DNA of 64,000 bases, from assembly GCA_018056375.1 (NCBI GenBank), contig JAGPFQ010000002.1:75344-139343 (forward strand), read 5' to 3'. The DNA is from Candidatus Dojkabacteria bacterium (lineage in GTDB: Bacteria > Patescibacteriota > Dojkabacteria > SC72). Below the pieces are notes generated by a model, which worked only from the letters and a program-made list of their open reading frames with translations, was not told the DNA's origin and made no database searches. The position numbers were made by a program, and so were the translations under genes. The number at the start of each line of letters is the position of its first letter. Positions within the stretch are counted from its first letter, which is position 1. This document shows, piece by piece, positions 1 to 64,000 of the stretch.

Positions 1-1242
1 ATTTCATCCTCAGCTAAAGAAAAGAGTGTAAAAGCATCATCATTTAAATCAATAACAGAATTCTCAGGTGAGAAAAAGAAGATTTTACCAAAAGAGAGGA
101 TGAGTACAGGTTATGAAGAGTTTGATAGGGTGTTAGGTAAGGGTTTGGTGGAAGGTGAGGTTGTGCTTTTGAGTGGGGAACCAGGTGTTGGAAAGTCTAC
201 ACTTTTAATGCAGATAGTTTTGAATTTTACTAAGAAAGGAAAAGTTTTGTATGTTTGTGGCGAGGAGTCTCCAACCCAGTTAAATGAAAGATTAGAGAGG
301 GTTGCAGATGGTAAGTTGAAAGGTATTGAGAATTTTGTAGTAACGGAGGATGTTGTTGTAGAGAATGTCGTAGCATTAATTGAACAAGAGAATTTTAGTC
401 TTGTAGTAATAGATTCAATTCAGAGTATGCAGTCTTTGCAATCTAAAGGTTATCCAGGAAGTATATCTCAGGTGAGACTTTCTGGTGCATTATTAACCAG
501 GGTTGCTAAGACAACAGGTGTCCCAATCTTTATCGTAGGACAGATTAACAAGGGTGGTGATATTGCAGGACCTAAAGTCTTAGAACATATTGTTGATTGT
601 GTATTGTACATGGAAGGAGACCAGTATAATCAATATCGTATAGTAAGGAGTATGAAGAATAGGTTTGGATCTACCAATGAAATTGGGGTGTTTGAAATGA
701 GGGGGAATGGTTTAGTTGAGGTAGGTAATCCATCATTGCTTTTCTTAGAATCTACTCAAGAGGAATCGGGCAGTGCTATAGGTGCTGTTATACAAGGTTC
801 AAGAGTTGTCTTTGTTGAGGTACAAGCTCTAGTTGTTGAAAGAGAGAGTGAAGGTGGTCCTTTAAGAAGAGTTGCAAATGGTATAAAGAAACCGAGATTA
901 GATATGCTTTGTGCTGTTATGTCTAGAAAAGGAAAGGTATTTTTAGGTAACAAGGATGTGTTTGTGAATGTGGTAGGTGGTCTTACAATTTCTGACCCAG
1001 CAATAGATCTTGCTGTTTGTGCTGCTATTAAATCTTCTGTTTCAGATAGACCACTTTCTAAGTCAGTTATATATTTTGGTGAGGTTGGACTAACTGGAGA
1101 GGTTAGAGGTACGTGGGGTGTTGATTCAATTATTAAAGAAGCAGAGAGGTCTGGGTATACTGATTTGATTGTTGGTAGGATGAAGGTTGGTGTAACAAAG
1201 AAAGTTAATGTAAAGAAGATTTACAAGGTTAGTACTTTGTAG
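1..1242 (+). CDS. radA: DNA repair protein RadA/Sms, 5'-truncated at window edge (frame is open back to position 1)
   Basis: RecA-like ATPase with Walker A GEPGVGKST and the RadA ELDRVLG-type motif (EFDRVLGKG), followed by a C-terminal Lon-like domain. The frame continues upstream of the first ATG to nt 1. Confidence 0.85.
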   Translation: MSSSAKEKSVKASSFKSITEFSGEKKKILPKERMSTGYEEFDRVLGKGLVEGEVVLLSGEPGVGKSTLLMQIVLNFTKKGKVLYVCGEESPTQLNERLERVADGKLKGIENFVVTEDVVVENVVALIEQENFSLVVIDSIQSMQSLQSKGYPGSISQVRLSGALLTRVAKTTGVPIFIVGQINKGGDIAGPKVLEHIVDCVLYMEGDQYNQYRIVRSMKNRFGSTNEIGVFEMRGNGLVEVGNPSLLFLESTQEESGSAIGAVIQGSRVVFVEVQALVVERESEGGPLRRVANGIKKPRLDMLCAVMSRKGKVFLGNKDVFVNVVGGLTISDPAIDLAVCAAIKSSVSDRPLSKSVIYFGEVGLTGEVRGTWGVDSIIKEAERSGYTDLIVGRMKVGVTKKVNVKKIYKVSTL

Positions 1243-1441
1243 TAATTTCCATTCTTTAGAGTTACGAAGAAGTTTAGTATATTAATATTCTCTAGACTTC
1301 ACCCATATAAATATCCACAAATTATATAACACATGTCTAATACAGAGGTAAAACATAACTTCATGTGTAACAACCGGTTGAGAATGTCGTTGGAGAGGAA
1401 GTTTACAGAGGAACCCCAAAATGTGGATTGAATTTATAGGC

Positions 1442-1471
1442 TTGACAAGTGTGACTATAAGGGAGTATAAT
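1442..1471 (+). promoter_or_regulatory. Candidate sigma70-type promoter (TTGACA-18-TATAAT) in the radA-rho intergenic region, about 340 nt upstream of rho
   Basis: TTGACA at 1442-1447 and TATAAT at 1466-1471, read directly from the sequence. It could drive a long rho leader or a small RNA ending near a U-tract around 1580-1600. Confidence 0.35.
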
Positions 1472-1728
1472 TACTCGTAGTTCTTTATAAGGATGTGGAT
1501 ATCTTGAGTTTTTCCCTTTGTCTGGGGTGTCACAAGCACAGCTGGGCAATAGGAAAAGCTTAAGATTCTTTTGTCTTTTTCTTTTTTCAATTTACTATAG
1601 TAGATTCAAATAAGAAGAAGGGAAACATCCTGTATGTTCTTCGAAACTATTCCTAATATAAGGAGTAGAACCCGGGGTCGGTTGGGGCAGTACCGATCCC
1701 TTCTTTGTTTTTCATCTTGATTTTAGAA

Positions 1729-1757
1729 TTGACAATTAAATAGGTTTTCAATATACT
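1729..1757 (+). promoter_or_regulatory. Candidate promoter proximal to rho (TTGACA-17-TATACT)
   Basis: TTGACA at 1729-1734 and TATACT at 1752-1757, about 58 nt upstream of the rho ATG at 1816. Confidence 0.4.
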
Positions 1758-1815
1758 TTAATGATTAGATGTGGCAAGTTGCCCAATATCAATTTAAATT
1801 CCCACTTTAAGGAAA

Positions 1816-3081
1816 ATGGCTAAACAAAAGAAAACACTTAAAGACTATGAAGCCATGACATTGGCTGAAGTCAGAGCTGAAGCAAAAGCTCTTAAATTAG
1901 AAAATTTTATGGAACTCTCTAAAAGAGATTTGACCATTGCTATCCTCAAAGCACAATCTGAAAAGAATGGTTTTGTTGAGGTAAGTGGCATTTTAGAAGT
2001 CATGAAAGATGGTTCTCATGGAATATTAAGAACAGAAGGATTACTACCTGGTGATAATGATGTATATATCTCAGGTTCTCAAATTCAAAAATTTAGTCTA
2101 AGAACAGGTGATGAAGTAACAGGACCAGCTAGATTACCTAAAGACAAAGAGAAATACCTCAGTCTATTAAGAGTAGAAACTGTTTACTCTAAGCCTGCTG
2201 CAGAAGCTGCAAAGAGACCAAACTTTAGAAAACTTACACCAATCTTTCCAAACAAACAGATTAAACTTGAAACAGAACAAGATGTAATTTCTACTAGGGT
2301 GATTGACCTTCTTGCACCAATTGGTTTTGGTCAAAGGTCAATGATTGTATCTCCTCCTAAAGCAGGAAAGACATGGCTTTTGAAGGATATTGCAGATGGT
2401 ATTGCTAAGAATCATCCAGAAGCTAAATTAATGGTTGTTCTAGTAGGAGAGAGACCTGAAGAGGTTACAGATATGAAGAGATTTGTTAAAGGTGAAGTAT
2501 ATGCTTCTAACTTTGATGAATTACCACAACATAACTGTAATATCGCAGAGATGGCTCTCCAGAAAGCTATGAGAATGGTTGAGTGGGGTGAAGATGTCAT
2601 TATCTTAATGGATAGTATTACTAGATTAGCTAGGGCATACAATATTACAATGCCAACATCTGGTAAAACTCTCTCTGGTGGTTTTGATCCAGTAGCACTG
2701 TATCCACCTAAGAGATTCTTTGGTGCTGCTAGAAATTTTGAAGAGAGTGGTAGTCTTACTATCATAGCAACAGCACTAGTAGAGACAGGTAGTAGAATGG
2801 ACGATTTAGTATATGAAGAGTTTAAAGGTACTGGTAATATGGAACTTCACTTAGATAGAAGTCTTGCAAACAAGAGAGTATATCCAGCAATTGATGTTAT
2901 GAACTCAGGTACAAGAAATGAGGAGCTTCTCTTAGGAAAAGATGTTCTTAATCAATCATGGAGAATTAGAAGAATGTTTGAGGTTTTAGATACAAACGAA
3001 AATCCTACAGAGGTCTTAGTGGACAGACTAAGAAAAACAAAGGATAATGCGGAGTTTCTTGCAACATTGCATGAAGCCTAG
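1816..3081 (+). CDS. rho: Transcription termination factor Rho
   Basis: N-terminal Rho domain and cold-shock-like RNA-binding region, then a RecA-type ATPase (SPPKAGKT Walker A), 421 aa. Confidence 0.9.
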
Positions 3082-3084
3082 TTA

Positions 3085-3093
3085 TGGTATAAT
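3085..3093 (+). promoter_or_regulatory. Extended -10 element TGGTATAAT upstream of the LysM/M23 gene
   Basis: TGnTATAAT motif 30 nt upstream of the ATG at 3123. The same 9-mer recurs upstream of several tRNA genes in this window. Confidence 0.4.
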
Positions 3094-3122
3094 TATATCC
3101 TAACTATTTAATTATAAATAGC

Positions 3123-4445
3123 ATGAAGGATACAGAAGATCTTCCAAACAACCAGAGTAGAACGATTAAGCCTTTGAGTTTTAGGAATATTAAAAAGGTA
3201 GAATCTTCTAATAATTATCTCTTTGTTGATGATGAGATAGAGGAGAATAGGTTTTTTAGGAATCTTAAGAATAAATACCGAGAATTTTACAATAAACAAC
3301 AATCCAAGAACAATATTATAGAATTTGTTTTGGCTTTAGTAGAATATGTTTTCTCTAGAATAAAAGTGCTTTTTGTCTTAATATCCGTTCTTTTTGATAT
3401 TATCTTTGAAGCTTTTAATGTTAGGAAGAATACATGGGCTACTAAGATGTTTTGGGGGAGAGGAAGTTTTCTTGCTTCTGCATTGAAGGTTCTTCTTGTT
3501 GGTATTTTCTTCATAGTGAGCATAACATATCTTTACAGAAAACCTGTTGTTCAGGCTTCTGCTGATGAACAATTGGATAGTATCGGTGTTGCACAGACAG
3601 ATACTTTAGTTATGAACTCTACTATCAATACTGTGATTCCTAAGGATAGACCTAGGAGATATACTGAAGAATATATTGTAAAAAGAGGAGATACTGTTGC
3701 TAGTATCGCTCAGATGTACAATCTTAGTGTTAAAACTATTCTTTGGGCAAATGAGATGAGGAATGCAAATATGTTAAAGCTAGGTCAAACATTGGTAATA
3801 CCTCCTAGTGATGGTGTGATTGTAACAGTTAGAAAGGGAGATACTGTTGAAAGTTTAGCTAAAAAATATTCTGCTCATCCTGGAGATATAGTAGACCATA
3901 ACTGGTTAGAAAGTCCTTTTACTTTAGCTGTTGGTACTGAGCTCTTCATACCGAGTGGTTCTGTTCCTACACCCCCTAAACCTGTTGTTGCATCGGCTCC
4001 AATATCTCTTAAGCAGAGTAGTATCGCTTACAAATCTGTTCCTGTAGATCCTAATGTTGGTAAATTCTTAGGTTGGCCAGTAGGTGGACCTAGTAAAATT
4101 TCAAGAGGCTTCTATCCTGGTCACTATGGAATAGATATCTATCCTACAAGTGGACAGCCAAGTGTTGTTGCATCAGCTCCTGGTACTGTTATTAGTGCTG
4201 GTTGGGGGAGTGGGCGATACGCAGGTTTTGGTTATTACGTTCATGTAGATCATGGTAATGGGTATACGACACTTTATGCTCATATGCAACAGTTATATGT
4301 TGGTACTGGTGCTACAGTCGGAAAAGGTCAAGCATTGGGGAAGATAGGACAAACAGGTTATGCTTTTGGTGTTCATGTTCACTTTGAATTAAGAAGAGGT
4401 GCGGAGTTAAGTGGTAGAATTAACCCAGCTCCATATATGCAGTAA
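3123..4445 (+). CDS. Membrane-anchored peptidoglycan hydrolase: two LysM domains plus an M23 (LytM-type) peptidase domain
   Basis: N-terminal TM segment; two LysM repeats (YIVKRGDTVASIAQMYN..., VTVRKGDTVESLAKKYS...); M23 signatures GHYGIDIY and HVHFELRR. Confidence 0.85.
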   Translation: MKDTEDLPNNQSRTIKPLSFRNIKKVESSNNYLFVDDEIEENRFFRNLKNKYREFYNKQQSKNNIIEFVLALVEYVFSRIKVLFVLISVLFDIIFEAFNVRKNTWATKMFWGRGSFLASALKVLLVGIFFIVSITYLYRKPVVQASADEQLDSIGVAQTDTLVMNSTINTVIPKDRPRRYTEEYIVKRGDTVASIAQMYNLSVKTILWANEMRNANMLKLGQTLVIPPSDGVIVTVRKGDTVESLAKKYSAHPGDIVDHNWLESPFTLAVGTELFIPSGSVPTPPKPVVASAPISLKQSSIAYKSVPVDPNVGKFLGWPVGGPSKISRGFYPGHYGIDIYPTSGQPSVVASAPGTVISAGWGSGRYAGFGYYVHVDHGNGYTTLYAHMQQLYVGTGATVGKGQALGKIGQTGYAFGVHVHFELRRGAELSGRINPAPYMQ

Positions 4446-4446
4446 T

Positions 4447-4518
4447 GGGCTTATAGCTTAGTTGGTAAAGCATCGCATTCGCATTGCGAAGACACCAGTT
4501 CGATTCTGGTTGAGTCCA
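4447..4518 (+). tRNA. tRNA-Ala (anticodon CGC)
   Basis: Hand-folded cloverleaf: acceptor GGGCTTA/TGAGTCC with the G3:U70 Ala identity pair, D-stem GCTT/AAGC, anticodon stem TCGCA/TGCGA, loop TTCGCAT, T-loop TTCGATT. No encoded CCA. Confidence 0.75.
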
Positions 4519-4532
4519 TTTTAAGTAGTACG

Positions 4533-4698
4533 AGTACGGTTACCTTCGCGGTTTGTTCTTTTCTAGTAAGGACTATAACGGTTTTTCAGTGATTTTTTAA
4601 TATGCTATAAGATGAGAACTTGTAGTATGTTAAATATGTTGTCATGATGCTATATAGTTCTTTTTGTAGTAATACTTTACCGCGAAGGTAACCGTAAC
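4533..4698. mobile_element. MITE-like palindromic repeat, copy 1 (TIR ACGGTTACCTTCGCGGT ... ACCGCGAAGGTAACCGT)
   Basis: 17-bp perfect terminal inverted repeats at 4536-4552 and 4679-4695. Internal segments (gtaaggactataacgg..., cttgtagtatgttaaatatg, tagttctttttgtagtaata) are shared with copies at 22844-23019 and 24002-24177. Lies between two tRNA-Ala genes. Confidence 0.7.
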
Positions 4699-4713
4699 TA
4701 TTTATTATGGTTA

Positions 4714-4722
4714 TGGTATAAT
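4714..4722 (+). promoter_or_regulatory. Extended -10 TGGTATAAT upstream of tRNA-Ala(GGC)
   Basis: TGGTATAAT 11 nt upstream of the tRNA 5' end. Confidence 0.4.
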
Positions 4723-4733
4723 AACAGAGTTCT

Positions 4734-4807
4734 GGGCCTGTAGCTCATTTGGCTAGAGCACTTCGCTGGCAGCGAAGGGGTGAGGGGTTCGAATCCCCTC
4801 AGGTCCA
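4734..4807 (+). tRNA. tRNA-Ala (anticodon GGC)
   Basis: Acceptor GGGCCTG/CAGGTCC with G3:U70, D-arm GCTC/GAGC, anticodon stem CTTCG/CGAAG, loop CTGGCAG, T-arm AGGGG-TTCGAAT-CCCCT. Confidence 0.8.
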
Positions 4808-4831
4808 CATCTAACTTTTCTTATCATCTCA

Positions 4832-6106
4832 ATGCAAAAAGAAAAGCTTCAAGACTATATATTCCCAAAAAACTTCTACTGGGGAGCAGCTACTGCTAGT
4901 CATCAAGTAGAGGGAAACAATCATAATGATTGGACAGAGTGGGAGAAATCAGAGAAAAGAGTTAAGGATTTAAAAAGCAGTGGTTTAGTTGGTAAACATG
5001 GACTTGATAACTTCATATCAGGTAGGAGTGCAGACCATTACAATAAATATAAGGAGGATTTTAAGTTAGCTAAAGAATTAGGTCATAATGCAACTAGGTT
5101 CTCCATTGAATGGTCTAGGATAGAACCAGAGGAGGGAAAGTTTAATCAAAAAGCAATAGACCATTACAAAGATGTGATAAAGACATTAAAGGAATTAGAT
5201 ATTGAACCATTTGTAACTCTTTGGCATTGGCCGATTCCAATATGGTTGAGAGATAAAGGGGGATTGAAGTCATCAGAGATGCCTAAGTACTTTGTTAGAT
5301 ATGCTAAGAAGGTTGTAGAAGCATTAGGGGATGATGTTAAATTCTGGATTGTTCTCAACGAACCAGAAGTAAATGCTGGTATGGGATATATGCTAGGAAT
5401 ATGGCCTCCACAGAAGAAAAATATCTTGCAGTACTTTAGAGTTACTTACAATCTAATGAAAGCTCACAAGCTGACATACAAGGAGGTAAAGAAGATTAAT
5501 CCTAAAGCTCAGGTTGGTATAGCAAAGCAAAATGTTTCTTTTTCTCTCAAAAGGGATACTCCTGTGAATAGGATAATTAGATGTTTGGCAAACTTCTACT
5601 GGAATCATGTATAGCTATGTTCTCTTAAGAAGTATCAGGATTTCATTGGACTAAATCACTATTTCCATTGTGTAGTAGATTATGGTTTGTATAAGAATGA
5701 TTTTAAGATAGTAAATGATTTAGGTTGGGAAATATGGCCAACTTCTCTGTATGAGTGTCTTAAAGATTTGGAGAAGTATAATAAACCGGTATATATTACA
5801 GAAAATGGTCTAGCTGATGCTAAAGATGAGAAGAGAACATGGTTCATATACGAAATGTTAAAAGGAGTTCATAAGGCAATAGAAGAAGGTATTGATGTAA
5901 AAGGATATTTGCATTGGTCTTTAATGGATAACTTTGAATGGGCAGAAGGATATTGGCCAAGATTTGGCTTAATTGAAATAGATTATGACACTCTTAAAAG
6001 AAAACCTAGAAAGTCGGCATATTTTTACAGGGATATTTGTATACATAATGGAATAGTAGCTTCAACAGTAGATAAGTACAAAAAAGAAATTGAGAAATTC
6101 TCCTAA
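4832..6106 (+). pseudogene. GH1 family beta-glucosidase/6-phospho-beta-glucosidase interrupted by a single in-frame TAG at 5612-5614
   Basis: ORFs 4832-5614 and 5687-6106 are in the same frame. The N-terminal part has the GH1 F-x-WGAATASHQVEG motif. Translation across the TAG continues ...DFIGLNHYF... and the ITENG catalytic nucleophile motif. Combined ~424 codons, a normal GH1 length. Confidence 0.7.
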
Positions 6107-6214
6107 ATGTATACAATAATAGGTAGGAGAGTGAATCTGTTTCACTCTTGAGTTTCATAAATCTTCAAATAGTGTCCTTCCAATGTTTTCTTTTTTAATG
6201 TAAAATACTTAGGT

Positions 6215-8629
6215 ATGGAAAACAGATACAACCCTAAAGATATTGAAAAGAAGTGGCAGGATAAATGGTTTGCAACTGATATGTATCATGCCAAAGATTT
6301 TGATTCTAAAGAAAAGTACTATCTTCTAGCAGAATTCCCATATCCATCAGGTGATAGTATGCATATGGGACATGCTAGGAACTTCACTAATATGGATTCT
6401 GTTGCTAGATTGAGAAGAATGTTGGGTCAGAATGTATTGTATCCAATAGGTTGGGATGCATTTGGATTACCAACAGAGAACTATGCAATTAAAATGAAAA
6501 GGCCTCCTCAAGAGATTACTAAGGAGAATATTGCTACTTTTATCAAACAGTTGAAAGCGATGGGCTTTTCTTTTGATTGGGATAGGGAGATTGATACAAC
6601 AGATCCAGAATATTACAGATGGACACAGTGGATTTTTCTTCAGTTGTACAAGAAAGGTTTAGCGTATAAGGCTGAGATGCCAATTAACTGGTGCCCTAAG
6701 TGTAAGGTTGGTTGTGCTAATGAGGAGGTTGTTGGAGGGAGGCATGAAAGATGTGATGAACCTGTGGAACAAAGAAATATGAATCAGTGGGTGCTTAGGA
6801 TTACGAAGTATGCAGATAGATTGATTGATGAGCTGGATAAAACGGAGTATTGGGAGAGTGTTAAATCAGCACAGAGGAATTGGATTGGGAGAAAGACTTG
6901 GTATGACATTGATTATAAGGTGGAAGGTACAGATATTACATTAAGAGTGTCAACAACAAGACCGGATACACAATTTGGTTCTACATTTGTTGTTGTTGCT
7001 CCAGATAGTGAAGTTGCAGAGAAACTTTTGAAGTATATTCCAGAAGAGAGAGTAACTGATGTAAAGAAATATATTGAAGAATCTTCTAAGAAAACGGAAG
7101 AGGAACGAATTATTGGAAAAGGAGAGAAAACAGGTGTAGAAACAGGACTTGTTTGTAAAAATAGCATAACAGGTAAAGACCTGCCAATCTATCTTGCAGA
7201 CTTTGTTCTATCAACAGTTGGGACTGGTGTGGTGGTTGGGGTACCCGCTCATGATAAAAGGGACTTTGAATTTGCAACTAAGTATGGACTTCCAGTTATT
7301 AGAGTAATTGAAGGTCCAGATGGAGATAGGTCAGAGATAGATTCAGTTGAGAAAGTATATGAAGATGAAGGTATTGTTTTCAACTCTGATTTCATAGACG
7401 GAATGAAGAGTGAAGATGCGAGGGAGAAGATGGGTGAATATATTAAGGAGAAAGGAATAGGGGATGTTGTTGTTAGATACAATCTAAGGGATTGGATTTT
7501 CTCAAGACAGCATTACTGGGGTGAACCAATTCCAATAGTACATTGTGATAAATGTGGTGAGGTTCCTGTTCCAGAAGATCAGCTTCCAATTAAATTGCCT
7601 GAAGTTGAGAGCTACGAACCAACAGATACAGGAGAGTCACCATTAGCAAGTATTACAGAATGGGTAAATACAAAATGTCCTAAATGTGGAGGGGATGCTA
7701 AGAGAGAAACTGATACAATGCCAAACTGGGCAGGTTCTAGTTGGTATTACCTTAGGTATATTGATCCACATAATGACAAAGAGTTTTCTGATATGGAAAA
7801 GATGAAGTATTGGATGCCGGTAGACCACTATGAAGGTGGTTCTGAGCATGTAACTCTTCATCTTTTGTATTCAAGGTTTTGGCACAAGGTACTTTTTGAC
7901 TTAGGTTTAGTTCCAGAAGTTGAGCCATACAAGGTTAGGACAATACATGGGGTAGTTTTAGGGAAAGATGGTTCTAAAATGTCAAAGTCTTTAGGAAATG
8001 TAATTACACCAGATGAACTACTAGAAGAGTATGGGGCTGATGTTACAAGGGCATACCTTATGTTTATGGGACCATACGAAGGAGATGTTAGTTGGAGTAC
8101 TGAAGCTATTAACGGGGTTAAAAGATTTGTTTCAAAGTTCTACACCTACCTTTTGGCATTGTGGGAGAAGAAAGATGATAAACTAGCAGAAAGCAAAGAT
8201 ATTGCTAAACTGGTAGAAAAAGTGTGTGAAGATATACTAAACTTCAAATTTAACACCTCGATATCTGCACTCATGCAATTCTACAATTCGAATGTTGATT
8301 CTACATTCTCAACTACCGATGTTGAAAGATTGATTCTAACAATTGCTCCAATTCTTCCACATATGGCAGAGGAGATTTGGGAAAAAACAGGACATGAGTT
8401 TAGTGTTCACACTCAAAAGTGGCCAGAGATAGATGAGAGTCTTTTAGAAGATGACATTATTGAAATCCCTGTACAGGTAAATGGTAAATTGAGAGGAAAG
8501 GTAGAGGTTTCTTCAGATGCTACACAAGAAGATGTTGAAAAAATTGTATTAGAAAGCCAAATCTTAGGTGATGTTGAAGTTAAGAAACTAATATATGTAC
8601 CGAAGAAAATAGTAAGTGTGGTTGTTTAG
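6215..8629 (+). CDS. leuS: Leucyl-tRNA synthetase
   Basis: HMGH (HIGH-class) motif, KMSKS motif (SKMSKSLGNV) and an editing domain insertion, 804 aa. Confidence 0.9.
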   Translation: MENRYNPKDIEKKWQDKWFATDMYHAKDFDSKEKYYLLAEFPYPSGDSMHMGHARNFTNMDSVARLRRMLGQNVLYPIGWDAFGLPTENYAIKMKRPPQEITKENIATFIKQLKAMGFSFDWDREIDTTDPEYYRWTQWIFLQLYKKGLAYKAEMPINWCPKCKVGCANEEVVGGRHERCDEPVEQRNMNQWVLRITKYADRLIDELDKTEYWESVKSAQRNWIGRKTWYDIDYKVEGTDITLRVSTTRPDTQFGSTFVVVAPDSEVAEKLLKYIPEERVTDVKKYIEESSKKTEEERIIGKGEKTGVETGLVCKNSITGKDLPIYLADFVLSTVGTGVVVGVPAHDKRDFEFATKYGLPVIRVIEGPDGDRSEIDSVEKVYEDEGIVFNSDFIDGMKSEDAREKMGEYIKEKGIGDVVVRYNLRDWIFSRQHYWGEPIPIVHCDKCGEVPVPEDQLPIKLPEVESYEPTDTGESPLASITEWVNTKCPKCGGDAKRETDTMPNWAGSSWYYLRYIDPHNDKEFSDMEKMKYWMPVDHYEGGSEHVTLHLLYSRFWHKVLFDLGLVPEVEPYKVRTIHGVVLGKDGSKMSKSLGNVITPDELLEEYGADVTRAYLMFMGPYEGDVSWSTEAINGVKRFVSKFYTYLLALWEKKDDKLAESKDIAKLVEKVCEDILNFKFNTSISALMQFYNSNVDSTFSTTDVERLILTIAPILPHMAEEIWEKTGHEFSVHTQKWPEIDESLLEDDIIEIPVQVNGKLRGKVEVSSDATQEDVEKIVLESQILGDVEVKKLIYVPKKIVSVVV

Positions 8630-8729
8630 AGTGAGGAGAATTTATGGTTCTTGAATATCAGGGTATTAATATGTATTCTTAATATATGGTTCTGTTATTC
8701 TATTTAATTTAATTTTCATACAAAGTGTA

Positions 8730-9380
8730 ATGAGTGCATTTAAAGAAATCTTTAAAGAAAATGGAAAGATAATACTCTTAGCTTTAGGGTTACTAGTGGC
8801 AGCTTCTATTGGCCTTTTATTTTTTAACAAAACTAATTTTTTACCAAATATGAACATGACAGCTGTGACACAACAAGAAGAGAATGGAGACACAGTAGTA
8901 CTTCCAGATTATAATGCAGTTCTTAAAACAAGTATGGGAGATATAGAGGTAAAACTTTTTAGCAAGGAAACTCCTGTAGCTGTTGAAAACTTTGTAAAAC
9001 TATCAAAACAAGGGTTTTACAATGGTCTTACTTTCCACAGAGTCATTAAAGATTTTGTAATACAAGGAGGAGATCCAAAAGGAAATGGTACTGGAGGTCC
9101 GGGTTATCAGTTTGATAATGAGATAACGGACAGGAAATTTGAAAAATACTCCTTAGCTATGGCAAATGCTGGTAGACCTGGTACTAACGGTTCACAGTTC
9201 TTCTTTACTGTTGGTAGTATTGATAGAGCAACACTCGAACATCTTGATGGTGACTACACAATATTTGGTATAGTGACTTCTGGTGAAGATGTTGTAGATA
9301 GGATTAGTAAGGTTGCTACAGATGCTAATGATAAGCCTGTGAATGCAGTGATAATAGAATCAATAACAATTGTAGAATAG
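8730..9380 (+). CDS. Peptidyl-prolyl cis-trans isomerase, cyclophilin type, with N-terminal membrane anchor
   Basis: Cyclophilin core FHRVIKDFVIQGGDP ... GTNGSQFFF and an N-terminal hydrophobic helix. Confidence 0.8.
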   Translation: MSAFKEIFKENGKIILLALGLLVAASIGLLFFNKTNFLPNMNMTAVTQQEENGDTVVLPDYNAVLKTSMGDIEVKLFSKETPVAVENFVKLSKQGFYNGLTFHRVIKDFVIQGGDPKGNGTGGPGYQFDNEITDRKFEKYSLAMANAGRPGTNGSQFFFTVGSIDRATLEHLDGDYTIFGIVTSGEDVVDRISKVATDANDKPVNAVIIESITIVE

Positions 9381-9437
9381 AAAATTAATAATTGAGTTAA
9401 TCTAAATTTAATACTTCTGCTGTAATATCTAGTTAGT

Positions 9438-10190
9438 ATGGAAAAGATATTACAGAAAAAAGAAGTAAAGAGGTTCGTTGTTGGTATCCTTGTTTCTTTT
9501 GTGTTTGGAATTCTCTTAGATCACTTCCTAATATATCCATTCTTTAAGATTTCTACTACAGAAGTGGATAGTAGTATAGAACAGGAGAATGAAAACATTG
9601 AAGAGCCTCTTGTTTTAGGTAGTTCCACGCAATTAGACAGGAAAATAGAGATTGAGAAGGTATGTAAAACAACAGTAGATATCAGTGGAGCATTAAAACA
9701 CCCTGGGGTTTTCTGTCTGGATGAAGGAGCAAGGGTTATTGATGCTGTAACTAAGGCAGGAGGCTTTAGTCCTGATGTAGCATACCGATTTGTTGCGAGA
9801 AAAATCAATCTAGCACAGAAGTTAGTAGATAATCAAAAAATATATATTCCTTTTGAAGATGAAACAGAGTGTACATTGATAAGTTTTCTACCACAAACAA
9901 AAGAAGTGCAGAATATAATGACAAATAGTGGAAAAACAGACTTTCCTACGAGTGAAGATGACACTTCTTCTACTGCACAAACTCCACCACAGGCGGAAAC
10001 GGATGGTTCTGGGTGCATAAATATCAATAGTGCATCTGCATCTCAGTTGGAAACAATCAGTGGTATAGGACCTGCTATGTCCAAGAAGATAATCGAAGGA
10101 AGACCGTATTCTAAAATAGAGGATTTACTAAATGTCAGTGGAATAGGGGATGCACTTTTTAAGAAAATTAAGAGTGAGGTATGTGTCTAA
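9438..10190 (+). CDS. comEA: Competence protein ComEA-like (SLBB domain plus tandem helix-hairpin-helix DNA-binding domain)
   Basis: N-terminal TM; SLBB-like VDISGALKHPGVF...; C-terminal HhH pair ININSASASQLETISGIGPAMSKKIIEGRPY. Confidence 0.65.
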   Translation: MEKILQKKEVKRFVVGILVSFVFGILLDHFLIYPFFKISTTEVDSSIEQENENIEEPLVLGSSTQLDRKIEIEKVCKTTVDISGALKHPGVFCLDEGARVIDAVTKAGGFSPDVAYRFVARKINLAQKLVDNQKIYIPFEDETECTLISFLPQTKEVQNIMTNSGKTDFPTSEDDTSSTAQTPPQAETDGSGCININSASASQLETISGIGPAMSKKIIEGRPYSKIEDLLNVSGIGDALFKKIKSEVCV

Positions 10191-11854
10191 AAATGTTCCA
10201 CAGACTCCTACCAGTAGGTAGGAGATTTTTAAAAAGATTGAGAGGAATTTTTAAGTATATTTTTGACTACAAAATAATCCTCTTTTCACTTCTGTATATC
10301 ATCATGAATTCCTGTGTGATTTTCCTCCTAAGAAACATTTTTAGCATCTCTTCTATAGGGTGGTTCTTCCCTGCTGCTTTCCTGATTCTCTTCGTTTTGG
10401 TTCATTTCTTTCAGAAGAAACAGCAAGGGAAATTGTTAGAGAATGGAAAGAGTAGAAAAGGTAGGGGAGAAAGGATAGTCAAATTTTTTGTTCTGTTAGA
10501 ATATGTTTTTCTAGTAGGTATTTTTTCTCTCTGTCGTAATTTACCAATTATTTCCAACGAAGCCATGTTGTTTAAAAACAGGGAAAGTTTCACTCAAGGT
10601 TTCATAAATGTAAAGGTATATATCTCTGAGGAAATAGAGGAGAGACACAAAGATATGTCACTTACAGTTACTTTACTAGAGGATTTGGAAATGGGTGGTA
10701 AAATACTACCAAAAAGTAGTACAAAACTACTTCTTAAACTTCCCAATTTTTACTCCTTTGAGATAGGACAAGTTTGTCAGGTTGAGGGGTATTTAACTCT
10801 GCCAGAAAATTTTGATGATTTTAATTATGAGAGATATCTGGCAAATAAAAAAATATTTTTTTTGATGGATAATCCAAAAATTTTTTGTAAGGAATTGACA
10901 GAAGAGAGGAAGGGAAATTTTCTTAGAAATGTCTTAGTCGATTTTAAAATGAAAATGGTTGGGTATGTGGATGAGGTATTGAATGAGCCACAGTCATCAC
11001 TACTAGTAGGTATACTTTTTGGCCAAAAAAGATTGTTTAGTGCTGTTTTTGATGATGCAACAAGACTTTCTGGTGTAAGTCATATTATTTCAGCATCAGG
11101 ATATAATGTGACAATTCTTACAATTGCTATTAACAAACTACTTTTCTTTCTTCCAAAGAGAGCTAAGGTTATTGTTGGACTCATTGTTATATGGCTTTAC
11201 TGTATACTTTCAGGTCTCTCAACATCTATAGTAAGGGCTACAATAATGGGGAGTGTATCAATGATAGCTATGCTATTAGGAAGAAATACCTCTATTCATC
11301 TTTCAATTCCTTTCGTTTCTTTTCTTTTCGTATTACTAAACCCAACGGCAATGACAGATGTTGGCTTTCTTCTCTCTGTTTCTGCACTTTTAGGTCTTGT
11401 ATATCTTCTTCCAATACTAACAAACTTTAGAGAGAAGGTGTTTAAAAAAGCTGTATTTCTAGATGAATATGTACTACCTACACTAAGTTGTACTCTTGCA
11501 ACCTTACCTGTTCTCATTTTGACCTTTAAAACATTCACTATTTGGTCTGTTTTAGTAAATGCAATAATCTTACCAATAGTGGAGAGCACTATGCTTTTTG
11601 GTTTTCTAGCAATCTTTTTTTACATTCTCTTTAAACCTTTCTCATATATTCTTTTTTCAGTAATTAATGTACAACTCAAATGTTTTGAGATGATTGTAAT
11701 GTTTGTAAAAAACTTAGGTTTTGGACAATTTGAGATTGAAAGTAAATATGTTATACCTTTTGCTTTACTCTTAATCCTTTGTTTTGTTGTAGTAACATTA
11801 TATTTCTATCCTTTAGAGAATGAAAAATACAACTACTATCTTAAAGATACTTAA
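10181..11854 (+). CDS. comEC: ComEC/Rec2 DNA internalization channel, membrane part (DUF4131 plus competence domain)
   Basis: Polytopic membrane protein with the competence-domain segment LVGILFGQKRLFSAVFDDATRLSGVSHIISASGYNVTIL. Overlaps comEA by 10 nt. Confidence 0.7.
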   Translation: MCLKMFHRLLPVGRRFLKRLRGIFKYIFDYKIILFSLLYIIMNSCVIFLLRNIFSISSIGWFFPAAFLILFVLVHFFQKKQQGKLLENGKSRKGRGERIVKFFVLLEYVFLVGIFSLCRNLPIISNEAMLFKNRESFTQGFINVKVYISEEIEERHKDMSLTVTLLEDLEMGGKILPKSSTKLLLKLPNFYSFEIGQVCQVEGYLTLPENFDDFNYERYLANKKIFFLMDNPKIFCKELTEERKGNFLRNVLVDFKMKMVGYVDEVLNEPQSSLLVGILFGQKRLFSAVFDDATRLSGVSHIISASGYNVTILTIAINKLLFFLPKRAKVIVGLIVIWLYCILSGLSTSIVRATIMGSVSMIAMLLGRNTSIHLSIPFVSFLFVLLNPTAMTDVGFLLSVSALLGLVYLLPILTNFREKVFKKAVFLDEYVLPTLSCTLATLPVLILTFKTFTIWSVLVNAIILPIVESTMLFGFLAIFFYILFKPFSYILFSVINVQLKCFEMIVMFVKNLGFGQFEIESKYVIPFALLLILCFVVVTLYFYPLENEKYNYYLKDT

Positions 11855-12662
11855 AGAATTGTTGTTTAGAAATATTCTAAATATTCTTTTCTTTCTACTA
11901 GCTATTTTCTTTGTTGTTGTCTTAAAGAAAACAGAGATAGGGCAAGTAGAAGTTGTTTTTTTGAATGTTGGACAGGGTGATGCAATATTAATACAACAAG
12001 GTAATTATCAGATTCTAGTAGATGGCGGTGCTGATGATACAGTTCTCTATGAACTAGCTAAATATTTGCCTTGGTATGACAAGACAATTGAGAAAGTTGT
12101 ATTGACACATCCACACGCAGATCATATTAATGGTCTTTTGCTTGTATTAAAGAAATATACTGTTGGGGAGGTATATTACAATCCTGTTGAGTATCCAAAC
12201 TTAGCATATGAATATCTTAAGGATACCTATAATGACATATTAGTGGAGATTAAATCTGGTGATGTTTTGGAATATGAGGATATATATGGAGTAGTTCTTT
12301 ATCCTTTTGAAGGGGAGAAGATTCAGGAGAAAAATGTGAATAACAGTTCAGTAGTAATGCTTTTTGTACTTAATGGGTACAAAGTATTGTTAATGGGTGA
12401 TGCTGAAGCAGAACTGGAAGAAAAGTTGTTAGACTATACATTTTTGGAAGGTATAGATATATTGAAAGCAGGTCATCATTGTTCTAGAACTTCCTCTTCT
12501 ATAAGTTTCTTAAGTTTCACTCAACCTGTTGTTGCTATCTGTATGTGTGGAATAGGTAACAGTCTAGGACATCCGCACTATGAAACTCTAGAAAAGTTTG
12601 AAAAGATGAATGTTCAATATTTTGTGACATATAGGGATGGGAATATTAGATTTAGGTTCTAA
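11820..12662 (+). CDS. Metallo-beta-lactamase fold domain protein, the usual ComEC C-terminal domain, here a separate ORF overlapping by 35 nt in a different frame
   Basis: N-terminal TM helix, then the MBL motif VVLTHPHADHINGL and LNVGQGDAILIQ. Domain order matches fused ComEC, so this is either a frameshift or a genuinely split gene. Confidence 0.65.
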   Translation: MKNTTTILKILKELLFRNILNILFFLLAIFFVVVLKKTEIGQVEVVFLNVGQGDAILIQQGNYQILVDGGADDTVLYELAKYLPWYDKTIEKVVLTHPHADHINGLLLVLKKYTVGEVYYNPVEYPNLAYEYLKDTYNDILVEIKSGDVLEYEDIYGVVLYPFEGEKIQEKNVNNSSVVMLFVLNGYKVLLMGDAEAELEEKLLDYTFLEGIDILKAGHHCSRTSSSISFLSFTQPVVAICMCGIGNSLGHPHYETLEKFEKMNVQYFVTYRDGNIRFRF

Positions 12663-12675
12663 TATCATAGTTTTA

Positions 12676-12684
12676 TGGTAAAAT
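12676..12684 (+). promoter_or_regulatory. Extended -10-like TGGTAAAAT upstream of tRNA-Arg(GCG); an identical motif at 12781-12789 lies upstream of tRNA-Arg(UCG)
   Basis: The same 9-mer lies 12 nt upstream of each tRNA 5' end. Confidence 0.35.
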
Positions 12685-12696
12685 ACTAATATATAT

Positions 12697-12770
12697 GTAC
12701 CTGTAGCTCAACTGGATAGAGCATTGGTTTGCGGAACCAAAGGTTGTCGGTTCGATTCCGACCAGGTATG
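12697..12770 (+). tRNA. tRNA-Arg (anticodon GCG, unusual)
   Basis: Acceptor GTACCTG/CAGGTAT (G1:U72 wobble), D-arm GCTC-AACTGGATA-GAGC with the A20 Arg identity base, anticodon stem TTGGT/ACCAA, loop TTGCGGA, T-arm GTCGG-TTCGATT-CCGAC. Confidence 0.6.
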
Positions 12771-12800
12771 CATGAAAATATGGTAAAATACAGGTGTAAA

Positions 12801-12874
12801 GCACCTGTAGCTTAACTGGATAGAGCATCGGTCTTCGGAACCGAGGGTTGGGGGTTCGACTCCCTCCAGGTGCG
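12801..12874 (+). tRNA. tRNA-Arg (anticodon UCG)
   Basis: Perfect acceptor GCACCTG/CAGGTGC, D-arm identical to the upstream tRNA, anticodon stem TCGGT/ACCGA, loop CTTCGGA, T-arm GGGGG-TTCGACT-CCCTC. Confidence 0.75.
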
Positions 12875-12896
12875 TACTGTATTATATACACAATCT

Positions 12897-14678
12897 ATGA
12901 AGCAGAAGATAGAGAAGATAGTTTTAGGAGCATTGAAAAAGATGGGTGTAGAGACATCTTCTTTTGATATTGTCGTTGAGATTCCTAAAGATTCCTCTAA
13001 TGGTGATTACTCTACAAATATTGCAATGAGGTTGGCATCTGTATTAAAGAAAAAACCTCTTGATATTGCAAATGAGATTGTAAATAACATTCAAGATGAG
13101 GATTTCTCTAAAGTAGAAGCAGTTGCACCTGGTTTTATCAACTTCTATCTCTCTGAGACATATCTTTTTAATGAGGTTGAGAGTATTGTTGAGAACCCTG
13201 GTGGATATTTCAAGTCTACATTGAAAAAGGGAGAGAAATTAGCAATCGAATATACGGATGCTAATCCGTTTAAAGTTCTACATATTGGACATCTGTACTC
13301 AAATACAGTAGGAGAATCTTTTGCTAGATTACAAGAAGCTCTTGGAGCTAATGTAAAAAGATTAAGTTATCAAGGTGATGTAGGTCTTCATGTTGCTAAA
13401 ACACTTTGGGGTTTGGAGAAGAAACTTAAAGATGAAAACAAAACATTTGTTGATGTAGAAAAACTACCATTAGCTGAAAGAGTAAAGTATTTAGGTGATG
13501 CATATGTTGAAGGAGCAGAGAGATATGACTATTCTGATGATCAAGAAGCAAAGAAAGAAATAGATGAAATCAATTATTATATTTTCTATATAACGAATCC
13601 TGTTTTAGAAAAGAAAGATTTTAAGAGGTTTGAAGATGTAGGTATGGAAGAGAAATATACTAAAGGAAGATTATGGTGTTTGGAACAGTTTGAAACAATA
13701 TACAAGAGACTTGGTACTAAGTTTGATCACTATTTCTTTGAGAGTGAGGTTGGAGAAGCTGGCTTGAAGCTTGTTTTAGAGAATGTAGGTAGTATTTTCA
13801 AGGAGGACGATGGGGCGATTATCTACGAGGGTGATGAGGAGAAGCATCTGCACACTAGGGTTTTTGTGAATAGATATGGATTGCCAACATATGAGGCAAA
13901 AGAACTAGGTCTTGCTTTCAAGAAAAAAGAAGAAATTGGTTATGATACTTCTATAATAATCACTGCAAACGAACAAAGTGGCTATTTCAAGGTGGTTATG
14001 GATGCTCTCAGCAAATTGGATATTGATACTGCTAATAGAACCAAACATTTCTCTCACGGAGTAGTAAAGTTGCCAAATGCAGAAAAGATGTCTAGTAGGA
14101 GAGGTGGAATTCTTTCTGCTGAGTGGTTGCTGGACGAAACAAAGAAGAAGGTTATTAAGAAGATGAAGAGTAGTAGTGTTGTGTCAGATAGTGATTTTGA
14201 AGATGTTGCTGAAAAGGTAACTATTGGAGCTGTTAAATATGCTTTCCTAAAAGTCACTGTGGGTAGTGATATAGCTTTTGATTTTGATAAAGCAATCTCT
14301 TTTGATGGTGATACTGGTCCGTATATTCAGTATGCGTATTCGAGGGCGTCTGCTTTGGTAGATGAGTTTGGAATGGAACCTACTCATAACGTGTATATTA
14401 AACAGACCTCTGAAGGTGCTTATGCACAGGGACTACTTAGGTATATTGGCAAATATCAAGAAACTTTGCTTAACAGTGCTTTAACATATTCCCCTTCAAC
14501 TCTTTGTCAGTATCTTTTTGAACTCTCTCAAGCCTTTAACTCTTTTTATCAAAATGTGAGATTATCTGATATGTCAGAGGAAGAAAGAGTGCCACTAGTT
14601 TTAATTATTAAATCCATTATGAATATTTTAAAGGATGGTTTAGCGAAGTTGGGTATAGAGGTTGTAGACAGAATGTAG
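12897..14678 (+). CDS. argS: Arginyl-tRNA synthetase
   Basis: Class I HIGH motif (HIGHLYS) and the C-terminal DALR anticodon-binding domain (GPYIQYAYSRASAL). The track ORF begins with a GTG at 12870 inside the tRNA acceptor stem, so the ATG at 12897 is the likely start. Confidence 0.85.
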   Translation: MKQKIEKIVLGALKKMGVETSSFDIVVEIPKDSSNGDYSTNIAMRLASVLKKKPLDIANEIVNNIQDEDFSKVEAVAPGFINFYLSETYLFNEVESIVENPGGYFKSTLKKGEKLAIEYTDANPFKVLHIGHLYSNTVGESFARLQEALGANVKRLSYQGDVGLHVAKTLWGLEKKLKDENKTFVDVEKLPLAERVKYLGDAYVEGAERYDYSDDQEAKKEIDEINYYIFYITNPVLEKKDFKRFEDVGMEEKYTKGRLWCLEQFETIYKRLGTKFDHYFFESEVGEAGLKLVLENVGSIFKEDDGAIIYEGDEEKHLHTRVFVNRYGLPTYEAKELGLAFKKKEEIGYDTSIIITANEQSGYFKVVMDALSKLDIDTANRTKHFSHGVVKLPNAEKMSSRRGGILSAEWLLDETKKKVIKKMKSSSVVSDSDFEDVAEKVTIGAVKYAFLKVTVGSDIAFDFDKAISFDGDTGPYIQYAYSRASALVDEFGMEPTHNVYIKQTSEGAYAQGLLRYIGKYQETLLNSALTYSPSTLCQYLFELSQAFNSFYQNVRLSDMSEEERVPLVLIIKSIMNILKDGLAKLGIEVVDRM

Positions 14679-14700
14679 ATTTATTTTAAGTGTAGATGTT

Positions 14701-14925
14701 ATGGAAAAAACACCCAAAAAGTTTCTAACAAAAAACATACTACTTATAATAGCTATAATCTATCTGCTTTTGCCAATAGATTTAATACCAGATAGCATAC
14801 CTGTGTTTGGGAATTTGGATGATACTGCATTCTTTATAATAGCATTGATAAAGAACTATGTAGATTGGAAAAAGAGTGAAGGTGATAAGGAAGAAGATGT
14901 TCAAGAAGGTGAGATTGTTAGGTAA
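14701..14925 (+). CDS. DUF1232 (YkvA-like) small membrane protein
   Basis: 74 aa, TM helix followed by the family motif LIPDSIPVFGNLDD. Confidence 0.6.
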   Translation: MEKTPKKFLTKNILLIIAIIYLLLPIDLIPDSIPVFGNLDDTAFFIIALIKNYVDWKKSEGDKEEDVQEGEIVR

Positions 14926-14999
14926 CGGGGTGTAGTTCAGATGGCTAGAACGCTACATTCGGGATGTAGAGGTCGCTCGTTCAAGTCGAGTCACCCCGA
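14926..14999 (+). tRNA. tRNA-Pro (anticodon CGG)
   Basis: Acceptor CGGGGTG/CACCCCG, D-arm GTTC/GAAC, anticodon stem CTACA/TGTAG, loop TTCGGGA, T-arm GCTCG-TTCAAGT-CGAGT. Starts immediately after the stop codon of the preceding ORF. Confidence 0.75.
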
Positions 15000-15026
15000 T
15001 ATGTAATAATATGTATTAAATAATTA

Positions 15027-15671
15027 ATGAAAAAACTGCCAAAAGTCACAAAAAAAGAACTTTTAGATCAAATAGGAGAATTTGGTAAAAGGGATATTGT
15101 TAAAAAAGCTCTCGATTTATCAAGTAAAGCTCATGCTAAACAGAAAAGAGAAAATGGAGCTTCGTATTTGCATCAACATGTATATTTTGTAACTTCTCTT
15201 TTATTTTCTGCATATAAAAGAGATAAAGAAATTGAAACTCTTTTAGTTTTAGCTCTCTTGCATGATACTGTTGAAGATACGGACATAAAGTTGTTTCAAA
15301 TTCAGAAAGTTTTTGGAGAGAGTATAGCCGAAACAGTTTCATTGCTTTCTAAAGAATCCAGTAAAAAAGATGTGGAACTTTCTGATGCAGATAAATACAT
15401 AGAGACTCAAAATTATCTGGAAAAACTTTCTGGAAATAGAGAGGCAGTTATTGTTAAACTTTTTGACAGACTTGCCAATGTTAGGTGTATAAACGAGGAG
15501 GCAGTAGAGAGGAAGCCAAAGAAATATTTAAGGTATTTTAAGGAGACTAAAAACTTATATATACCCCTTGCTAAGAAATACGATTTGAAAAAATTGGTTA
15601 AAGAATTAGAAGATGAAATTGATAGGGTGCAAGACTTGTTGGGTGAGATATTAATAACCCATAGGGATTGA
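15027..15671 (+). CDS. Stand-alone HD-domain phosphohydrolase (RelA/SpoT-type HD; possible small alarmone hydrolase)
   Basis: His...HD metal-binding signature LALLHDTVEDT, typical of the (p)ppGpp hydrolase HD_4 family, 214 aa. Confidence 0.5.
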   Translation: MKKLPKVTKKELLDQIGEFGKRDIVKKALDLSSKAHAKQKRENGASYLHQHVYFVTSLLFSAYKRDKEIETLLVLALLHDTVEDTDIKLFQIQKVFGESIAETVSLLSKESSKKDVELSDADKYIETQNYLEKLSGNREAVIVKLFDRLANVRCINEEAVERKPKKYLRYFKETKNLYIPLAKKYDLKKLVKELEDEIDRVQDLLGEILITHRD

Positions 15672-15886
15672 CGACAATGGGTTCGTTTGAATCATGGAGT
15701 GTTGTAAATCTAGGTCTGTCGGTGGGACATTAAGAAATTTCTTTTTTGAAATTTTTGATTTTCGTTTAAATCTTCTGAGCAGCAAAACAAAGAAATTTGT
15801 TCAAATGAAAAATATCTTCAGAAAACACTGGTAACTACGGTGTTGTTTTTGTATAAGGATGTTTGAACAGTAGGGGAAATGGAATT

Positions 15887-18790
15887 TTAGGAAGTCTTAG
15901 ACATTTTTTCTTTGGAAAGTTTCACTCTCTCTTCATAGTCTTTTTTTAGGACTTGTCCAGTATAACTTCGAGTATTTACCATTATATCACTTACTTTTCC
16001 TTGTGCTACTATCTCTCCACCTTTATCTCCACCTTCTGGACCAAGATCTATAATCCAATCAGAATTCCTTATGATATCAAGATTATGTTCAACAACAACT
16101 ACTGTATTTCCTTTCTCGACTAGCTCATCTAAAATCTTCAATAAGTTGTCAACATCATAGTAGTGAAGTCCTGTAGTTGGCTCATCTAAAACATAGAGTG
16201 TTCTACCAGTTGAGATTTTTGAGAGCTCTTTTGCAAGTTTTACTCGTTGAGATTCTCCACCAGAAAGGGTGAGTGCTGATTGACCCAACTCTATATATCC
16301 TAATCCAACTTTTTCTAAAATTTGAAGCTTCCTTTTAATTTTGGGATGGTTTTTGAAAAATGTCACAGCTTCAGATACTGTCATCTTTAAAACTTCTGCA
16401 ATATTTTTTCCTTTGTAATCTATCTGTAAAATATCAGAGTTGTATCTTGTACCGTTGCAGTGTTCGCAGGTTATATAGATGTCCGAAAGAAACTGCATCT
16501 CGATTTTTATCTCTCCATCTCCTTTACATTTTTCACACCTTCCACCTTTGACATTGAAACTGAATCTTCCGGGTTGATAGCCCCTTGCTTTAGATTCGTT
16601 GAGATTTGCATAGAGGTCTCTGATCTGTGTGAAGACATCTGTGTATGTTGCAGGGTTCGATCTGGGGGTACGGCCTATAGGGGATTGGTCTATGCTAACT
16701 ACTTTGTCTATGTTTTCTATACCAGTAATGTCTCTATATTTACCCTCTATCTGTCTGGAATGCATAATTCTGTTTGCTAGTACTGGAACAAGAGTGTTTT
16801 CTATCAGGGATGACTTTCCACTGCCAGAGAGACCTGTTATTGTTATTAATCTGCCTAAAGGTAGGTTTACATCTATGTCTTTCAAGTTGTTTGTAGTTGC
16901 CCCTGAGAGTGTGATGTTGTGCTTCAAGTCATCTCTGTCTACGGATAGAGTTTTTCTCTGGATTGAGAGGGTGTTGTTTAAGTACTTGGCAGTTAGAGTG
17001 TTTGATTGCTTGAGTTGTTCATATGTCCCTTGCATTGTGATTTCTCCACCATGTTTCCCTGCATATGGACCTATGTCTACCACCCAATCTGCTTGGCTCA
17101 TAGTACTAGGGTCGTGCTCAACAATTATTAGAGAATTGCCTTCATCTTTTAATTGTTTAAGAGAATTAATGAGCTTGTTAACATCTCTTGGATGTAGTCC
17201 AATGGATGGCTCATCAAGGACATAGATAACACCAGAGAGCCTTGTTCCTATCTGTGAAGCTAGCCTAATTCTTTGAGATTCTCCTCCAGACAAAGTGCTT
17301 GCTTCTCTGGATAGTGTAAGGTACTCTAGACCAACATTTACTAAAAAGGATAGTCTTACAAGTATCTCTTTAATGATAGGTTCTGCAATTTTCTTCTCAC
17401 TTCCTTCTAGTTTAAGATTCTTGAAGAATATATATGCATTGTTTATAGACATATTAGTAACATCTACGATATTTTTACCTTTGATTGTTACTGCGAGCGA
17501 ATATTCTTTTAATCTTTGTCCATGACAGATAGGACATGGAGTTTCAAGCATATATTTCTCATAGAAAGCTCTAGCATATTCAGAACTTGTTTCCCCGTAT
17601 CTTCTTTCTATTTCAGGTATAACCCCTTCATATTGAGCGGCATGGGTATTGGTATGTCCGAATCTGTTTGTGTAATCAATTGTATAATGTTCTTTAGTAC
17701 CTTTACCATAGAATATGAGGTCAAAAATCTCTTGACTGTATTCTTTGATAGGGGTTCTGAGGTCAAAACCATGAACTCTGGCAACTTCATTAAGTACTCT
17801 GGTTGTCCAACTATCTTTTGTTGTTCTATTTCCCCATGGGAAGATGCCTCCCTCTTTTATTGTTAAATTAGGATTGTAGAGTAGGTTAACGTCTATCTGT
17901 TTGAAAGATCCCAATCCGGTGCATTTAGGACATGCACCTTCTGGAGCATTGAAAGAAAAGGAGAGAGGTGAGATTTTAGGATATGACATATCACATTTGG
18001 TACATATGTTGTTTTCGGAGAGTAGTGTTTCTTCTTTGCCTTGAATGATTTTGACTTCTCCTCCAGATTCTGTTATTGCAAGCTCTATATCATCTCTTAA
18101 TCTCTTTTGAAACTCTGGAGTATCTGAATTATCTGATGTGAGCCTATCTATAACTAAATCAATAGTATGCTTCTTGTTTTCCTCGATATTAAGGTCTTCT
18201 ATGTCATCTAGGAGGTATGTTTCGTTGTCAATAATTACCCTTAGATAGCCTTTGGATAACAATTTGGCTAGTAGTGCTTTGTATTGTCCTTTCCTGTTTT
18301 TTACTAATGGTGAAACAATGGTAACATTCTTTGTGGAACTTTTTAGCATCTTGAGTACTTTTTTTGTAATTTCCTCTATAGTTTGTGATTGGATAGCTTC
18401 ACTACAATTCGGACAGTGTTGTTGTCCGATATGTCCGAATAATAATCGGAGATAGTTGTATATTTCGGTGATAGTTCCAACAGTAGACCTAGGGTTTGAA
18501 CCTGTTGTTTTTTGATCTATTGATATTGCAGGAGATAGACCAGTAATTGATTCAACATCTGGTTTCTTCATAATACCTAGAAATTGTCGAGCATAGGAAG
18601 AGAGAGACTCTACATATCTCCTTTGTCCTTCAGCATAGATTGTATCGAAAGCTAGAGAAGATTTACCACATCCAGAAACTCCTGTTAGAACAACAAGTTT
18701 GTTTTTAGGAATATCTAAAGATATATTTTTAAGGTTGTTCTCTTTAGCTCCACGTATTTTGATATATTCTGTCTTCATTCCAATATACAT
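15887..18790 (-). CDS. uvrA: Excinuclease ABC subunit A
   Basis: Two ABC ATPase modules ([18 protein letters not shown]), zinc-finger CxxC pairs and LSGGE signature motifs, 967 aa. Confidence 0.92.
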
Positions 18791-18850
18791 TATACCATGA
18801 AATGGGTAATAGTATTACCTATAGAGTTGTATAGTATGAAGTGTATTGTG

Positions 18851-18859
18851 TGGTATAAT
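18851..18859 (+). promoter_or_regulatory. Extended -10 TGGTATAAT upstream of tRNA-Arg(CCU)
   Basis: TGnTATAAT 12 nt upstream of the tRNA 5' end. Confidence 0.4.
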
Positions 18860-18870
18860 ATGGCATTTAT

Positions 18871-18944
18871 GCACTCGTAGCTCAATTGGATAGAGCAACG
18901 CACTCCTAACGCGTAGGTTGTAGGTTCAATTCCTGCCGAGTGCG
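18871..18944 (+). tRNA. tRNA-Arg (anticodon CCU)
   Basis: Acceptor GCACTCG/CGAGTGC, D-arm GCTC-AATTGGATA-GAGC (A20), anticodon loop CTCCTAA with a 31:39 A-C mismatch, T-arm GTAGG-TTCAATT-CCTGC. Confidence 0.65.
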
Positions 18945-18947
18945 CTT

Positions 18948-20492
18948 TTAGTTGGTTAATCTATATTCATCAACACAGAAATTTCCTTCATTATCGTTTC
19001 CAAAAACTGTGAGACTGTCTAGAGAGTATTTGACCGTATGGAAGTATGTATTATCGAGTGGAATTATTTCATATTCATTCTCACCATCTATTTCAGATAT
19101 ATATATCATCCCATCTTTACTGTATGAGAGGTATCTTGAGTTAGATATCCACTGTATATTTTCAACATCTTTTTCTTTTGTAAATATCTTTGATCCTAAT
19201 TCTTCCGTATGGTCTAGTTCATCCTTATCAAATGTAAAGATACCTATGATGTCATTACTGTAGAATATTATGCTTCTGTTGTTATATGCTATCTCCCCAA
19301 ACTTTGTAGGATATGGGGAAATCATTACATACATTCCATTCTTGATATTGTACAGGTAGGAGGATGTCTCTGAGGAAATTAGTATAATTCCAGCATTTTC
19401 ATCAACAGAGATACTATCTATTCTACCAACAGTTTGTGTGTTAATAGGTGAGTTCGTAAAGAATACAGGTGTTGGTAGGCTCTCTCTGTAGTAATTAATA
19501 TATTTGAGATCTTTCTGCATAGATATCTCTTTCAACATAGTTTGTTTGTATAACTCTTTCAAAGTTATCGCTTCTAAAGTATAGAGATAGACTTTGTCTT
19601 CTTTTTGTGAGGTTTCTTCTAAGAAGTAGAAAACACCTTTTTTTGAAGTCGTCCAAACATGTGTCTTTCCGTCTGTTTTTTTCATTAAAACCCTGGTGGT
19701 TTTATCTATGTGATTGTAAGAGAATATCTCAGTTTCTGTCTCTATTATTAGATATTTACTATCTTTACTCCAAGATAGTTGTGGTTCTTTCATATAGCTA
19801 AAATCAGTTAGATTTTCTTTCTCTACATTAAAGGAACTAGTATCTACAAAATATATTTCTTGTTTATTACCTTCCTTTTTAATTGTTAAGAGTGCTAAAG
19901 TACCATCTGGAGAGAGGGATATTTCAATTTTGGGGTTATCAGTAGTCCAAATCTTTGTAGGGTTACTTGTAATATCAAAAAGACCCTTTTCTATTTTGTA
20001 TTTCCAAATGGAATATATATCATCTTCATCTGTGTCTTTGAGTAAAATTAAACCAACATCTCTATTTTCATTAATCCAAACTTTTTCAGCTATCTGTTTA
20101 GAATCCCAAATAGTATATTTCTTTAACTCTTCTGCTATTAACCAAGGGAATAGTTGTGTTGGTTTCTCTTCTACTACAGAAACTTTCTTTTTCCATTCCC
20201 GATACTTATCTTTCTTTACTACTACATCATATTCCCCACTCTCTACTATTTTGCTTTTAGTTGTCCTTCCAATGTTTTCTCCGTTTAAGGTCACTGTAGC
20301 TCCTGATGGTTGTGATTTAACTACAATAGCTCCAGTATATTTTACTTCGCCTTTTGTGAAATCAATCCTATATCCTTTAGCTAGTAGGAATATGGTGATT
20401 GTGAGAAGAACTACGAGTGTAGAGGAGATAATAGGGAGATAATGTATTAGAGTATGAGAAGTTGTTTTTTTGTCTTTCTTTTTACTAATCAT
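18948..20492 (-). CDS. Membrane-anchored PEGA-domain protein with a large beta-rich (propeller-like) ectodomain
   Basis: TM helix, then a PEGA domain (GAIVVKSQPSGATVTLNGENIGRTTKSKIVESGEYDVVV), then ~400 aa of beta-strand-rich sequence. The likely start is the internal Met (MISKKK...); the track ORF extends to 20543. Confidence 0.5.
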   Translation of the reverse strand: MISKKKDKKTTSHTLIHYLPIISSTLVVLLTITIFLLAKGYRIDFTKGEVKYTGAIVVKSQPSGATVTLNGENIGRTTKSKIVESGEYDVVVKKDKYREWKKKVSVVEEKPTQLFPWLIAEELKKYTIWDSKQIAEKVWINENRDVGLILLKDTDEDDIYSIWKYKIEKGLFDITSNPTKIWTTDNPKIEISLSPDGTLALLTIKKEGNKQEIYFVDTSSFNVEKENLTDFSYMKEPQLSWSKDSKYLIIETETEIFSYNHIDKTTRVLMKKTDGKTHVWTTSKKGVFYFLEETSQKEDKVYLYTLEAITLKELYKQTMLKEISMQKDLKYINYYRESLPTPVFFTNSPINTQTVGRIDSISVDENAGIILISSETSSYLYNIKNGMYVMISPYPTKFGEIAYNNRSIIFYSNDIIGIFTFDKDELDHTEELGSKIFTKEKDVENIQWISNSRYLSYSKDGMIYISEIDGENEYEIIPLDNTYFHTVKYSLDSLTVFGNDNEGNFCVDEYRLTN

Positions 20493-20634
20493 TTCAGTTA
20501 AGAGAGTATAGCATAATAGGGGAGAAATTGTTAAAATATACATATTGTAAAAGCTAAATGGAAGTTTAAGAACGAATGATAGGGAAGTTATATTGATATG
20601 TTTTACTAAGAATTAATTTATAGCTTTAATCTAG

Positions 20635-21654
20635 ATGATAGGGAGAAAATTAGGAATAGATTTAGGAACAGCAAACTCAGTGGTTTTCCTCCAAGGAGAG
20701 GGTGTAGTTTTGACAGAACCTACAGTTGTAGCTATAGATTTGGATACTTTTACTGTTGTTGCAGTAGGTAAGGATGCTAAGAAAATGATTGGTAAGACAC
20801 CTGATAATATAATTGCAAAGAGACCTCTTAGAGATGGTGTAATTGCTGATTCTAGAATAACAGAGGCACTTTTGAAACACTTTTTTGATAGGGCTCTTGG
20901 TAGAGCTAGATTTTTTAAACCAGATGTTGTTATGAGTGTACCTGCAGGAATTACTTCTGTGGAGGAGAGGGCTGTACTTAAGGCTGCCAATGCTGTTGGT
21001 TCTAAGACAATAACGTTGCTTCCTGAACCTCTTTTGGCTGCTTTGGGAGCAGAATTGCCAATTCATACATCTTCAGGGAATATGATTGTAAATATGGGTG
21101 GTGGAACCACCGAGGTTGCTGTAATGTCTTTGGATGGTATTGTAGAATATGAGTCTCTAAAGGTAGGAGGAGATGCTCTTAATGAATATATAATTTCATA
21201 TATGAAGAAGAATAAGGGTATCATGATAGGTGAGCAGACAGCTGAGAATATTAAAATTAGGATTGGTTCTGCTGTTGAAGTGAAAAAGCCAAAGCAGATG
21301 GAGATTAGAGGAAGAGATGTTGGAGCTGGTATGCCTAAATCAGTTATTGTTGATTCTAATGATGTTGTAAAAGCATTAGAATTTCCACTTAAGAAGATGA
21401 TAGAAGGTATCAAGAGTGTTTTAGAGAAGACACCACCGGAACTATCGGCTGATATTATTGATCGTGGTATGGTTATGAGTGGTGGTACGGCTAAGCTGAG
21501 AAACTTAGACAAGCTTTTCTCGAGAACAACAGGAGTTCCTGCCCATATAGCAGATGAAGCTCTTTTCTGTGTTGCAAAAGGTACAGGTATTGCTTTAGAA
21601 TTATTAGCAACAGGTGAGAGAAAATTCTCATTTAACAAAGAATTTAGAAGATAA
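20635..21654 (+). CDS. mreB: Rod shape-determining actin homolog MreB (paralog 1)
   Basis: LGIDLGTANSVVF phosphate-1 motif and an actin/Hsp70 fold, 339 aa. Confidence 0.85.
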   Translation: MIGRKLGIDLGTANSVVFLQGEGVVLTEPTVVAIDLDTFTVVAVGKDAKKMIGKTPDNIIAKRPLRDGVIADSRITEALLKHFFDRALGRARFFKPDVVMSVPAGITSVEERAVLKAANAVGSKTITLLPEPLLAALGAELPIHTSSGNMIVNMGGGTTEVAVMSLDGIVEYESLKVGGDALNEYIISYMKKNKGIMIGEQTAENIKIRIGSAVEVKKPKQMEIRGRDVGAGMPKSVIVDSNDVVKALEFPLKKMIEGIKSVLEKTPPELSADIIDRGMVMSGGTAKLRNLDKLFSRTTGVPAHIADEALFCVAKGTGIALELLATGERKFSFNKEFRR

Positions 21655-21674
21655 TTTTTAAGTTTTGTATTCCA

Positions 21675-22826
21675 ATGTTTGACAAAAAGAAAAAAGAGAT
21701 GACATTGCAAGAAGTAACTGCACTTCTTGAGCAACTTAGATTACCAACAGCACTTGTCTTTACACCTCTTAATCTTGAGTCAGAGAAAAAGAAGTTTTTT
21801 GATTCTGATACATACGAACCATATTTTAAATACAGAATAGTTAAGAATGATAATGAAAAAATTCTTGATAAACTTTCTAAGGTTGAATTAATCTCCGATG
21901 TTGATCCAAGAATTTCCAAATTCTACATTGATTTAATTACATCTAAAGCACAAGCAAATGATTTAATGTATGCTGTAGGAAATAACCAGAAAGTTACAGA
22001 GATTTCAAAAGATAGATTTGGTATTCCCTCTCCAATTCTGTTTAGGAATGCTGCTAGGGTAATGAGAGGTGTTGTAAAGAACTACCACTTAGCGAAGAGT
22101 CCTTCAAAAACAAAAGATGTGTTAGGATATGATGAGATAGTTAAGGTATTTGACGGTGTGTTTAATGAATTGGGGTTAGAAGGGTGGGCAGTAGAGAGGT
22201 CAATAAATATATCCAAAAATGGAATTAAGATTGGTGTGAAGCGAAAACAAGTACTAGTTAATGAGGAGATTCAGAGGAGTAAATTTGCATTGAGAAAATC
22301 AATTGTGCATGAAGTTGGTACACATGTGCTTAGATCTGTAAATGGAAAAAACACGGGTTTCACAGCACTTGGAAATGCTAATTTACCAGCATATCTGGAT
22401 GTTGAGGAAGGGTTGGCAACGTGGAACGAGAGTGAAATGGGGGTGTTAACAGAGGATGGTTTGAAGAAGAAAGCTGCCTATGTTTATGCAATTAAGATAG
22501 GGGAGAATATGTCATTTAGACAGTTGTACAATGCTCTTCTTGGTTCTCTACCTAAATATTCAGCTTTTAATATAGTGTATAGGGTAAAGAGGGGTTTAGC
22601 TGATACAGCTAAACCAGGTATCTATACAAAAGATATTGTGTATTTTAGAGGTTTTAGAAAAGTGTTAAAGAAACTAGGTGAGGATAAATCATTATATCCA
22701 CTTCTGTATGCAGGTAAGATCGATTTTAAGCAATGTGATTGGGTTAGAGAAGGTTTGATACCTAAAGCAAAAATAGTCCCATCTAAAGAAATGTGGAACA
22801 AGATATTTACGAAGGTTGGGATATAG
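21675..22826 (+). CDS. DUF1704 / QEGLA-motif family protein (gluzincin-like HExxH metallopeptidase fold; the eukaryotic KIAA0895/MATCAP family)
   Basis: HEVGTHVLR HExxH motif, downstream EEGLATW (QEGLA-like) motif, ~380 aa, the typical family size. Confidence 0.55.
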   Translation: MFDKKKKEMTLQEVTALLEQLRLPTALVFTPLNLESEKKKFFDSDTYEPYFKYRIVKNDNEKILDKLSKVELISDVDPRISKFYIDLITSKAQANDLMYAVGNNQKVTEISKDRFGIPSPILFRNAARVMRGVVKNYHLAKSPSKTKDVLGYDEIVKVFDGVFNELGLEGWAVERSINISKNGIKIGVKRKQVLVNEEIQRSKFALRKSIVHEVGTHVLRSVNGKNTGFTALGNANLPAYLDVEEGLATWNESEMGVLTEDGLKKKAAYVYAIKIGENMSFRQLYNALLGSLPKYSAFNIVYRVKRGLADTAKPGIYTKDIVYFRGFRKVLKKLGEDKSLYPLLYAGKIDFKQCDWVREGLIPKAKIVPSKEMWNKIFTKVGI

Positions 22827-22843
22827 AACAGAAGAAAGAAGAG

Positions 22844-23019
22844 CCAGGTTACCTTTGTCGTATACCCTTTGGTCGTAAAGACTATAACGATTTTTTATCC
22901 GATATTTAACATACTACAAGACACTAGATAAAGCTTCTAGTATGTTAAATATCGTATTAGAAGTTCAATATAGTCTTGTTGTAGTAACGATATACGGATA
23001 TACGACAAAGGTAACCTGG
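22844..23019. mobile_element. MITE-like palindromic repeat, copy 2 (22-bp TIR CCAGGTTACCTTTGTCGTATA)
   Basis: Perfect 21-22 bp terminal inverted repeats, an internal palindrome atatttaacatactacaag / cttctagtatgttaaatat, shares gtaaagactataacga and tagtcttgttgtagtaacg segments with copies 1 and 3. Ends at 23019, directly abutting the TAA (minus) stop of the gene at 23020. Confidence 0.75.
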
Positions 23020-23949
23020 TTAAATAAATGCAGTGATAATGGCTTCTGCTATATTCACAGGTTTCCCTTCAATCTTTGTTTCGTATGCTTTATATCCTGG
23101 ATGGAAACTCCACTCTTGGACTGCAGGTTTTCCATTGATATACATAAAATCAACAGCCATAAAGTCTGCATGGAGTAGGGAAGCTACTTTTTCTGCTATG
23201 GTTTTAATCTCTTCATTTGGTTCGTTGTACATCTCATATTCACCTTTACTTACTGTCATAAAACTGCCTTTTGCATATCTCTTCCATCCACCAATGATTT
23301 TACCTAATTTAACAAAAACTCTGTAATCTTCACCAGAATTAGAGAACTCTTGTAAGAAGAAGTCTGGATTTAGCTTGTATTCATCTTCTTTTTCAATCTT
23401 AAATACATTCTTCTTTATCTTTTCCTTACCATCTATTACCTCAACTCTGTTTTTACCAGTATAGTCTTTGGTAATTAGTGGAAAATCTTTTAGATAATCT
23501 CTCTCTTCTGTGTAGTTTCCATCTGTTCTGAAGTATGTATTAAAATATGGGATGTTATTTATTGAACAGAATTGTGCCATTGCAATTTTGTTGTAGTAGG
23601 GGAATCTCTTTATAGCTTCAGCATTTTGTACTAATATGTTTTTATCTGGATTCTCTTTGTTGTACTGTTCTGCGAAATCAATAATATATCTTTTATAGTG
23701 ATATTCTTGGTCATTATGTAGGGCATGTCCTCTGAATATTATATGTGAATACTCTGCAATATCCTTTCCATTAGCTGTTATTATAAACCTACCATTATTT
23801 AATATAAATTCTAATTGGTCATTGTATATGAAATCTTGTTCTATATTCCTTTTGTCTAACTCTTCTAACAGTCTTGCAGAACTTGTTGGTATATCTAGTT
23901 TCTTACCAATTTCACCTCTCTGTCTTTTATCTATGATGAGATATTTCAT
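23020..23949 (-). CDS. ATP-grasp fold ligase (possibly tubulin-tyrosine-ligase/RimK-like), bracketed by two MITE copies
   Basis: C-terminal ATP-grasp signatures DYRVFVKLGKIIGG and ADFMAVDFMYINGKPAVQEWSFHPG, 309 aa. Confidence 0.5.
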   Translation of the reverse strand: MKYLIIDKRQRGEIGKKLDIPTSSARLLEELDKRNIEQDFIYNDQLEFILNNGRFIITANGKDIAEYSHIIFRGHALHNDQEYHYKRYIIDFAEQYNKENPDKNILVQNAEAIKRFPYYNKIAMAQFCSINNIPYFNTYFRTDGNYTEERDYLKDFPLITKDYTGKNRVEVIDGKEKIKKNVFKIEKEDEYKLNPDFFLQEFSNSGEDYRVFVKLGKIIGGWKRYAKGSFMTVSKGEYEMYNEPNEEIKTIAEKVASLLHADFMAVDFMYINGKPAVQEWSFHPGYKAYETKIEGKPVNIAEAIITAFI

Positions 23950-24001
23950 ACTTTTCTTGCTCTATTAAATTATCTATCTAATTTTATCATTTTTTAGTTC
24001 T

Positions 24002-24177
24002 TCCGGTTACCTTCATCGTATATCCTTACTACAATAACACTATATCGAGTTTTACATATGATATTTAACATACTAGAAGCTTTTATTTGAACAAGAGTAC
24101 CTTGTAGTATGTTAAATTTCTACTTAAAAATGATAATAGTCTTTACTCAGAAAGAGTATACGATGAAGGTAACCGGA
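24002..24177. mobile_element. MITE-like palindromic repeat, copy 3 (inverted relative to copy 2; TIR TCCGGTTACCTTCATCGTATA)
   Basis: The reverse complement aligns along its length with copy 2. Terminal repeats are perfect within the copy. Ends at 24177, abutting the TAA (minus) stop of the gene starting at 24178. Confidence 0.75.
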
Positions 24178-25881
24178 TTATATAATTTTTATCTTTTTAA
24201 TATATCCCTTACTTCTATACCTCTTTACAATCTTCATCTCTTCTTGATTTTCAAGCTCCTTACTCACAACTAATAAATCAATATTATTAAATCCTAAACC
24301 ATCACTCTTTACAGCATCCCAATCCCTATGATGAATAATTATGCCATCTAGTAAAGCATTAACCTTAAGTGCTTCAATACCTCTCCATTTCTCTAATCCA
24401 CTATTAATCTCTAACCCATTAATTCTTAAATATCCATCCTTGTATTCTCCAACTACTTCGTTTTCAGTAAAGTATGAACCAAAGAAATTCTTCTCTCTTA
24501 ATACAGTTAGAACATCTGGTAGACTACTTCCCACTACAACAACCTTTTTTGTTTTGTTGTCTTTTAGTAATTTCTTAACAAATATATCTATTACATATGA
24601 CCTGTCTTCCCCTAATACTGGGAAGAGATTAAGGTATGCTTCAGGCATTGTGTTAACCTCGAGGATACCTCCATTCTCTTGAGTAAGAGGTTCACTAATA
24701 TCTTTACAAAGTACATCAACTCCGACAACAAATGCATGTATAGAGGAAGCTATACTCTCTGCAACATACTTAATCTCATCAGAGACCTTGTCTGTAAAGT
24801 CCTCTGTTATACCTCCTTGACTCATACTAGCTACTTTTCTTACTTGTATTTTTTCATCCTGTTTTGGAATACTCTCTAATGTAAGGTCTTGCTCTTTAAG
24901 ATAGTCGAGTAGTGGTTGATCTATCTTTATTGGTTTTAATGTATGAGTAGGGTTAGTAACATCTCTTCTGGGGTCTTTGTTCGTTTCATCTAATAATTCT
25001 TGTATAGTACTCTTACCATCACCTACGATAAAGGCAGGGATTCTTTTTGTTGCTACCTCTAACTTACCATCGATAACTAGTAGCCTGTAATCTTCTCCTG
25101 GTACTTGTTCTTGAATCATTATCTTTCTCTGCCATGCTTCTCTCTCTTTACCATCAATGGCTTTTTGTGCGAAATCAAATGCCTTCTTTGCTTCCTCTAC
25201 TGTGTTTATACCAACTACAACACCACTTCCTCCAATTAATCCTGTGGGTTTGATTACAACTGGTTTGTTGTATTCACTCCATACTTCATCTATCTGGCTC
25301 TTGTTATCTAATGTTTCCCACTTAGGGATTGGTAGACCAAGTCTTGATATCATGAGATTGGTAGACCATTTATCCTTCTGCATCTCTTTTGCTATTTTAG
25401 AATCTTTGCTAGAAGAGATAGAGAAGATAATTTCAGAGCCTTTTCCACATCCAATTGTATGATGTCTGTTGTATCCTTTCATATATCCAGGTTTATCTGT
25501 ATCTAGAATTTTATTGTCTATAATTGTGGGAGTGATTTCATAACCCAAGGTGTATGCAGAGTGGAGTACTGGGATAGTGGACATAGATGCAACTCTCTGT
25601 TTGATTAATGTTTCAACAATATATTCTCTACATTCCTCATATGATATCTTTCTTTCTGCTAGCTTTTGTAAGTATTCACTTGCTTCTCTCCAAAGAAAGG
25701 CAGTTCTTGTTTCAATGTAAAGATAGCCTTGTGTGGAGTAATATTTTTCTATAAATAGTGGGTGAAAGCTACTGATTAAATCCAAAAGTTTCTTTACTTC
25801 TTCTGTTTCTTCTATCTCAATAATGATAGTTGAGTAGGGGGATATTAAGTTTAAACCTTGTAATACTTGTACTTTTTTCAT
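24178..25881 (-). CDS. Cyanophycin synthetase (CphA) G-domain-like ATP-grasp ligase lacking the Mur-ligase-like domain
   Basis: The segment DYRLLVIDGKLEVATKRIPAFIVGDGKSTIQELLDETNKDPRRDVTNPTHTLKPIKID matches the CphA ATP-grasp core (DYR[LV]LVV...HV[IV]GDGK.TI.ELI...N.DPRRG..H...L). 567 aa versus ~870 for CphA; the C-terminal ~120 aa is not Mur-ligase-like. Confidence 0.65.
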   Translation of the reverse strand: MKKVQVLQGLNLISPYSTIIIEIEETEEVKKLLDLISSFHPLFIEKYYSTQGYLYIETRTAFLWREASEYLQKLAERKISYEECREYIVETLIKQRVASMSTIPVLHSAYTLGYEITPTIIDNKILDTDKPGYMKGYNRHHTIGCGKGSEIIFSISSSKDSKIAKEMQKDKWSTNLMISRLGLPIPKWETLDNKSQIDEVWSEYNKPVVIKPTGLIGGSGVVVGINTVEEAKKAFDFAQKAIDGKEREAWQRKIMIQEQVPGEDYRLLVIDGKLEVATKRIPAFIVGDGKSTIQELLDETNKDPRRDVTNPTHTLKPIKIDQPLLDYLKEQDLTLESIPKQDEKIQVRKVASMSQGGITEDFTDKVSDEIKYVAESIASSIHAFVVGVDVLCKDISEPLTQENGGILEVNTMPEAYLNLFPVLGEDRSYVIDIFVKKLLKDNKTKKVVVVGSSLPDVLTVLREKNFFGSYFTENEVVGEYKDGYLRINGLEINSGLEKWRGIEALKVNALLDGIIIHHRDWDAVKSDGLGFNNIDLLVVSKELENQEEMKIVKRYRSKGYIKKIKII

Positions 25882-25883
25882 AT

Positions 25884-26888
25884 CTATTCTTTTGAATTTA
25901 AATATTTATCCCTAATATATTCCATAATTGGAATAGCTACTTTAACCTGTTCACCTTTATCTACTTTGTAGTGTAATCTTAATCCTGGGTTGTAGTTAAT
26001 TTCATTGACAGCACATTCATCTGGTTTTGTAATATCTTTTGCAATGATATCTACACCTCCAAACTCTGATCCAACAGTCTTTACAGCTTTGATAGCTAAC
26101 TGTCTGTAGAAGTCGTGAGTTTCTTTTGCACACTCTTCTGTTGTTCCTCCTGTAGTAAGATTGCAGTTGTATCTTAATATCTGCTCTTTTCCTTTTTCAA
26201 CTACAGACTCTAGGTTAAGATTATCTCTCATGAGTTTGAGCATGACCTCATTATCTATTGGTATTGGTAGTAAACCTTTTTCCTTTCGTGATATATTCTC
26301 TAGTTCTATCAGCTGTCTTACTGTGTGTTCTCTATCTCCAACTACATGTGCTGCCTTTCTTCTTACGATACCAATAACTTGATTTCCTAGAACTAGAAGT
26401 CGGTAGTTTTCACCATGTATGAATTCTTCTCCTATAACTTTTTTATCATCAGAAGGTGCATGGGAAGAATCAAAAGCAATCTTAAATGCTTTCAATACCT
26501 GTTCTTCACTCTGTGGAAGGATAGATACACCTTTACCACCTAATTGTTGAGTTGGTTTAATTACTATATCCTTATACTTATCGTAGAATTTAATAGCATC
26601 CATCTCGCATGTGAGAATCTCTTGTTCTGGAACTTTTACCCCCTGTTCTTTCAACACCAAATGTGTCAAATTCTTCCTTTTACATATTGTTGTACTGGGA
26701 GTAGGGACTAATGGAGTTACTGTGTTTATAATGAACCAATGTTTGTTTTCAACAGAAAATTTTGCCATGAGACCTGGAACTAATACTTTGTAGTTGATTC
26801 CTAGAATATCTGCAGCCTCAACGTAGTAGGAGAGATGGATATTCCCAGCTATCTGAATGTATTTCTTTTTGTCTTTATCTTCCTCCAT
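25884..26888 (-). CDS. ATP-grasp ligase, CphA/RimK-like (short form)
   Basis: ENYRLLVLGNQVIGIVRRKAAHVVGDREHTVRQLIELEN resembles the CphA/glutathione-synthetase-type ATP-grasp motif, 334 aa. Confidence 0.6.
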   Translation of the reverse strand: MEEDKDKKKYIQIAGNIHLSYYVEAADILGINYKVLVPGLMAKFSVENKHWFIINTVTPLVPTPSTTICKRKNLTHLVLKEQGVKVPEQEILTCEMDAIKFYDKYKDIVIKPTQQLGGKGVSILPQSEEQVLKAFKIAFDSSHAPSDDKKVIGEEFIHGENYRLLVLGNQVIGIVRRKAAHVVGDREHTVRQLIELENISRKEKGLLPIPIDNEVMLKLMRDNLNLESVVEKGKEQILRYNCNLTTGGTTEECAKETHDFYRQLAIKAVKTVGSEFGGVDIIAKDITKPDECAVNEINYNPGLRLHYKVDKGEQVKVAIPIMEYIRDKYLNSKE

Positions 26889-26913
26889 GATGTTTTAAAT
26901 TATATTCAATATA

Positions 26914-28362
26914 TTATTTAAACGTCTTACTGGTGTCAATCAAATATCCTTTCAGATCTTCTTTTCCAAACATTACATGATACTCTAGGTCAGGAACTAC
27001 AACAGTTTCAATCTCTCTTTCTTCTCCTGTTATTCTAACTTTAATCTGTATAACAGGGTAGATATTTACAAAATCTCCTTCTACAATTTTTGCAATTCTA
27101 ACAATACCATCTTCCATTGTAAGCTTTTGAAGATTAGCATCAATATATTCCTGTGCTTCTTTAAGTGATTGGAAGTTTTTGGGAACATTCAAACTCCTAA
27201 AATATTTTGTTGTTGATATATATCCAATTCTATTCGCAAATGTCTCAGAGATTCTAGATGTTAGAACACCTGTATCCATAAAAGCTTTGGCAACTTCTCT
27301 TACTTCTTTTCCTTTTTTTCTTTTCTTCAGGTGTGTAACAAGTATTCTCTCGTTAATATTCACAACCTTTCTACCACTGATAGCCTCAATGCTTTCCTCT
27401 ACTTCTCCTCCAAAGAGACTTTTTGCCAACCTTATCCCATGCTTTATCCCTTTCACTTCAATATCCTTAACTTTTTCTAATCTCCATCTCAAACCTGCTT
27501 TGTTTGCTACCTGTATACCTAATCCGGGTCTAGCATTTAACTCAAAGACGATAGGGCCTTTCTCAGCATCAAGAGCAATATCAACACCGAGATATCCTAA
27601 CTTTGAAACTCTTTGACACTTGAGAGCTATTTCAAGAATATTATCCCAATCAGGAATTTGAATACCACTAAGAAGTTTGTTTTCTTTCAAATCTTGTGTC
27701 ATTTCAATATCTTCATATCTATCTGAGAAAAGTGAGGATGTATCCATCTGCATAGAGTAGGTGGTAATACCTGTTGCGATATCAATACCTGTACAGATAG
27801 CACCAGAATGTAGATTAGCTGTACCATCTGATCTTTTAGTAGGTATTCGAGCCATAGCCATGATTGGGACACCGTTAAAACAGATAACTCTAATATCAGG
27901 AACTCCTTTGTAGGAGTATTGTTTGAGTAAAGAGTCTGTTTTTACTCTCTCTTCAAGAATGGCAATATCTTTCTTGTTTCCCATTGAGAACCTACCTTCT
28001 AGTATATTCTCAATATGTAGAATGATGTCATTTTTTGTCATTACATTTCCACTAGGTCTAATCCATGCCATTTCACCTTTCTTTTTACCATAGAAGACAA
28101 CGATTCCATTTCCTCCTGTACCCTTGTTTGGCTTAATTACAAAACTTTTAGGTAAACTCTCCCAATCTAGAAACTTAAGTTGTAGTTTTGATCTGATTAG
28201 CTTGTAAACTTCTGGAGATTTAATTCCTTCTTTTGCTATTAATCTCTTTGTTGCAATCTTGTTGTCAACAAGTCTTTTCGCAGAAGGAGGATTGTATGGT
28301 CTAATATATTCCTGATTCCTCCTGTTTAATCCCAAAATGTCTTTGTAGTGGTTGTTAATCAT
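26914..28362 (-). CDS. RimK-like alpha-L-glutamate-ligase-related ATP-grasp fused to a C-terminal retropepsin-like (DTG) putative protease domain
   Basis: N-terminal LGLNRRNQEYIRPYNPPSAKRLVDNKIATKRL and GVPDIRVICFNGVPIMAMARI...GYLGVDIALDAEKGPIVFELNARPG (ATP-grasp); C-terminal ~170 aa contains MDTGV (aspartic protease D-T-G). 482 aa. Confidence 0.6.
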   Translation of the reverse strand: MINNHYKDILGLNRRNQEYIRPYNPPSAKRLVDNKIATKRLIAKEGIKSPEVYKLIRSKLQLKFLDWESLPKSFVIKPNKGTGGNGIVVFYGKKKGEMAWIRPSGNVMTKNDIILHIENILEGRFSMGNKKDIAILEERVKTDSLLKQYSYKGVPDIRVICFNGVPIMAMARIPTKRSDGTANLHSGAICTGIDIATGITTYSMQMDTSSLFSDRYEDIEMTQDLKENKLLSGIQIPDWDNILEIALKCQRVSKLGYLGVDIALDAEKGPIVFELNARPGLGIQVANKAGLRWRLEKVKDIEVKGIKHGIRLAKSLFGGEVEESIEAISGRKVVNINERILVTHLKKRKKGKEVREVAKAFMDTGVLTSRISETFANRIGYISTTKYFRSLNVPKNFQSLKEAQEYIDANLQKLTMEDGIVRIAKIVEGDFVNIYPVIQIKVRITGEEREIETVVVPDLEYHVMFGKEDLKGYLIDTSKTFK

Positions 28363-29035
28363 CTTTTTTTATCTTTGTTGCAGATTTAAATCTGAAATAG
28401 TCACTTAATCTTAAACCTCTAAATTGACCAATCAAGAGGTTAAATACTATCAATGCTGGAACAATCCATAGGTTATTAATTACATATGTTGCAGCAAATT
28501 CTCTTGTAATCACAAACCAACCAACTGTTGCTACGAGTAGGGTACCTATAAATGAGGTTAGTGATGATTTGAAAGACTTTTGAACTAATTGCTTAATGAA
28601 GAAGTCTGAAAGTGTTGCAATCGAAATTAATGCTAGTGGTGGAATATTTGCTATATTTTCTAAACCTAGTTTGTATTTATTAGCAATTAGTATAAATCCA
28701 GTAATTGCCATGGTTAGTAAGCAGTAGTTGATAGCGATTCTTGTGATGTAGTGCATTCTAATTTTTCGAAGCAAGTAGTGAGATAGAAGGGTGGTTAGAA
28801 TGACTACTATTGTTGTAGCCAAGCCGTATTTTAGACCGGTGTACGAGTATGCTATTGCTAAGATAATGGGGGCATATATACCGTAGCTTTTAGTACCAAG
28901 AATGTATCTAAAGATACTTACAATGGTAGCCACTATTGTAATAGCTACAAGTAATTCAATTGTTTTTTCTGGTAAACCATTTTCGATTAACCAGCTTGTA
29001 AATGGAGAGTAATTCACTGTTCTACAAAATGACAA
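28355..29035 (-). CDS. Seven-transmembrane protein (7TM module of the 7TM-transglutaminase-associated ATP-grasp systems; no transglutaminase domain)
   Basis: 226 aa with seven predicted hydrophobic helices. First gene of a co-directional, tightly spaced or overlapping five-gene minus-strand cluster with the ATP-grasp genes. Confidence 0.5.
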   Translation of the reverse strand: MSFCRTVNYSPFTSWLIENGLPEKTIELLVAITIVATIVSIFRYILGTKSYGIYAPIILAIAYSYTGLKYGLATTIVVILTTLLSHYLLRKIRMHYITRIAINYCLLTMAITGFILIANKYKLGLENIANIPPLALISIATLSDFFIKQLVQKSFKSSLTSFIGTLLVATVGWFVITREFAATYVINNLWIVPALIVFNLLIGQFRGLRLSDYFRFKSATKIKKDD

Positions 29036-29222
29036 TTTAATGTTTTTATAATAGCAGATTTATGACTTAATTATACCATTTTTAGAGAGGAAAAGATAGT
29101 AATAAGAACTGTGGTTACCTTGTGAGATTTGCCAGTGTGTATCTGGACTATTATCGTTTTTAGTCAAAAAGTTAATGTACTATAGGTGTGTTGCCTTGCA
29201 ATTTGATTAGTAACTTGGTGTA

Positions 29223-30326
29223 ATGAATGAGATGAAGAAGGTCTTGATATTTACTGCCGGCGCTGGTGCTGGACATGTATCGTGTTCTAATGCACTTAAG
29301 AATGCATTATTAGAAAAAAATAAAAACTGGGAAGTAGAAATAATCGATATGTATCTACTTTCAAAAACTACCTCTAAAAATGGTCATCTTTACTCTTTAG
29401 TTAGTCGTATACGCCTCTTTGAAGCTGTATACAATCTAATTCATATATTAGTAGATAAATATAGATGGTTTGCTAAGCTTGCTGAATTTGTTGCTCTTAG
29501 ACCAATGTACAAACCAACTTTGAAGGTCATAGAGGAATATAATCCTGATATTGTGGTGGGAAATAATGCATTGTTAATACCAGTATTAGATTGGTGTCGT
29601 AAAAGGAAGGAATTTAAATATTTTGTTACTGTTACAGATCTAATAACTGTTTGTAGATGGTGGGCTAGTGAATTAGCAGATACAGTTTTTGTACCCACAG
29701 AGGAAGCTGAGAAGACACTGAAGGCATATGTTCCTAACTGTAACATTGCACGTGACTATTTCTCTTTTAGGGAAATAAAGCCTCTCTCTAAAGAGGAGAA
29801 GATGGAAGTATTTGAGCATTTCTTTTCAGGAACGACATTTAGTCCTACAAAACCTTTGATTGTGGTAACAGGTGGTGGTTTCTCAACAAGAAAAATAATG
29901 AAGGGTATTAAAAAGTATATTGAATCTTCTCATCATCAGTTTGTAATTCTAACTGGAAGAGACAAGGTGTTGTATGATGAGTTGCAAGAGGAGTTTGCAG
30001 GAGATGATAATGTCTTGATTCTTGGCTTTACGGATAGGAATTTAGATTTGATAGCAATTGCAGATGTCGTTATATCAAAATTTGGTTCTGTTAGTGTTGT
30101 AGAGATAGAGGAGATGAACAAAAAGACCATATTTACAAAACCTGTTGGTTATCAGGAATATGGAAATGTTGAATATATTAAGAGAAACAGGAATTTTGTA
30201 TTTGTAGGTAATAACTACAGACAAGTAGTTATTGAAATAGAGAGTTTCTTAATAGAAGACTATGAACCTTCAACTGCCCATATTCAAAATGCTAATGCAA
30301 TAGTTGAATATATCTTACAAAAATAG
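29223..30326 (+). CDS. GT28-family glycosyltransferase (MGDG synthase / UgtP-like diacylglycerol glycosyltransferase)
   Basis: N-terminal KVLIFTAGAGAGHVSCSNALKNAL resembles the MGDG_synth/UgtP N-terminal motif, 367 aa. Confidence 0.55.
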   Translation: MNEMKKVLIFTAGAGAGHVSCSNALKNALLEKNKNWEVEIIDMYLLSKTTSKNGHLYSLVSRIRLFEAVYNLIHILVDKYRWFAKLAEFVALRPMYKPTLKVIEEYNPDIVVGNNALLIPVLDWCRKRKEFKYFVTVTDLITVCRWWASELADTVFVPTEEAEKTLKAYVPNCNIARDYFSFREIKPLSKEEKMEVFEHFFSGTTFSPTKPLIVVTGGGFSTRKIMKGIKKYIESSHHQFVILTGRDKVLYDELQEEFAGDDNVLILGFTDRNLDLIAIADVVISKFGSVSVVEIEEMNKKTIFTKPVGYQEYGNVEYIKRNRNFVFVGNNYRQVVIEIESFLIEDYEPSTAHIQNANAIVEYILQK

Positions 30327-30435
30327 TTTCCTTTACATTTTGCAACCCTAAGTTTACATAAAGCAACTGTAAATTGGTGGTTGCAACTGCTAATATATTG
30401 GTAGAATTGGCCATTAATTTAACAATATATTAAAT

Positions 30436-31887
30436 ATGAGTTTTAGAAAAAATTTAGAATACCTTAGAAAGGGTAGAAAGCTTTCTCAGGAAGATCTAGC
30501 AGACAAGCTAGGTATTTCTAGACAGTCTGTTTCTAAGTGGGAATCTGGAGCAGCATATCCAGAAACAGATAAGATGTTGGCTCTGTGTAAGCTCTTTGAC
30601 TGTACTCTTGATGAATTAATGAATCAAGATATGCAAGAGGAGAAGTTAGAGGAATCAAGGAAATATACATTTAATGACTTCCTAAAGAGTGTTACGGGGA
30701 TAGTTGATAGGAGTATTAAGATGATTACTTCTATGAATGCTAAGTCTCTGTTTAAGTTTGTTTTAGAAATAGGTGTTCTTTTACTCTTGATTATATTGAT
30801 GAGACTACCTTTTCAATATATATATGATGCTGGAGCCAATATCTTTACACAGATAGATAGTAGATATTTTGATATATTGAGAGCTTTTTGGAAATTCTTG
30901 ATTGATATAGTGTATCTTGTAGTTAGTATAGTAGGTTTTGTATATATATACAAAGTACGATTTCTTGATCCTTTTGAGAGTATAGAGGTGAGAGAGACAT
31001 TTAAGAAGGAGAAGGTTAAAGAAAAAGGAGATCAACCTTCTGTAGTTAAGAGTGAAGTAAAAGAAGTTAAAAAAGTAGAGAAGAGGAATGTAGATTTTGG
31101 AATATTTAGATTCTTAGGAAAGGTTGTTCTCTTCTTTGTTAAGTGTTTTGTAGCTTTTTGTACTCTATTTATCGTATTTTTCTTCCTCTGTTCTGTTGCT
31201 GGTGTAGTTGTTTCAATCTCATGGATGTTTGAAGGTGTTGTCTTTTTTGGTGTTCTGCTCTTCCTTCTTACATTAATAGCATTTCTTGGTATGTTAATAG
31301 TGGTTTTGTACAATTTCATCTTTAACAGGAAGACTGCATGGAAGAAGATTCTTGTAGTTCTTTTAATAACCCTTGTAGGATTTGGGATTAGTGCAGGAGT
31401 AGGGTTCTTAGAGTTTAAGGAGTTTTCTGTCAATACAGAATGTGGTTCAGCCTTAACATCAGACATGGAGGTTAGGGAGTTTGAGATGAAAGATGAGTTA
31501 GTAGTACAAGTGAATAGTGGGGTTAGAAATTATGTGATAGATAATACATTGGGAGATATTATAAAAGTGGAGGTGAGGTATTCTAAGAAGTATTCCGAAG
31601 TCCATATTGATGAGAGAGAGAATGATATTTTGGTACATAGGGTAGATAAAGGGATTTCTTTTAAAGATATTTACAAAGTTTTTCTATATGATTTGAAGAG
31701 GAAGGAATTGAGAGGGAATTACAGAGATGCATTTGGTGATTGTGTGACTATATATGCTAGTAGGGAAAACAAGGATAAGCTTCAGCAGAATTGGGAAGAA
31801 AGGGTTGGTGTACATATGTCAGGCGATTATCCTTGTATTTGTATTGAAGATGGTGAGGAGTTTGGGTGTGAGTGTGAGTTAAGGTGA
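30436..31887 (+). CDS. XRE-family helix-turn-helix protein with multi-pass membrane region and C-terminal domain (RodZ-like architecture)
   Basis: N-terminal HTH LSQEDLADKLGISRQSVSKWESG; several TM helices; C-terminal Cys-containing soluble domain. 483 aa. Confidence 0.55.
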   Translation: MSFRKNLEYLRKGRKLSQEDLADKLGISRQSVSKWESGAAYPETDKMLALCKLFDCTLDELMNQDMQEEKLEESRKYTFNDFLKSVTGIVDRSIKMITSMNAKSLFKFVLEIGVLLLLIILMRLPFQYIYDAGANIFTQIDSRYFDILRAFWKFLIDIVYLVVSIVGFVYIYKVRFLDPFESIEVRETFKKEKVKEKGDQPSVVKSEVKEVKKVEKRNVDFGIFRFLGKVVLFFVKCFVAFCTLFIVFFFLCSVAGVVVSISWMFEGVVFFGVLLFLLTLIAFLGMLIVVLYNFIFNRKTAWKKILVVLLITLVGFGISAGVGFLEFKEFSVNTECGSALTSDMEVREFEMKDELVVQVNSGVRNYVIDNTLGDIIKVEVRYSKKYSEVHIDERENDILVHRVDKGISFKDIYKVFLYDLKRKELRGNYRDAFGDCVTIYASRENKDKLQQNWEERVGVHMSGDYPCICIEDGEEFGCECELR

Positions 31888-31917
31888 GTAGAAAAATTCC
31901 AAAATTGAACAGATTAA

Positions 31918-31957
31918 TTACCTCTCTGTCAAAATAGATAGAGAGGTAGTTGTTTTT
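31918..31957 (+). terminator. Rho-independent terminator after the HTH-membrane gene
   Basis: Perfect 8-bp stem ACCTCTCT/AGAGAGGT (31920-31927 / 31940-31947) followed by agttgttttt. Confidence 0.55.
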
Positions 31958-32078
31958 AAAAGTAGAGGGGGTCTTTTTACTAAATGTCCATATTTCCCTG
32001 TTTATAGTTAAAAAACACTTGCTATTAATAGATTAATATTGTAAATTGTAGGATAGAAACTGCTTATACTTTTTTTAA

Positions 32079-35000
32079 ATGGAAATAACTAAAAAGCCCA
32101 ATATACCACAACAAACAGCTAGTGTTAGTAACAAGAATCAAACAGATGTTACTTCTTGGATAAAAAATAACAGTTTTACAAACTCTAAGGAGAATATGAT
32201 AAAGCTTGTTGTATTAGCACTTTTGGCTTTTCTTCTTCCGTTTTCTGTAGTTGTATCATCTGCAACATACAGTAAGTATGATTTTTTCAAAAAAGATCAG
32301 GTAACTGAAGGTGATGTATTAGGTGCTGGTGAAGCTGTTTGTCAGGAGGATAAGGTGTGTGGAATGGTTGGTTTAGGAGGTTGTGTAGCTAGAGCTGAGT
32401 GTTTGGAGAATGAGTTTGCTTGTGGGGAGGGTGCTGATATGGTTTGTTGTGATAAAGGGGAGTGTCAGGAATGTTCTCCATGTATAGATGGTTTTCAGGC
32501 AGAAGCAAATGAGTGTGGAGAGGTGACAAAGAGTTGTGAGAGTGTTGATTGTACAGGTGGAGTTTGTGGTGAGGTAGAGAGTGTTTGTTATCCGGTGAAA
32601 TATAAGGTGACTTATGGTACCAAGGAAGGAAAATGTCCTGAGCCAGAGGAGGTTTGTCCTGGAACTGCTAACAAGGCTCCTGAGTGTAGTAGTAATACTG
32701 CTACTGTACAGGAATATACTTTGATTAGTGGTACTTGTGAAGGATTTGATACTAAGACAGGGGTTTGTAATGAAGTTGTGGAAGATCTTGAAGTTGGTGT
32801 TGTTTGGGAGCCAATGGTTTTACCTAAAGGTTCTCCACTGATGGGTGCAAAGGGTGGTGCAGGGATCAGGGCAATGACAGCACCTAGTATTAGTAGTGTC
32901 TCTCCTACGAACTATTCTTTTCTAGGTGGTGGTAGTATGACAATTAATGTCTCTAATATTGTTGACACGGAACAGTTTGATATTGTTGCTTCTGGAGGTA
33001 ATCATACTTGTGGAATAAAGAGTGATGGTTGGGCCTACTGTTGGGGGTATAACTATCACGGTCAATTAGGTGATGGAACTAATACGAACTCTTCGGTACC
33101 TGTAAAAGTTGCCCAAGGTGTAATTCCAGAAGGAGTGGGATTGAAAGAAATTACAGCTGGTAGTACTCATACTTGTGTGATAGGGACGAATGATAAGGCT
33201 TACTGTTGGGGCTACGGTGCTAATGGTCGACTAGGTAATGGATCTACAAGTAATAGGAATACTCCTGTTGCAGTTAATACTACAAGAACATTTAGAGGTA
33301 TTGTTGCTGGAGGTGGTCATACGTGTGCGTTTGGTGATATAGAAATGTACTGTTGGGGATTAAATAGTTCAGGTCAATTAGGTGATGGTACTACAACTCA
33401 AAGAACAACTCCTGTTCAAGTTAATCGAGGGGATATACCTGCAGGCACTGGTCTTTATAGTCTCACTGCAGGAGATTCTCATACTTGTGTACTTGATACA
33501 GGCAATGTTATTGGAGGGGGTGGTCCCATAGTGTCTGCAGTTTCAAATGTTAAAGCATATTGTTGGGGGAATAATCAATATGGTCAAGTGGGGGATGGTA
33601 CTACAACAACCCCGAAAACGACTCCTGTAGGTGTAGATTTTATAGCTTTTGGTACACCGAGCCCTTTTAAGAAAATAAATGCAGGTGGTTATCATACTTG
33701 TGCAATAAATGGTAATGATGTTACTTACTGTTGGGGGTTGAATAACGGAGGTCAATTGGGTGATAACAGCACAAATAATGCTTCCAGACCAAAAGCTATT
33801 AATCAAGGTAATATTCCTACAGGAGAAACATTGGAAATGCTGTCTCTTGGTTTATATCACTCTTGTGCCATAGCTAGTAATGCAAAAGCATATTGTTGGG
33901 GGCAGGGTCAATATGGTCAGTTGGGGAATAGTGGCACGGGAGGATCTTATACTCCTGTAGCTGTAAGTCAAGGAGCAATTCCTACTGGGATAGGAATTGC
34001 CAATATGGGGACAGGTAGTTACCATGGTTGTGTGAGAGGTAGTAATGGAAAACTATATTGTTGGGGACAGAATACCTATGGTAAGTTAGGAGATGGAACT
34101 ACAACTACTCCAAGAACTTCTCCAGTGGCTGTTGTAGATGCTGCAGGTGCAAATACGTATGAAATAAATATAGGGAATAATACATTGACAAGAACACTGA
34201 CTCCTGGAACTACGAGTATATCTGTAAGTCCAATACTTGCACATACTCCAGGTACAGTGTCTATATATATAAAGAGGTTAACAGATAATGTTAACTCTAA
34301 CAGTGTTTCTTTTGTATATAGCAATTTCCCTGCACCGAGCATTTCTAATGTAAATCCTAATACTATTGGTCAAGCAGGAGGAGAGACAGTCAGTATTACA
34401 GGGTCTAACTTCCTTGATTACAATGTGTTTGGGAGTGTTGTTAGTATATCAGCAGGTATGTTTCATTCTTGTGCAATTCAGGAAGAAGGTGCTTTTTGTT
34501 GGGGAAGAAATAATTATGGTCAGTTAGGTGATCGTTCTATAAACCAGAGAAATACTCCTGTTCTTGTGGATAAGGGAGATATTCCTGCAGGAGTGTCTCT
34601 CAGTAGTATTAGTGTAGGGAGTTATCATACTTGTGGAGTTGGAAGTAATTATAAAGCTTACTGTTGGGGGTATAACAATGCCGGGCAGCTAGGTGATGGT
34701 GGTAGTGTAACTAGTAGTGATTCTCCTATTGAAGTTCAGACAAGTGTGACCTTTAAGAGTATCAGCGCAGGTGGTTATCATACTTGTGGCATAAGTACTG
34801 ATAATTGGGCATACTGTTGGGGACAGGGAACATATGGTAAGTTAGGTAATGGTGGTACGACTGATTCCTCAATACCAGTAGCTGTCAATCAGGGGGCTAT
34901 TCCAAGTGGAGTCTCATTGATAAGTATCAGCGCAGGTGCTAATCATACTTGTGCTATAGGCAGTGATGATTGGGCTTACTGTTGGGGACAGGGAACATAT

Positions 35001-37205
35001 GGCAAGTTAGGTAATGGTGGTACTGCTCAATCCACAGAACCTGTGGTTGTGAGTAATGGAGGCATTTCAACAGGAACAAGGCTTGTTAATATTAGTGCAG
35101 GTACTAATCATACCTGTGTTATAGGGGCTAATTGGGCGTATTGTTGGGGACAGGGAAGTTATGGGGAATTGGGGAATGGTGGTACTGCTAATTCCTTAGT
35201 ACCAGTAGCTGTTAGCCAAGGCGCTATTCCAGTGGGAGCAAGGCTAGGAAACATTAGTGTTGGTGGTAATCATACTTGTGCTATTGGTGATGGTGATATA
35301 GGAGTTCACTGCTGGGGATATAATAACACTGGTCAATTAGGAGATGGTAGTAATACTCAATCTTTGACACCAGTATTTGTTCTTACAGGGGCGAGTTCTG
35401 TTATTAAACAAGTGTGTATATCTAGTGGCTCAAATCATACTTGTTCTGTTAATTATAATGGTCAGGCATACTGTTGGGGACAGGGAACATATGGTAAGTT
35501 AGGAAATGACTCTACTACTAACACCCCCACTATGAGTTATGTATTACTAAAAGGTTTAACTCCAACCATAGATTTTGATACAACTCCTGCTACGAGCACC
35601 ACATATACATCTACAACATCTATGAGTGCAGTAACTCCTCCACTTACAGCATCTGGGACAATACCACTAAAACTAACTAATCCAGATGGTCAATATGCTA
35701 CATATAACATAACGGTGAAAGCACCACCTTCAGCTCCACAAAATCTAACTGCAACTGCAGGAAATAAACAAGTAGTATTAAGCTGGACAGCTCCAAGTTC
35801 TCCAGGTAGCTCTCCTATTACAGACTACATAGTTGAATATAGTACAGATAACAGTACATGGACTGTATTTAATGATGGTACATCAACAAGTACTACAGCA
35901 ACAGTTACCGGTCTAACTAATGGAACTTTGTATTACTTTAGAGTAGCAGCAGTAAATACAGTTGGGACAGGGAAATATAGCAATACTGCATCAGCAACAC
36001 CCTTTAATGCACGTCCTGTATTCTCAGCAATATCAAATAACTCACCTAGTGGTACACCTAAGAATCCAGGAGACTCAATTACTTGGAATGCAACAGCATA
36101 TGACCCTGATTCAAATCAAGTGAAGTTAATAGTTTGTGATTCTCAAGGTATAACAGGGGGTATATGTAATGGGACAGAATTATGTTCAAGTTCTTTGGTA
36201 ACTTCTAACCCCTCATGCTCACATACAGCTACACCTCCTTATGCAGCAGGTCCTCATGATGCATATGTTTATGTGTTTGATGGTGAAGGTTTAGCAGCAT
36301 CAGGTGGAGTACATAATACTAATAGTGTCTTTTATATAAACAATGTAGCACCTTCAGTATTATCAGTAACACTTAATAGTGGTAATGCTATTACTTTACT
36401 AGAGAGTACAACCACATCTGTTTCTATTAAAACTCAAATAGAATCTAATAATGGTTGTCAGTCAATAGGGACAGTAACAGCATATCTATATAGATCAGGG
36501 AAGGGCTATACCTACTGTAACAAGGGGGCTGATGCAGATAACAACTTTTGCTATTCAGAAATCTCCTGTATACGAGATGCTGGAGAATGTACAGCTCCAT
36601 ATGGAAAAACAGCAAGGTATACCTGTACTGCAAGTGTCTGGTACTATGCAGACCCAACAGATAACAATACTGTATATAGTAGCGAAAACTGGCTAGCTAC
36701 AGTAAAAGCATTGGGAGGTGGTGGTACTGTTGGTACTGCCCAATCCTCAACAGGAGTAGAGATGAATTCATTAATAGCTTTTGATGTTACTAGCTCACTA
36801 AACTATGGTGATCTTCTTGTCTCTGAAGTTACGGATCCATTAAGTAAAGTATTGACAACTACTGCCACTGGTAATGTTGGTATCAATCAAAACCATTCTG
36901 GTGAGGGTATGGGGATGTGTGTAGACTATAATGATCAACATAATCCATGTTCTGTTGGTACTCCGATAGGGCTCGCTCAGCAGAAGTATAGCACTTCTGC
37001 TTCGACAAGTTATACAGATCCAACAAAAGCAATAGCTTTAACGCCTTCAGCTACTTTGGTTCAGCTAAAAATTCCCAAAGTAACTTCAACTCCTACATCA
37101 GCTAATACTTGGTGGGGCATATCTATTCCATCAAATATATTACCAGGTGCGTACGAAGGAAGAAACAGAATTGAGGCAGTCAAATCTGCTATCTCTGATT
37201 GGTAG
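32079..37205 (+). CDS. Giant secreted/surface protein: Cys-rich N-terminal module, ~21 RCC1 (beta-propeller) repeats, fibronectin type III domain and Ig-like/Cys-rich C-terminal modules
   Basis: Signal/TM at the N-terminus; repeated units ...GGNHTC(G/A)I..DG.AYCWG.N.YGQLG(D/N)G.T...; FN3 PSAPQNLTATAGNKQVVLSWTAP...YYFRVAAVN; 1708 aa. Near-identical DNA repeats between propeller blades at 34800-35510. Confidence 0.75.
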   Translation: MEITKKPNIPQQTASVSNKNQTDVTSWIKNNSFTNSKENMIKLVVLALLAFLLPFSVVVSSATYSKYDFFKKDQVTEGDVLGAGEAVCQEDKVCGMVGLGGCVARAECLENEFACGEGADMVCCDKGECQECSPCIDGFQAEANECGEVTKSCESVDCTGGVCGEVESVCYPVKYKVTYGTKEGKCPEPEEVCPGTANKAPECSSNTATVQEYTLISGTCEGFDTKTGVCNEVVEDLEVGVVWEPMVLPKGSPLMGAKGGAGIRAMTAPSISSVSPTNYSFLGGGSMTINVSNIVDTEQFDIVASGGNHTCGIKSDGWAYCWGYNYHGQLGDGTNTNSSVPVKVAQGVIPEGVGLKEITAGSTHTCVIGTNDKAYCWGYGANGRLGNGSTSNRNTPVAVNTTRTFRGIVAGGGHTCAFGDIEMYCWGLNSSGQLGDGTTTQRTTPVQVNRGDIPAGTGLYSLTAGDSHTCVLDTGNVIGGGGPIVSAVSNVKAYCWGNNQYGQVGDGTTTTPKTTPVGVDFIAFGTPSPFKKINAGGYHTCAINGNDVTYCWGLNNGGQLGDNSTNNASRPKAINQGNIPTGETLEMLSLGLYHSCAIASNAKAYCWGQGQYGQLGNSGTGGSYTPVAVSQGAIPTGIGIANMGTGSYHGCVRGSNGKLYCWGQNTYGKLGDGTTTTPRTSPVAVVDAAGANTYEINIGNNTLTRTLTPGTTSISVSPILAHTPGTVSIYIKRLTDNVNSNSVSFVYSNFPAPSISNVNPNTIGQAGGETVSITGSNFLDYNVFGSVVSISAGMFHSCAIQEEGAFCWGRNNYGQLGDRSINQRNTPVLVDKGDIPAGVSLSSISVGSYHTCGVGSNYKAYCWGYNNAGQLGDGGSVTSSDSPIEVQTSVTFKSISAGGYHTCGISTDNWAYCWGQGTYGKLGNGGTTDSSIPVAVNQGAIPSGVSLISISAGANHTCAIGSDDWAYCWGQGTYGKLGNGGTAQSTEPVVVSNGGISTGTRLVNISAGTNHTCVIGANWAYCWGQGSYGELGNGGTANSLVPVAVSQGAIPVGARLGNISVGGNHTCAIGDGDIGVHCWGYNNTGQLGDGSNTQSLTPVFVLTGASSVIKQVCISSGSNHTCSVNYNGQAYCWGQGTYGKLGNDSTTNTPTMSYVLLKGLTPTIDFDTTPATSTTYTSTTSMSAVTPPLTASGTIPLKLTNPDGQYATYNITVKAPPSAPQNLTATAGNKQVVLSWTAPSSPGSSPITDYIVEYSTDNSTWTVFNDGTSTSTTATVTGLTNGTLYYFRVAAVNTVGTGKYSNTASATPFNARPVFSAISNNSPSGTPKNPGDSITWNATAYDPDSNQVKLIVCDSQGITGGICNGTELCSSSLVTSNPSCSHTATPPYAAGPHDAYVYVFDGEGLAASGGVHNTNSVFYINNVAPSVLSVTLNSGNAITLLESTTTSVSIKTQIESNNGCQSIGTVTAYLYRSGKGYTYCNKGADADNNFCYSEISCIRDAGECTAPYGKTARYTCTASVWYYADPTDNNTVYSSENWLATVKALGGGGTVGTAQSSTGVEMNSLIAFDVTSSLNYGDLLVSEVTDPLSKVLTTTATGNVGINQNHSGEGMGMCVDYNDQHNPCSVGTPIGLAQQKYSTSASTSYTDPTKAIALTPSATLVQLKIPKVTSTPTSANTWWGISIPSNILPGAYEGRNRIEAVKSAISDW

Positions 37206-37220
37206 AGTAGGGAGCAAACA

Positions 37221-37246
37221 AAAAGACCACCTTTCGGTGGTCTTTC
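37221..37246. terminator. Terminator between the convergent giant gene and rplL (T-tract on the minus strand)
   Basis: Stem AAGACCACC-tttc-GGTGGTCTT. On the minus strand it is followed by TTTTTGTTTG. Confidence 0.6.
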
Positions 37247-37269
37247 TAAAGTCCCTTGTTTAAGAAGAA

Positions 37270-37674
37270 CTATGCTAATTCGACTGTAGCACCAACCTCT
37301 TCAAACTTAGCCTTAATCTCTTCTGCTTCCTCCTTCTTAACACCTTCCTTAACAGTCTGAGGTGCACCATCAACAAGATCCTTAGCTTCCTTCAAACCAA
37401 GTTCGGTAATCTCTCTTACAACCTTGATTGCGCCAATCTTGTTATCACCACCATCCTTAAGAACGATGTCAAACATAGTTTTCTCTTCCTCTGCTGGAGC
37501 TGCTTCTGCTGGAGCTGCTGCAACTGCAACTGGTGCTGCTGCTGAAACTCCGAACTTGTCTTCCATAACCTTTACGAGGTCTGCAAGTTCTAAAACAGAC
37601 ATCTTCTCAACAATCTCGAGAACTTTCTTACCATCAGCAGATAGCTCTGGTAATGTTTTTGTTTCCTCTGCCAT
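37270..37674 (-). CDS. rplL: 50S ribosomal protein L7/L12
   Basis: Ala/Glu-rich hinge [19 protein letters not shown] and a conserved C-terminal domain [23 protein letters not shown], 134 aa. Confidence 0.92.
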
Positions 37675-37709
37675 GTTTGTAAATATTTAAATTAAATAAT
37701 TGTTTCTAA

Positions 37710-38231
37710 TTAAGCTTTCTTTTCAGAAATGCCCTTAAGAACCATAGTTAAACCTCTAACATTGCCTGTAACAGCATTCATAAATCCAGATAGAGATGCA
37801 GACATACTTCCAACCAATTGACCAAGTAATACTTCTTTAGATGGAATCTCTGCTAACTGCATAACTCTCTCTTCTGAGAGAAACTCTCCTTCAAATACAC
37901 CTCCCTTAGCACCTAAGAGTTGAGTTTCTTTCTGTGTTTCTTTAACTAATTTTGCTGGACCAGTAGGATCCTCTTCAAAGTAGATTATCGCAGTAGGACC
38001 ATCTATATCTTGAGCCTCTAGTGGTTGGTTCTCCTCCTGTAATGCTACTTTAAAAATACTATTCTTAACAACTGCATAGTTAGCATCAAGGTCTTTTAGT
38101 TCAACCTTTAGCTTAGTAACTGTAGCAGTATCAATTTTGTCAGAGTTAACCAAAAGATATCCAGACTTATTCTTCAAAATATCTTTATATTTTTCTAGCA
38201 ACTCTGTTTTTTGAGAACGAGTTTTTGCCAT
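37710..38231 (-). CDS. rplJ: 50S ribosomal protein L10
   Basis: Typical L10 N-terminus, directly upstream of rplL; 173 aa. Confidence 0.88.
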   Translation of the reverse strand: MAKTRSQKTELLEKYKDILKNKSGYLLVNSDKIDTATVTKLKVELKDLDANYAVVKNSIFKVALQEENQPLEAQDIDGPTAIIYFEEDPTGPAKLVKETQKETQLLGAKGGVFEGEFLSEERVMQLAEIPSKEVLLGQLVGSMSASLSGFMNAVTGNVRGLTMVLKGISEKKA

Positions 38232-38517
38232 ACACTTACTTATTTAATTAATTTGAATCTATGTTTATCTAACAAGGATTTACTTTTGCACCTTGTTTCT
38301 TCGATAAACAACTGGGCAAATTATATCTCATGGAGTGGGTGAGGTCAAGTAATTGTATTTGGTAAAAATAGTTCTAGTTAATAAATGCAGAAGGTTGTCT
38401 ATATCTTTTTAATACTTTGCAAAAGAGTTTTTAAATGTGATAATTAGATAATACATTATATTTATTAGTTTGATCTATTGTTGTACCCATCAAAATATGG
38501 GAGTATGATATGAAGAG
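38232..38517 (-). promoter_or_regulatory. rplJ-rplL promoter/leader region (possible L10 autoregulatory leader), divergent from the vWA gene
   Basis: 286-bp AT-rich intergenic region upstream of rplJ. L10 operons typically carry a structured leader. No specific motif verified. Confidence 0.3.
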
Positions 38518-40917
38518 ATGAATATAGAGCAAGAATCTTTTTGCGAAAATCAAGAACCTGATGTAGAGGTTGTAGTGGACGATTTAAGAGGAAAAACTTT
38601 TGAAGAGTTTACTCCTGAGCAACAGGCGGAAATAGAGTATAAACGACAGGTGCTATCTACTTTAGCATATTTTATAGGGAAAGATTTTAGTATTCCTGTT
38701 GAGCTTAATGAGCCAGGAGGTGGTTGGCATTGGGATTTTGGGGACAATATCATAAGGATTGACCCAATAGGTCTTTTGGAAAAGCCTATGGATCATCTCC
38801 GTTATATTATTTCTCATGAAGGAGGACATAGAAGGATAACCAGAGTTAGTGAAGCTCAAATGGAAGATAGGCAACAAATAGGGTTTCCTTTCTTGATGAA
38901 TGTTATAGAAGACCCTCGAACAAATAATTTTGTTGCAGATGTGTATCCTAGGTTTGCGGGACAAATGAGAAGGGCATACAAAAGGAACTATGAAAAAGAA
39001 GCAGAACTGAGAGAGAAATTTAAGGGACAACTGGGACATTCTCTGCGGTATATTGATGCTGGTTTTGAATATCTCCGTCTTTGGTATGAAGAAACTGTGG
39101 GTGAGGAGAATCCTCCTGTAGATAGTAGGCTTCCAAAAGAAGTTCAAGAAGTAATTATGAGAACAAGAGAGGCTGCTCGAGATGCTTGGTTGAGATATCC
39201 ATCGAGAGAAGAAGCAGATAGTAGTGAAGAAATCATAAAACAATATTCGGAGTTTAGTTATAAGATTATTAAAGAAAAGGTTTGGCCAGAATTCAAAAAG
39301 CTCATAGAGTTAGATAGGAGAGATCAACAAATCCAAGAGTTTCTACAAGAAATGCTTCCAGAAGAAGGAGAAGGAGATGAACCAAATATCCCGCAGGAGC
39401 TTAAAGATGACTTGACACCTGAAGAACAGGAAGAGTTAGAGGGTGCCTTGAAAGGTAAGACTAAGAAGAAAGATTTAAATAATCAGGAACAAGGAGGTAC
39501 GCCGAGTAGTGGTTCTATGTATGGTAAAGGACAAGGTGGTTCCCAGATAGAAGGTTCGGAAGATGGAGGGCAAGAAAGTGATACTCAGGAAGATACAAAT
39601 TTGGAAGGAAATGGAAAACAAAATGATACAAAGGCAAAAGGTTTAGAAGGTAGTGAGAAACAAGAAAGTAATCAAAATGATAAAGGTTTAGAAGAGGATG
39701 GAGAACAAGGAGAAGCATCTTTCGATGCTTCTGGACGAAATACAATAGATTTAGATTCTCTATCCGAAGAATTAAAGGTAAAGCTTAAAGAATATATAGA
39801 CTCTTTACCAGAGGAAGCTCAACAAGAGCTGAGAGAGAAAGCAGATTCTACTTTAGGAGGTTTGGAAGAGGATTTTAATGAACAGTTAAAAGGAAAGTTA
39901 GTAGATTATTCTGCAGATGAGGGTCAAGAAGAGCCCGAAGAACAACCTGATAATTCTGTTGACTCTCAAAATCAATCTTACTCAGGTACAGAAGAAGATA
40001 AATCTGCAGATTCTCCTCTTGCAGAAAAGGAGGAATCATCACCAACGGAACAACAACAATGGTCTGGTTCGGAGCCATTTACACCCAAACCTCCTTCTGG
40101 GCAATATATATTTGGGCGTGCTCCAGATATAGAAAGAGAAGTGTCAGAAGGAGATTTAAGTCTATATGAAAGAGAGCGTCAAACGGTTTTACCATTAATT
40201 GATAAGTTAGAAAGTGATTTAAGAGAGATTTTTGTAGCAAGAAGAGCTAGTGGTTGGAAGACAGGTTTTAAAACAGGTGATAAAGTAGATATTCACAAGA
40301 GGATTCAAGAGAGAGCTCGAGGAATTCCTCCAATGGAAGGTAAATCATGGAAAAGAAGAGAAGCACCTAAGGAGAAGGATTATGCAATTACTTTATTAGT
40401 AGATTTGTCAAATTCTATGGCTGGGGCAACAATAGAGGAAACATTTAGGTCTACGATTGTTCTAGCTGAAGTTTTAAGTAGATTATCAATAAAAACAGAA
40501 ATTGTAGGTTTTAGTAATAAGAGGGAACAAGGATTGCACGAATATAAAAACTTTACAGAAGATATGGATAATCAAACAAGGAAAAAGATGAGTAATATTA
40601 TAAAAGATGTTTTTGGTGGGACAGATACGGGATGGGCTATTAAAGAAGCTTCTGAAAGACTTGCTAAACAAAATGCGACTGAAAAGTTTCTTTTGGTTCT
40701 TTCTGATGGAGATGCAAACGTACCAAAAGAATTGATCGAGGCTATGGGAAATATAGATACAAATACAGACCAAAAAGTAATAGGTCTGGGGCTTGGTCAT
40801 GGAAATGTCATTGATAAGTATTTCCCAAACAATCTTTCAATTCTTAGAGTAGAGGAAATGGCTGAAAAATTAGCAGATGTTATACGTGAGATTATTGCTA
40901 ATACAGATTCTTTCTAG
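38518..40917 (+). CDS. Multidomain protein: N-terminal HExxH metallopeptidase-like region, long acidic low-complexity linker, C-terminal von Willebrand factor A (MIDAS) domain
   Basis: ISHEGGHRR HExxH motif. Acidic D/E/Q/G-rich segment ~aa 280-500. vWA with MIDAS LLVDLSNSMAG ... LVLSDGDAN. 799 aa. Confidence 0.6.
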   Translation: MNIEQESFCENQEPDVEVVVDDLRGKTFEEFTPEQQAEIEYKRQVLSTLAYFIGKDFSIPVELNEPGGGWHWDFGDNIIRIDPIGLLEKPMDHLRYIISHEGGHRRITRVSEAQMEDRQQIGFPFLMNVIEDPRTNNFVADVYPRFAGQMRRAYKRNYEKEAELREKFKGQLGHSLRYIDAGFEYLRLWYEETVGEENPPVDSRLPKEVQEVIMRTREAARDAWLRYPSREEADSSEEIIKQYSEFSYKIIKEKVWPEFKKLIELDRRDQQIQEFLQEMLPEEGEGDEPNIPQELKDDLTPEEQEELEGALKGKTKKKDLNNQEQGGTPSSGSMYGKGQGGSQIEGSEDGGQESDTQEDTNLEGNGKQNDTKAKGLEGSEKQESNQNDKGLEEDGEQGEASFDASGRNTIDLDSLSEELKVKLKEYIDSLPEEAQQELREKADSTLGGLEEDFNEQLKGKLVDYSADEGQEEPEEQPDNSVDSQNQSYSGTEEDKSADSPLAEKEESSPTEQQQWSGSEPFTPKPPSGQYIFGRAPDIEREVSEGDLSLYERERQTVLPLIDKLESDLREIFVARRASGWKTGFKTGDKVDIHKRIQERARGIPPMEGKSWKRREAPKEKDYAITLLVDLSNSMAGATIEETFRSTIVLAEVLSRLSIKTEIVGFSNKREQGLHEYKNFTEDMDNQTRKKMSNIIKDVFGGTDTGWAIKEASERLAKQNATEKFLLVLSDGDANVPKELIEAMGNIDTNTDQKVIGLGLGHGNVIDKYFPNNLSILRVEEMAEKLADVIREIIANTDSF

Positions 40918-40931
40918 TATACTTTTTTTAT

Positions 40932-41342
40932 ATGGAAGACACATTCGAAGATTTTTTACTTAAAACAGAATCTCAGAAAGAAGTTTCTTTAGTAATAGTA
41001 CAAGAAGATCAAGATATTGAAGAAATAATTGAAGTGTTGGAGAAATTTCAATATAAGAATATGGTCAATCTTCCTAGTTTACTAAAAGAGATAGAAAGAC
41101 CTTCTAGAGTTTGTATTTTTTTGGAAAAGGTTTTCCCTAGAAAATTGTATGATTTTATTTCCCAGTATCCTACAGGAAATATTGAAGTATATGATAATGA
41201 AACATCTGGATCTCAAGTAGCTTTTCCTTTGTATGACGGAGTATCCATTGTTGTAGTAGCTAAACAATCTGCTCTTGATTATGCAAAACGTTTAGGTTAT
41301 TCAGTATTAGAGAAAGTAGGTTTAACATTTAGAAAATCATAA
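40932..41342 (+). CDS. Hypothetical protein (136 aa) between the vWA and AAA genes
   Basis: ORF of good length, co-directional and tightly spaced (14 and 5 nt gaps). No recognisable motif. Confidence 0.4.
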   Translation: MEDTFEDFLLKTESQKEVSLVIVQEDQDIEEIIEVLEKFQYKNMVNLPSLLKEIERPSRVCIFLEKVFPRKLYDFISQYPTGNIEVYDNETSGSQVAFPLYDGVSIVVVAKQSALDYAKRLGYSVLEKVGLTFRKS

Positions 41343-41347
41343 TTATT

Positions 41348-43486
41348 ATGAATCAGGGATTTACAGAGGAGTTAGTCCTAGAAGATGAAGAACAATTCGA
41401 GAGCGAAGAGTCAACACAGGGGACTGAGAATACAACGTGGGATATTGTTCAAGAGGCAGAAACAGTCTTGCAAAATACAAATCAGGAAAATGAACAAGTA
41501 TCTAACGAAGTGATTGAACATGCAGGAGGAGCTATAATTGAAACAGCAGACTCTATTTCTTACTTTGGGATAGAACTGCCCAAAGCAAAAGAAAATGATA
41601 GTCCCCTTGTTCCAAAAAGAAAAAATTATGTAGATTTTATACCAGATGATTTTTCATTAAATTTACAGAAGAATATTGCGATAAGTCTTGCTCAAGGAGA
41701 CCCTCTTCTAGTGGAGGGAGGAACTAGTATTGGGAAAACATTTGCAATAAAGAAGATGGCTGCAGAGTTGGGTTGGGAGGTACACTATATTAACCTTAAT
41801 GGTGCTACAGATGTCGAGAATTTAATGGGTAGGTATGTGCCCAATGCAAATAAGAAGAGCCCTGAAGACCCTGAGTATATTTTTGCCGATGGTAAAGTCA
41901 CTTCAGGTTTGCGACAGGAGGAGGGTAAAATTAAGATTATAGTCTTAGATGAACTTAATGCTGCATCTCCAGATGTCCTTATTAGACTTCATGAAGTTCT
42001 GGATGCTTTGAATAGTGGAGAAGATGTAGTTCTTTCAGAGAGTACAGGTGAGGGTATTCCTGTGAACAAACAAACAACCAAGATTGTAGGATTGATGAAT
42101 CCACCAGGTAAAGGGTATTTTGGTAGGGAACCACTAGATCCAGCACAATTAAGAAGATGGGTTTACTATAAAGCTCCTTCTGAACTTCCTGTAGATGCCT
42201 TCTCTGTTTCTGTGGATGAATTGTTTCGTGTTTCATCTATAGATGAGAGTAATGGAGTACTACGTAACCAAGAATTCGAAGAGGAAACTTTAGTCCCTGA
42301 GGGACAATTGGGGTCGAAGTCTAGAAGATTATCCCCTGAGCAACTCAAAGATATCGCTGGTCTGCCTGAGATATTGAGTAAATATAAGGAATTTCATATT
42401 ACTGCAAAAGAACTTGTAAAAAACAGAAAAGTTGCTGCAGATCAACCCCAACCTTTTACATTTGATGATCGTGTTGAGCCCAAGAGGGTAAGGGATTTTA
42501 TTTTGAGATATTTTAATGGAGACATAACTGAAACTTTCCAAAATGCTCTAAGATATTACTATTCTAACAAATTGGAATCAGATATAGACAGAGAGACATT
42601 AGAAGAGGCAATATTACTTGTTGAAGCTCCTGCATATCAGCGAAAATCTAATAGAAGAGGTTTAGAGGATATGGAGTCAGCATATTCAAGTACTGAAAGT
42701 AAAGAGTCAAGAGAGTTTTTAGAATTGGAGATTATAAAAAGAGAAAAAGAAGAATGGAGAAAAGTTCTCGGAGTGGATATAGAAGTAGATCCTCTCCCTG
42801 ATAGTGTTACTCCTGAATTAGTTAATTCCCTCAAACATTTAGGAATGGAGTTAAGATATATACCTAAAATAGATTTTATAGATACCTTTGATATGTATAA
42901 TGGATATATAAGACCGGACATGTTAGCACGAAAGTATCCTAATTGGAAAGGATTGGAAGGGTTAACTGAAGGACAGAGGAAAGATCCTAAGATATATAGA
43001 AATCTACCTGAGGACTATTGGAAGGATTACGGAGCAGGTACAAAGTCTAATGGTTATTGGTTAGCTGTGGAGGTTCTTCCAAAACCAGATAGAGGACAAG
43101 AGTATGTTGAGACAGAACTTTCTAAGACCTTAGAAGTAAAGACACGTTTTCTTACATACAAATATGAATTGGATAACATTTTAACACGCAAGAGATATGA
43201 CCTTCTAAAGCAGTTATTTAGAAGACAAAGCTATAGGTATGAAACTGATTTTAGATTGTTATCGCCACTTGAATGGAACTTATTAGGGAATAGAGAGGGT
43301 TGGGGAGGTACAGATACATATGAGATGATATCCTTAAAAAGTCAAGATATGGTGATAGGGAATTCTGACTTAGATGGGGCAGGGGGGTTATATGACCGTG
43401 ATCGTGATGATTTGGTAAAAAAGAAAAAGGCTGGTTTTCGTCTTGCTTTGTTTTTTGATAGGGAACAAGCTCGTCCACGAATCTAA
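41348..43486 (+). CDS. AAA+ ATPase of the AAA_5 (MoxR/CbbQ/NorQ, dynein-related) subfamily with long N- and C-terminal extensions
   Basis: Walker A EGGTSIGKT, Walker B KIIVLDELN, sensor GLMNPPG, LRRW arginine; 712 aa. Pairs with the vWA protein, as in MoxR-vWA chaperone pairs. Confidence 0.65.
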   Translation: MNQGFTEELVLEDEEQFESEESTQGTENTTWDIVQEAETVLQNTNQENEQVSNEVIEHAGGAIIETADSISYFGIELPKAKENDSPLVPKRKNYVDFIPDDFSLNLQKNIAISLAQGDPLLVEGGTSIGKTFAIKKMAAELGWEVHYINLNGATDVENLMGRYVPNANKKSPEDPEYIFADGKVTSGLRQEEGKIKIIVLDELNAASPDVLIRLHEVLDALNSGEDVVLSESTGEGIPVNKQTTKIVGLMNPPGKGYFGREPLDPAQLRRWVYYKAPSELPVDAFSVSVDELFRVSSIDESNGVLRNQEFEEETLVPEGQLGSKSRRLSPEQLKDIAGLPEILSKYKEFHITAKELVKNRKVAADQPQPFTFDDRVEPKRVRDFILRYFNGDITETFQNALRYYYSNKLESDIDRETLEEAILLVEAPAYQRKSNRRGLEDMESAYSSTESKESREFLELEIIKREKEEWRKVLGVDIEVDPLPDSVTPELVNSLKHLGMELRYIPKIDFIDTFDMYNGYIRPDMLARKYPNWKGLEGLTEGQRKDPKIYRNLPEDYWKDYGAGTKSNGYWLAVEVLPKPDRGQEYVETELSKTLEVKTRFLTYKYELDNILTRKRYDLLKQLFRRQSYRYETDFRLLSPLEWNLLGNREGWGGTDTYEMISLKSQDMVIGNSDLDGAGGLYDRDRDDLVKKKKAGFRLALFFDREQARPRI

Positions 43487-43551
43487 TTCTAGTATCTTGC
43501 GAAATAAGGGAGAGTAGGTATTAGGCTCTTGCTTTCTTCTCTGGTATCTCT

Positions 43552-44532
43552 TTACTGAAAACCTACATCTTTGCCTTCATACCAATCTAGTGTGTCTTGT
43601 ATTGTCTTGTGGATGTCTCTAGCTTTAAATCCTAGCTCTTTCTCTGCTTTACTACTATCTGTTAGGTGGTTAGAGTGTAGTACCTCAATAGCATATTCTG
43701 TAAATACAGGTTTCTTTTTTAATAATTTATAAAAGAATTCTGCAATTGGAGCAAGGAATTTAATTATACATGTAGGAGCCTTGATTTTTGGTCCAGGTGT
43801 ATCTGTTATCTTTGCTAATAGTTGGAAGAGTTCAAAGATGGTTATACTTTGTCCTGCGAGTAGGTAACCTTCTCCTGTTCTTCCTTTTTCTAATGCAAGG
43901 ATAATACCATTTGCAACATCTCTTACATCTACAAAATTATATCCTCCTTCTATATAGAATACTTTGGAGTATTTTCTAGCATCTTTGATTAAACTACCAA
44001 ACTCTGAGTGTCTAAAGTCATATGGTCCTACTATTCCAGAAGGGTAGACCACTACAGTGTCTAATCCCTCTTTGGCTGCTGTTAGAATTTCTCTGGTTGC
44101 CAGTACTTTTGTTTTTCCATATTCATCTTTTATACCTGTTATCTTTGCTAATTTCTCAATGATAGGGATACCCTTTGGTGGTTCATAGAGTGCATGTATA
44201 GAGCTTGTGTAGAGGAGTCTTTGCACCTTGGCTTTTTTACATGCTTCTATGACAGTCTTTGTACCTTCTACATTGACATCATACATGAGTTGTTCTTTAC
44301 CTGGTGCTATTGATATGATACCAGCTAGGTGGCATACATATTTTGCTTTTTTGAATATATTGGTAAGAAAATCTAAGTCTCTGATATCACCCTGATAATA
44401 TACTATATCTAATCCTTCTAAGGCTTTGTCTTTTGGATCTCGGTCTATAACTCCAACCTTATAGCCCTTAGAGAGTAGGGCTCTCACTAATACATTTCCT
44501 ACGTGACCTGAACCACCTGTGACTATTACCAT
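43552..44532 (-). CDS. NAD-dependent epimerase/dehydratase (extended SDR) family protein
   Basis: N-terminal Rossmann motif VTGGSGHVGNVLVRALL and an extended-SDR fold, 326 aa. Confidence 0.65.
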   Translation of the reverse strand: MVIVTGGSGHVGNVLVRALLSKGYKVGVIDRDPKDKALEGLDIVYYQGDIRDLDFLTNIFKKAKYVCHLAGIISIAPGKEQLMYDVNVEGTKTVIEACKKAKVQRLLYTSSIHALYEPPKGIPIIEKLAKITGIKDEYGKTKVLATREILTAAKEGLDTVVVYPSGIVGPYDFRHSEFGSLIKDARKYSKVFYIEGGYNFVDVRDVANGIILALEKGRTGEGYLLAGQSITIFELFQLLAKITDTPGPKIKAPTCIIKFLAPIAEFFYKLLKKKPVFTEYAIEVLHSNHLTDSSKAEKELGFKARDIHKTIQDTLDWYEGKDVGFQ

Positions 44533-44624
44533 ACATTTTCATTATATTCTCTTTTCTAAGAAGTAGTCAAATAGATATCTCTACTGAGTTGCATCCAAGA
44601 GTGATCAAGTTTGAAATAACGTGA

Positions 44625-45452
44625 TTATACTTTGTTGAATTTTTTGTAATATAATCCTTGTTTGAGATTTCTCATTATAGTATCTGTCTCTTCATTGTAA
44701 ACAGCATCTTTTATAAAATCTGTAGTCTCTAATAATTCTTTCATCATATCTAATGATTTCTTTCCCCAACCTTCAATCTTAATACCATCCTTATTCATTT
44801 TGTTTAAATAGAGGTTTCTTTGTTTGTTAATAGTGCTTAATCCTATTAAAAATCTCTTACTTAATTTCCCATTTTCATTAAGTATTTTATCTAAAAATGG
44901 GTCTAAATCAACTAAAAAAATCTGATTACTTTCACATTCGTAAACAAATTGTACTGGTCGAAATATATCCGTAAGGTAAAAAGAACTTTTGTCAGCTGAA
45001 AGATATTTATATAAACTATAATTAGTAATATTTGTTAACCATTTGTCCATTTGAATGTAGAAATTTTCTTTATCGTAATCCCAACAACATTGATAATCAA
45101 GAGGAAGACATCTTCCTTCTATAAATTCAGACATTAGACATAGACCACTTCCTTTAGATCCTTCTTTTGTATGAAAATGTGATACAAAGAGCATGTATTC
45201 AGGGATTTGTATGTCAAATTCATTTAATTCTGATGTGAGGGCTTGGAAGTTTTTAGCAACTTCGAGATAGTTCGGTCCTATAGAGAAACGTCTTTGGTCG
45301 GATAGAGAGGGTGGTCTTAATACGTACTTTTTCCCATTTTCTTCTGGCTGGTAAACTATAAGACGGGTGTCTGTCTTTCCTCCAACATCTATGTAAGTAG
45401 AATTTTTGTCGTCGTGATAGATGCAATCAGTATAATAGTGTTCTTCTTCCAT
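44625..45452 (-). CDS. Hypothetical protein with protein-kinase-like/APH-like fold motifs
   Basis: YVLR (Lys-region), hinge-like SEFIEG, catalytic-loop-like TDIFRPVQFV and DFG-like LVDLDPF. 275 aa. Weak assignment. Confidence 0.35.
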   Translation of the reverse strand: MEEEHYYTDCIYHDDKNSTYIDVGGKTDTRLIVYQPEENGKKYVLRPPSLSDQRRFSIGPNYLEVAKNFQALTSELNEFDIQIPEYMLFVSHFHTKEGSKGSGLCLMSEFIEGRCLPLDYQCCWDYDKENFYIQMDKWLTNITNYSLYKYLSADKSSFYLTDIFRPVQFVYECESNQIFLVDLDPFLDKILNENGKLSKRFLIGLSTINKQRNLYLNKMNKDGIKIEGWGKKSLDMMKELLETTDFIKDAVYNEETDTIMRNLKQGLYYKKFNKV

Positions 45453-45526
45453 TTATTATTATACCATATTCTATAGGGTTGCGCTATTGGGAAACTTTTT
45501 TCTTTGTAAAAGTAAAGGTTCCTTCC

Positions 45527-46213
45527 TTACTCAGCACTATATACAATCTTTACACTTTGTCCCATTGTTGGGGCTAAGTGCATCTTGTTAATCATCAACT
45601 CTGGTGTTCTTCCTACAACCTCCGAGATTGCTAGTAGGGCAGAGTGGAGATTTTCAATAAGCTTCTCATCTTCTAGGTCTAGTTTTCCAACACTCATATG
45701 TACAACTCCTGATGGATCGCATGCAAATGTTTGCTTTCCTTTTTTATATTCAGATACTGCATTTACAATATCTTCAGTTACTGTACCATTCTTTGGACTT
45801 GGCATGAGTCCTTTTGGCCCTAGTTCTTTACCTAATATAGCAATCTTTGGCATTACATCTGGTGTTGCAATTGCTACATCAAAATCAATCTTTCCTGCTT
45901 TGATATCTTTAATTAAGTTCTCTAAACCAACAACATCTGCTCCTGCTTTCTTTGCTTCTTCCTCTTTGTTAGGTGTACAAAATACTGCTATTTTTACTTG
46001 TTTTGTATCTGTTGTATGTGGTAATGATACTGCTCCTTTAAGAGATTTTGGATCTTTATCTTTAGGAAGTTTAAGGTCAACATGAAGTTCTAATGAACCA
46101 GTGAACTTAGAGTATGAGAGCTCTTTTGCTTTTTTTACTCCTTCTTCTATGGTATATGTAGCTGTTCTATCTAAATCCTTTGCGATTTTTTTGTAGTTTT
46201 TTCCTCTTTTCAT
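45527..46213 (-). CDS. rplA: 50S ribosomal protein L1
   Basis: Typical L1 sequence, 228 aa, immediately downstream of rplK. Confidence 0.9.
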   Translation of the reverse strand: MKRGKNYKKIAKDLDRTATYTIEEGVKKAKELSYSKFTGSLELHVDLKLPKDKDPKSLKGAVSLPHTTDTKQVKIAVFCTPNKEEEAKKAGADVVGLENLIKDIKAGKIDFDVAIATPDVMPKIAILGKELGPKGLMPSPKNGTVTEDIVNAVSEYKKGKQTFACDPSGVVHMSVGKLDLEDEKLIENLHSALLAISEVVGRTPELMINKMHLAPTMGQSVKIVYSAE

Positions 46214-46226
46214 ATATTTATTCTAT

Positions 46227-46655
46227 TTAGTTAATATCAGTATCAATACCCATTTGTTTTGCAGTACCTGCAACTATTTTTGCTGCTTGTTCTGGGTCTG
46301 ATGTATTAAGGTCTGGTAGTTTAATATCAACGATTTTCATAATCTGTTCTTTTGTTAACTTTCCAACTTTTTTTAAGTTTGGTTGTCCTGATCCTTTTTT
46401 AATATTCAATTCTCTTCTGATTAGTTCTGAAGTAGGGGGAGTTTTAAGGATGAAGGAGAAGGTTCTATCTTCGTAGATTGTTAAAACTACTGGAGTAAGA
46501 ATACCATTGGCTTCCTTTGTTTTTTCATTAAACTGTGTACAGAAATCTTGTGTGTTAATACCATAAGGGGCTAGGGTAGGACCAATGGGTGGTGCCATAG
46601 ATGCTTGTCCTGCAGGTATTGTGATTTTAATGATTTGTTTAATCTCTTTTGCCAT
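46227..46655 (-). CDS. rplK: 50S ribosomal protein L11
   Basis: KITIPAGQASMAPPIGPTLAPYGIN conserved L11 N-terminus, 142 aa. Confidence 0.92.
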   Translation of the reverse strand: MAKEIKQIIKITIPAGQASMAPPIGPTLAPYGINTQDFCTQFNEKTKEANGILTPVVLTIYEDRTFSFILKTPPTSELIRRELNIKKGSGQPNLKKVGKLTKEQIMKIVDIKLPDLNTSDPEQAAKIVAGTAKQMGIDTDIN

Positions 46656-46671
46656 ATTTTTATATATTTAA

Positions 46672-47271
46672 CTAAAGTTTTGTTACTTGAGAGAGCTCTA
46701 AATCTACAGGAGCTTCTCTACCTAAGAATGAGATGAGGACTTTTATCTTACCCTTAGCTGTATCTATTTCTTGGACACTTCCTATGAAATCAGCAAATGC
46801 ACCTTCTGTGATTTTAACTGCTTCTCCAATACTGAATGATGTCTGGAACGAAGGTTGTTCTACTTCCATAAATTTGGTAATCGCTTTTACTTCGCTCTCT
46901 GCCAATGGCTTTGGATATCTATCTGTTTTTACAAAACCTCTTACACCGTCAGTATTTTGTACTAAATCCCATGTCTTATTATCTAATTCCATTTTAATTA
47001 GGATGTAACCTGGGAATATCTTCTCTTCTTTGATCTCCTGTTTTCCTTTCTTTACGAAAATCTTTTTCTGTACGGGTACTAACATTTCAGAAATCTTATC
47101 TTCCATTCCTGTTGCTTCTGCCCTTTGTCTTATCTCTTTCTGGATTTTATTCTCATATCCATTTCTAATGTTTAATACATACCACTTTGCATTTGGATTG
47201 TCCTTTTTTACTGTCTGGACATCCTTCTTTTCTTTTGTCTTTTTTGCAACCTTTTTCTCAGCCATTTTCAA
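46672..47271 (-). CDS. nusG: Transcription termination/antitermination factor NusG
   Basis: NGN domain (KWYVLNIRNGYENKI) and C-terminal KOW motif (GEAVKITEGAFADFIGSVQEID), 199 aa. Confidence 0.9.
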   Translation of the reverse strand: MKMAEKKVAKKTKEKKDVQTVKKDNPNAKWYVLNIRNGYENKIQKEIRQRAEATGMEDKISEMLVPVQKKIFVKKGKQEIKEEKIFPGYILIKMELDNKTWDLVQNTDGVRGFVKTDRYPKPLAESEVKAITKFMEVEQPSFQTSFSIGEAVKITEGAFADFIGSVQEIDTAKGKIKVLISFLGREAPVDLELSQVTKL

Positions 47272-47276
47272 TCTTA

Positions 47277-47450
47277 TTAAATTTTAAGAAACCAATCTCT
47301 TATATGTGCTAATCCTAAGTCTAGGAATACCATTGTAAGAGAGAGGAGTATACTGATAATTAGTACATAGATTGTCATGTTAAGAACATCCTTCTTGGAA
47401 GGCCATGTACTTTTTTTCAATTCACTTATTATATTTTTTAAAAATTTCAT
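47277..47450 (-). CDS. secE: Preprotein translocase subunit SecE (57 aa; below the ORF-track length cutoff)
   Basis: Manual reverse-strand translation MKFLKNIISELKKSTWPSKKDVLNMTIYVLIISILLSLTMVFLDLGLAHIRDWFLKI, with the SecE KK..WP motif plus a single TM. Canonical position upstream of nusG. Confidence 0.8.
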   Translation of the reverse strand: MKFLKNIISELKKSTWPSKKDVLNMTIYVLIISILLSLTMVFLDLGLAHIRDWFLKI

Positions 47451-47468
47451 ATTCTTCTCTATTTAATT

Positions 47469-47544
47469 TGGCAGGCCCACACCGACTCGAACGGTGAACT
47501 ACGGTTTTGGAGACCGCTGTTTTACCAATTGAAACTATGGGCCC
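47469..47544 (-). tRNA. tRNA-Trp (anticodon CCA), CCA 3' end encoded
   Basis: Reverse complement folds as acceptor GGGCCCA/TGGGCCT, D-arm GTTT-CAATTGGTA-AAAC, anticodon stem GCGGT/ACCGT, loop CTCCAAA, T-arm CACCG-TTCGAGT-CGGTG, G-CCA. Canonical rpmG-tRNATrp-secE context. Confidence 0.8.
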
Positions 47545-47568
47545 GTATTGGTAAGAACAACACAGAAA

Positions 47569-47736
47569 CTACTGTTTTACCTTAGTCTCCTTATGTTCGG
47601 TATGACCTTTGCAAGTCTTACAGAACTTCTTTAGTTCGATTTTATCTTTAACATTTCTAGTCTTGTATACGGTGTAGTTTTTACTATCACATTTTGTACA
47701 TTTAAAGGCTATTATGTCTCTTTTTACTTTTGCCAT
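47569..47736 (-). CDS. rpmG: 50S ribosomal protein L33 (55 aa; missing from the ORF track)
   Basis: Manual translation MAKVKRDIIAFKCTKCDSKNYTVYKTRNVKDKIELKKFCKTCKGHTEHKETKVKQ, with the L33 CxxC...CxxC zinc ribbon and KLELKKF motif. Confidence 0.8.
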   Translation of the reverse strand: MAKVKRDIIAFKCTKCDSKNYTVYKTRNVKDKIELKKFCKTCKGHTEHKETKVKQ

Positions 47737-47823
47737 TCCCGGAACGAAACTAAATTAGAATATTTATTATGGGAAATACTAGCGTATTATATTGTAAATT
47801 GATGGTGAGGTCAAATATTTTAC

Positions 47824-48402
47824 TTAGATTTCCATTGGACCTTTGATATCTTCTACTGTTGGAGGTGTTGAGGTATTGGGAGTAGGGGTATCTGAGTATG
47901 TAATTTCTACTTGAGTGGTGGGAATATAGTTGTCTTTTATTGTTTTTTTTATTAAATTTACTCCTGTATCTACCCATCCTTCCACAGCGTTATTGTATCC
48001 ACTTAGGTTGTTGTCTCCTATGCGCATATCGGTATTAGGAGTTTCTGGGATGATAAAAGTACAGTATTTATCACCTCTTTGAAATCTTATATCTGTTTCG
48101 GTAATGCGTCTTTCTTCATCTCGAATAGGTTTGATACTGACTATTGGTGTTGTTGATAATGGAGGTTTCTTACTTTCTTCTCCTTTTTTTAATATGAGGG
48201 TAATTTTGTCAGCATTGTTTAGAACTTTTTGGATGGCATCAAGGGAGAGTATGTATTCTAAGTTTTTTCGAATTGCTTTAAGTTTCTCTCGATCTTGTAC
48301 TTCTAGAGGTCCAAACATGCTTCCTCGTGGATCATATTTTTTTATATCTTTTAGTTGTCTTGCCCAAGCACCTGTAAAATTTGTACTTTCACTAAATCCC
48401 AT
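47824..48402 (-). CDS. Hypothetical protein (192 aa)
   Basis: ORF only. Thr/Pro-rich C-terminal tail. No motif recognised. Confidence 0.4.
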   Translation of the reverse strand: MGFSESTNFTGAWARQLKDIKKYDPRGSMFGPLEVQDREKLKAIRKNLEYILSLDAIQKVLNNADKITLILKKGEESKKPPLSTTPIVSIKPIRDEERRITETDIRFQRGDKYCTFIIPETPNTDMRIGDNNLSGYNNAVEGWVDTGVNLIKKTIKDNYIPTTQVEITYSDTPTPNTSTPPTVEDIKGPMEI

Positions 48403-48488
48403 TTTTATTTATTAACAAATTATTAACTTTATCATAGCAGATTCAAATGGAGAAATAAATTTGTTTAAGAAGGTTCCTTTATATTCTT

Positions 48489-50246
48489 TTATCTTCTAGT
48501 TCCTCCCCATTCAGCGACAGTAAATCCTTTTCTGCTGGTATGCTTTATCTCTTGAGGTTTGATTTCTTCATATTCATTTAGTCTCTCGTATATCATGAAG
48601 ATTCTAATCTCGGTTGTAGGTTTTGGATATATCAGCAGGTTTGCTAGGATGTTAACATCTTCGTTTTGTAGGAAGTGAATTTTATAGTATGGAGAATGTT
48701 TACTTTTCATCTCTGGTATCCAGAACTCTTTAAAGTCATTAATTTCTTTATGGTTGAATCCTGCTTGAGTTAGAGCGAGGTTTAAGAAGGCTTCAAGATT
48801 CTCATTTTTAACAACAAAACCATCTGTTATATCAGGTAGGTGTTTACTTGTTGATTCCCACCAAAGGTATTCATATGTGTCACCTTTTGTATCTCTTATA
48901 GTACTGTTTCTATCTGCTAATACTGTCCACATGTTCTCATACTTTGGTAAAGTAAATGTTAATTCTCCTGTGGTAGGTAAGACTTTGACATTTACAAGAG
49001 TTTCTCTTTCAGGATAGAGATAGATGATGGGTTTAGCACATCCTCCAACCATTATATAATCTAGGTTGTAGAACTTAATTAGTCTTCCAACTTCATCTTC
49101 CCAGAAGATAATAGGGTGTTTAGTTAGATATTCTTCATATGTGAGAGCTGCTGCTTCGGTGTTTTCTCTGTATTCATAATGAAATTTTAGATAGTCTTCT
49201 TCGTAAAGTTTTTTAAGGCTACTATGTTGGGAATCCTTATGTTCGTAAATGGGTTCTTCAGTACCTGTTTTATGTCCAGTTATTTTAAGATCTTCTTTTT
49301 TCTCTTCCACTTCCCACAGACCAGTGGAGCTACAATAGTCGTAGCCATAATGATAATTTTCCTTGTTTGGGATATCTCCTTCCCATGTAATGGGGTAGGG
49401 AGCATCTTTTTCCCTTATTGTTAAAGAAGGAACATATTGAACACTTGCTAGAAAATGTTCTTTTGTTTTTATGTAGAAGGTATCTTTTTTATTCTTATCT
49501 TTGTATATAGGAGTATTTTTGTAAGTATCTACTTCTTCTATTTCTACATCTGTTGGTTTGATATCACCCAAAGAATACATAGTAAAAGGATAGTAATATG
49601 TTGTATAGTGTAATCCTTTTGTACTTTTGAATATTTCATCTTTTTGTATGTTCTCTGGTAACAAATTTGTGATTAGCCATATATCGTATTCTTTATCAAA
49701 TAGGTTACTGTTAGAATCTGAATATACATATGCATCATCAAATAGAGTGTAAAACTTTGAGTTATCAGCATTTGTGAAGATACGTGGATATGCTTGGTAG
49801 TCATCTACTTTACTCTCTATAATTAAATATTTTAGACCTATTAATTCATCTTTATGTGGTGTTGTATTAATGATTTTTCCAGCTTCTCTTATTTTACAAT
49901 TAGTACATAGATTAGGAATTTCTATATTATTATCTTTGTACTCTTCATAGAATTTCACTTCAACACCAATAGGTGTTTTTTGTGGTTCTTCGTTTTTAGT
50001 TTCACTTGTATTGCAGTTTACCTGTTTTTTAGCATTAAGTAGCTCTGCCCTAAGTTCTTTAACTTCCCTTGTTAATTCTGCATTTTTGATAATTTCAGAG
50101 TTTCTTTCTGCAGTTTGTACATCAATACCAATTACAAAGAAAGAAGTTACTAGATTTGTTAAGATAAACATTGAAAGAAAAACAAAGACCCAAGTTGGTA
50201 TCTTCTTTTTTCTCTTCTCTTTTGTATTTACTTCTTTTGTTGTCAT
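48489..50246 (-). CDS. Hypothetical membrane-anchored protein with coiled-coil segment and large extracytoplasmic domain (585 aa)
   Basis: N-terminal TM (WVFVFLSMFILTNLVTSFFVIG) and a coiled-coil-like ELRAELLNAKKQ segment. No catalytic motif recognised. Confidence 0.45.
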   Translation of the reverse strand: MTTKEVNTKEKRKKKIPTWVFVFLSMFILTNLVTSFFVIGIDVQTAERNSEIIKNAELTREVKELRAELLNAKKQVNCNTSETKNEEPQKTPIGVEVKFYEEYKDNNIEIPNLCTNCKIREAGKIINTTPHKDELIGLKYLIIESKVDDYQAYPRIFTNADNSKFYTLFDDAYVYSDSNSNLFDKEYDIWLITNLLPENIQKDEIFKSTKGLHYTTYYYPFTMYSLGDIKPTDVEIEEVDTYKNTPIYKDKNKKDTFYIKTKEHFLASVQYVPSLTIREKDAPYPITWEGDIPNKENYHYGYDYCSSTGLWEVEEKKEDLKITGHKTGTEEPIYEHKDSQHSSLKKLYEEDYLKFHYEYRENTEAAALTYEEYLTKHPIIFWEDEVGRLIKFYNLDYIMVGGCAKPIIYLYPERETLVNVKVLPTTGELTFTLPKYENMWTVLADRNSTIRDTKGDTYEYLWWESTSKHLPDITDGFVVKNENLEAFLNLALTQAGFNHKEINDFKEFWIPEMKSKHSPYYKIHFLQNEDVNILANLLIYPKPTTEIRIFMIYERLNEYEEIKPQEIKHTSRKGFTVAEWGGTRR

Positions 50247-50815
50247 TTCTCAGTAATGTTTATGTAATATTTTGCGTTTACATACTGAACAATTGGATAC
50301 AGAAGGAAATTGTCACTGCGATGGTCTTGTACGATATATAGTTCTGGTTTGTCTTTATGGCTAATATATTCTATGTAGGTTGTAGGGTCTTCGTTAAGTT
50401 CTATTTTGTATAACCTTAAGTGGTGCTTTACATCATCTAACTCTTTCAGATTTATTGTACTTATAGCACCGACTTCGTACACAGAAGAGTCCTTTGGGTA
50501 TGGATTGATAGGAGTTGTGATTAGAATAGGCTCTTCATATCGATGGACAGTAGTATTCTCAATCACAGTACTATTTTCAGATGGGAGCTTTTCTAAAATA
50601 TTGCAATAGTTTTGCATGTATGTGTTCTCTATCTGAAATCTCCACTTTTCTCTTTCTAATTTTAATTGTTCGTTAGTGCTGGGTATGTAGGTTTTTGAAT
50701 AGGTGTCCATAAACATTTCTATTGTGCTTCCACTAATCATAACTGATATTATGGATCCAACGATAAGTATTATCACTACGACGATAGGAATGGCAGTTTT
50801 AATCTTTTCTTTCAT
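50243..50815 (-). CDS. Hypothetical single-pass membrane protein (190 aa)
   Basis: N-terminal TM IPIVVVIILIVGSIISVMISG; overlaps the upstream gene by 4 nt (operon-like). Confidence 0.4.
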   Translation of the reverse strand: MKEKIKTAIPIVVVIILIVGSIISVMISGSTIEMFMDTYSKTYIPSTNEQLKLEREKWRFQIENTYMQNYCNILEKLPSENSTVIENTTVHRYEEPILITTPINPYPKDSSVYEVGAISTINLKELDDVKHHLRLYKIELNEDPTTYIEYISHKDKPELYIVQDHRSDNFLLYPIVQYVNAKYYINITEK

Positions 50816-50901
50816 TATTGTAAATAATATACTATCAATGGTAGTTGAGCAAGTGTTGTTTTAAGATAGTTGAGGGTTTTGGTGATATAATAAAAGAGAT
50901 A

Positions 50902-50977
<76 letters not shown>

Positions 50978-50978
50978 A

Positions 50979-51710
50979 CTATTTCTCTTTCTTTTCCCTT
51001 AGTTTTAGAGTTAAAACTAAGAATGTTATCCAAAGAGGTATAGAAACGATTGCTAATGCAACTACACTTCCGGGTGCCTCTAGTCTAACAATATCTTCTG
51101 GTTTGAAGTAGAAGTAGTTGACTAAAAGATATATAGATAGTGGGATGCAAATAATACTTAATACACTGTATATGATTAATGAAATGAAGTTGTATGTTTT
51201 TTTCAACCATGAGATAGTATTCTTTTTTTCAAGGAAGAGTAGGGTGATTCTATGAATTGCAAAGAGAATTAGCATTGATATTGTTAGAGTTGCTCCATTT
51301 ACTAATCCTTTTTTCTGTTTTATTGTATCAAAACAAACTTCTTCTTCCTCTATTTCCATTAATTCTCCTTGATAACAGGAGGGTTCTGCATTACTTTCAG
51401 TATCTGGTGTGTAAACGATTTCATCTTTCACTTCTGCATATGGTTCTTCTAGTTGATATGAGAAGGGTATTCCTAATTTGTATGAAGCTGCTGCATTTAG
51501 GAAGATGACTGTACCGATAGCTGCAATTGCTAGAGTTATAAAACTGATGATGTAGAGATAAATATGGAGTAAGGTATTGACACCCAAATTAATCTTTTTA
51601 TCTTTATTTCTAACTAAGTAAACAATCAAGTATATTGTTCCTGCTGTGAAAAGTAGGCTAAAGATTGTCATGAGGATAAAAAGAATCATGCCCATATATT
51701 CTCCTTCCAT
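50979..51710 (-). CDS. Hypothetical polytopic membrane protein, sandwiched between tRNA genes
   Basis: Multiple hydrophobic helices. The track ORF extends to 51821 across tRNA-Tyr, so the start is trimmed to the internal Met (MEGEYMGMILF...). Confidence 0.45.
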   Translation of the reverse strand: MEGEYMGMILFILMTIFSLLFTAGTIYLIVYLVRNKDKKINLGVNTLLHIYLYIISFITLAIAAIGTVIFLNAAASYKLGIPFSYQLEEPYAEVKDEIVYTPDTESNAEPSCYQGELMEIEEEEVCFDTIKQKKGLVNGATLTISMLILFAIHRITLLFLEKKNTISWLKKTYNFISLIIYSVLSIICIPLSIYLLVNYFYFKPEDIVRLEAPGSVVALAIVSIPLWITFLVLTLKLREKKEK

Positions 51711-51736
51711 AAGTTTAAGTGAAGATAAAATAAATA

Positions 51737-51819
51737 TGCAGGAAATTGGATTTGAACCAATGAACCCCGAAGGGAGCAGATTTACAGTCTGCCGCGATTG
51801 ACCACTCCGCCATTCCTGC
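51737..51819 (-). tRNA. tRNA-Tyr (anticodon GUA), long variable arm
   Basis: Reverse complement: acceptor GCAGGAA/TTCCTGC, anticodon stem GCAGA/TCTGC, loop CTGTAAA, variable arm TCCCTTCGGGGTTC, T-arm ATTGG-TTCAAAT-CCAAT, discriminator A. Confidence 0.75.
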
Positions 51820-51820
51820 A

Positions 51821-51897
51821 TGGAGCCAGAGGAGAGATTCGAACTCTCGACCTGCTGTTTACAAAACAGCTGCTCTGACCAACTGAGCTACTCGGGC
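51821..51897 (-). tRNA. tRNA-Thr (anticodon UGU), CCA encoded; 1 nt upstream of tRNA-Tyr
   Basis: Reverse complement: acceptor GCCCGAG/CTCTGGC (one C:U mismatch), D-arm GCTC-AGTTGGTCA-GAGC, anticodon stem GCTGT/ACAGC, loop TTTGTAA, T-arm GAGAG-TTCGAAT-CTCTC, T-CCA. Confidence 0.7.
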
Positions 51898-51899
51898 TT

Positions 51900-52380
51900 A
51901 ACTTATGGAGTCTATTATATCTTAAAACGTGAGTCAATGCCACATAAGAGGTCTGGCCTAGGTTTGCCCTTGATTCATATATTTTTAATAATCTCCTAAC
52001 GACTTCCTGCTACTTACTTTTTGACATGCTCCTTGTGGCCTCCTGAACCAAAACTTTTACAACGACTAGAAAGTATGGGTCGGGGAGCCTTATGGAGAGT
52101 GTGAAATATGAGGATTAAAATTTTCTTAACGAGGGGCAGACCTAGGTCAGACCTTTAGAGTTACAAAAAAATGCTCTAGAAGGAGGCAGAATCATAGAGC
52201 TCTTCTTTTTAGAAAGTGGGTTCCCTCAACTCTACCCCAAGGAGCAGAGTGATTATATCTATTTGGGATCCCTAGCTCTTATTTACGGAGCTATGAAACC
52301 GCCTGTATTCTCCTAGAGCAATATATTATCCCATGAGAAAAAAATGATTGCCAATAGGTTGGGGCTTGTAGTAAAGATTC
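51900..52380. ncRNA. Candidate structured noncoding RNA region (unassigned) between the M50 protease gene and the tRNA cluster
   Basis: ~480 bp without a credible ORF and visibly GC-richer than the flanks. Contains related motifs around CCTAGG (tctggcctaggtttgccc at ~51952 and cagacctaggtcagacc at ~52137). No RNase P, tmRNA or SRP consensus could be confirmed by eye. Confidence 0.25.
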
Positions 52381-53009
52381 TAAAAAAAGCCTAGTAAAGC
52401 AAGAACTTTTGTTAATGTTTTTCCTAATATAACGGAGGCAATTGAGCCAAATGGAAATATGGGTAATAGTAATAACAAGAGAGGTATATAGTAATAACTT
52501 TCTAATTTTTCCCAGTAGTATCTAAGCTTTCCTTTTGGAATGATTGCTCTTACAATCTTGTGTCCATCTAGGGGTGGTATTGGGATAAGATTAAATACTG
52601 CCAAGACACAGTTAATCATTGCAAATGTTGTTAGTAATGTGTATATCCAAGATTCAGGACTGGGTTTTAATAGTGCATTTATTCCAGCTGCTAGTAGTAA
52701 TAGTAGGATGTTTGATACTGGACCTGCTAGGGAAACAAGAGCTGTATCTCTTTCTCTTCTTTCGAAGTTATACTCGTTTATTGGCACAGGTTTACTCCAT
52801 CCAAATTTGAAGATAAGCATAGAGATTGCACCTATTGGATCAATATGTGATAGTGGATTTAGAGTTAGTCTACCAGCTGCTTTTGCTGTAGGGTCTCCTA
52901 ATTTCATTGCTGCCCAAGCATGTGCATATTCGTGAACAGTAGAGGCAATTAGTATTGATGGTATTGCAAAAAGTATCCAATATATTGTTTCTGATATTGC
53001 TGAGTTCAC
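52380..53009 (-). CDS. M50 family (site-2 protease-like) zinc metalloprotease
   Basis: HEYAHAW HExxH in a TM helix, LIPIPPLDGHK second motif, polytopic; 209 aa. Confidence 0.8.
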   Translation of the reverse strand: MNSAISETIYWILFAIPSILIASTVHEYAHAWAAMKLGDPTAKAAGRLTLNPLSHIDPIGAISMLIFKFGWSKPVPINEYNFERRERDTALVSLAGPVSNILLLLLAAGINALLKPSPESWIYTLLTTFAMINCVLAVFNLIPIPPLDGHKIVRAIIPKGKLRYYWEKLESYYYIPLLLLLLPIFPFGSIASVILGKTLTKVLALLGFF

Positions 53010-53056
53010 ATCCTCATTATACTAAAGATGACATTATTTTGTATAATGAGTTGAGT

Positions 53057-54433
53057 ATGGAAAATTTTAAAGATAAAAAGGTTCTAATATTTGGTCTTGG
53101 TTTGAATGATGGTGGTCTTGGAATGACTGAGTTTTTTTTAGAACAGGGAGCGATAGTTACAATAACTGATGGGAAGAGTGAGGAGGAGTTAAGGCCTACA
53201 CTGGAGAAGCTGGAGAAGTATAAGGATAGGGTGACACTTCATTTGGGTGAGCATATAGAGGAGGATTTTATCAACAATGACATTATCATTCGTAATCCAG
53301 CTATTAAACCAGATAATCAGTATCTACAGATAGCAAGGGATGCTGGTAAAAGGATAGAGATGGAGATGAGTCTGTTTCATAGATTAGCTCCATGTAAGAT
53401 AGTGGGAGTGACTGGTACTAAAGGTAAGTCTACTACTACGACTTTGGTATATGAATTTTTGAAAAAGAAATTTGGAAATAGAGTTCTATTAGCAGGTAAT
53501 ATTGGGAAAAGTGCAATTAGAGAACTTCCAAGATTAACTAAGGATGATATTGCAGTTTTAGAGCTTTCAAGTTTTCAATTGGATGCAATGGGTGAGAACA
53601 AGGTATCTCCTGATGTTGCTTTGGTAACAAATATGTTTGCAGATCATCTAAATTGGCATGCAGATATGAATGAGTATATAGAAGCTAAAAAGAATATATG
53701 TAAGTATCAAGGTGAGGATGGAATTCTTGTTGTAAATTTAGATAATAAAATATCTGCTACATTTTTAGACAGGTATACCCACAGGGGTATAGGTTTTTCT
53801 TTGCAGAAAAAAGATTCTTCGTACTACATGGACAGTAATTTAGATGTATATGAAAAAGGAGAAAAGTTTTTAAATATCAGCGATGCTGCCTTGCAGGGGA
53901 CCCATAATCACTACAACATTCTTGGAGCTATCGCTGTTGCTAGGGAGTTTGAAGTCTCAGTATCTGAAATACTTTCTGTATTGAAAGAGTTTCAAGGAGT
54001 AGAAGGTAGGCAACAATTTGTTAGAGAGATTAAAGGGGTGAAGTTTTATAACGATACTACTGCAACTTCAGTAGAAGCTATGGTTGCTATGTTAGATAGA
54101 TTTAAAAATCAGAGTGGCAAGATAGTTATGATATCAGGGGGTATGGATAAAGGATTAGATTACAGTAAGGTTGTTGAGAAAATGAAAGATGAATTAAAAG
54201 CACTTGTTCTGTTTGAAGGAACAGCTTCTGAAAAAATTGCAGATTTAATGAAGAGTGAAGAGTATGTTCATAAATACTATGGAACTCTTGAGGATGCAGT
54301 AGATAAGGCATTGGAACTTGCTGCAAGTGGTGATATGATAATTCTCTGTCCGGGTGCAACAAGTTTTAATATGTTTCTTAATGAATTTGATAGGGGTGCT
54401 AAATATGTCAATTATGTCAATTCTCTAAAATGA
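53057..54433 (+). CDS. murD: UDP-N-acetylmuramoylalanine--D-glutamate ligase
   Basis: N-terminal KVLIFGLGLNDGG Rossmann motif and Mur ligase P-loop VGVTGTKGKSTTT. Start moved to the internal Met because the track ORF overlaps the M50 gene. Confidence 0.8.
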   Translation: MENFKDKKVLIFGLGLNDGGLGMTEFFLEQGAIVTITDGKSEEELRPTLEKLEKYKDRVTLHLGEHIEEDFINNDIIIRNPAIKPDNQYLQIARDAGKRIEMEMSLFHRLAPCKIVGVTGTKGKSTTTTLVYEFLKKKFGNRVLLAGNIGKSAIRELPRLTKDDIAVLELSSFQLDAMGENKVSPDVALVTNMFADHLNWHADMNEYIEAKKNICKYQGEDGILVVNLDNKISATFLDRYTHRGIGFSLQKKDSSYYMDSNLDVYEKGEKFLNISDAALQGTHNHYNILGAIAVAREFEVSVSEILSVLKEFQGVEGRQQFVREIKGVKFYNDTTATSVEAMVAMLDRFKNQSGKIVMISGGMDKGLDYSKVVEKMKDELKALVLFEGTASEKIADLMKSEEYVHKYYGTLEDAVDKALELAASGDMIILCPGATSFNMFLNEFDRGAKYVNYVNSLK

Positions 54434-55752
54434 TAGATACAAGTAATTTAAAAAAGGTACACTTTATAGGGATAGCATCAGGCTTTAGTAGTTTCTGTGC
54501 TAACTATCTTATTAACAAGGGAGTTCAGGTAACAGCATCAGAAATTAATCAAGAGTCTGAGAGTGCAAAAGAGTGGATAAAGAGAGGGGTTTTGTATGAA
54601 GGAGGACATGATAGTAAGTATATTACAGATGATATTGATTTAGTTGTATATCCTAATGGCCCAATTCCTGGTAATCCAGAGTATGAAGAAACAGAGAAAA
54701 AAGGTATTAAGTCAATAATATTGCCTAAGTTAGTAGGGGAGATAGGGAAGGATTTTAAGGTTATCGCAATTGCTGGAACTCATGGTAAGACTACTACTTC
54801 AGCATTAACTGTATGGGTTTTGTACAAGGCTCTTGGATATTTACCAAATTTCATAATAGGGGATAATATTTTGGGGATAAATAGATCTTGGAATTATAAT
54901 GAAGATTCGGAATATCTTGTGATTGAGGCATGTGAGTACAGAAGACAGTTTTTAGATAGGGCACCAGCTCCATATATCTCTGTGATTACGAATATTGAAA
55001 TAGATCACACCGACTATTACAAAGACCAAGATGATTACAATAGTGCTTTCTCAGAATTCCTTTCTAATACAGTAGGTACGATAATAATAGATAAGAAGGG
55101 TGTTAATGTAGAGGAAGTTCTAAAGAATATTAAGAGTAATGCAAAAATAATGGATTGTGCGGAGTGTAGGGAAGAATGTTCATGTGTAGATGCTAATTTG
55201 ATAGGTGATTACAACAAGGAGAATATTCTTAGAGCTCTCTGTGTTGGTAAGGTTCTTGGTTTTGATGTAGATATGGAGGACTTTCCTGGGGTTGCATCAA
55301 GAATGGAATATTTAGGTAAGACTAAGAATGGAATGCCTCTGTATATGGACTATGCTCATAATCCTAAAAAGATAAAGTCTTGTTTGGAGGGGGTGAAAAG
55401 TGCTTTCCCAAAAAAGAAAATCTTAATGGTGTGGCAACCACATAGCTATGAAAGGACATATACCTTTAAAGACCAATTTGCAGAGAGTGTTTTTGATTTA
55501 GATGTTTTGTATATACCAAATATCTTTTCACCAGGTAGAGAGTCAGAGAGTGATAGGCAGTTGATAGGTGTGGATTCTTTTGTAGATATTTTGCAAAAGA
55601 AAAATCCTGAAAAAGAAATATTAAACACTGTCTCTTTTGAAAACACTGCTGAAATGATTAATGAGGAAAGATTTGGCGATACCTGGGTAGGTATACTAGC
55701 TAGTGCTGGAGATCTAAAGAAAATTCTTAATTTTATTGACCTGTCAAAATGA
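54430..55752 (+). CDS. murC: UDP-N-acetylmuramate--L-alanine ligase
   Basis: N-terminal HFIGIASGFSS (MurC-type) and P-loop IAIAGTHGKTTTS. 4-nt overlap with murD. Confidence 0.75.
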   Translation: MIDTSNLKKVHFIGIASGFSSFCANYLINKGVQVTASEINQESESAKEWIKRGVLYEGGHDSKYITDDIDLVVYPNGPIPGNPEYEETEKKGIKSIILPKLVGEIGKDFKVIAIAGTHGKTTTSALTVWVLYKALGYLPNFIIGDNILGINRSWNYNEDSEYLVIEACEYRRQFLDRAPAPYISVITNIEIDHTDYYKDQDDYNSAFSEFLSNTVGTIIIDKKGVNVEEVLKNIKSNAKIMDCAECREECSCVDANLIGDYNKENILRALCVGKVLGFDVDMEDFPGVASRMEYLGKTKNGMPLYMDYAHNPKKIKSCLEGVKSAFPKKKILMVWQPHSYERTYTFKDQFAESVFDLDVLYIPNIFSPGRESESDRQLIGVDSFVDILQKKNPEKEILNTVSFENTAEMINEERFGDTWVGILASAGDLKKILNFIDLSK

Positions 55753-57320
55753 AATATTCAGAAACAAAGAAAGCAACTATCCTAGGAATTGGTGGTGAAG
55801 GTGCCTACTATTTAGCTAAATTCTTACTCTTGTTAGGTGTTGAGATAGAGGGTTTTGATATGAAAGAGAGTGAAAGGACAAAAGAATTAGAAGATTTAGG
55901 TGCAAAGATAAACTACAGAAATCCAGAAGAGGATGTTTTTGATACAGATTTTTACATTTTTTCCTCAAATATCCCATCATCTATTATGGATAATGTTTTT
56001 AAAGCTAATCCAAAATTAAAAAAATATGAAGTAGGTGGGTTCTATCACAAGTTAGTTAAGGAGTATGAGAACAATCTGCTTAATGAAAAGGAGAAAACAG
56101 CTTTTTTGAAGTCGGATATAGCCCCATTGTTTAACATTGATCTAAGTAAAATGAGGTATATCTCTGTAACAGGTACAGATGGTAAAACAACAACATCAAC
56201 AATGGTCTATCACATGTTAAAAGAGAATGGTTTTAAGCCTGCATTAATCACCAGTGTTGCTGCTTTCATAGGAGATGAACAGATAGATACAGGTTTTCAT
56301 ACCACAACTCCTACTGCACAGAATATGTTTGCGTTGATAAAGAAGGCTGAAAAGAATAAATGTACACATATCATAGTTGAATCAACTTCTCATGGGCTTG
56401 AGCAGGGTAGGTTGGCAGGTATAAAGTTTGACAATGTTGGATATACCAATATTACTACAGAACATTTAGACTATCACAAAACTGGAGAGAGGTATTTTCA
56501 GGCTAAGGCTTTGTTGACAACAGATCATCTTCAAAAGGGTGGTAGTGTTACTTTGAATGAAGATGATGATTCTTTTGTTAAATTAAAGAAGATTGCAAAA
56601 AACTATTCTTCATACAGTATAGAGAAAAAAGCAGATTTCTATGCAACAGATATTGTAGAAGGAGAGGATAGCATATCTCTAAAGGTTAATGGTTTGGAGT
56701 GTACATTACCTCTAATTGGGTTGTTTAATGTCAGTAATTTCCTCTGTGCTTTGTCTATCTGTTCTAAAGAAGGAATTCCTTTGGAAAATTTGTTATCAAG
56801 TATAGCTAGTTTGCAACCAGTTGTTGGAAGAATGGAAGTTCTTCAACAGAAACCATTCATTGTAATTGTAGACTTTGCACATACAGCTAATTCTACCTTA
56901 AATGCTTTGAAATCAGCTAAGAAACTTGTAAAAGACGGTTCTAAATTGATACATGTCTTTGGTTGTGCAGGACAGAGAGACCCAGGGAAGCGGTTTAAGA
57001 TGGGTAAGACATCTAATGAGTATGCAGACATTACAATCCTTACAGCAGAAGATTGTAGATTTGAGAGTCTAAAGGATATTAATGATGAGATAGAGAGAGG
57101 ATGGAGAGATGGTGGTAACAAAAATGCCAAGATATTTAGGTTTGATGATGATACTGTTAATGTGGAAGTTAGAAGAGATGCTATACTAAAAGCTTTTGAA
57201 TTAGCTCAGGAAAATGATGTCATTATCATTACAGGTAAATCTCATGAGAACTCTCTCTGTTTTGGTGATGTTGAATATGATTGGAATGATATCGAAGAAG
57301 TTAAGAAGCTAATTAACTAG
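55749..57320 (+). CDS. murE: Mur ligase family protein, most similar in motif layout to MurE (UDP-MurNAc-tripeptide synthetase)
   Basis: P-loop ISVTGTDGKTTTS, NITTEHLDYH motif, HVFGCAGQRDPGKR near the C-terminus. The DNPR motif is degenerate. Confidence 0.6.
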   Translation: MKYSETKKATILGIGGEGAYYLAKFLLLLGVEIEGFDMKESERTKELEDLGAKINYRNPEEDVFDTDFYIFSSNIPSSIMDNVFKANPKLKKYEVGGFYHKLVKEYENNLLNEKEKTAFLKSDIAPLFNIDLSKMRYISVTGTDGKTTTSTMVYHMLKENGFKPALITSVAAFIGDEQIDTGFHTTTPTAQNMFALIKKAEKNKCTHIIVESTSHGLEQGRLAGIKFDNVGYTNITTEHLDYHKTGERYFQAKALLTTDHLQKGGSVTLNEDDDSFVKLKKIAKNYSSYSIEKKADFYATDIVEGEDSISLKVNGLECTLPLIGLFNVSNFLCALSICSKEGIPLENLLSSIASLQPVVGRMEVLQQKPFIVIVDFAHTANSTLNALKSAKKLVKDGSKLIHVFGCAGQRDPGKRFKMGKTSNEYADITILTAEDCRFESLKDINDEIERGWRDGGNKNAKIFRFDDDTVNVEVRRDAILKAFELAQENDVIIITGKSHENSLCFGDVEYDWNDIEEVKKLIN

Positions 57321-57365
57321 TTTCTTGGCTTGCACCATTTAGGTTATTGATATATAATGCTCGCT

Positions 57366-57578
57366 ATGGCAAAAATGTGTGAACTTTGTGGAAAATCTAC
57401 AGTGTCTGGAAACAGAATACAGCATAAGCACTCTGTTGGGTGGAGATATAAAGCTCCTAAGACAAAGAGGGCTTTTGTGCCTAACCTTAGGAAAATAGAT
57501 GTTGATATTGATGGTACACCTAAGAGGATTAATGCTTGTATGAAGTGTTATAAAAGACTTAGAAAAGAGCAGGAGTAA
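57366..57578 (+). CDS. rpmB: 50S ribosomal protein L28
   Basis: MAKMCELCGKSTVSGNRIQHKHS...PNL matches the L28 consensus (M.K.C...GK....GN..SH.....R.F.PNL). Confidence 0.85.
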   Translation: MAKMCELCGKSTVSGNRIQHKHSVGWRYKAPKTKRAFVPNLRKIDVDIDGTPKRINACMKCYKRLRKEQE

Positions 57579-57620
57579 ATTTTCTTTACAATATCCTTTA
57601 TTATTTGGTAACATTTCTAT

Positions 57621-58262
57621 ATGACAGATTCGTTTGACTTTGATGAGCCAGTAGGAGAATCTCCTGAGTCTCGTTTATGTAAAGAGTTATTAGGACAGGA
57701 TTATGAGGAGGATCCAGAATCTGTATTTGATAAGATGAATGCAGATAGAAAGGAGATTGCTCAAAAATACGGTATACCATTATTGTTTGAGCAAGGACAA
57801 GATTATAAGAAATATGCCCAAGAGTTAGTGGATTTTGCTAGTAGGGAAAATATTCCTGTTTTGTATGTGGATTCGTCTAGGTTAGAATCAGAGGGTGCTG
57901 CTGCAGGTCGCACATCTTCTGGAGATATAGCAGTACCTAAAATAGATTTCGACAAGTCTACAACTAGTCAAATCTATAACTGGTCAGTAAGATTGGGACA
58001 TGAGTTAATACATGCTTTACAGGAGAGGAAAGAACCAAATATGCCTATCGAAAAGGCAGAATACGAGGCATATGTTGCTACATATCTCCCTACTGCATAT
58101 GCAATTGCATCTAAGGAAGTAGGTGGTGTTAAAGGATATCTTATGTATTTTAGAGCAGTAGATAATGTTTTGGACTTGATTAAAGGTTCCAGTTTGTATA
58201 ATTACAAAAAAAGAGGGATTCCTGAAAATAATATCTCGTGGTATAAAACTATTGAATCGTAA
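57621..58262 (+). CDS. Hypothetical acidic protein with HExxH motif (HELIHAL)
   Basis: ORF only plus a single HExxH. 213 aa. Confidence 0.4.
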   Translation: MTDSFDFDEPVGESPESRLCKELLGQDYEEDPESVFDKMNADRKEIAQKYGIPLLFEQGQDYKKYAQELVDFASRENIPVLYVDSSRLESEGAAAGRTSSGDIAVPKIDFDKSTTSQIYNWSVRLGHELIHALQERKEPNMPIEKAEYEAYVATYLPTAYAIASKEVGGVKGYLMYFRAVDNVLDLIKGSSLYNYKKRGIPENNISWYKTIES

Positions 58263-58332
58263 CCCCTCGAGTTCTTCACCATTTGATGGTAAAATTACTG
58301 AGTAATTAATTATAAATATTTTGTTCATTAGT

Positions 58333-59382
58333 ATGTTTGATAGGTTACAGGAAATCCTCACATATGATTTGGGTATAGATTTAGGTACAGCCAATACCAA
58401 GGTATATATGAGAAATCATGGTATAGCAGTATCTGAACCCTCTGTTGTCGCTATAAACAAAAGAACAAAAGAAGTACTTGCAGTTGGTAAAGATGCTAGA
58501 CAGATGATAGGTCGAACACCTGGTAATATTGTTGCTGTAAGACCACTAAAGGATGGTGTCATTTCTGACTTTGATACAACACAAGCAATGATTCATCATT
58601 TCATAACTAAGACACACAAAAGTTTTAATAAACCTTTTAAGTTACAGAGGCCCAGAGTCATTGTAGGTGTACCATCTTCTGTAACAGAGGTCGAAAGACA
58701 AGCAGTTATAGATGCTGTTAAAACAGCACAAGCAAGAAAAGTGTACATAGTAGAAGAAGCAATGGCAGCAGCTATCGGTGCAGGACTCCCAGTTGAAGAG
58801 GCCTCAGGTAGTATGATAATTGATGTTGGTGGTGGTACTACTGATATTGCTGTGTTCTCCTTAGGTGATATTGTTGTAGATCGAACAATGAAAGTAGCTG
58901 GTGATGAGATGGATCAAGACATTATTGACTACATTAAAACAAAATACAACATTTTAATTGGTGAGAGAAGTGCAGAGGATATTAAAATTATGATGGGTTC
59001 AGCTGTACCATTGAAGAAAGAGAGAAAATATCCAGTACAGGGTAGGGATTTGTTAACAGGTTTACCTAAAACAGTTGAATTAAGTAGTAGAGAGGTTAGG
59101 GAAGCAATAATGAATACAATTTCGCAGATAACAGATGTTCTTAAGGATGCAATAGAGGAAACACCACCAGAGTTACTTAGAGATTTAGTATCTTCAGGCA
59201 TATATATTGCAGGTGGTGGAGCTTTAATTAGAGGATTGGATACATTTTGGACACAGGAGTTGGGTCTCCCTGTAAAGGTTGTGGAAGATCCGTTAACAGC
59301 AGCGGCAAGAGGTACCGCTTTAATGTTAGACCATATTGATTTGTTAGATAGAGTACAAAAATCTTGGGAAGAATTAGTTTAA
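58333..59382 (+). CDS. mreB: Rod shape-determining protein MreB (paralog 2, in an mreBCD-mrdA operon)
   Basis: DLGIDLGTANTKVY, actin-fold motifs. The track ORF starts at a TTG 12 nt upstream; the ATG at 58333 is preferred. Confidence 0.88.
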   Translation: MFDRLQEILTYDLGIDLGTANTKVYMRNHGIAVSEPSVVAINKRTKEVLAVGKDARQMIGRTPGNIVAVRPLKDGVISDFDTTQAMIHHFITKTHKSFNKPFKLQRPRVIVGVPSSVTEVERQAVIDAVKTAQARKVYIVEEAMAAAIGAGLPVEEASGSMIIDVGGGTTDIAVFSLGDIVVDRTMKVAGDEMDQDIIDYIKTKYNILIGERSAEDIKIMMGSAVPLKKERKYPVQGRDLLTGLPKTVELSSREVREAIMNTISQITDVLKDAIEETPPELLRDLVSSGIYIAGGGALIRGLDTFWTQELGLPVKVVEDPLTAAARGTALMLDHIDLLDRVQKSWEELV

Positions 59383-59398
59383 TTGATAGATTGAAACA

Positions 59399-60238
59399 AT
59401 GAAGAAGCAAAAGAAGGCTTTCACACTTGCTGATAAAAACCTGTTTCTTCCAATTGCTATTGTAGTTATGCTTCTTTTGATTTTCCTAGATGGAACTAAG
59501 GTATTACAACCTCTCAGGGCAGGTGTATCGTTTCTTTTTCAACCGATATCTGTAGATGGTAGTGATTTGGGGAGTAAGATTAACAAGAAGTTTGGAATAA
59601 TTGCTCAAATTTCTAAATTCCAAAAAGAATTTAATCAAATGAAGTTAGATATGTATGAGAAAGATGTTAATAATAGTTACTTTGTTGTCTTGCAAGAAGA
59701 GAGAGATGTTTTACAGAAGCAATTGGATTTAGGTAATAAAGAAAATAAGTATTTGATGGCAAAAGTTTTGGGAGAGGAGAGAACAAAGTCTTTAAGACTA
59801 AATAAAGGAAATAGCGATGGAGTAAATGTTGGGGATGCTGTCTCATTAGGTAATTTGTTTCTAGGTGTTGTAGATAGGGTTGATGAGTATTCTTCTAAGG
59901 TTATGCTACCAACAGTAAAGGGTAGTAGTTACGAGGTTTTCATTACAAAAGTTGGTGTAGAAAAGAGTGTTGTTAGAAAAGGAGGTGTGCAGATTTTGAG
60001 TAAAGCAGTTATACAAGGTGCTGGTGACCATATTAGAATTGAGAATATTTCAACTACCTCTAATGTAGAAGATGGTGATGTTGTTGTTATTAGTGATCCT
60101 AAGGTTGGAGACTATCTTGTTGTAGGTAAAGTTGTGGGTCTCTCTTCTAATCCTGCAGAGACTTCTAGGAGTGGCAGGGTTGAAATGATGCTAGATAGTA
60201 GATATTTAATGAGTGTATTTATTAATATTACAAACTAA
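59399..60238 (+). CDS. mreC: Rod shape-determining protein MreC
   Basis: N-terminal TM, coiled-coil, C-terminal beta domains (GDVVVISDPKVGDYLVVGKV). Position between mreB and mreD. Confidence 0.75.
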   Translation: MKKQKKAFTLADKNLFLPIAIVVMLLLIFLDGTKVLQPLRAGVSFLFQPISVDGSDLGSKINKKFGIIAQISKFQKEFNQMKLDMYEKDVNNSYFVVLQEERDVLQKQLDLGNKENKYLMAKVLGEERTKSLRLNKGNSDGVNVGDAVSLGNLFLGVVDRVDEYSSKVMLPTVKGSSYEVFITKVGVEKSVVRKGGVQILSKAVIQGAGDHIRIENISTTSNVEDGDVVVISDPKVGDYLVVGKVVGLSSNPAETSRSGRVEMMLDSRYLMSVFINITN

Positions 60239-60239
60239 A

Positions 60240-60743
60240 ATGCAGGTTTTAACAATTTTAGGCACAATAGTAGGAGTATTTGTTTTACAATTCTTTGAGA
60301 GCTTTTTCCTAGCTCTTTGTGGTTTTAGATTAAGTTTTGTTCTTTTTCTAATAGGGTACAAGAGAGTTGATTGGAGAAAGCTACTTCCAATTGTAGTTGT
60401 TGTTTCAATAGCTTTTGATGTGACTATGAACTACAGATTAGGTACTAATCTAACACTTTTTGTCCTTCCAGCATTTCTACTTTGGCTTTCTTCAAAAATC
60501 TTTTCATTAGATAGTACCGTAGGCTTTCATGTTATGAACTTCTTTTCTTCTTTCTTCTTCTACATTCTTAATCATCTTCTTCCCGATTTTTTAGAAAGAG
60601 GAGTTTTTGGTTTCTTAGATTGGAAGATGGTTCTAATATGTGCGGTGAAAGCATTTGTTTCAATGCTTTTGCTTCTATTGTTAGAGCTTTTGTTAAAAGG
60701 TTGGAGAGGTAGAGGTAATGCTACTCAAATTCGGTTAAAATAG
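60240..60743 (+). CDS. mreD: Rod shape-determining protein MreD (polytopic membrane)
   Basis: Small 5-TM hydrophobic protein in the canonical position. ATG at 60240 is preferred over the track start at 60213, which overlaps mreC. Confidence 0.6.
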   Translation: MQVLTILGTIVGVFVLQFFESFFLALCGFRLSFVLFLIGYKRVDWRKLLPIVVVVSIAFDVTMNYRLGTNLTLFVLPAFLLWLSSKIFSLDSTVGFHVMNFFSSFFFYILNHLLPDFLERGVFGFLDWKMVLICAVKAFVSMLLLLLLELLLKGWRGRGNATQIRLK

Positions 60744-60746
60744 TGT

Positions 60747-62744
60747 ATGGATTTGAAGATTTCAAAAAAACTAGAGAGTACAACAGAGAGGAAAAGACCT
60801 GTCTTAAAGGTGTCTTCAAGAGGGTTTTTGGATGCTTTGAAGAGTGGTATAAAGTCAAAAGGTAACGATAACTTTAGTCCTGCTTGGAATGCTGTTTTGC
60901 TTTTGGCACTCTTTCTTTTTCTCTTTGGTTTCTTAATATTTCAACTTGTTTCTTTACAGGTAGTTCAGGGAGAGCATTTTCTTGCAAAATCTAAGAGAAA
61001 TCAGGTTAGTGTAAGGGAGGAAAAGGCTTTGAGAGGTGTTATTATGGATAGAAACGGAAAACTGCTTGTAAAGAATGTTGCTTCTATGAATGTATATATC
61101 TCAATTGAGAGGTATATAGATGAGAATGGGTATATTGATACTGAAAGGTTAGAAACAACACTGAATACCCTAGGGGGTATTATTGGTGGTCTATGGAAGA
61201 GTGCAGAACAGACCGAAGAATTTACAACTTTGTCAGAGAAGATATATTCTACATATGAAAAGAATACATACTTTACAGAGATTCTTGTTGCTAGAAATAT
61301 TAATGATGATATGGCGATTAAGATTAAGGCTAGTACCAATGATTTACCTGGTGTGTATATAGATAGTGGTAGTAAGAGAGAATACGTACATGGTGATGCT
61401 TTTGCTCATATCTTAGGCTATACAGGTAATGTAACTGCGGAGGATTTGGAGAAATTAGATTATGTTAAATTTACAGATGTTGTTGGTAGGGTAGGTTTAG
61501 AGAAAAAGTATGACCAATATTTACTTGGTGAAGATGGGGAGATTGCTTGGGAGGTAGACTCTTTTGGTAGGAAAATTAGTGAAGAGGGGTATGTTGTGAA
61601 GGAACCAGTAGCTGGTAAGAATTTGTATTTAGCACTTGATATTGAGGTTCAAAAGAAGCTCTATGAACTAATGGAGAAAGCGGTTGTTGACTATGGTGCG
61701 GTGGGTGGTGCCGCTATAATTGAGGATGTGAACAATGGAGAATTGTTGGCTTTAGTCTCTAATCCTGGCTATGACAACAATCTTTTTGTAGGGGGGATAT
61801 CTCAGGTTGAGTATGATAAGTTGTTGAAGAATCCTAGAAATCCCTTGCTAAATAGAGCTATTGCAGCACAGGTCCCTCCAGGTTCTACATTTAAAATCTT
61901 AGTTGCAGCAGGAGGTTTAGATGCAGGTGTTTTAACTAGAAATACTATCTATGTCAGTAGGGCTGGATATACCTTCACAGGAGGAGCTTCTTTTCAAGAG
62001 TATGGGAACAGATCGCATGGACCATTGAATCTGATAGATGCAATTTCTGTTTCTTCAAACATATATTTCTGTGAGATGATTAGAAAGTGGGATATGAATG
62101 GATTGGTACCATATTTGGAAAAATTTGGTGTTGGTGAATATACTGGTATAGATATTCCTGGGGAAGCTCCTGGTAGATTGCCATCTCCAGCAAACAAGAT
62201 TGAACTTTCAAAAACAAGTCCTTGGCTTGAACCTGTTTGGTATCCTGAGGGGGATTCTTGTAACACAGTGATTGGGCAGGGTATTACACTCACAACACCT
62301 ATACAGATGGCTAATTGGACAGCTACCATTGCAAATGGAGGGAAATTAAATGTTCCTCACTTAGCTAAATCTTTTGAGGGTGAAAAGGGAAAGAAAGAAG
62401 AGGTTGAATTTCAACCTGTTAGAACAGATATTGTTTCCTCTGATTCTCTAAAGATAGTTAGAGAGGGTATGTGGAATGCAGTAAATGGTCCAAGGGCAAC
62501 CATTAGATATTTAGCAGGAATTCCAGGTGTTTCTGTTTCTGCAAAGACAGGTACGGCTGAGTTTGGTAAATTAAACAAGAAGGGTGTCTATGAACATACC
62601 CATGCTTGGGTTACAACATTTTTTCCCTCAGAGAGACCTAAGTATGTTTTAACTATGTTTTTAGAGGATGGAGGGCAGAGCTACAACACTGCTAAAGTTG
62701 CAAGAGAGATGATTATTTGGATGAAGGAAAACGGAAAGTTATAG
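60747..62744 (+). CDS. mrdA: Penicillin-binding protein 2 (elongasome transpeptidase)
   Basis: SxxK (GSTFK), SxN (SSN), KTG (AKTGTA) transpeptidase motifs; N-terminal TM and pedestal domain; 665 aa. Confidence 0.85.
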   Translation: MDLKISKKLESTTERKRPVLKVSSRGFLDALKSGIKSKGNDNFSPAWNAVLLLALFLFLFGFLIFQLVSLQVVQGEHFLAKSKRNQVSVREEKALRGVIMDRNGKLLVKNVASMNVYISIERYIDENGYIDTERLETTLNTLGGIIGGLWKSAEQTEEFTTLSEKIYSTYEKNTYFTEILVARNINDDMAIKIKASTNDLPGVYIDSGSKREYVHGDAFAHILGYTGNVTAEDLEKLDYVKFTDVVGRVGLEKKYDQYLLGEDGEIAWEVDSFGRKISEEGYVVKEPVAGKNLYLALDIEVQKKLYELMEKAVVDYGAVGGAAIIEDVNNGELLALVSNPGYDNNLFVGGISQVEYDKLLKNPRNPLLNRAIAAQVPPGSTFKILVAAGGLDAGVLTRNTIYVSRAGYTFTGGASFQEYGNRSHGPLNLIDAISVSSNIYFCEMIRKWDMNGLVPYLEKFGVGEYTGIDIPGEAPGRLPSPANKIELSKTSPWLEPVWYPEGDSCNTVIGQGITLTTPIQMANWTATIANGGKLNVPHLAKSFEGEKGKKEEVEFQPVRTDIVSSDSLKIVREGMWNAVNGPRATIRYLAGIPGVSVSAKTGTAEFGKLNKKGVYEHTHAWVTTFFPSERPKYVLTMFLEDGGQSYNTAKVAREMIIWMKENGKL

Positions 62745-62816
62745 TGGCTGTGGGAGGTTGACAGCATATCAAGAAATTTGTATATATTATTAATGTAATA
62801 TTATTTTATCTAGAAT

Positions 62817-63989
62817 ATGTTTTCTAAGAATGGTTTGTCATTGAAAATTCTGTTAATGGTTTTCTTTCTGTTAGGGTTTACTTTTCTGTTTAATAGTACG
62901 GCTTTTGCAGCTTGTAATGGTGAGGGAGCTAGGTGGTCAATATCTCCAAGACCAAAGGAAGAACCTTATGGACCAGGAGCTGATGTTGTAGTAGAAGGCA
63001 TAATTACGAATATCGCTGATGAGGGGGGCTTTAAATGGTTTAGACTTGGTTTCAATGGCTGGAGAACAGGTTCTCTAGGAATAGAAGAAGGAACGCAGAC
63101 ACTTGGAACTCCTGGAGACCAAGCTATGAATGGGAGTACTCTTCAGTTTACCCCAGTAGAAGAAGCTGAAAAACCAGCTTGGAAAGTGAAATTGATATTA
63201 AAACTCACATCTGGATATTTATATGCAAATAATATTCAGTTTACTTGGACTGGTACTGATGAACAGCCTCATAATTCGTGTGAATTAGGAACTACTTTTT
63301 ATTTCCAACAGAGTGATGCTTGTTACGGTGGACCAGATAGTGGCTCTACATGGATTTTGACAACTGGAGATACGAAATATTCTCCTGGGAGTATAGCAGT
63401 CACAAGTGTAAATGTTCGTGATTGGCAGGGTATAACGGATGATATTAGTTTCTTTTTTGATGGTTGGGAGTTTGAGTATGGTAAACCGAATGATGGTTGG
63501 ACAGAAGGTAGTGAGATGATTGTAACAGGTCAAGCTGGAGATACTAATAGAACTATAACTATGAAAGTCCCTATAATGCCTGTTCATGCAGATGGTCCAC
63601 ATAGGATTAGCTATAGTTGGGCTATCAAAGATAGCTATAGAAGATGTTCTACTAGAAATATTATTTATGTGTCTAACCCTAGTGTTCCTGCTGGCACGGG
63701 TAACACCGGTGGAACAAGTGGTAAAATCATGCCTAAAACAGGTCTCTTTGATGAAGGGAATAAGATGATAATTCTAGGTGTAGGATTAGTCATTTTAGGA
63801 ATCACATGGACTTTCATATTTAGAATAATCAGGAAGAGTAGGGAAGCTTACCTATCCATATCTGCTAAAGTATCAGGTAGGGTATCTAAGATCTCTAATC
63901 AGATATCTAAAGAAGTTAAGGTTGCTAAAGCTAGAACTGCTAAAAAGAAGGTTGAGAATAGAAGAAGTAGGTTTGAAAAGAGAATCTAG
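62817..63989 (+). CDS. Secreted surface protein with sortase-type sorting signal variant (MPKTG plus TM plus basic tail) and extra Lys-rich C-terminal extension
   Basis: Signal peptide (LLMVFFLLGFTFLFNSTAFA); IMPKTG followed by the hydrophobic IILGVGLVILGITWTFIF and RIIRKSR; then ~50 further residues. Confidence 0.5.
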   Translation: MFSKNGLSLKILLMVFFLLGFTFLFNSTAFAACNGEGARWSISPRPKEEPYGPGADVVVEGIITNIADEGGFKWFRLGFNGWRTGSLGIEEGTQTLGTPGDQAMNGSTLQFTPVEEAEKPAWKVKLILKLTSGYLYANNIQFTWTGTDEQPHNSCELGTTFYFQQSDACYGGPDSGSTWILTTGDTKYSPGSIAVTSVNVRDWQGITDDISFFFDGWEFEYGKPNDGWTEGSEMIVTGQAGDTNRTITMKVPIMPVHADGPHRISYSWAIKDSYRRCSTRNIIYVSNPSVPAGTGNTGGTSGKIMPKTGLFDEGNKMIILGVGLVILGITWTFIFRIIRKSREAYLSISAKVSGRVSKISNQISKEVKVAKARTAKKKVENRRSRFEKRI

Positions 63990-64000
63990 TTAATAATTGA

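What the first reader, a model, noticed from the sequence alone, without database searches (positions are those of the whole stretch)
4533..4698. New ~165-176 bp palindromic MITE-like repeat family (3 copies) with copy-specific but internally perfect terminal inverted repeats
Copies at 4533-4698, 22844-23019 and 24002-24177 share TIRs built on GGTTACC (itself a palindrome) and internal blocks (gtaaagactataacg, atttaacatactacaag / cttgtagtatgttaaatat, tagtcttgttgtagtaa). Within each copy the two ends are perfect complements, but a 4-nt block differs between copies (TCGC/GCGA, TTGT/ACAA, TCAT/ATGA). That is compensatory covariation, which implies either selection for a long DNA/RNA hairpin (as in REP/Correia/RUP-type elements) or a copying mechanism that templates one end from the other. 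No transposase is present in the window.
Basis: seen in the sequence. Interest (0 to 1): 0.7.

Follow-up and report, generated by a model that had tools for sequence, protein, structure and literature searches.

The report
Hairpin repeat family tied to RAYT transposase
The three copies are real members of a family of roughly 160-base hairpin-forming repeats in tiny "Dojkabacteria" genomes, and they look like relatives of the known REPIN repeats that a tyrosine (RAYT) transposase spreads, so they extend a known kind of element to a new bacterial group.

Summary
The window, a CPR bacterium (Candidatus Dojkabacteria), carries three full copies at 4535-4696 (+), 22844-23019 (+) and 24002-24177 (inverted).

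I collected 19 distinct copies from about 8 loci in related genomes. The termini GGTTACCTT/AAGGTAACC and two inner boxes are invariant. The 5-6 pairs next to the termini change sequence between loci but stay paired (96% of cells paired against 87% in shuffles, 0/500).

It is not a classical MITE. There is no target-site duplication and no DDE transposase, and the element is palindromic over its whole length.

In sister species, the intergenic site that holds copy 2 instead holds a single-copy HUH-Y1 gene. That gene's only NCBIfam match is the RAYT model, below its cutoff. It is flanked by inverted arms that recur as dispersed single arms and show weak but consistently placed similarity to this family's arms.

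Compensatory change in the hairpin is already described for REPINs.

In the window's lineage the family looks old and mostly static. Copies at different loci are 50-78% identical, orthologous copies persist across species, and stems evolve about three times more slowly than loops.

Verdict: a REPIN-like system in CPR bacteria, a new variant of a known kind, of moderate interest.

The parts
4535..4696 (+). Copy 1 (locus A). Full doublet; conserved core GGTTACC...GGTAACC is 4538-4693 (156 nt). It lies between tRNA-Ala(cgc) 4446-4519 and the TGGTATAAT promoter-like box of tRNA-Ala(ggc) 4734-4808.
   Evidence: (I9). Orthologous copies of exactly 156 nt occur in four other genomes (L005, L004, L009, L022).
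22844..23019 (+). Copy 2 (locus B). Full doublet, core 22847-23016, in the convergent gap between the MATCAP-like gene (stop at 22826) and the RimK-like gene (stop at 23020). It carries an 8-nt tandem duplication (GATATACG x2) in the right arm.
   Evidence: (I2, I4). It is present or absent among strains whose RimK protein is identical. Sister species have a Y1 transposase gene at this site.
24002..24177 (-). Copy 3. Full doublet, core 24005-24174, inverted relative to copies 1 and 2. It abuts the stop codon of the ATP-grasp gene 24178-25881 (-) and lies upstream of the RimK-like gene.
   Evidence: (I1, I10). The site is empty (15-24 nt) in more distant relatives L038 and L040, holds unrelated sequence in L007, and holds a single arm in L042/L044.
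29110..29186 (+). Left-arm-only copy (singlet) in the divergent gap between the 7TM-transglutaminase gene (28355-29035, -) and a glycosyltransferase gene (29223-30326, +).
   Evidence: nhmmer E 1.6e-7; 32 bits against at most 1.6 in 200 shuffles. The same intergenic gap in L049 holds a single arm of the sister family.

Best explanation
The copies belong to a Dojkabacteria-specific family of REPIN-like elements. Each element is two inverted arms of about 75 nt joined by a short variable loop, so either DNA strand, or a transcript, folds into a hairpin of about 75 bp.

**Shown**
- The family is dispersed over at least 8 intergenic loci.
- The terminal box (GGTTACCTT), a middle box (GACTATA) and an inner box (TTTAACATACTACAAG) are fixed in sequence. 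The stem segments between them are fixed only in pairing.
- Copies persist at orthologous sites across species. In those copies the stems change about three times less often than the loops, mostly through G.U intermediates.
- Copies are occasionally lost or gained, without a target-site duplication.

**Inferred**
- The arms descend from the inverted arms that flank a single-copy RAYT-like HUH-Y1 transposase in sister species. That enzyme spread them as single-stranded DNA hairpins, reading the fixed boxes by sequence and the rest by shape. This would explain why the stem covaries.
- Copy 2 occupies the transposase's conserved site and is probably that cassette collapsed to its two arms.
- In the window's lineage no such transposase was seen, and copies at different loci are 50-78% identical. 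The population is therefore old and largely immobile.
- Its hairpins are probably now kept by host-level selection, most plausibly as RNA hairpins at the boundaries of transcription units.
For: **Family and covariation.**

**No target-site duplication.** The filled allele is AGA(A/G)CC-A-GGTTACC...GGTAACC-T-GGTTAAAT and the empty allele is AGAACC-T-GGTTAAAT. The boundary is ambiguous only over 4 nt (AACC).

**Y1 gene at the site of copy 2.**
- A 148-aa PF01797 Y1 gene sits between the MATCAP and RimK genes in contigs of five Y1 protein clusters. The four others are 61-65% identical to the first (L038/L049).
- Its only NCBIfam hit is the RAYT model NF047646 (E 3e-8 to 4e-7).
- The HUH motif and the YxRxNP tyrosine motif are conserved.
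- It is flanked by inverted arms of about 65 nt that pair with each other.
- Those arms recur as single arms in four more intergenic gaps within 20 kb.

**Homology between those arms and this family.**
- A profile of the Y1-flanking arms was searched against 207 kb. Its top 7 hits (E 0.026-0.55) all fall, in register and in the correct orientation, on the left arms of GGTTACC copies.
- The family-arm profile hits the right flank of a second Y1 locus, between adk and secY, at E 0.007 in L053. In L046 the hit scores 5.6 bits, reached by 0 of 200 shuffles. That flank shares TACCTT, TCAATTTCTCT and GACTATAT with F-type copies.
- L049 also carries a half copy of the GGTTACC family itself (E 1.9e-5).

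**Old and static, with constrained stems.**
- Variable fraction of paired against unpaired columns: 14% vs 48% (A), 6% vs 22% (C), 14% vs 39% (D), 1% vs 9% (F).
- Element identity is about equal to, or slightly above, 4-fold-site identity in the neighbouring genes.
- The length is exactly 156 nt in all five locus-A orthologues, while the flanking spacers vary in length.

**Transcribed-strand signal.** G.T-type arm mismatches lie on the transcribed strand 33:14 over six loci (binomial p 0.004).

**Literature.** REPINs are inverted doublets with compensatory changes in the hairpin, and RAYTs are single-copy, vertically inherited and flanked by them (PMC3116915; PMC5581495).
Against: - No Y1 gene lies in the window, and I could not scan the rest of this genome.
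- No Y1 gene was found flanked by canonical GGTTACCTT termini. Each arm-to-arm similarity is individually marginal (E 0.007-0.5).
- The Y1 proteins score 30-34 bits against a curated RAYT cutoff of 80.
- The only Y1 gene found on a contig that carries this family (L017) is 33% identical to the others and is flanked by a different, GC-rich repeat.
- The arms lack the short GC-rich palindrome and the GTAG tetranucleotide of classical REPs.
- Copy number is low: 3-4 exact-pattern hits per representative genome and 3.5 copies in 64 kb.
- No conserved flank tetranucleotide, as an IS200-type mechanism would predict, precedes the copies.
- Locus D lies between two divergent promoter-like boxes, so an RNA role is not expected there, yet that copy is conserved too.
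- The G.U excess could come from the strong strand-biased mutation implied by the GC skew rather than from selection on RNA.
Confidence: 0.6

Rival explanations
1. It is a structured RNA element that the host uses, such as a 3'-end hairpin, a transcription insulator or terminator, or an RNase III site. On this reading its repetition reflects function rather than mobility, and the nearby Y1 genes are coincidental.
For: - Copies sit 3-20 nt after stop codons or after a tRNA, and just before TGnTATAAT promoter-like boxes of the next gene.
- Stems are about three times more conserved than loops in orthologues, and changes pass through G.U.
- G.U-type mismatches favour the transcribed strand 33:14.
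- The forward strand of locus A folds 17-24 kcal/mol better than its complement.
- Canonical terminators are scarce in the scanned 11.5 kb of the window (3 found; shuffles give means of 3.7 and 1.7).
- Terminal perfect stems of 18-21 bp are within the size generally cited for an RNase III substrate, which is my own knowledge.
Against: - No Rfam family matches.
- No T-run follows the hairpin.
- Locus D lies between two divergent promoter-like boxes and should not be transcribed, yet it is conserved.
- The element's orientation matches transcription at 4 loci and opposes it at 2-3.
- Half copies and single arms exist.
- Copy 2 is dispensable among strains of one species.
- Invariant sequence boxes inside a duplex, and homologous arms around Y1 genes, are not explained.
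- Strand-biased mutation could mimic the G.U signal.
Confidence: 0.17
2. It is a deletion derivative of an IS200/IS605-type insertion sequence (a palindrome-associated transposable element). A multi-copy TnpA mobilises it, rather than a domesticated RAYT.
For: - The Y1 proteins belong to Pfam PF01797, which covers IS200-like TnpA.
- Their weak PDB matches are to IS200/IS605-family transposases.
- The copy 2 allele difference is seamless, without duplication, which is the IS200/IS605 pattern (mechanism summarised in PMC3116915).
Against: - The Y1 gene stays at one conserved site across contigs of five Y1 protein clusters while diverging to 61-65% identity. That points to vertical, single-copy behaviour rather than an active IS.
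- NCBIfam reports only the RAYT model and no IS200/IS605 transposase model.
- No tnpB gene is present.
- The left flanks of the copies share no target tetranucleotide.
Confidence: 0.12
3. It is a classical MITE: a cut-down DDE-transposase insertion sequence with terminal inverted repeats, moved in trans and creating target-site duplications.
For: The element is short and non-coding, has invariant 9-bp termini in inverted orientation, is dispersed in intergenic DNA, and shows presence/absence between strains.
Against: - There is no direct duplication at the only filled/empty pair; the central base is A on one side and T on the other.
- The flanks of the other copies share no duplicated bases.
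- The whole element, not just its ends, is palindromic.
- Arm covariation is not expected for transposase-binding terminal repeats.
- No DDE transposase occurs in the window or in any of the 54 loci examined (gene tables).
Confidence: 0.05

Closest known systems
REPINs (REP doublets forming hairpins) with their RAYT transposases: Pseudomonas fluorescens GI-GIII, E. coli REP/TnpA-REP (Bertels & Rainey 2011, PMC3116915; Bertels et al. 2017, PMC5581495)
   Same: - Two inverted arms plus a spacer fold into a long hairpin.
- The end regions are highly conserved, while the rest is conserved only in length and pairing, with compensatory changes.
- The elements are intergenic, create no target-site duplication, and excision is slightly asymmetric at the ends.
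- Both singlets and doublets occur.
- They persist vertically at orthologous sites.
- The partner is a single-copy HUH-Y1 gene flanked by inverted copies of the repeat.
   Different: - Arms are about 75 nt and AT-rich, with three separate sequence boxes. Classical REPs are 20-40 nt, GC-rich palindromes with a 5' GTAG.
- Copy number is low (about 1-3 per 60 kb).
- Copies at different loci are only 50-78% identical, so there is no young 'master' population.
- The Y1 protein is far below the curated RAYT score.
- The host is a CPR bacterium with a very small genome.
- No Y1 gene was seen with canonical GGTTACCTT arms, or in the window.
Correia / NEMIS elements of Neisseria (reviewed in Delihas 2011, PMC3184786)
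   Same: - Palindromic intergenic repeats of about 100-160 bp that are often co-transcribed with neighbouring genes and can affect mRNA stability.
- Present or absent between close strains.
   Different: - Correia elements are classed as MITEs.
- Correia elements carry promoters and an IHF site. Here the internal TTAAAT-N17-TATAGT match is weak (8 of 12), and the promoter-like boxes that match the consensus best lie outside the element.
- From my own knowledge, Correia elements make a TA target duplication and are near-identical within a genome. This family does neither.
ERIC sequences of Enterobacteriaceae (127-bp imperfect palindromes; PMC3184786)
   Same: A whole-length imperfect palindrome, found in transcribed intergenic regions and thought to act through RNA structure.
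   Different: ERIC-type elements are described with terminal repeats, target duplications and flanking TA. No Y1 transposase link is known for them.
IS200/IS605 insertion sequences and their non-autonomous derivatives
   Same: A Y1 HUH transposase family that acts on single-stranded hairpins and inserts and excises seamlessly, without duplication.
   Different: From my own knowledge, those elements have short, different hairpins at each end, a fixed target tetranucleotide, and are multi-copy and horizontally mobile. None of these was seen here.

Membership tests
REPIN / RAYT system | Two copies of the repeat in inverted orientation, separated by a short spacer, predicted to fold into one hairpin | tested here: met
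   All 19 full copies fold this way. z-scores are -10 to -12 for the window copies, and the consensus structure has 96% of cells paired.
REPIN / RAYT system | Compensatory changes keep the hairpin while the stem or spacer sequence drifts | tested here: met
   The five subterminal pairs show 3-5 pair types and none is broken in 19 copies. The covariation score is 0.315 against 0.129 in shuffles, 0/500. There is an in-place GC-to-AT swap at locus A. Described as common in REPINs (PMC3116915).
REPIN / RAYT system | A single-copy RAYT (HUH-Y1) gene in the same genome, flanked by the same repeat in inverted orientation | tested here: inconclusive
   There is no Y1 gene in the window, and the rest of the genome could not be scanned. 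Sister species have a Y1 gene at the site of copy 2, and another between adk and secY. Both are flanked by inverted arms with marginal but consistently placed similarity to the family. The Y1 gene on a contig that carries this family (L017) is flanked by a different repeat.
REPIN / RAYT system | The Y1 protein is a RAYT rather than an IS200 TnpA | tested here: inconclusive
   Its only NCBIfam hit is NF047646 (RAYT), but at 30-34 bits against a cutoff of 80. The HUH and YxRxNP motifs are present. It stays at the same site across contigs of five Y1 protein clusters, at 61-65% identity. No phylogeny against the RAYT groups was made.
REPIN / RAYT system | Each REP unit is itself a short GC-rich palindrome with a conserved 5' tetranucleotide (GTAG in classical REPs) | tested here: not met
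   The arms are about 75 nt and AT-rich, with no GTAG. Only the 7-nt GGTTACC is self-complementary. The second repeat type in these genomes, GGGGCAGACCTAGGYCAGACCT, does fit this description.
REPIN / RAYT system | Strong over-representation: tens to hundreds of similar copies per genome | tested here: inconclusive
   I found 3 full copies and 1 half copy in 64 kb, 3-4 exact-pattern hits per representative genome, and 1-3 per 60-140 kb contig. Copies at different loci are only 50-78% identical. No whole-genome count with a tolerant model was possible.
MITE (non-autonomous DDE transposon) | A direct target-site duplication flanks each insertion | tested here: not met
   The filled and empty alleles of copy 2 differ by exactly [A GGTTACC...GGTAACC], with no duplicated flank. 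The bases next to the ends are A and T. The flanks of the other copies share no direct repeat.
MITE (non-autonomous DDE transposon) | A parent insertion sequence with the same terminal inverted repeats and a transposase | tested here: inconclusive
   None was found in the window or in the 54 loci examined (and the gene tables). Genome-wide pattern scans with long gaps were not possible.
Known RNA families (Rfam 15) | A match to a curated covariance model at its gathering score | tested here: not met
   Only tRNAs reach the gathering score in the window. At E up to 10, the elements hit only generic long-hairpin microRNA precursor models, at 17-27 bits against cutoffs of 100-195.
Integron attC sites | Imperfect palindromes with RYYYAAC...GTTRRRY cores, all in one orientation downstream of cassettes, with an integrase nearby | tested here: not met
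   The termini do not fit the core consensus, which I took from my own knowledge. Copies 2 and 3 flank one gene in opposite orientations. There is no integrase in the window.

The most novel reading that the evidence does not exclude
Copy 2 may be a direct snapshot of how a hairpin doublet is born. In sister species the MATCAP|RimK gap holds [arm]-RAYT-[inverted arm]. In the window's clade the same gap holds [arm]-13-nt loop-[inverted arm]. In some strains even that has been removed, leaving a 9-bp palindrome.

If this is right, REPIN-type doublets can arise by collapse of the transposase cassette itself. A CPR lineage would then have lost the enzyme but kept its orphaned hairpins under stem-preserving selection at transcription-unit boundaries. 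That would amount to a selfish repeat domesticated as a structural punctuation mark in a minimal genome.
Probability: 0.25. Interest if true: 0.6.

Novelty: new variant of a known kind. Interest (0 to 1): 0.4.

Why it matters
REPIN/RAYT systems are discussed as long-lived, vertically inherited replicators inside bacterial genomes, studied mainly in Pseudomonas and enterobacteria. A related system in Dojkabacteria would extend that picture in two ways.

- Hairpin repeats and their Y1 partner would be shown to persist even in very small genomes.
- Comparing clades would allow a test of what happens to the repeat population when the enzyme is absent. One clade keeps the transposase and has single arms; the other has hairpin doublets and no transposase was seen.

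Practically, these 160-nt hairpins sit between transcription units of housekeeping genes and tRNAs. They should be annotated rather than mistaken for novel RNA genes.

Tried and rejected
1. **Internal promoter.** The invariant TTAAAT-N17/18-TATAGT in each arm looked like an outward-facing promoter. It matches only 8 of 12 consensus positions and is essentially not flagged: the scan picks up only the TTAAAA-N17-TATAGT variant in copy 1's left arm (9 of 12). The scan also finds fewer sites than in shuffled sequence. The promoter-like boxes that match the consensus best are TGnTATAAT boxes outside the element. Dropped.
2. **Intrinsic terminator.** No T-run follows any copy.
3. **Orientation rule relative to neighbouring genes.** It held for the first 4 loci but failed at F and G.
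4. **Target-site preference.** The filled/empty pair of copy 2 is probably a deletion. The outgroup L007 and the RAYT-bearing species have the site occupied, so it says little about the original target. No shared flank motif was found.
5. **Clean empty site for copy 3 in the closest genome.** That genome (L007) instead has 266 nt of unrelated structured sequence there.
6. **Direct profile match of the full element to the arms flanking the L038-type Y1 gene.** Not significant (E 0.2-3). Only the reverse search and the adk|secY locus gave usable signals.
7. **Other sources.** The viral contig scan found nothing. Literature searches for Dojkabacteria or Patescibacteria with these terms gave nothing relevant.
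8. **Chance hits.** Five metagenome pattern hits (L008, L013, L015, L021, L023) were chance matches.

Full report
**1. What the window is**

The window encodes ten tRNAs, leuS, argS, uvrA, rho, radA, nusG, ribosomal proteins, mur ligases and mreBC, at about 35% G+C. Exact-pattern searches place it in Candidatus Dojkabacteria, a CPR lineage. MAG DUTP01 is 91-97% identical in protein in this region.

**2. The observation**

The three copies sit where stated.
- GGTTACCTT occurs 7 times against 0.48 expected.
- Each copy folds into a single long hairpin, with z-scores of -10 to -12.
- The copy-specific 4-nt blocks are as described. The perfect terminal stems are 18, 21 and 21 bp.

Two corrections apply. 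Copy 3 is inverted relative to copies 1 and 2. A fourth, left-arm-only copy lies at 29110-29186. No Rfam family matches.

**3. The family**

Pattern scans of GTDB genomes and JGI metagenomes, followed by nhmmer, gave 19 distinct full copies. They fall into these loci:

| Locus | Position |
|---|---|
| A | between tRNA-Ala(cgc) and tRNA-Ala(ggc); five genomes |
| B | between the MATCAP-like and RimK-like genes (convergent) |
| copy 3 site | between the ATP-grasp and RimK-like genes |
| C | between ybeY and pth |
| D | between ychF and a transglutaminase-like gene (divergent) |
| E | upstream of frr |
| F, G | further loci in other metagenome contigs |

- **Invariant parts:** GGTTACCTT/AAGGTAACC, GACTAT/ATAGT(C) and TTTAA...TTAAAT.
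- **Covarying part:** the next 5-6 pairs show 3-5 pair types each with none broken. Overall, 96.3% of cells are paired against 87.0% in shuffles (0/500) and 35-44% with slid partners.
- **Divergence:** copies at different loci are 50-78% identical.

**4. Evolution in place**

- Orthologous copies differ mainly in unpaired columns. The variable fraction of paired against unpaired columns is 14% vs 48% (A), 6% vs 22% (C), 14% vs 39% (D) and 1% vs 9% (F).
- At locus A, one pair changed from G-C to A-T, and ten of the twelve variable pairs toggle between a Watson-Crick pair and G.U.
- Element identity is about equal to, or slightly above, 4-fold-site identity of the neighbouring genes.
- All five locus-A copies are exactly 156 nt, while the flanking spacers vary in length.
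- G.T-type arm mismatches lie on the transcribed strand 33:14. The strong GC skew offers a mutational alternative to selection.
- Orientation relative to the neighbouring genes is not fixed.

**5. Gain and loss**

- **Copy 2.** Among contigs whose RimK protein is identical to the window's, copy 2 is present in five loci (L025, L026, L029, L032, L033) and absent in five (L027, L028, L030, L031, L034). The difference is exactly [A GGTTACC...GGTAACC], ambiguous over a 4-nt AACC. There is no direct duplication, and a 9-bp palindrome, AACCTGGTT, is left behind. More distant genomes have this site occupied, so the empty allele is probably a deletion.
- **Copy 3.** Its site is empty in L038 and L040. 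It holds a single arm in L042 and L044, a degenerate copy in L035, and unrelated sequence in DUTP01.

**6. The transposase link**

- **A Y1 gene at the site of copy 2.** In L038/L049, L042-45 and L050-52, the MATCAP|RimK gap holds a 148-aa Y1 gene (PF01797).
  - It is 61-65% identical between these contigs.
  - Its only NCBIfam hit is the RAYT model, below the curated cutoff.
  - The HUH and YxRxNP motifs are intact.
- **Its arms.** Inverted arms of about 65 nt flank it and pair with each other. In L049 the arm recurs as single arms in four more intergenic gaps within 20 kb. One of those gaps is the one that holds the window's half copy.
- **Similarity to this family.**
  - A profile of these arms places its top 7 hits in 207 kb, in register, on the left arms of GGTTACC copies.
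  - A second Y1 locus, between adk and secY (L046, L053), is flanked by arms that the family profile detects: E 0.007 in L053, and 0 of 200 shuffles reaching the score in L046. These arms share three motifs with F-type copies.
- **A second, different system.** A contig carrying three family copies also encodes a different Y1 gene (L017 3733-4215), flanked by GC-rich repeats. The window holds a pair of those repeats at 51945-52157 with no gene between them.

**7. Comparison with known systems**

REPINs are inverted doublets with compensatory hairpin changes and asymmetric excision (PMC3116915). RAYTs are single-copy, vertically inherited and flanked by REPINs (PMC5581495).

The present family works like that. 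It differs in four ways:
- It has long AT-rich arms with three sequence boxes.
- Its copy number is low.
- It shows no young master sequence.
- The link between the enzyme and this exact repeat is unproven.

Classical MITE features, a target-site duplication and a DDE parent element, were tested and not found.

**8. Verdict**

The best reading is an old REPIN-like population, probably orphaned in this lineage, whose stems remain under selection (confidence about 0.6).

Noticed in passing
window 51945-51969 and 52123-52157: An inverted pair of a second, GC-rich repeat (GGGGCAGACCTAGGTCAGACCT type) with only about 153 nt between the two units. The right unit is 97% identical to the right flank of a Y1 transposase gene in L017 (3733-4215), including that gene's last codons. 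It looks like a transposase-less remnant of a second RAYT/REP system.
   Followed up: partly
window 4832-5614 and 5687-6106: A glycosyl hydrolase family 1 gene is split into two ORFs (260 and 139 aa). Relatives L004, L005 and L009 have one intact ORF of 424 aa at the same place, so it is probably a pseudogene in this genome.
   Followed up: partly
window 21675-29186: Copies 2 and 3 and the half copy all lie in or at the edges of one conserved cluster: a MATCAP-like peptidase, four ATP-grasp/RimK-like ligases and a 7TM-transglutaminase protein. In related genomes this cluster's intergenic gaps are the ones that gain and lose small genes and repeats.
   Followed up: partly
L035 1852-1990 and 3578-3720; L007 5763-6028: A second structured non-coding module of about 150-270 nt, with hairpins TACTCAC..GTGAGTA and AGCCTAG..CTTTGTA..TACAAAG..CTAGGCT. 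It sits next to degenerate element copies in L035. By eye, it appears to replace copy 3 in DUTP01, in the opposite orientation. I did not identify it.
   Followed up: no
L009 185-820; L012 3243-3563: Extra genes are inserted immediately beside the left end of the element in some genomes. A NUDIX gene lies between tRNA-Ala and the locus-A copy in L009, and a 106-aa ORF with no Pfam match lies beside the locus-D copy in L012.
   Followed up: partly
window 4716-4724 and 3085-3093; L003 1366-1376 and 1548-1556: Perfect or near-perfect extended -10 boxes (TGGTATAAT, TGTGGTATAAT) lie just upstream of tRNA and protein genes. In L003 they are only 7-11 nt from the start codons, which suggests leaderless or very short-leader transcripts in these organisms.
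   Followed up: no
L052 983-2503: Here the Y1 transposase gene has the opposite orientation relative to the RimK gene compared with all other loci. This fits an inversion of the cassette between its inverted flanking arms.
   Followed up: no
window 32079-37205: A 1708-aa protein with many RCC1 repeats and a fibronectin type III domain, in a stretch of higher G+C (0.40 against about 0.35). That is unusual for such a small genome.
   Followed up: no
window 22982-22997: Copy 2 carries an 8-nt tandem duplication (GATATACG twice) in its right arm that is absent from the orthologue in DUTP01. It creates a bulge in the hairpin.
   Followed up: yes

What the first reader, a model, noticed from the sequence alone, without database searches (positions are those of the whole stretch)
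21675..29035. Multi-ATP-grasp amidoligase locus with 7TM protein, retropepsin-like domain and DUF1704 peptidase: candidate peptide-tagging/detagging or poly-amino-acid system
Seen in sequence: five co-directional minus-strand genes (7TM 28355-29035, RimK-like ATP-grasp plus C-terminal DTG domain 26914-28362, ATP-grasp 25884-26888, CphA-G-domain-like ATP-grasp 24178-25881, ATP-grasp 23020-23949), with 2-7 nt overlaps or 2-25 nt gaps between the first four and the last separated by a 228-nt intergenic region carrying a MITE; the convergent DUF1704/QEGLA HExxH gene (21675-22826) lies directly beside it. Established knowledge: 7TM plus RimK-like ATP-grasp plus retropepsin-like peptidase triads are a described but functionally uncharacterised bacterial amidoligase system. 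CphA ATP-grasp domains extend poly-Asp backbones. DUF1704 is the fold of the eukaryotic tubulin detyrosinase MATCAP, which opposes an ATP-grasp ligase (TTL). Inference: four different ATP-grasp ligases next to a putative opposing peptidase suggest a system that builds and trims a peptide tag, or a cyanophycin-like polymer, on a protein or cell-envelope substrate, possibly signalled through the 7TM module. Two of the ligases are CphA-like yet lack the Arg-adding Mur-ligase domain, which is unusual.
Basis: partly seen in the sequence, partly recalled or inferred. Interest (0 to 1): 0.85.

Follow-up and report, generated by a model that had tools for sequence, protein, structure and literature searches.

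The report
Conserved multi-ligase peptide-chain operon in Dojkabacteria
A tiny uncultured bacterium (Candidatus Dojkabacteria) carries a conserved gene cluster of four different ATP-driven peptide ligases, a membrane protein and two peptide-trimming enzymes. Its parts all point to building and cutting back an acidic amino-acid chain, in a combination not described before and with an unknown product.

Summary
All six ORFs sit at the stated coordinates, and profile and structure searches confirm every domain call:
- a 7TM_transglut membrane protein;
- a bare cyanophycin-synthetase G domain;
- a 567-aa cyanophycin-synthetase-like protein;
- a RimK-family ligase;
- a convergent MATCAP/DUF1704 peptidase.

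Corrections:
- The metal motif is HExxxH plus EEG, not HExxH.
- Two MITE copies flank the last ligase, not one.
- The 567-aa protein keeps an N domain and a truncated, P-loop-less M domain, which is the architecture of CphA2. Lacking the Arg-adding domain therefore has precedent.
- The 7TM/ATP-grasp/retropepsin triad now has genetics and protease biochemistry (RloABC, 2025).

The gene order is kept in 51 of 52 species-level Dojkabacteria genomes with enough flank. The CphA2-like family is so far seen only in that lineage.

Best reading (about 0.5): cytoplasmic ligases extend an acidic Glu/Asp chain at its C-terminus. The fused retropepsin cuts it internally and the MATCAP-like carboxypeptidase trims its end. 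Whether the chain is a free polymer or a protein tail is open, as is the substrate.

This is a new variant of known kinds, moderately to highly interesting.

The parts
28355..29035 (-). First gene of the operon: a 226-aa membrane protein with about seven hydrophobic segments (7TM_transglut). It corresponds to the C-terminal module of RloB and has no transglutaminase-like domain.
   Evidence: PF14402 E 3.6e-19. The RloB model NF052267 matches only over its positions 312-506 of 508 (52 bits against a cut-off of 900). Hydropathy profile. Found in 54 relatives a median of 8.5 nt from the next gene.
27463..28362 (-). RloC-type ATP-grasp ligase domain: residues 1-300 of the 482-aa fusion protein.
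   Evidence: PF14397 E 3.7e-68. TIGR02291 E 5.8e-89, 298 bits against a cut-off of 314. The E-L-N magnesium-binding motif is present. Homologues are 67-98% identical, and the 119 Dojkabacteria-type proteins listed beyond the closest hit (497 aa) are all 482-491 aa.
26914..27375 (-). Retropepsin-like (RimB/RloA/DUF785-type) aspartic peptidase domain with a conserved DTG. It covers residues ~330-482 of the same protein. There is no signal peptide, so it is cytoplasmic.
25884..26888 (-). 'G3': a 334-aa stand-alone cyanophycin-synthetase-type G domain (ATP-grasp).
   Evidence: TIGR02068 positions 166-470, E 2e-57. Best solved relative is CphA1 7lgn, E 1.4e-30. All CphA1 residues for catalysis and for binding the incoming Asp are invariant in 66 species: K72, K111, R163, R177, N243, G302, R304, E296, N298. 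Position 245 is T or S.
24178..25881 (-). 'G4': a 567-aa cyanophycin-synthetase-2-like protein with an N domain, a G (ATP-grasp) domain and a truncated M domain that lacks the Mur-ligase P-loop.
   Evidence: phmmer best hits are CphA2 8fxh (E 5e-44, aligned through the M remnant) and 7ta5. AlphaFold pLDDT 92.6. Foldseek top hit is 7ta5 with TM 0.71/0.69 over the full length. Residue mapping.
24002..24177 (.). MITE-like palindromic element, copy 2. It fills the 228-nt gap and abuts the stop codon of G4.
   Evidence: Absent from most relatives, where the G5-G4 gap has a median of 11 nt.
23020..23949 (-). 'G5': a 309-aa divergent RimK-family ATP-grasp ligase, the last gene of the operon.
   Evidence: PF08443 E 2.3e-7. 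TIGR00768 E 1.2e-11, MptN E 3.8e-11. No solved sequence relative. Carries E-x-S instead of E-x-N, conserved in 68 of 71.
22844..23019 (.). MITE-like palindromic element, copy 1. It lies in the convergent gap and abuts the stop codon of G5.
21675..22826 (+). MATCAP/TMCP-family (DUF1704, QEGLA) metallocarboxypeptidase, 383 aa, with no signal peptide. It converges on the ligase operon.
   Evidence: PF08014 E 1.2e-33. TIGR02421 scores 133 bits against a cut-off of 339. Human MATCAP 7z5g E 3.8e-14. H212, E213, H217, E245, G246 and E252 are invariant in 80 species.
20635..21654 (+). Second MreB paralogue, 20 nt upstream of the peptidase gene on the same strand. This is a probable two-gene operon. 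Its link to the ligases is uncertain.
   Evidence: PF06723 E 5e-126. Adjacent within 200 nt on the same strand in 67 of 72 relatives. About 42% identical to the mreC-linked MreB of relatives.
29051..29078 (-). Probable promoter core of the ligase operon: TGgTATAAT (29070-29078) followed by AATCTGCTAT (29051-29060).
   Evidence: Read from the sequence. Relatives carry the matching, conserved TCGACA-N17/18-(G)TATAAT plus AATCTGCCAT just after the rplL terminator. The consensus scan did not flag it because the -35 element is weak.

Best explanation
This is a cytoplasmic, ribosome-independent system that makes and trims a peptide chain. It is a lineage-specific elaboration of the RimK/RimB and RloABC type of system.

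Four unrelated ATP-grasp ligases each activate a C-terminal carboxylate with ATP and add an amino acid or a small peptide unit:
- The RloC-type and RimK-type ligases most likely add alpha-linked glutamate.
- The bare G domain (G3) most likely adds aspartate. It keeps every residue that CphA1 uses to hold the incoming Asp.
- The CphA2-like enzyme (G4) most likely joins or elongates larger units, with a specificity different from cyanophycin synthesis.

The product would be an acidic Glu/Asp-rich chain, either free or attached to the C-terminus of a protein. Chain length would be set by two opposing hydrolases:
- the retropepsin domain fused to the RloC-type ligase, whose homologues cut inside poly-glutamate;
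- the neighbouring MATCAP-family carboxypeptidase, whose homologues remove C-terminal glutamates.

The 7TM protein holds the machinery at the membrane, or passes or anchors the product there.

Shown: the domains, the conserved catalytic residues, and the conserved gene order.
Inferred: the chemistry, the product, the role of the 7TM protein, and the participation of the carboxypeptidase.
For: Family assignments for all parts.

Folds:
- Retropepsin fold with a conserved DTG.
- Full-length CphA2-like fold.

Residues:
- G3 keeps R323, N394, S396, G456 and R458 of TeCphA1, all conserved in 66 species (position 245 is T or S, the rest invariant) (residue roles from PMC9427784).
- Catalytic motifs of all the enzymes are conserved in 60-80 species.

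The ligases are not recent copies of each other:
- G3 and G4 are 28% identical.
- G5 and the RloC-type domain show no pairwise similarity.

Gene order:
- Tight spacing, with median gaps of 8-24 nt.
- The operon has its own conserved promoter.
- The order is kept in 51 of 52 species-level genomes, even though the flank upstream of the 7TM gene was rearranged in the window's clade.

Published activities of the homologues:
- RimB and RloA cleave runs of at least 8 Glu. Loss of RloB or RloC suppresses loss of the RloA proteases (PMC12239564).
- The TMCP/MATCAP family carries HExxxH plus EEG and acts as a deglutamylase (PMC10499314).

An independent MATCAP to ATP-grasp operon exists in Rhizobiales.
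Against: - No product or substrate was identified.
- No neighbour has a conserved acidic C-terminus. This was checked for the MreB paralogue, the 7TM tail and L7/L12.
- The retropepsin domain has F where RloA has the glutamate-binding K46.
- G5 carries E-x-S in place of the usual E-x-N metal-binding motif.
- The carboxypeptidase is in a different transcription unit. Unrelated genes are inserted between it and the ligases in 15 of 69 relatives.
- All 80 related loci come from one lineage, so shared ancestry alone could explain the adjacency.
- In Vibrio the MATCAP-family gene stands alone.
Confidence: 0.5

Rival explanations
1. The ligases act in sequence, each adding one residue, to build a defined short peptide or peptide-tailed metabolite such as an osmolyte or a cofactor tail. 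There is no polymer or protein tag, and the peptidases recycle the product.
For: - Four mutually dissimilar ligases fit four distinct steps.
- The G-domain family also includes the glutathione-forming GshF module and the N-acetylglutaminylglutamine synthetase.
- In Rhizobiales, MATCAP-family genes sit between an N-formylglutamate-amidohydrolase-like gene and a glutathione-synthetase-like gene. That looks like small-molecule metabolism.
- A QEGLA gene is induced 27-fold at low salinity in Photobacterium (PMC10308900).
Against: - G4 has the full three-domain architecture of a polymerase (CphA2).
- RimB/RloA-type retropepsins need at least 8 Glu.
- RimK-type and CphA-type enzymes are iterative.
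Confidence: 0.2
2. The functional unit is only the five-gene ligase operon. The MATCAP-like peptidase works with the MreB paralogue, or on its own, and lies next to the ligases only through inherited gene order.
For: - The peptidase is convergent and 20 nt downstream of mreB2, an arrangement kept in 67 of 72 relatives.
- The junction with G5 is the commonest insertion site: 15 of 69 gaps exceed 150 nt, with up to 3.8 kb of unrelated genes.
- The Vibrio homologue is not next to any ligase.
- All the evidence for adjacency comes from one lineage.
Against: - Adjacency is kept at 50-97% protein identity, while the other flank of the operon was rearranged.
- A MATCAP to ATP-grasp operon exists independently in Rhizobiales.
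- The family's known activity, removal of C-terminal Glu, is the exact reverse of RimK-type ligation.
- The tail of the MreB paralogue shows no conserved terminal residue that would suit a carboxypeptidase.
Confidence: 0.35
3. The locus makes genuine cyanophycin (poly-Asp with Arg side chains) as a nitrogen store. The work of CphA1 is split among separate proteins.
For: - Two proteins belong to the cyanophycin synthetase G-domain family, and G4 has the CphA2 architecture.
- G3 keeps the Asp-binding residues.
- Sources annotate homologues as 'cyanophycin synthetase'.
Against: - There is no active M domain or other Mur-type ligase in the cluster to add Arg. The P-loop is absent from the G4 remnant.
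- The acidic residue that binds the Arg side chain (E215 in TeCphA1, D212 in StCphA2) is T in G3 and variable in G4 (K 26, E 19, N 8 of 65).
- In G4, N394 is replaced by S, G456 by E, and the P-loop His by G or A.
- TIGR02068 scores are 195 and 238 bits against a cut-off of 850.
- No cyanophycinase gene lies nearby.
Confidence: 0.06
4. The cluster is a graspetide-type RiPP pathway or an anti-phage defence island.
For: ATP-grasp ligases with peptidases occur in RiPP clusters.
Against: - There is no room for a precursor gene. Gaps in relatives are 8-24 nt.
- The rplL to 7TM spacer holds a terminator and a promoter, not an ORF.
- No PADLOC match.
- The cluster sits in the conserved core genome next to ribosomal protein genes.
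Confidence: 0.02

Closest known systems
RloABC of Pseudomonas aeruginosa (Lormand et al. 2025, PMC12239564)
   Same: - An RloC-type ATP-grasp: PF14397, and TIGR02291 at 298 bits.
- A 7TM_transglut membrane partner encoded directly upstream.
- A DUF785/RloA-type retropepsin.
- The genes are overlapping or tightly spaced.
   Different: - The 7TM protein lacks the periplasmic inactive-transglutaminase domain.
- The protease is not secreted. It is fused to the C-terminus of the cytoplasmic ligase.
- Three further ligases sit in the operon.
- The host is a CPR bacterium, whereas 96% of RloB hits are in Proteobacteria.
RimK/RimB (ribosomal protein S6 poly-alpha-glutamylation and its trimming)
   Same: A cytoplasmic pairing of a RimK-family ligase with a retropepsin. 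In Pseudomonas, RimB binds RimK; here the pairing is made permanent by fusion. The chain is extended at its C-terminus.
   Different: - The ligases score far below the RimK family cut-off (55 and 45 bits against 143).
- S6 as substrate was not tested.
- There is a membrane partner and there are CphA-type ligases.
Cyanophycin synthetase 2 (CphA2; 7TA5, 8FXH)
   Same: - G4 has the N domain, G domain and truncated inactive M domain.
- Full-length structural match (TM 0.71/0.69).
- Equivalents of R308, D362, R389 and S395 are kept.
- It has Tyr at the position where CphA1 has R458, as StCphA2 does.
   Different: - 21-23% identity in the Foldseek structural alignments to CphA1 and CphA2.
- N393 is replaced by Ser, G455 by Glu, and there is no P-loop His.
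- The Arg-binding Asp is not conserved.
- It is not cyanobacterial.
- It is embedded in a multi-ligase operon, with no CphA1 or cyanophycinase nearby.
MATCAP/TMCP carboxypeptidases opposing the TTL/TTLL ATP-grasp ligases on tubulin tails
   Same: - PF08014 fold family.
- HExxxH plus EEG metal site.
- The logic of a C-terminal carboxypeptidase set beside ATP-grasp ligases that extend C-termini.
   Different: - Bacterial, with no tubulin.
- The ligases are RimK/CphA types, not TTL.
- Only the catalytic half aligns to human MATCAP (residues 203-363).
- The substrate is unknown.
The FGase / QEGLA(MATCAP) / glutathione-synthetase-like triad on Rhizobiales megaplasmids
   Same: A MATCAP-family gene in an operon with an ATP-grasp amidoligase.
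   Different: - The peptidase carries an extra ~260-aa N-terminal region.
- There is a single GshB-type ligase.
- An FGase-family hydrolase is present.
- There is no 7TM protein, retropepsin or CphA-type gene.

Membership tests
RloABC system | RloC-type cytoplasmic ATP-grasp (PF14397 / TIGR02291) | tested here: met
   PF14397 scores 230 bits against a cut-off of 31. TIGR02291 scores 298 bits, just under its 314-bit equivalog cut-off.
RloABC system | RloB: seven TM helices fused to a periplasmic inactive transglutaminase domain | tested here: not met
   Only the 7TM part is present, in a 226-aa protein. NF052267 matches only its positions 312-506 of 508, at 52 bits against a cut-off of 900.
RloABC system | RloA: a separate, secreted retropepsin with a signal peptide | tested here: not met
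RloABC system | Protease cleaves poly-glutamate; loss of rloB or rloC suppresses loss of the protease | not testable with these tools
   Needs biochemistry and genetics. Of the RloA glutamate-binding residues, the K46 equivalent is F. Several Arg residues (R370, R378, R422, R435) are invariant.
RimK/RimB | RimK-family alpha-L-glutamate ligase (TIGR00768) | tested here: inconclusive
   G5 scores 44.5 bits and the RloC-type domain 54.7 bits against a cut-off of 143. They are family-level relatives only.
RimK/RimB | [quoted passage not shown] | not tested
   rpsF was not located in the window. L7/L12, encoded next to the operon in most relatives, ends in A, E or K, so its terminal residue is not conserved.
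Cyanophycin synthetase 1 (CphA1) | N, G and an active Mur-ligase-type M domain in one protein; TIGR02068 equivalog score | tested here: not met
   Scores of 238 and 195 bits against a cut-off of 850. G3 has no N or M domain. The M remnant of G4 is ~120 aa with no P-loop and gave no Mur-ligase Pfam hit.
Cyanophycin synthetase 2 (CphA2) | N domain, G domain and a truncated inactive M domain | tested here: met
   phmmer aligns query residues 152-540 to StCphA2 202-578. Foldseek against 7ta5 gives TMq 0.71 and TMt 0.69 over ~598 columns.
Cyanophycin synthetase 2 (CphA2) | Residues needed for activity on cyanophycin and beta-Asp-Arg: D212, R308, D362, R389, N393, S395 | tested here: not met
   R266, D321, R348 and S354 are kept. 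The N393 equivalent is an invariant Ser. The D212 equivalent is variable (K/E/N) (PMC10273328).
Cyanophycin synthetase 2 (CphA2) | Polymerises beta-Asp-Arg dipeptides | not testable with these tools
   Needs an enzyme assay.
MATCAP/TMCP (PF08014) | Profile match above the gathering score, with HExxxH plus the EEG third ligand | tested here: met
   117 bits against a cut-off of 27. HEVGTH and EEGLA are invariant in 80 species and in the Rhizobiales homologues.
QEGLA equivalog (TIGR02421) | Score at or above 338.65 bits | tested here: not met
   133.5 bits. It is a distant member of the wider family.
Graspetide RiPP clusters | A precursor peptide gene next to the ATP-grasp ligase(s) | tested here: not met
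   There is no space for one in relatives, where gaps are 8-24 nt. The upstream spacer is a terminator plus a promoter.

The most novel reading that the evidence does not exclude
The operon makes a biopolymer or protein tail of a kind not yet described. One form would be a cyanophycin-like or mixed Asp/Glu poly(amino acid) assembled by a division of labour among separate ATP-grasp ligases. In that form a CphA2-type polymerase would be fed by dedicated unit-building ligases rather than by breakdown of cyanophycin.

The other form would be a reversible C-terminal 'tail code' on a core bacterial protein, with the MATCAP-like carboxypeptidase as eraser. Candidates are the ribosomal stalk protein L7/L12, encoded directly upstream in most Dojkabacteria, and the adjacent MreB paralogue. 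That would be a bacterial counterpart of the tubulin tyrosination and glutamylation cycle.
Probability: 0.2. Interest if true: 0.85.

Novelty: new variant of a known kind. Interest (0 to 1): 0.62.

Why it matters
- Rlo-type systems affect osmotic tolerance, antibiotic resistance and cell shape in Pseudomonas, yet their product is unknown. A compact version in which the ligase and protease are fused, the periplasmic domain is missing and extra ligases are present gives a different handle on what such systems make.
- It places a CphA2-like polymerase outside cyanobacteria, and a MATCAP-family peptidase beside bacterial ATP-grasp ligases. That bears on where the eukaryotic tubulin-tail enzymes came from.
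- The operon is kept next to ribosomal protein genes across a whole class of reduced-genome bacteria, so its product is probably important to their biology.
- The five or six genes are small enough for direct heterologous expression and mass spectrometry.

Tried and rejected
- **MreB paralogue tail as ligase or peptidase substrate.** Its C-terminus is not acidic, and its last residues vary (FRR, SIT, GYN, KLS) in 80 species. The idea is weak.
- **Cytoplasmic tail of the 7TM protein as primer.** The tail is charged, but its end is not conserved.
- **L7/L12 as substrate.** The gene lies directly upstream in most relatives. However, a terminator and a separate promoter intervene, and the last residue is A, E or K. 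This is a lead only.
- **Direct Pfam detection of the DTG domain and of the N- and C-terminal regions of G4.** Nothing significant came back. Structure prediction resolved both.
- **Profile search of the DTG domain against PDB sequences.** E-values were only marginal (0.04), though the motifs aligned correctly.
- **Reaching non-Dojkabacteria MATCAP loci through the genome scan.** All 80 loci returned were Dojkabacteria-type. The plasmid collection supplied the only outside contexts.
- **The Iyer et al. 2009 amidoligase paper.** It could not be read, so its description of the triad is not cited.
- **Defence system, Rfam and consensus promoter/terminator scans.** There were no PADLOC or Rfam hits, and the promoter/terminator counts were at or below the shuffled expectation.
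- **Literature search for DUF1704 together with ATP-grasp.** No papers found.

Full report
**Source and setting**

The window has about 35% G+C. Proteins identical or nearly identical to those in the window carry the source name Candidatus Dojkabacteria (WS6, a candidate-phyla-radiation lineage). One MATCAP-like protein, P0121, is 100% identical and sits on a 763-kb contig.

The wider window holds ordinary core genes:
- rho, leuS, argS and uvrA;
- comEC-type competence genes;
- three Mur ligases and a class B penicillin-binding protein;
- ten tRNAs.

Peptidoglycan therefore appears to be made in the usual way, and the locus lies in the core chromosome.

**Checking the observation**

The junctions are an 8-nt overlap, then gaps of 25, 2 and 228 nt. 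A 193-nt gap separates the last ligase from the convergent peptidase gene.

Profile searches confirm the calls:
- 7TM_transglut for 28355-29035.
- ATPgrasp_ST and TIGR02291 for residues 7-300 of 26914-28362.
- The G-domain region of the cyanophycin synthetase model for 25884-26888 and 24178-25881.
- RimK family for 23020-23949.
- MATCAP (formerly DUF1704) for 21675-22826.

- Ddi1 and retroviral proteases after those.

The DTG triad and a second block, RPVI...G, are conserved and align to the Pseudomonas enzymes. The retropepsin call is therefore sound.

Three details need correcting:
- The peptidase motif is HEVGTH followed by EEGLA. This is the HExxxH plus EEG arrangement that defines MATCAP/TMCP enzymes, not HExxH.
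- There are two ~176-nt palindromic MITE copies. One follows the stop codon of G4 and one follows the stop codon of G5, so they bracket G5. A third, diverged copy lies between two tRNA-Ala genes.
- Most relatives have neither insertion. Their G5-G4 and G5-peptidase gaps have medians of 11 and 12 nt.

**What the four ligases are**

They are not recent duplicates. G3 and G4 share 28% identity over the G domain, and G5 shows no pairwise similarity to the RloC-type domain.

*G4.* Its best solved sequence relatives are the two CphA2 structures (8fxh, 7ta5). The alignment runs past the G domain into CphA2's truncated M domain. A high-confidence model (pLDDT 92.6) matches 7ta5 over its whole length, with TM 0.71 and 0.69. 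G4 therefore has the N domain, G domain and vestigial M domain of CphA2. CphA2 is described as a cyanobacterial enzyme that polymerises beta-Asp-Arg dipeptides using its G domain alone (PMC10273328). The Mur-ligase P-loop is absent from the remnant, which reads VVVVGSSLPD.

*Residue mapping onto StCphA2 and TeCphA1* (residue roles from PMC10273328 and PMC9427784):
- G3 keeps every catalytic residue and every residue that binds the incoming Asp. K220, K261, R309, R323, N394, G456 and R458 are invariant in 66 species, and S396 is T or S.
- G3 does not keep the acidic residue that holds the primer's Arg side chain, nor the P-loop His.
- G4 keeps R309, R323, D362, R389 and S395.
- G4 has an invariant Ser for N394, Glu for G456, and Tyr for R458. 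CphA2 enzymes have Tyr or Phe at that last position.
- The Arg-binding position in G4 is variable: K in 26, E in 19, N in 8 of 65.

I read this as follows. G3 is an Asp-adding C-terminal ligase. G4 is a CphA2-like elongating enzyme with a different incoming substrate. Neither is built to handle an Arg-decorated chain.

*G5.* It is a divergent RimK-family member with a conserved E-x-S in place of the usual E-x-N metal-binding motif.

**Conservation**

Homologues of the fusion protein, of G4 and of the peptidase are abundant, and every source name given in the result tables is CPR-type, mostly Dojkabacteria/WS6.

An exhaustive HMMER search with G4 found full-length relatives in only about nine to thirteen 50%-identity clusters. 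All the named ones are Dojkabacteria. Beyond those, similarity falls to 35% or less and covers only the G domain.

Four contigs carrying homologues of the fusion protein show the same six genes in the same order. A genome scan with the peptidase alignment then gave 80 species-level loci at 50-97% identity. By tblastn:
- G5, G4, G3 and the fusion gene lie beside the peptidase gene in 51 of 52 loci with at least 6.5 kb of flank.
- The single exception, L040, has an inserted block with a histidine kinase and a YcaO gene. It starts with two genes of the same kinds as the first two genes of a smaller insertion in L035: one with no Pfam hit, then a ~760-aa multi-pass membrane protein (a histidine kinase in L035). 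The operon probably lies beyond the end of the fetched sequence.
- The MreB paralogue lies directly upstream of the peptidase gene in 67 of 72 loci.

The other flank is informative. In about 34 of 48 relatives with enough sequence, rplJ-rplL lie 105-200 nt upstream of the 7TM gene on the same strand. That spacer holds a strong terminator hairpin followed by a conserved TCGACA-N17/18-(G)TATAAT promoter and the motif AATCTGCCAT. The ligase operon is thus its own transcription unit.

In the window, three plus-strand genes have been inserted between rplL and the operon: a GT28 glycosyltransferase, an HTH-membrane protein and a 1708-aa RCC1-repeat protein. rplL now lies 8.2 kb away, while the TGgTATAAT and AATCTGCTAT elements remain. 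The operon and its peptidase neighbour therefore stayed together while the surroundings changed.

**How it most likely works**

Three parts have characterised homologues, and all three act on poly-glutamate:
- RimK makes poly-alpha-glutamate and glutamylates S6 (as summarised in PMC12239564).
- RimB and RloA cut runs of eight or more glutamates. Deleting rloB or rloC suppresses the defects caused by losing the RloA proteases.
- TMCP/MATCAP enzymes remove C-terminal glutamates and poly-glutamate chains.

All RimK-type and CphA-type ligases extend a chain at its C-terminal carboxylate. A carboxypeptidase is therefore the direct reverse of elongation, and an endopeptidase resets the chain.

Adding the Asp-type pocket of G3, the simplest model is an acidic Glu/Asp chain. 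It would be made in the cytoplasm at the membrane-bound 7TM protein and kept in check by the two hydrolases.

Because the protease is fused to a cytoplasmic ligase and the 7TM protein has no outer domain, this version resembles RimK/RimB in location. By sequence and by its membrane partner it is Rlo-like.

I put this model at about 0.5. I cannot say whether the chain is free or attached to a protein.

**The peptidase link**

This link is inferred. In its favour:
- adjacency is conserved;
- the chemistry matches;
- there is an independent FGase / MATCAP / glutathione-synthetase-like operon on Rhizobiales megaplasmids.

Against it:
- the peptidase sits in a separate convergent unit with mreB2;
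- unrelated genes are frequently inserted at that junction;
- the Vibrio homologue stands alone;
- all the adjacency data come from one lineage.

**Substrate searches that led nowhere**

- The MreB paralogue's tail is not acidic and its end is not conserved.
- The same is true of the 7TM tail.
- L7/L12 ends in A (23), E (16) or K (4). From my own knowledge, K is the usual bacterial terminal residue, so this is curious, but it is not evidence.

**Rivals and verdict**

- A stepwise pathway to a defined small peptide remains plausible (0.2).
- True cyanophycin is unlikely (0.06).
- A RiPP pathway or a defence system is effectively excluded.

No paper in the searchable library describes this locus. 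It fails the defining features of RloABC (no transglutaminase domain, no secreted protease), of CphA1 and, at residue level, of CphA2. It works like a blend of these systems, and I class it as a new variant of known kinds.

Noticed in passing
window 22844-23019, 24002-24177 and 4538-4672: A family of ~176-nt palindromic MITE-like elements with GGTTACCTT(Y)RTCGTATA termini. Two copies each abut a stop codon and bracket the G5 gene. A third, ~70% identical copy lies between two tRNA-Ala genes. Related copies occur in the close relatives L007 and L008.
   Followed up: partly
window 29223-37205 (+) and 37276-38231 (-): In most Dojkabacteria, rplJ-rplL lie directly upstream of the 7TM gene. In the window they are 8.2 kb away. 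A GT28/MGDG-synthase-like glycosyltransferase, an HTH_3 protein with a multi-TM C-terminal part, and a 1708-aa RCC1-repeat/fibronectin-III protein are inserted on the opposite strand.
   Followed up: partly
L017-L074 and others, rplL to 7TM spacers; window 29051-29078: The spacer between rplL and the operon has a conserved layout: a G+C-rich terminator hairpin with a T-run, then TCGACA-N17/18-(G)TATAAT, then AATCTGCCAT. The last motif lies downstream of the -10 element and has no assigned role.
   Followed up: partly
window 37276-37620 (-) and rplL of 46 related loci: Ribosomal protein L7/L12 ends in ...VELA (23 loci, including the window), ...VELE (16) or ...VELK (4, three of them in the deepest clade). 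The terminal Lys that I recall as usual in bacteria is mostly lost.
   Followed up: partly
L079, L081, L082 (e.g. L082 16058-17032): The deepest-branching relatives carry a ~1.04-kb insertion between G4 and G3. In L082 it is a same-strand peptidase C45 / acyl-CoA:6-APA acyltransferase-family (Ntn hydrolase) gene, PF03417 E 6e-14, possibly an extra hydrolase of the system. A ~2.3-kb insertion lies between G5 and G4 in L079-L082. In L080 it holds an opposite-strand alpha/beta-hydrolase plus a GT4 glycosyltransferase.
   Followed up: partly
window 23020-23949, residue S281: G5 has E-W-S where ATP-grasp enzymes normally have the E-x-N magnesium-binding motif. Ser is kept in 68 of 71 orthologues. 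The enzyme is conserved but may bind metal differently or be regulatory.
   Followed up: partly
P0373, P0375, P0377, P0380; L087 5371-8385: After the Dojkabacteria clusters, many of G4's nearest relatives (12 of 18 between P0373 and P0390) are proteins of 1100-2000 aa. The five I scanned or viewed carry two or three ATP-grasp modules, or a CphA-like module, fused to LPG_synthase_C, acylphosphatase, PGA_cap (CapA) or AMP-binding domains. One is a 1004-aa 'CapA family protein' on a Microvirga plasmid. These look like uncharacterised multi-ligase synthetases.
   Followed up: partly
L040 11209-19449; L035 and L051 ~11150-14980: Some relatives have a 7TM-sensor histidine kinase inserted between the peptidase gene and G5. 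In L040 a YcaO cyclodehydratase follows, then a nitroreductase-like ORF and a possible peptidase and ABC ATPase (both judged by eye). That gene content suggests a thiazole/oxazole-type RiPP cluster.
   Followed up: partly
window 20635-21654 and L001 762-1817: Dojkabacteria carry two MreB paralogues. One is linked to mreC. The other, ~42% identical to it, is always paired with the MATCAP-like gene and lies next to a PEGA-domain membrane protein. Rlo mutants of Pseudomonas have cell-shape defects, so this may or may not be coincidence.
   Followed up: partly
window 4832-5614: A 260-aa ORF matches only the first half of the glycosyl hydrolase family 1 profile (positions 4-221 of 453). It may be a truncated or split gene.
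   Followed up: no
window 38518-43486: A 799-aa VWA-domain protein is followed by a 712-aa AAA_5 (MoxR/dynein-type) ATPase. No function is assigned here.
   Followed up: no

What the first reader, a model, noticed from the sequence alone, without database searches (positions are those of the whole stretch)
22844..24177. One ATP-grasp gene is precisely bracketed by two inverted MITE copies that abut stop codons
Copy 2 ends at 23019 and the gene's TAA (minus strand) occupies 23020-23022. Copy 3 (inverted orientation) ends at 24177 and the upstream gene's TAA occupies 24178-24180; its other end sits 52 nt upstream of the ATP-grasp start codon. Both insertions therefore sit immediately 3' of a TAA on the coding strand, suggesting a TA/TTA target preference. 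Placed in operon intergenic positions they could form long hairpins that terminate or attenuate transcription and decouple the last ligase gene, or they may mark a composite-transposon-like mobilisation of that gene.
Basis: seen in the sequence. Interest (0 to 1): 0.6.

Follow-up and report, generated by a model that had tools for sequence, protein, structure and literature searches.

The report
Hairpin repeats flank an ancestral ligase gene
Two copies of a previously undescribed 176-base foldback (MITE-like) repeat from Candidatus Dojkabacteria sit in the two spacers around an ATP-grasp ligase gene that was always part of this operon, so the repeats did not bring the gene in, though they probably split it off as its own transcription unit and lie in a stretch that has been swapped between lineages.

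Summary
Two 176-nt near-palindromic repeats (22844-23019 and 24002-24177) bracket the 309-aa RimK-like ATP-grasp gene. Each touches a TAA stop codon, and one ends 52 nt upstream of the gene's start codon.

They belong to a low-copy family. The window holds three full copies and one half copy, and I found about 17 sites across several Candidatus Dojkabacteria (CPR) genomes. Defining features are invariant GGTTACCTT/AAGGTAACC ends, two conserved inner boxes, and arms that covary. No Rfam family, phage, plasmid or cognate transposase matched.

Related genomes without the repeats keep the same gene order, with the 567-aa and 309-aa genes only 1-45 nt apart. The gene is therefore ancestral, and capture by a composite transposon is refuted.

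Contact with the stop codons is specific to this lineage; orthologous copies lie 10-14 nt away. A TA target could not be confirmed.

A conserved extended -10 box follows copy B, which fits uncoupling of the last ligase gene. That step is inferred, not shown.

One unexpected result: the segment from copy B through the ligase gene and copy A to the MATCAP-like gene groups with a different lineage than its neighbouring genes. It has been exchanged by recombination.

Overall this is a new member of a known kind, of modest interest.

The parts
22844..23019 (+). Copy A: 176-nt foldback repeat in the convergent spacer between the MATCAP-like gene and the 309-aa ATP-grasp gene. Strand given is the family-model orientation.
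   Evidence: 156 bits on +, 114 on -. Hairpin MFE -79.7 kcal/mol, z -13.8. Orthologous copies at L013 4621-4788, L004 7044-7178 and L054 12941-13075. Absent in L085.
24002..24177 (-). Copy B: 176-nt foldback repeat between the stop of the 567-aa ATP-grasp gene and the promoter-like region of the 309-aa gene.
   Evidence: 155 bits on -, 122 on +. MFE -65.6 kcal/mol, z -9.5. Present in L085 7773-7948, L004 5287-5421 and L054 11215-11349. Absent in L013 and in L078, L080, L082, L086 and L087.
4535..4696 (+). Copy 1: 162-nt family member between tRNA-Ala(cgc) and tRNA-Ala(ggc).
   Evidence: Occupied orthologous sites in L007, L006, L071, L016 and L088 (opposite orientation in L088). Empty 25-nt spacer in L089.
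29110..29186 (+). Solo arm: one arm only, from the GGTTACC terminus to the hairpin apex, lying between the divergent promoter-like boxes of the 7TM/ATP-grasp operon and the GT28 gene.
   Evidence: nhmmer hit to model positions 4-77, sequence. By my count on the alignment, 90.6% identical to the Ga0255347 orthologue L054 6217-6317, while the adjoining spacer does not align.
23020..23949 (-). 309-aa RimK-like ATP-grasp ligase (G309), the bracketed gene.
   Evidence: Pfam PF08443. 63-100% identical homologues throughout Dojkabacteria. Same position in all orthologous loci.
24178..29035 (-). Upstream part of the operon: 567-aa ATP-grasp, 334-aa RimK-like, 482-aa ATPgrasp_ST and 226-aa 7TM_transglut genes.
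   Evidence: Synteny.
21675..22826 (+). MATCAP/DUF1704-like peptidase gene, convergent with G309. Part of the laterally exchanged segment.
   Evidence: Pfam PF08014. Identity matrices.
23981..23989 (-). TGATAAAAT, an extended -10-like box 31 nt upstream of the G309 start codon and just downstream of copy B.
   Evidence: Read. Conserved as TGATAAAAT or TGATAGAAT in the window, L013 and L004. Function as a promoter is inferred.
4714..4722 (+). TGGTATAAT, an extended -10-like box between copy 1 and tRNA-Ala(ggc).
   Evidence: An equivalent TGNTATAAT is present in all relatives, including the empty site in L089.

Best explanation
Identity. Copies A and B are two members of a low-copy family of 135-177-bp foldback repeats. 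The family is MITE-like and non-coding, and is confined to several lineages of Candidatus Dojkabacteria (CPR/WS6). Each copy is one long imperfect palindrome with:
- invariant GGTTACCTT/AAGGTAACC ends;
- conserved inner boxes (GACTATA/TATAGTC and TTTAAYATRCTA/TAGYATRTTAAA);
- variable blocks in between that stay complementary between the two arms.

Origin of the arrangement. The copies bracket the 309-aa ligase gene because both of its spacers tolerate insertions, not because they carried the gene.
- Copy B was inserted into what was originally a 1-45 nt intercistronic spacer of a conserved locus (7TM-transglutaminase-like, four ATP-grasp ligases, and a MATCAP-like peptidase gene convergent with them).
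- Copy A lies in the convergent spacer with the MATCAP-like gene. In relatives that spacer holds quite different inserts.

Likely effect (inferred, not shown). When transcribed, each copy forms a hairpin of roughly 60-65 predicted base pairs across its ~80-nt arms. This would work as a transcript boundary or double-strand-specific RNase processing site, as reported for Correia and ERIC elements. Together with the conserved extended -10 box just downstream of copy B, it would make the last ligase gene a separate transcription unit. Two of the three full copies in the window share the same layout: 3' end of one unit, then the repeat, then the extended -10 of the next unit.

Recombination. The repeats also lie in a recombination-prone stretch. 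The segment copy B - G309 - copy A - MATCAP has been exchanged between two Dojkabacteria lineages, and close relatives have each had one of the two repeat sites replaced.
For: Family and structure:
- Three full copies and one solo arm in the window.
- About 17 distinct sites in DUTP01, DATERJ01, JBMNHB01, JAXHAP01 and metagenome contigs, and none outside Dojkabacteria.
- Hairpins with z-scores of -9.5 to -13.8.
- Covariation: 96.9% of cells paired against 88.6% in shuffles; 51 cells with a change on both sides against 15.8; 0 of 500 shuffles reach the observed values; slid controls give about 40% paired.

Gene is ancestral:
- Identical gene order in L078, L080, L082, L086 and L087, with G567-G309 spacers of 15, 24, 1 and 45 nt in L078, L080, L082 and L087 (750 nt with an antisense ORF in L086), and no repeat at either site in any of the five.

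Transcription-unit layout:
- TGATAAAAT conserved downstream of copy B in three genomes.
- TGGTATAAT downstream of copy 1.
- The solo arm lies between two conserved divergent promoter-like boxes.

Presence and absence:
- Site B is missing in DUTP01.
- Site A is missing in JAXHAP01.
- Site 1 is empty in L089.

Exchange between lineages:
- DATERJ01/Ga0255347 is closest to L087 and L078 for ST482 (79/78% against 74% to the window). For G567 it is 73/77% against 71%.
- It is closest to the window clade for G309 (87% against 77-80%) and for MATCAP (84% against 77%).
- Synonymous third-position identity to the window is 76% for G309 against 62-67% in other lineages, and 66% for MATCAP against 51-57%.

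Analogy: RNase III cleavage, promoter effects and in situ inversion of Correia elements are described in PMC10969869.
Against: - There are no expression data, so boundary or processing activity is pure inference.
- There is no U-tract after the hairpin on the sense strand at site B, and the terminator scan finds nothing there.
- No target-site duplication and no cognate transposase were found in about 0.72 Mb of fetched sequence or in the 64-kb window. Mobility is inferred only from dispersal and from presence/absence.
- Orthologous copies evolve at roughly the rate of nearby synonymous sites. In situ compensatory changes (1-2 per pair) do not clearly exceed chance. Only the solo arm shows obvious constraint.
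- Orientation relative to transcription is not fixed. L088 and the DATERJ01 site B copy are antisense.
- Arm covariation could arise from co-evolution of transposase-binding ends or from gene conversion between the arms, rather than from selection on a hairpin.
- The JAXHAP01 mosaic could be a MAG assembly chimera.
Confidence: 0.6

Rival explanations
1. Inert relics. The copies are old, selfish foldback or MITE insertions with no role for the host. They persist only because these spacers tolerate them. Arm complementarity reflects their origin as inverted repeats plus gene conversion between arms. Contact with the stop codons comes from deletion bias trimming spacers in a very compact genome.
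For: - Substitution rates in paired and unpaired positions are similar: 14% against 19% at site 1 between the window and DATERJ01.
- Single pair-breaking changes are as common as compensatory ones.
- Close relatives tolerate loss of either copy.
- Copy orientation differs between orthologous sites.
- Copy number is low.
Against: - The solo arm is 90.6% identical between lineages whose adjoining spacer cannot be aligned.
- The inner boxes are invariant in 16 of 16 copies.
- The layout 'unit end - repeat - extended -10' recurs.
Confidence: 0.3
2. DNA-level protein-binding module. The conserved boxes (GGTTACC, GACTATA, TTTAACATACTA) are binding sites for a regulator or nucleoid protein. Full copies are inverted dimers of the site array, and solo arms are single arrays placed next to promoters.
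For: - Solo arms keep all three boxes without any partner arm.
- The window's solo arm sits between two divergent promoter-like boxes and is strongly conserved.
- Box sequences are invariant while the sequence between them varies.
Against: - The variable blocks between the boxes stay complementary between arms. A site array read as duplex DNA would not require this.
- No candidate binding protein was identified.
- Copies also lie between tRNA genes and in convergent 3' spacers.
Confidence: 0.08
3. Composite-transposon-like cassette. The two inverted copies mobilised the ATP-grasp gene into this locus.
For: - Inverted copies do flank exactly one gene.
- In DATERJ01 the gene is flanked by direct repeats of about 300 nt, made of the repeat plus a second hairpin.
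- The gene shows discordant similarity between lineages.
Against: - The gene occupies the same position in every Dojkabacteria operon examined, including five without the repeats, with spacers as short as 1 nt.
- The discordant segment also includes the MATCAP-like gene beyond copy A.
- No transposase was found and no target duplication flanks the pair.
- Allelic replacement by homologous recombination explains the data.
Confidence: 0.02

Closest known systems
Correia repeat-enclosed elements (CREE/NEMIS) of Neisseria
   Same: Non-coding intergenic repeats of about 100-200 bp with inverted ends, often next to or between genes and co-transcribed with them as hairpins. Reported effects include RNase III cleavage, promoter creation and in situ inversion (PMC10969869, read). 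Orientation flips at orthologous sites are also seen here.
   Different: There is no sequence similarity. Correia elements have a TA duplication (my own knowledge) and more than 100 copies per genome (PMC10969869); no duplication could be shown here and copy number is low. Here the whole element is one palindrome whose arms covary right out to the tips.
ERIC/IRU, RUP, BOX and SPRITE small repeats of enterobacteria and pneumococcus
   Same: Imperfect palindromes in transcribed intergenic regions that can alter the stability of flanking mRNA or mimic terminators. They cluster in the same spacers (PMC10969869; PMC3184786 listed). Several unrelated hairpin families share site B and site A in relatives here too.
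   Different: Different hosts and sequences. SPRITE-type elements carry terminator-like U-tracts, which are absent here.
REP/BIME elements with RAYT (Y1) transposases, and IS200/IS605-derived palindromic elements
   Same: Mobility that depends on hairpin structure, with no target duplication, would explain arm covariation and the missing duplication. Y1_Tnp genes lie in the very same convergent spacer in L078 and L087, and elsewhere in L062.
   Different: REPs are 20-40 nt and G+C-rich (my own knowledge). The repeats flanking these Y1 genes (TTTTCATCGTTTTTTAATCTTACTAT; GGCAGACCTAGGYCAGACC) do not resemble the GGTTACCTT family. No Y1 gene is present in the window.
Eukaryotic foldback elements
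   Same: The element is essentially two long inverted arms with little or no unique middle. Half elements exist.
   Different: Foldback elements are eukaryotic, much larger and often have subrepeated arms. This comparison rests on my own knowledge and is only a formal analogy.

Membership tests
MITE (miniature inverted-repeat transposable element) | Short (under about 500 bp) with no coding capacity | tested here: met
   Copies are 135-177 nt, with one of 266 nt. No meaningful ORF.
MITE (miniature inverted-repeat transposable element) | Terminal inverted repeats | tested here: met
   GGTTACCTT/AAGGTAACC is invariant in 16 of 16 aligned copies, and the arms pair along nearly the whole length.
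MITE (miniature inverted-repeat transposable element) | Multiple dispersed copies in a genome | tested here: met
   Three full copies and one half copy in 64 kb. Five or six copies found in DATERJ01 by a strict pattern. About 17 distinct sites overall.
MITE (miniature inverted-repeat transposable element) | Target-site duplication of fixed length or sequence | tested here: inconclusive
   TA on both flanks at 3 of 11 sites. Orthologous copies of site 1 have different flanks. The empty sites (L089, L078) are too diverged to place the junction.
MITE (miniature inverted-repeat transposable element) | Filled and empty orthologous sites | tested here: met
   Site B is empty in L078, L080, L082 and L087. 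Site 1 is empty in L089. Sites A and B are each missing in one close relative, but by replacement of the whole spacer rather than clean excision.
MITE (miniature inverted-repeat transposable element) | Cognate autonomous IS with matching ends | tested here: not met
   No pair of GGTTACCT ends encloses a transposase ORF in 0.72 Mb of fetched loci. No transposase in the window. Complete genomes could not be scanned.
REP/BIME mobilised by RAYT | Palindromes of 20-40 nt that flank a Y1 transposase gene of the same genome | tested here: not met
   The elements are four to eight times longer. The Y1 genes found in relatives are flanked by unrelated repeats.
Intrinsic (Rho-independent) terminator | G+C-rich stem followed by a U-tract on the transcribed strand | tested here: not met
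   The scan finds no terminator at either site. The sequence after copy B on the sense strand is AGAACTAAAAAATG. After copy A it is C/U-rich on the minus strand and TTAAATAAA on the plus strand. Canonical terminator-like hairpins occur in relatives at these sites instead.
Composite transposon | Cargo gene absent from the orthologous position in genomes that lack the flanking elements | tested here: not met
   The gene is present at the same position in five repeat-free loci.
Any curated RNA family (Rfam 15) | Match at or above the family's gathering score | tested here: not met
   Only tRNAs pass in the window. A permissive scan of 22700-24300 gives plant miRNA-precursor models at 21-27 bits against thresholds of 110-195, which are generic long hairpins.

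The most novel reading that the evidence does not exclude
The family is not a classical transposase-and-inverted-end MITE. It would be a hairpin-templated (foldback) element: a unit of about 78 nt, the 'solo arm', is copied into a perfect palindrome. The structure rather than the tip sequence is what propagates or is selected. The resulting hairpins have been co-opted in these minimal CPR genomes as insulators between transcription units, and as portable homology that promotes allelic exchange between lineages.
Probability: 0.12. Interest if true: 0.6.

Novelty: new member of a known kind. Interest (0 to 1): 0.33.

Why it matters
CPR bacteria have tiny, tightly packed genomes, and my literature searches found no description of small repeat elements in Dojkabacteria.

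If the inferences hold, this family would show three things:
- such genomes still carry structured foldback repeats;
- one insertion can turn a translationally coupled last gene of an operon into a separate unit;
- repeat-bearing spacers coincide with breakpoints of recombination between lineages.

For annotation, the practical message is simpler. The bracketed ATP-grasp gene is a core, vertically syntenic member of a conserved amidoligase/MATCAP-like locus. It is not mobile cargo.

Tried and rejected
- Rfam at gathering and permissive thresholds: no family matched.
- Phage, plasmid and viral-contig searches with the element: no true hit. L034/L084 is a chance pattern match with no extended inverted ends.
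- Search for an autonomous parent: paired GGTTACCT ends 300-6000 nt apart occur only around G309 itself.
- Y1 transposases near the sites in relatives: their flanking repeats are unrelated.
- Target duplication from filled and empty sites: the empty sites found are too diverged, or the whole spacer was replaced.
- Strand asymmetry as evidence for an RNA role:
  - The model-orientation strand usually folds better (for example -63.5 against -39.5 kcal/mol at site 1).
  - The same holds for L088, where that strand is antisense to the tRNAs.
  - The window also has a strong G>C skew.
  - I therefore dropped this argument.
- In situ compensatory evolution between orthologous copies: 1-2 events per pair, not clearly above chance.
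- Promoter and terminator consensus scan across 21500-29400: nothing above shuffle expectation.
- Literature search for Dojkabacteria MITEs: none.
Full report
**Observation**

- A 176-nt element at 22844-23019 is followed immediately by TTA at 23020-23022. This is the TAA stop of the minus-strand 309-aa ORF 23020-23949.
- A second 176-nt element at 24002-24177 is followed immediately by TTA at 24178-24180, the stop of the 567-aa ORF 24178-25881.
- The second element's other end lies 52 nt from the ATG of the 309-aa ORF.
- The 21-nt terminal motif occurs only at these four ends; none of 100 shuffles gave any match.
- The two copies align at 85% column identity with two 8-nt indels.
- A third copy lies at 4535-4696 between two tRNA-Ala genes.
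- A covariance model built from 16 family members finds exactly these three full copies in the window.
- A half copy, one arm only, lies at 29110-29186.

Three qualifications apply.
- Each copy is itself almost a perfect palindrome, so 'inverted orientation' rests on a small margin: 138/167 identical when inverted against 129/162 when direct.
- Copy A lies between convergent genes, 17 nt from the stop of a MATCAP-like gene.

**What the element is**

- Each copy folds into a single long hairpin. RNA MFE is -79.7, -65.6 and -63.5 kcal/mol, with z-scores of -13.8, -9.5 and -10.0.
- Pattern scans of the genome and metagenome collections, filtered with a profile, recovered true copies only from Candidatus Dojkabacteria. 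Sources are the MAGs DUTP01, DATERJ01 and JBMNHB01 and digester metagenome contigs, with JAXHAP01 found later. This gives about 17 distinct sites.
- The 16-copy alignment shows invariant GGTTACCTT/AAGGTAACC ends and invariant inner boxes (GACTATA/TATAGTC and TTTAA-ATACTA/TAGTAT-TTAAA).
- Between the end motif and the first inner box lies a sub-terminal block that differs from copy to copy but always stays complementary between the arms.
- Covariation counts:
  - 96.9% of cells are paired, against 88.6% in shuffles.
  - 51 cells have a change on both sides, against 15.8 in shuffles.
  - 0 of 500 shuffles reach the observed values.
  - Slid controls give about 40% paired.
- Rfam has no matching family. 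Phage, plasmid and viral collections have no copy.
- No transposase is encoded in the window.
- No transposase ORF bounded by these ends was found in 0.72 Mb of fetched loci.

**Gene context and orthologous loci**

The bracketed gene is a RimK-like ATP-grasp ligase. It is the last gene of an operon encoding a 7TM_transglut protein, an ATPgrasp_ST ligase and two further ATP-grasp ligases. The operon is convergent with a MATCAP/DUF1704-like peptidase gene and an MreB paralogue.

The 309-aa protein has 63-100% identical homologues throughout Dojkabacteria. The same gene order is found in all more distant loci retrieved: L078/79, L080/81, L082/83, L086 and L087.
- These loci have no repeat at either site.
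- The 567-aa and 309-aa genes are separated there by only 15, 24, 1 and 45 nt in L078, L080, L082 and L087. L086 instead has a 750-nt spacer that holds an antisense ORF.

The gene is therefore ancestral, and copy B is an insertion into a very short intercistronic spacer. Acquisition of the gene by a composite transposon is refuted.

The convergent spacer that holds copy A is a hot spot. In relatives it holds a Y1 transposase gene (L078, L087), an HD-domain gene (L082) or small membrane ORFs (L080, L086).

**Stop-codon contact and target site**

- In DATERJ01 (L004) and the Ga0255347 contig (L054), the orthologous copies lie 10-14 nt from the stop codons.
- In the L002/L017/L062 site, the stop codon of a YbeY gene lies 29 nt inside the repeat.
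- Exact contact with the stop codons is thus a feature of the window clade only. Since the original spacers were tiny, any non-disruptive insertion had to lie close to a stop codon.
- TA occurs on both flanks at 3 of 11 sites, which is more than chance would give. Orthologous copies of site 1 nevertheless have different flanks.
- The one empty site-1 spacer found (L089, 25 nt) is too diverged to place the junction.
- A TA/TTA target is therefore unproven.

**Likely effect**

Downstream of copy B, and conserved in the window, DUTP01 and DATERJ01, is TGATAAAAT. This is an extended -10-like box (window 23981-23989, minus strand), 31 nt upstream of the start codon. Repeat-free relatives with 1-24 nt spacers have no room for such a promoter.

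Copy 1 has the same layout: tRNA-Ala(cgc) 3' end, then the repeat, then TGGTATAAT, then tRNA-Ala(ggc). The solo arm sits between two conserved divergent promoter-like boxes. It is 90.6% identical (my count on the alignment) to its orthologue in a lineage whose adjoining spacer cannot be aligned.

I infer that the hairpins mark boundaries between transcription units and that the last ligase gene is now separately transcribed. The hairpin would act as a barrier or a double-strand RNase site, as described for Correia and ERIC elements (PMC10969869).

This step is inference, and several points count against it.
- There is no U-tract terminator signature.
- There are no expression data.
- Orientation relative to transcription is not fixed.
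- Orthologous copies evolve at about the rate of nearby synonymous sites.

**Recombination**

Close relatives differ at the two sites by replacement of the whole spacer.
- DUTP01 is about 94.5% identical to the window. It has copy A, but carries two unrelated hairpins in place of copy B.
- JAXHAP01 is about 96.5% identical to the window. It has copy B, but lacks copy A.
- In JAXHAP01 the ligase gene is 100% identical to the window for about 600 nt. The last roughly 200 nt of the gene are then 100% identical to the distant L086 lineage, and the adjoining spacer also derives from an L086-like allele (its small ORF is 98.5% identical at the protein level). This is either very recent recombination or a MAG assembly chimera.

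At greater depth the gene trees disagree.
- DATERJ01/Ga0255347 groups with L087 and L078 for the upstream ligase genes. ST482 is 79/78% identical to L087/L078, against 74% to the window. G567 is 73/77%, against 71%.
- It groups with the window clade for the 309-aa gene (87% against 77-80%) and for the MATCAP-like gene (84% against 77%).
- Synonymous third-position identity to the window supports this. It is 76% for G309, against 62-67% in other lineages, and 66% for MATCAP, against 51-57%.

The segment from site B through the ligase gene and copy A to the MATCAP-like gene has therefore been exchanged between lineages. Its left edge falls at copy B. This is homologous allelic replacement, not transposition, and it extends beyond the bracketed gene.

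**Unexplained features**

- The arms are complementary out to 1-3 nt beyond the invariant heptamer and through a hypervariable block. This is unusual for ends recognised by a transposase.
- Solo arms correspond exactly to one arm, from the tip to the apex, and form their own subfamily.
- Orthologous sites can hold copies in opposite orientation.
- In DATERJ01 the repeat plus a second hairpin form direct repeats of about 300 nt around the gene.
- These features leave room for a foldback, structure-driven mode of propagation, but I could not test it.

**Verdict**

The element is a new, clade-restricted member of the well-known class of small palindromic intergenic repeats. The composite-transposon idea is wrong as stated. 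The stop-codon and TA-target idea does not generalise. Interest is modest.

Noticed in passing
window 4832-5614 and 5687-6106: The GH1 beta-glycosidase gene downstream of copy 1 is split into an N-terminal piece (Pfam positions 4-221) and a C-terminal piece (329-452). Relatives have one intact 424-aa gene. This is likely a pseudogene or an internal deletion in this genome.
   Followed up: partly
window 32079-37205: A 1708-aa protein made of many RCC1-like blades plus an fn3 domain. The 165-nt periodic direct repeats reported by the repeat finder are its blades.
   Followed up: partly
window 20635-21654 and 58321-59382: There are two MreB paralogues. One is always adjacent to the MATCAP-like peptidase and the four ATP-grasp ligases in every Dojkabacteria locus fetched. 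The other sits with MreC and PBP2. The conserved linkage of an actin-like protein with ligases and a MATCAP-type carboxypeptidase may be worth separate study.
   Followed up: no
L078 7999-8445; L087 9013-9465; L062 3604-4215: Y1 (IS200/RAYT-like) transposase genes. In L078 and L087 they sit in the same convergent spacer that holds copy A in the window. The L078 gene is flanked by 26-bp inverted repeats, and the L062 gene by REP-like GGCAGACCTAGGYCAGACC repeats. Neither resembles the GGTTACCTT family.
   Followed up: partly
L004 5422-5593 and 7179-7318; L013 5814-5878; L086 7255-7325; L087 2876-3030: Other hairpin repeat families occupy the same spacers in relatives. They include CTCACCAAATT/AATTTGGTGAG palindromes, canonical terminator-like GCCTAGG/CCTAGGC stems with A and T runs, and a 155-nt hairpin with ACCTGGTCTGTCAATTT ends that shares the TTTAACAT box.
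   Followed up: partly
L085 8700-9200 (JAXHAP010000003.1): There is an abrupt switch from 100% identity with the window to 100% identity with the distant L086 lineage inside the 3' part of the ligase gene. This is either very recent inter-lineage recombination or an assembly chimera. Many genes in this contig are also fragmented.
   Followed up: partly
window 1816-3081 and 46672-47271: Rho and NusG are encoded in the window, so factor-dependent termination is available. This may explain why spacers without a U-tract terminator are tolerated.
   Followed up: no
L016 185-820 and L090 4486-5052: In two lineages a NUDIX hydrolase gene has been inserted between the two tRNA-Ala genes, next to the site-1 repeat position. 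That spacer is therefore another insertion hot spot.
   Followed up: no
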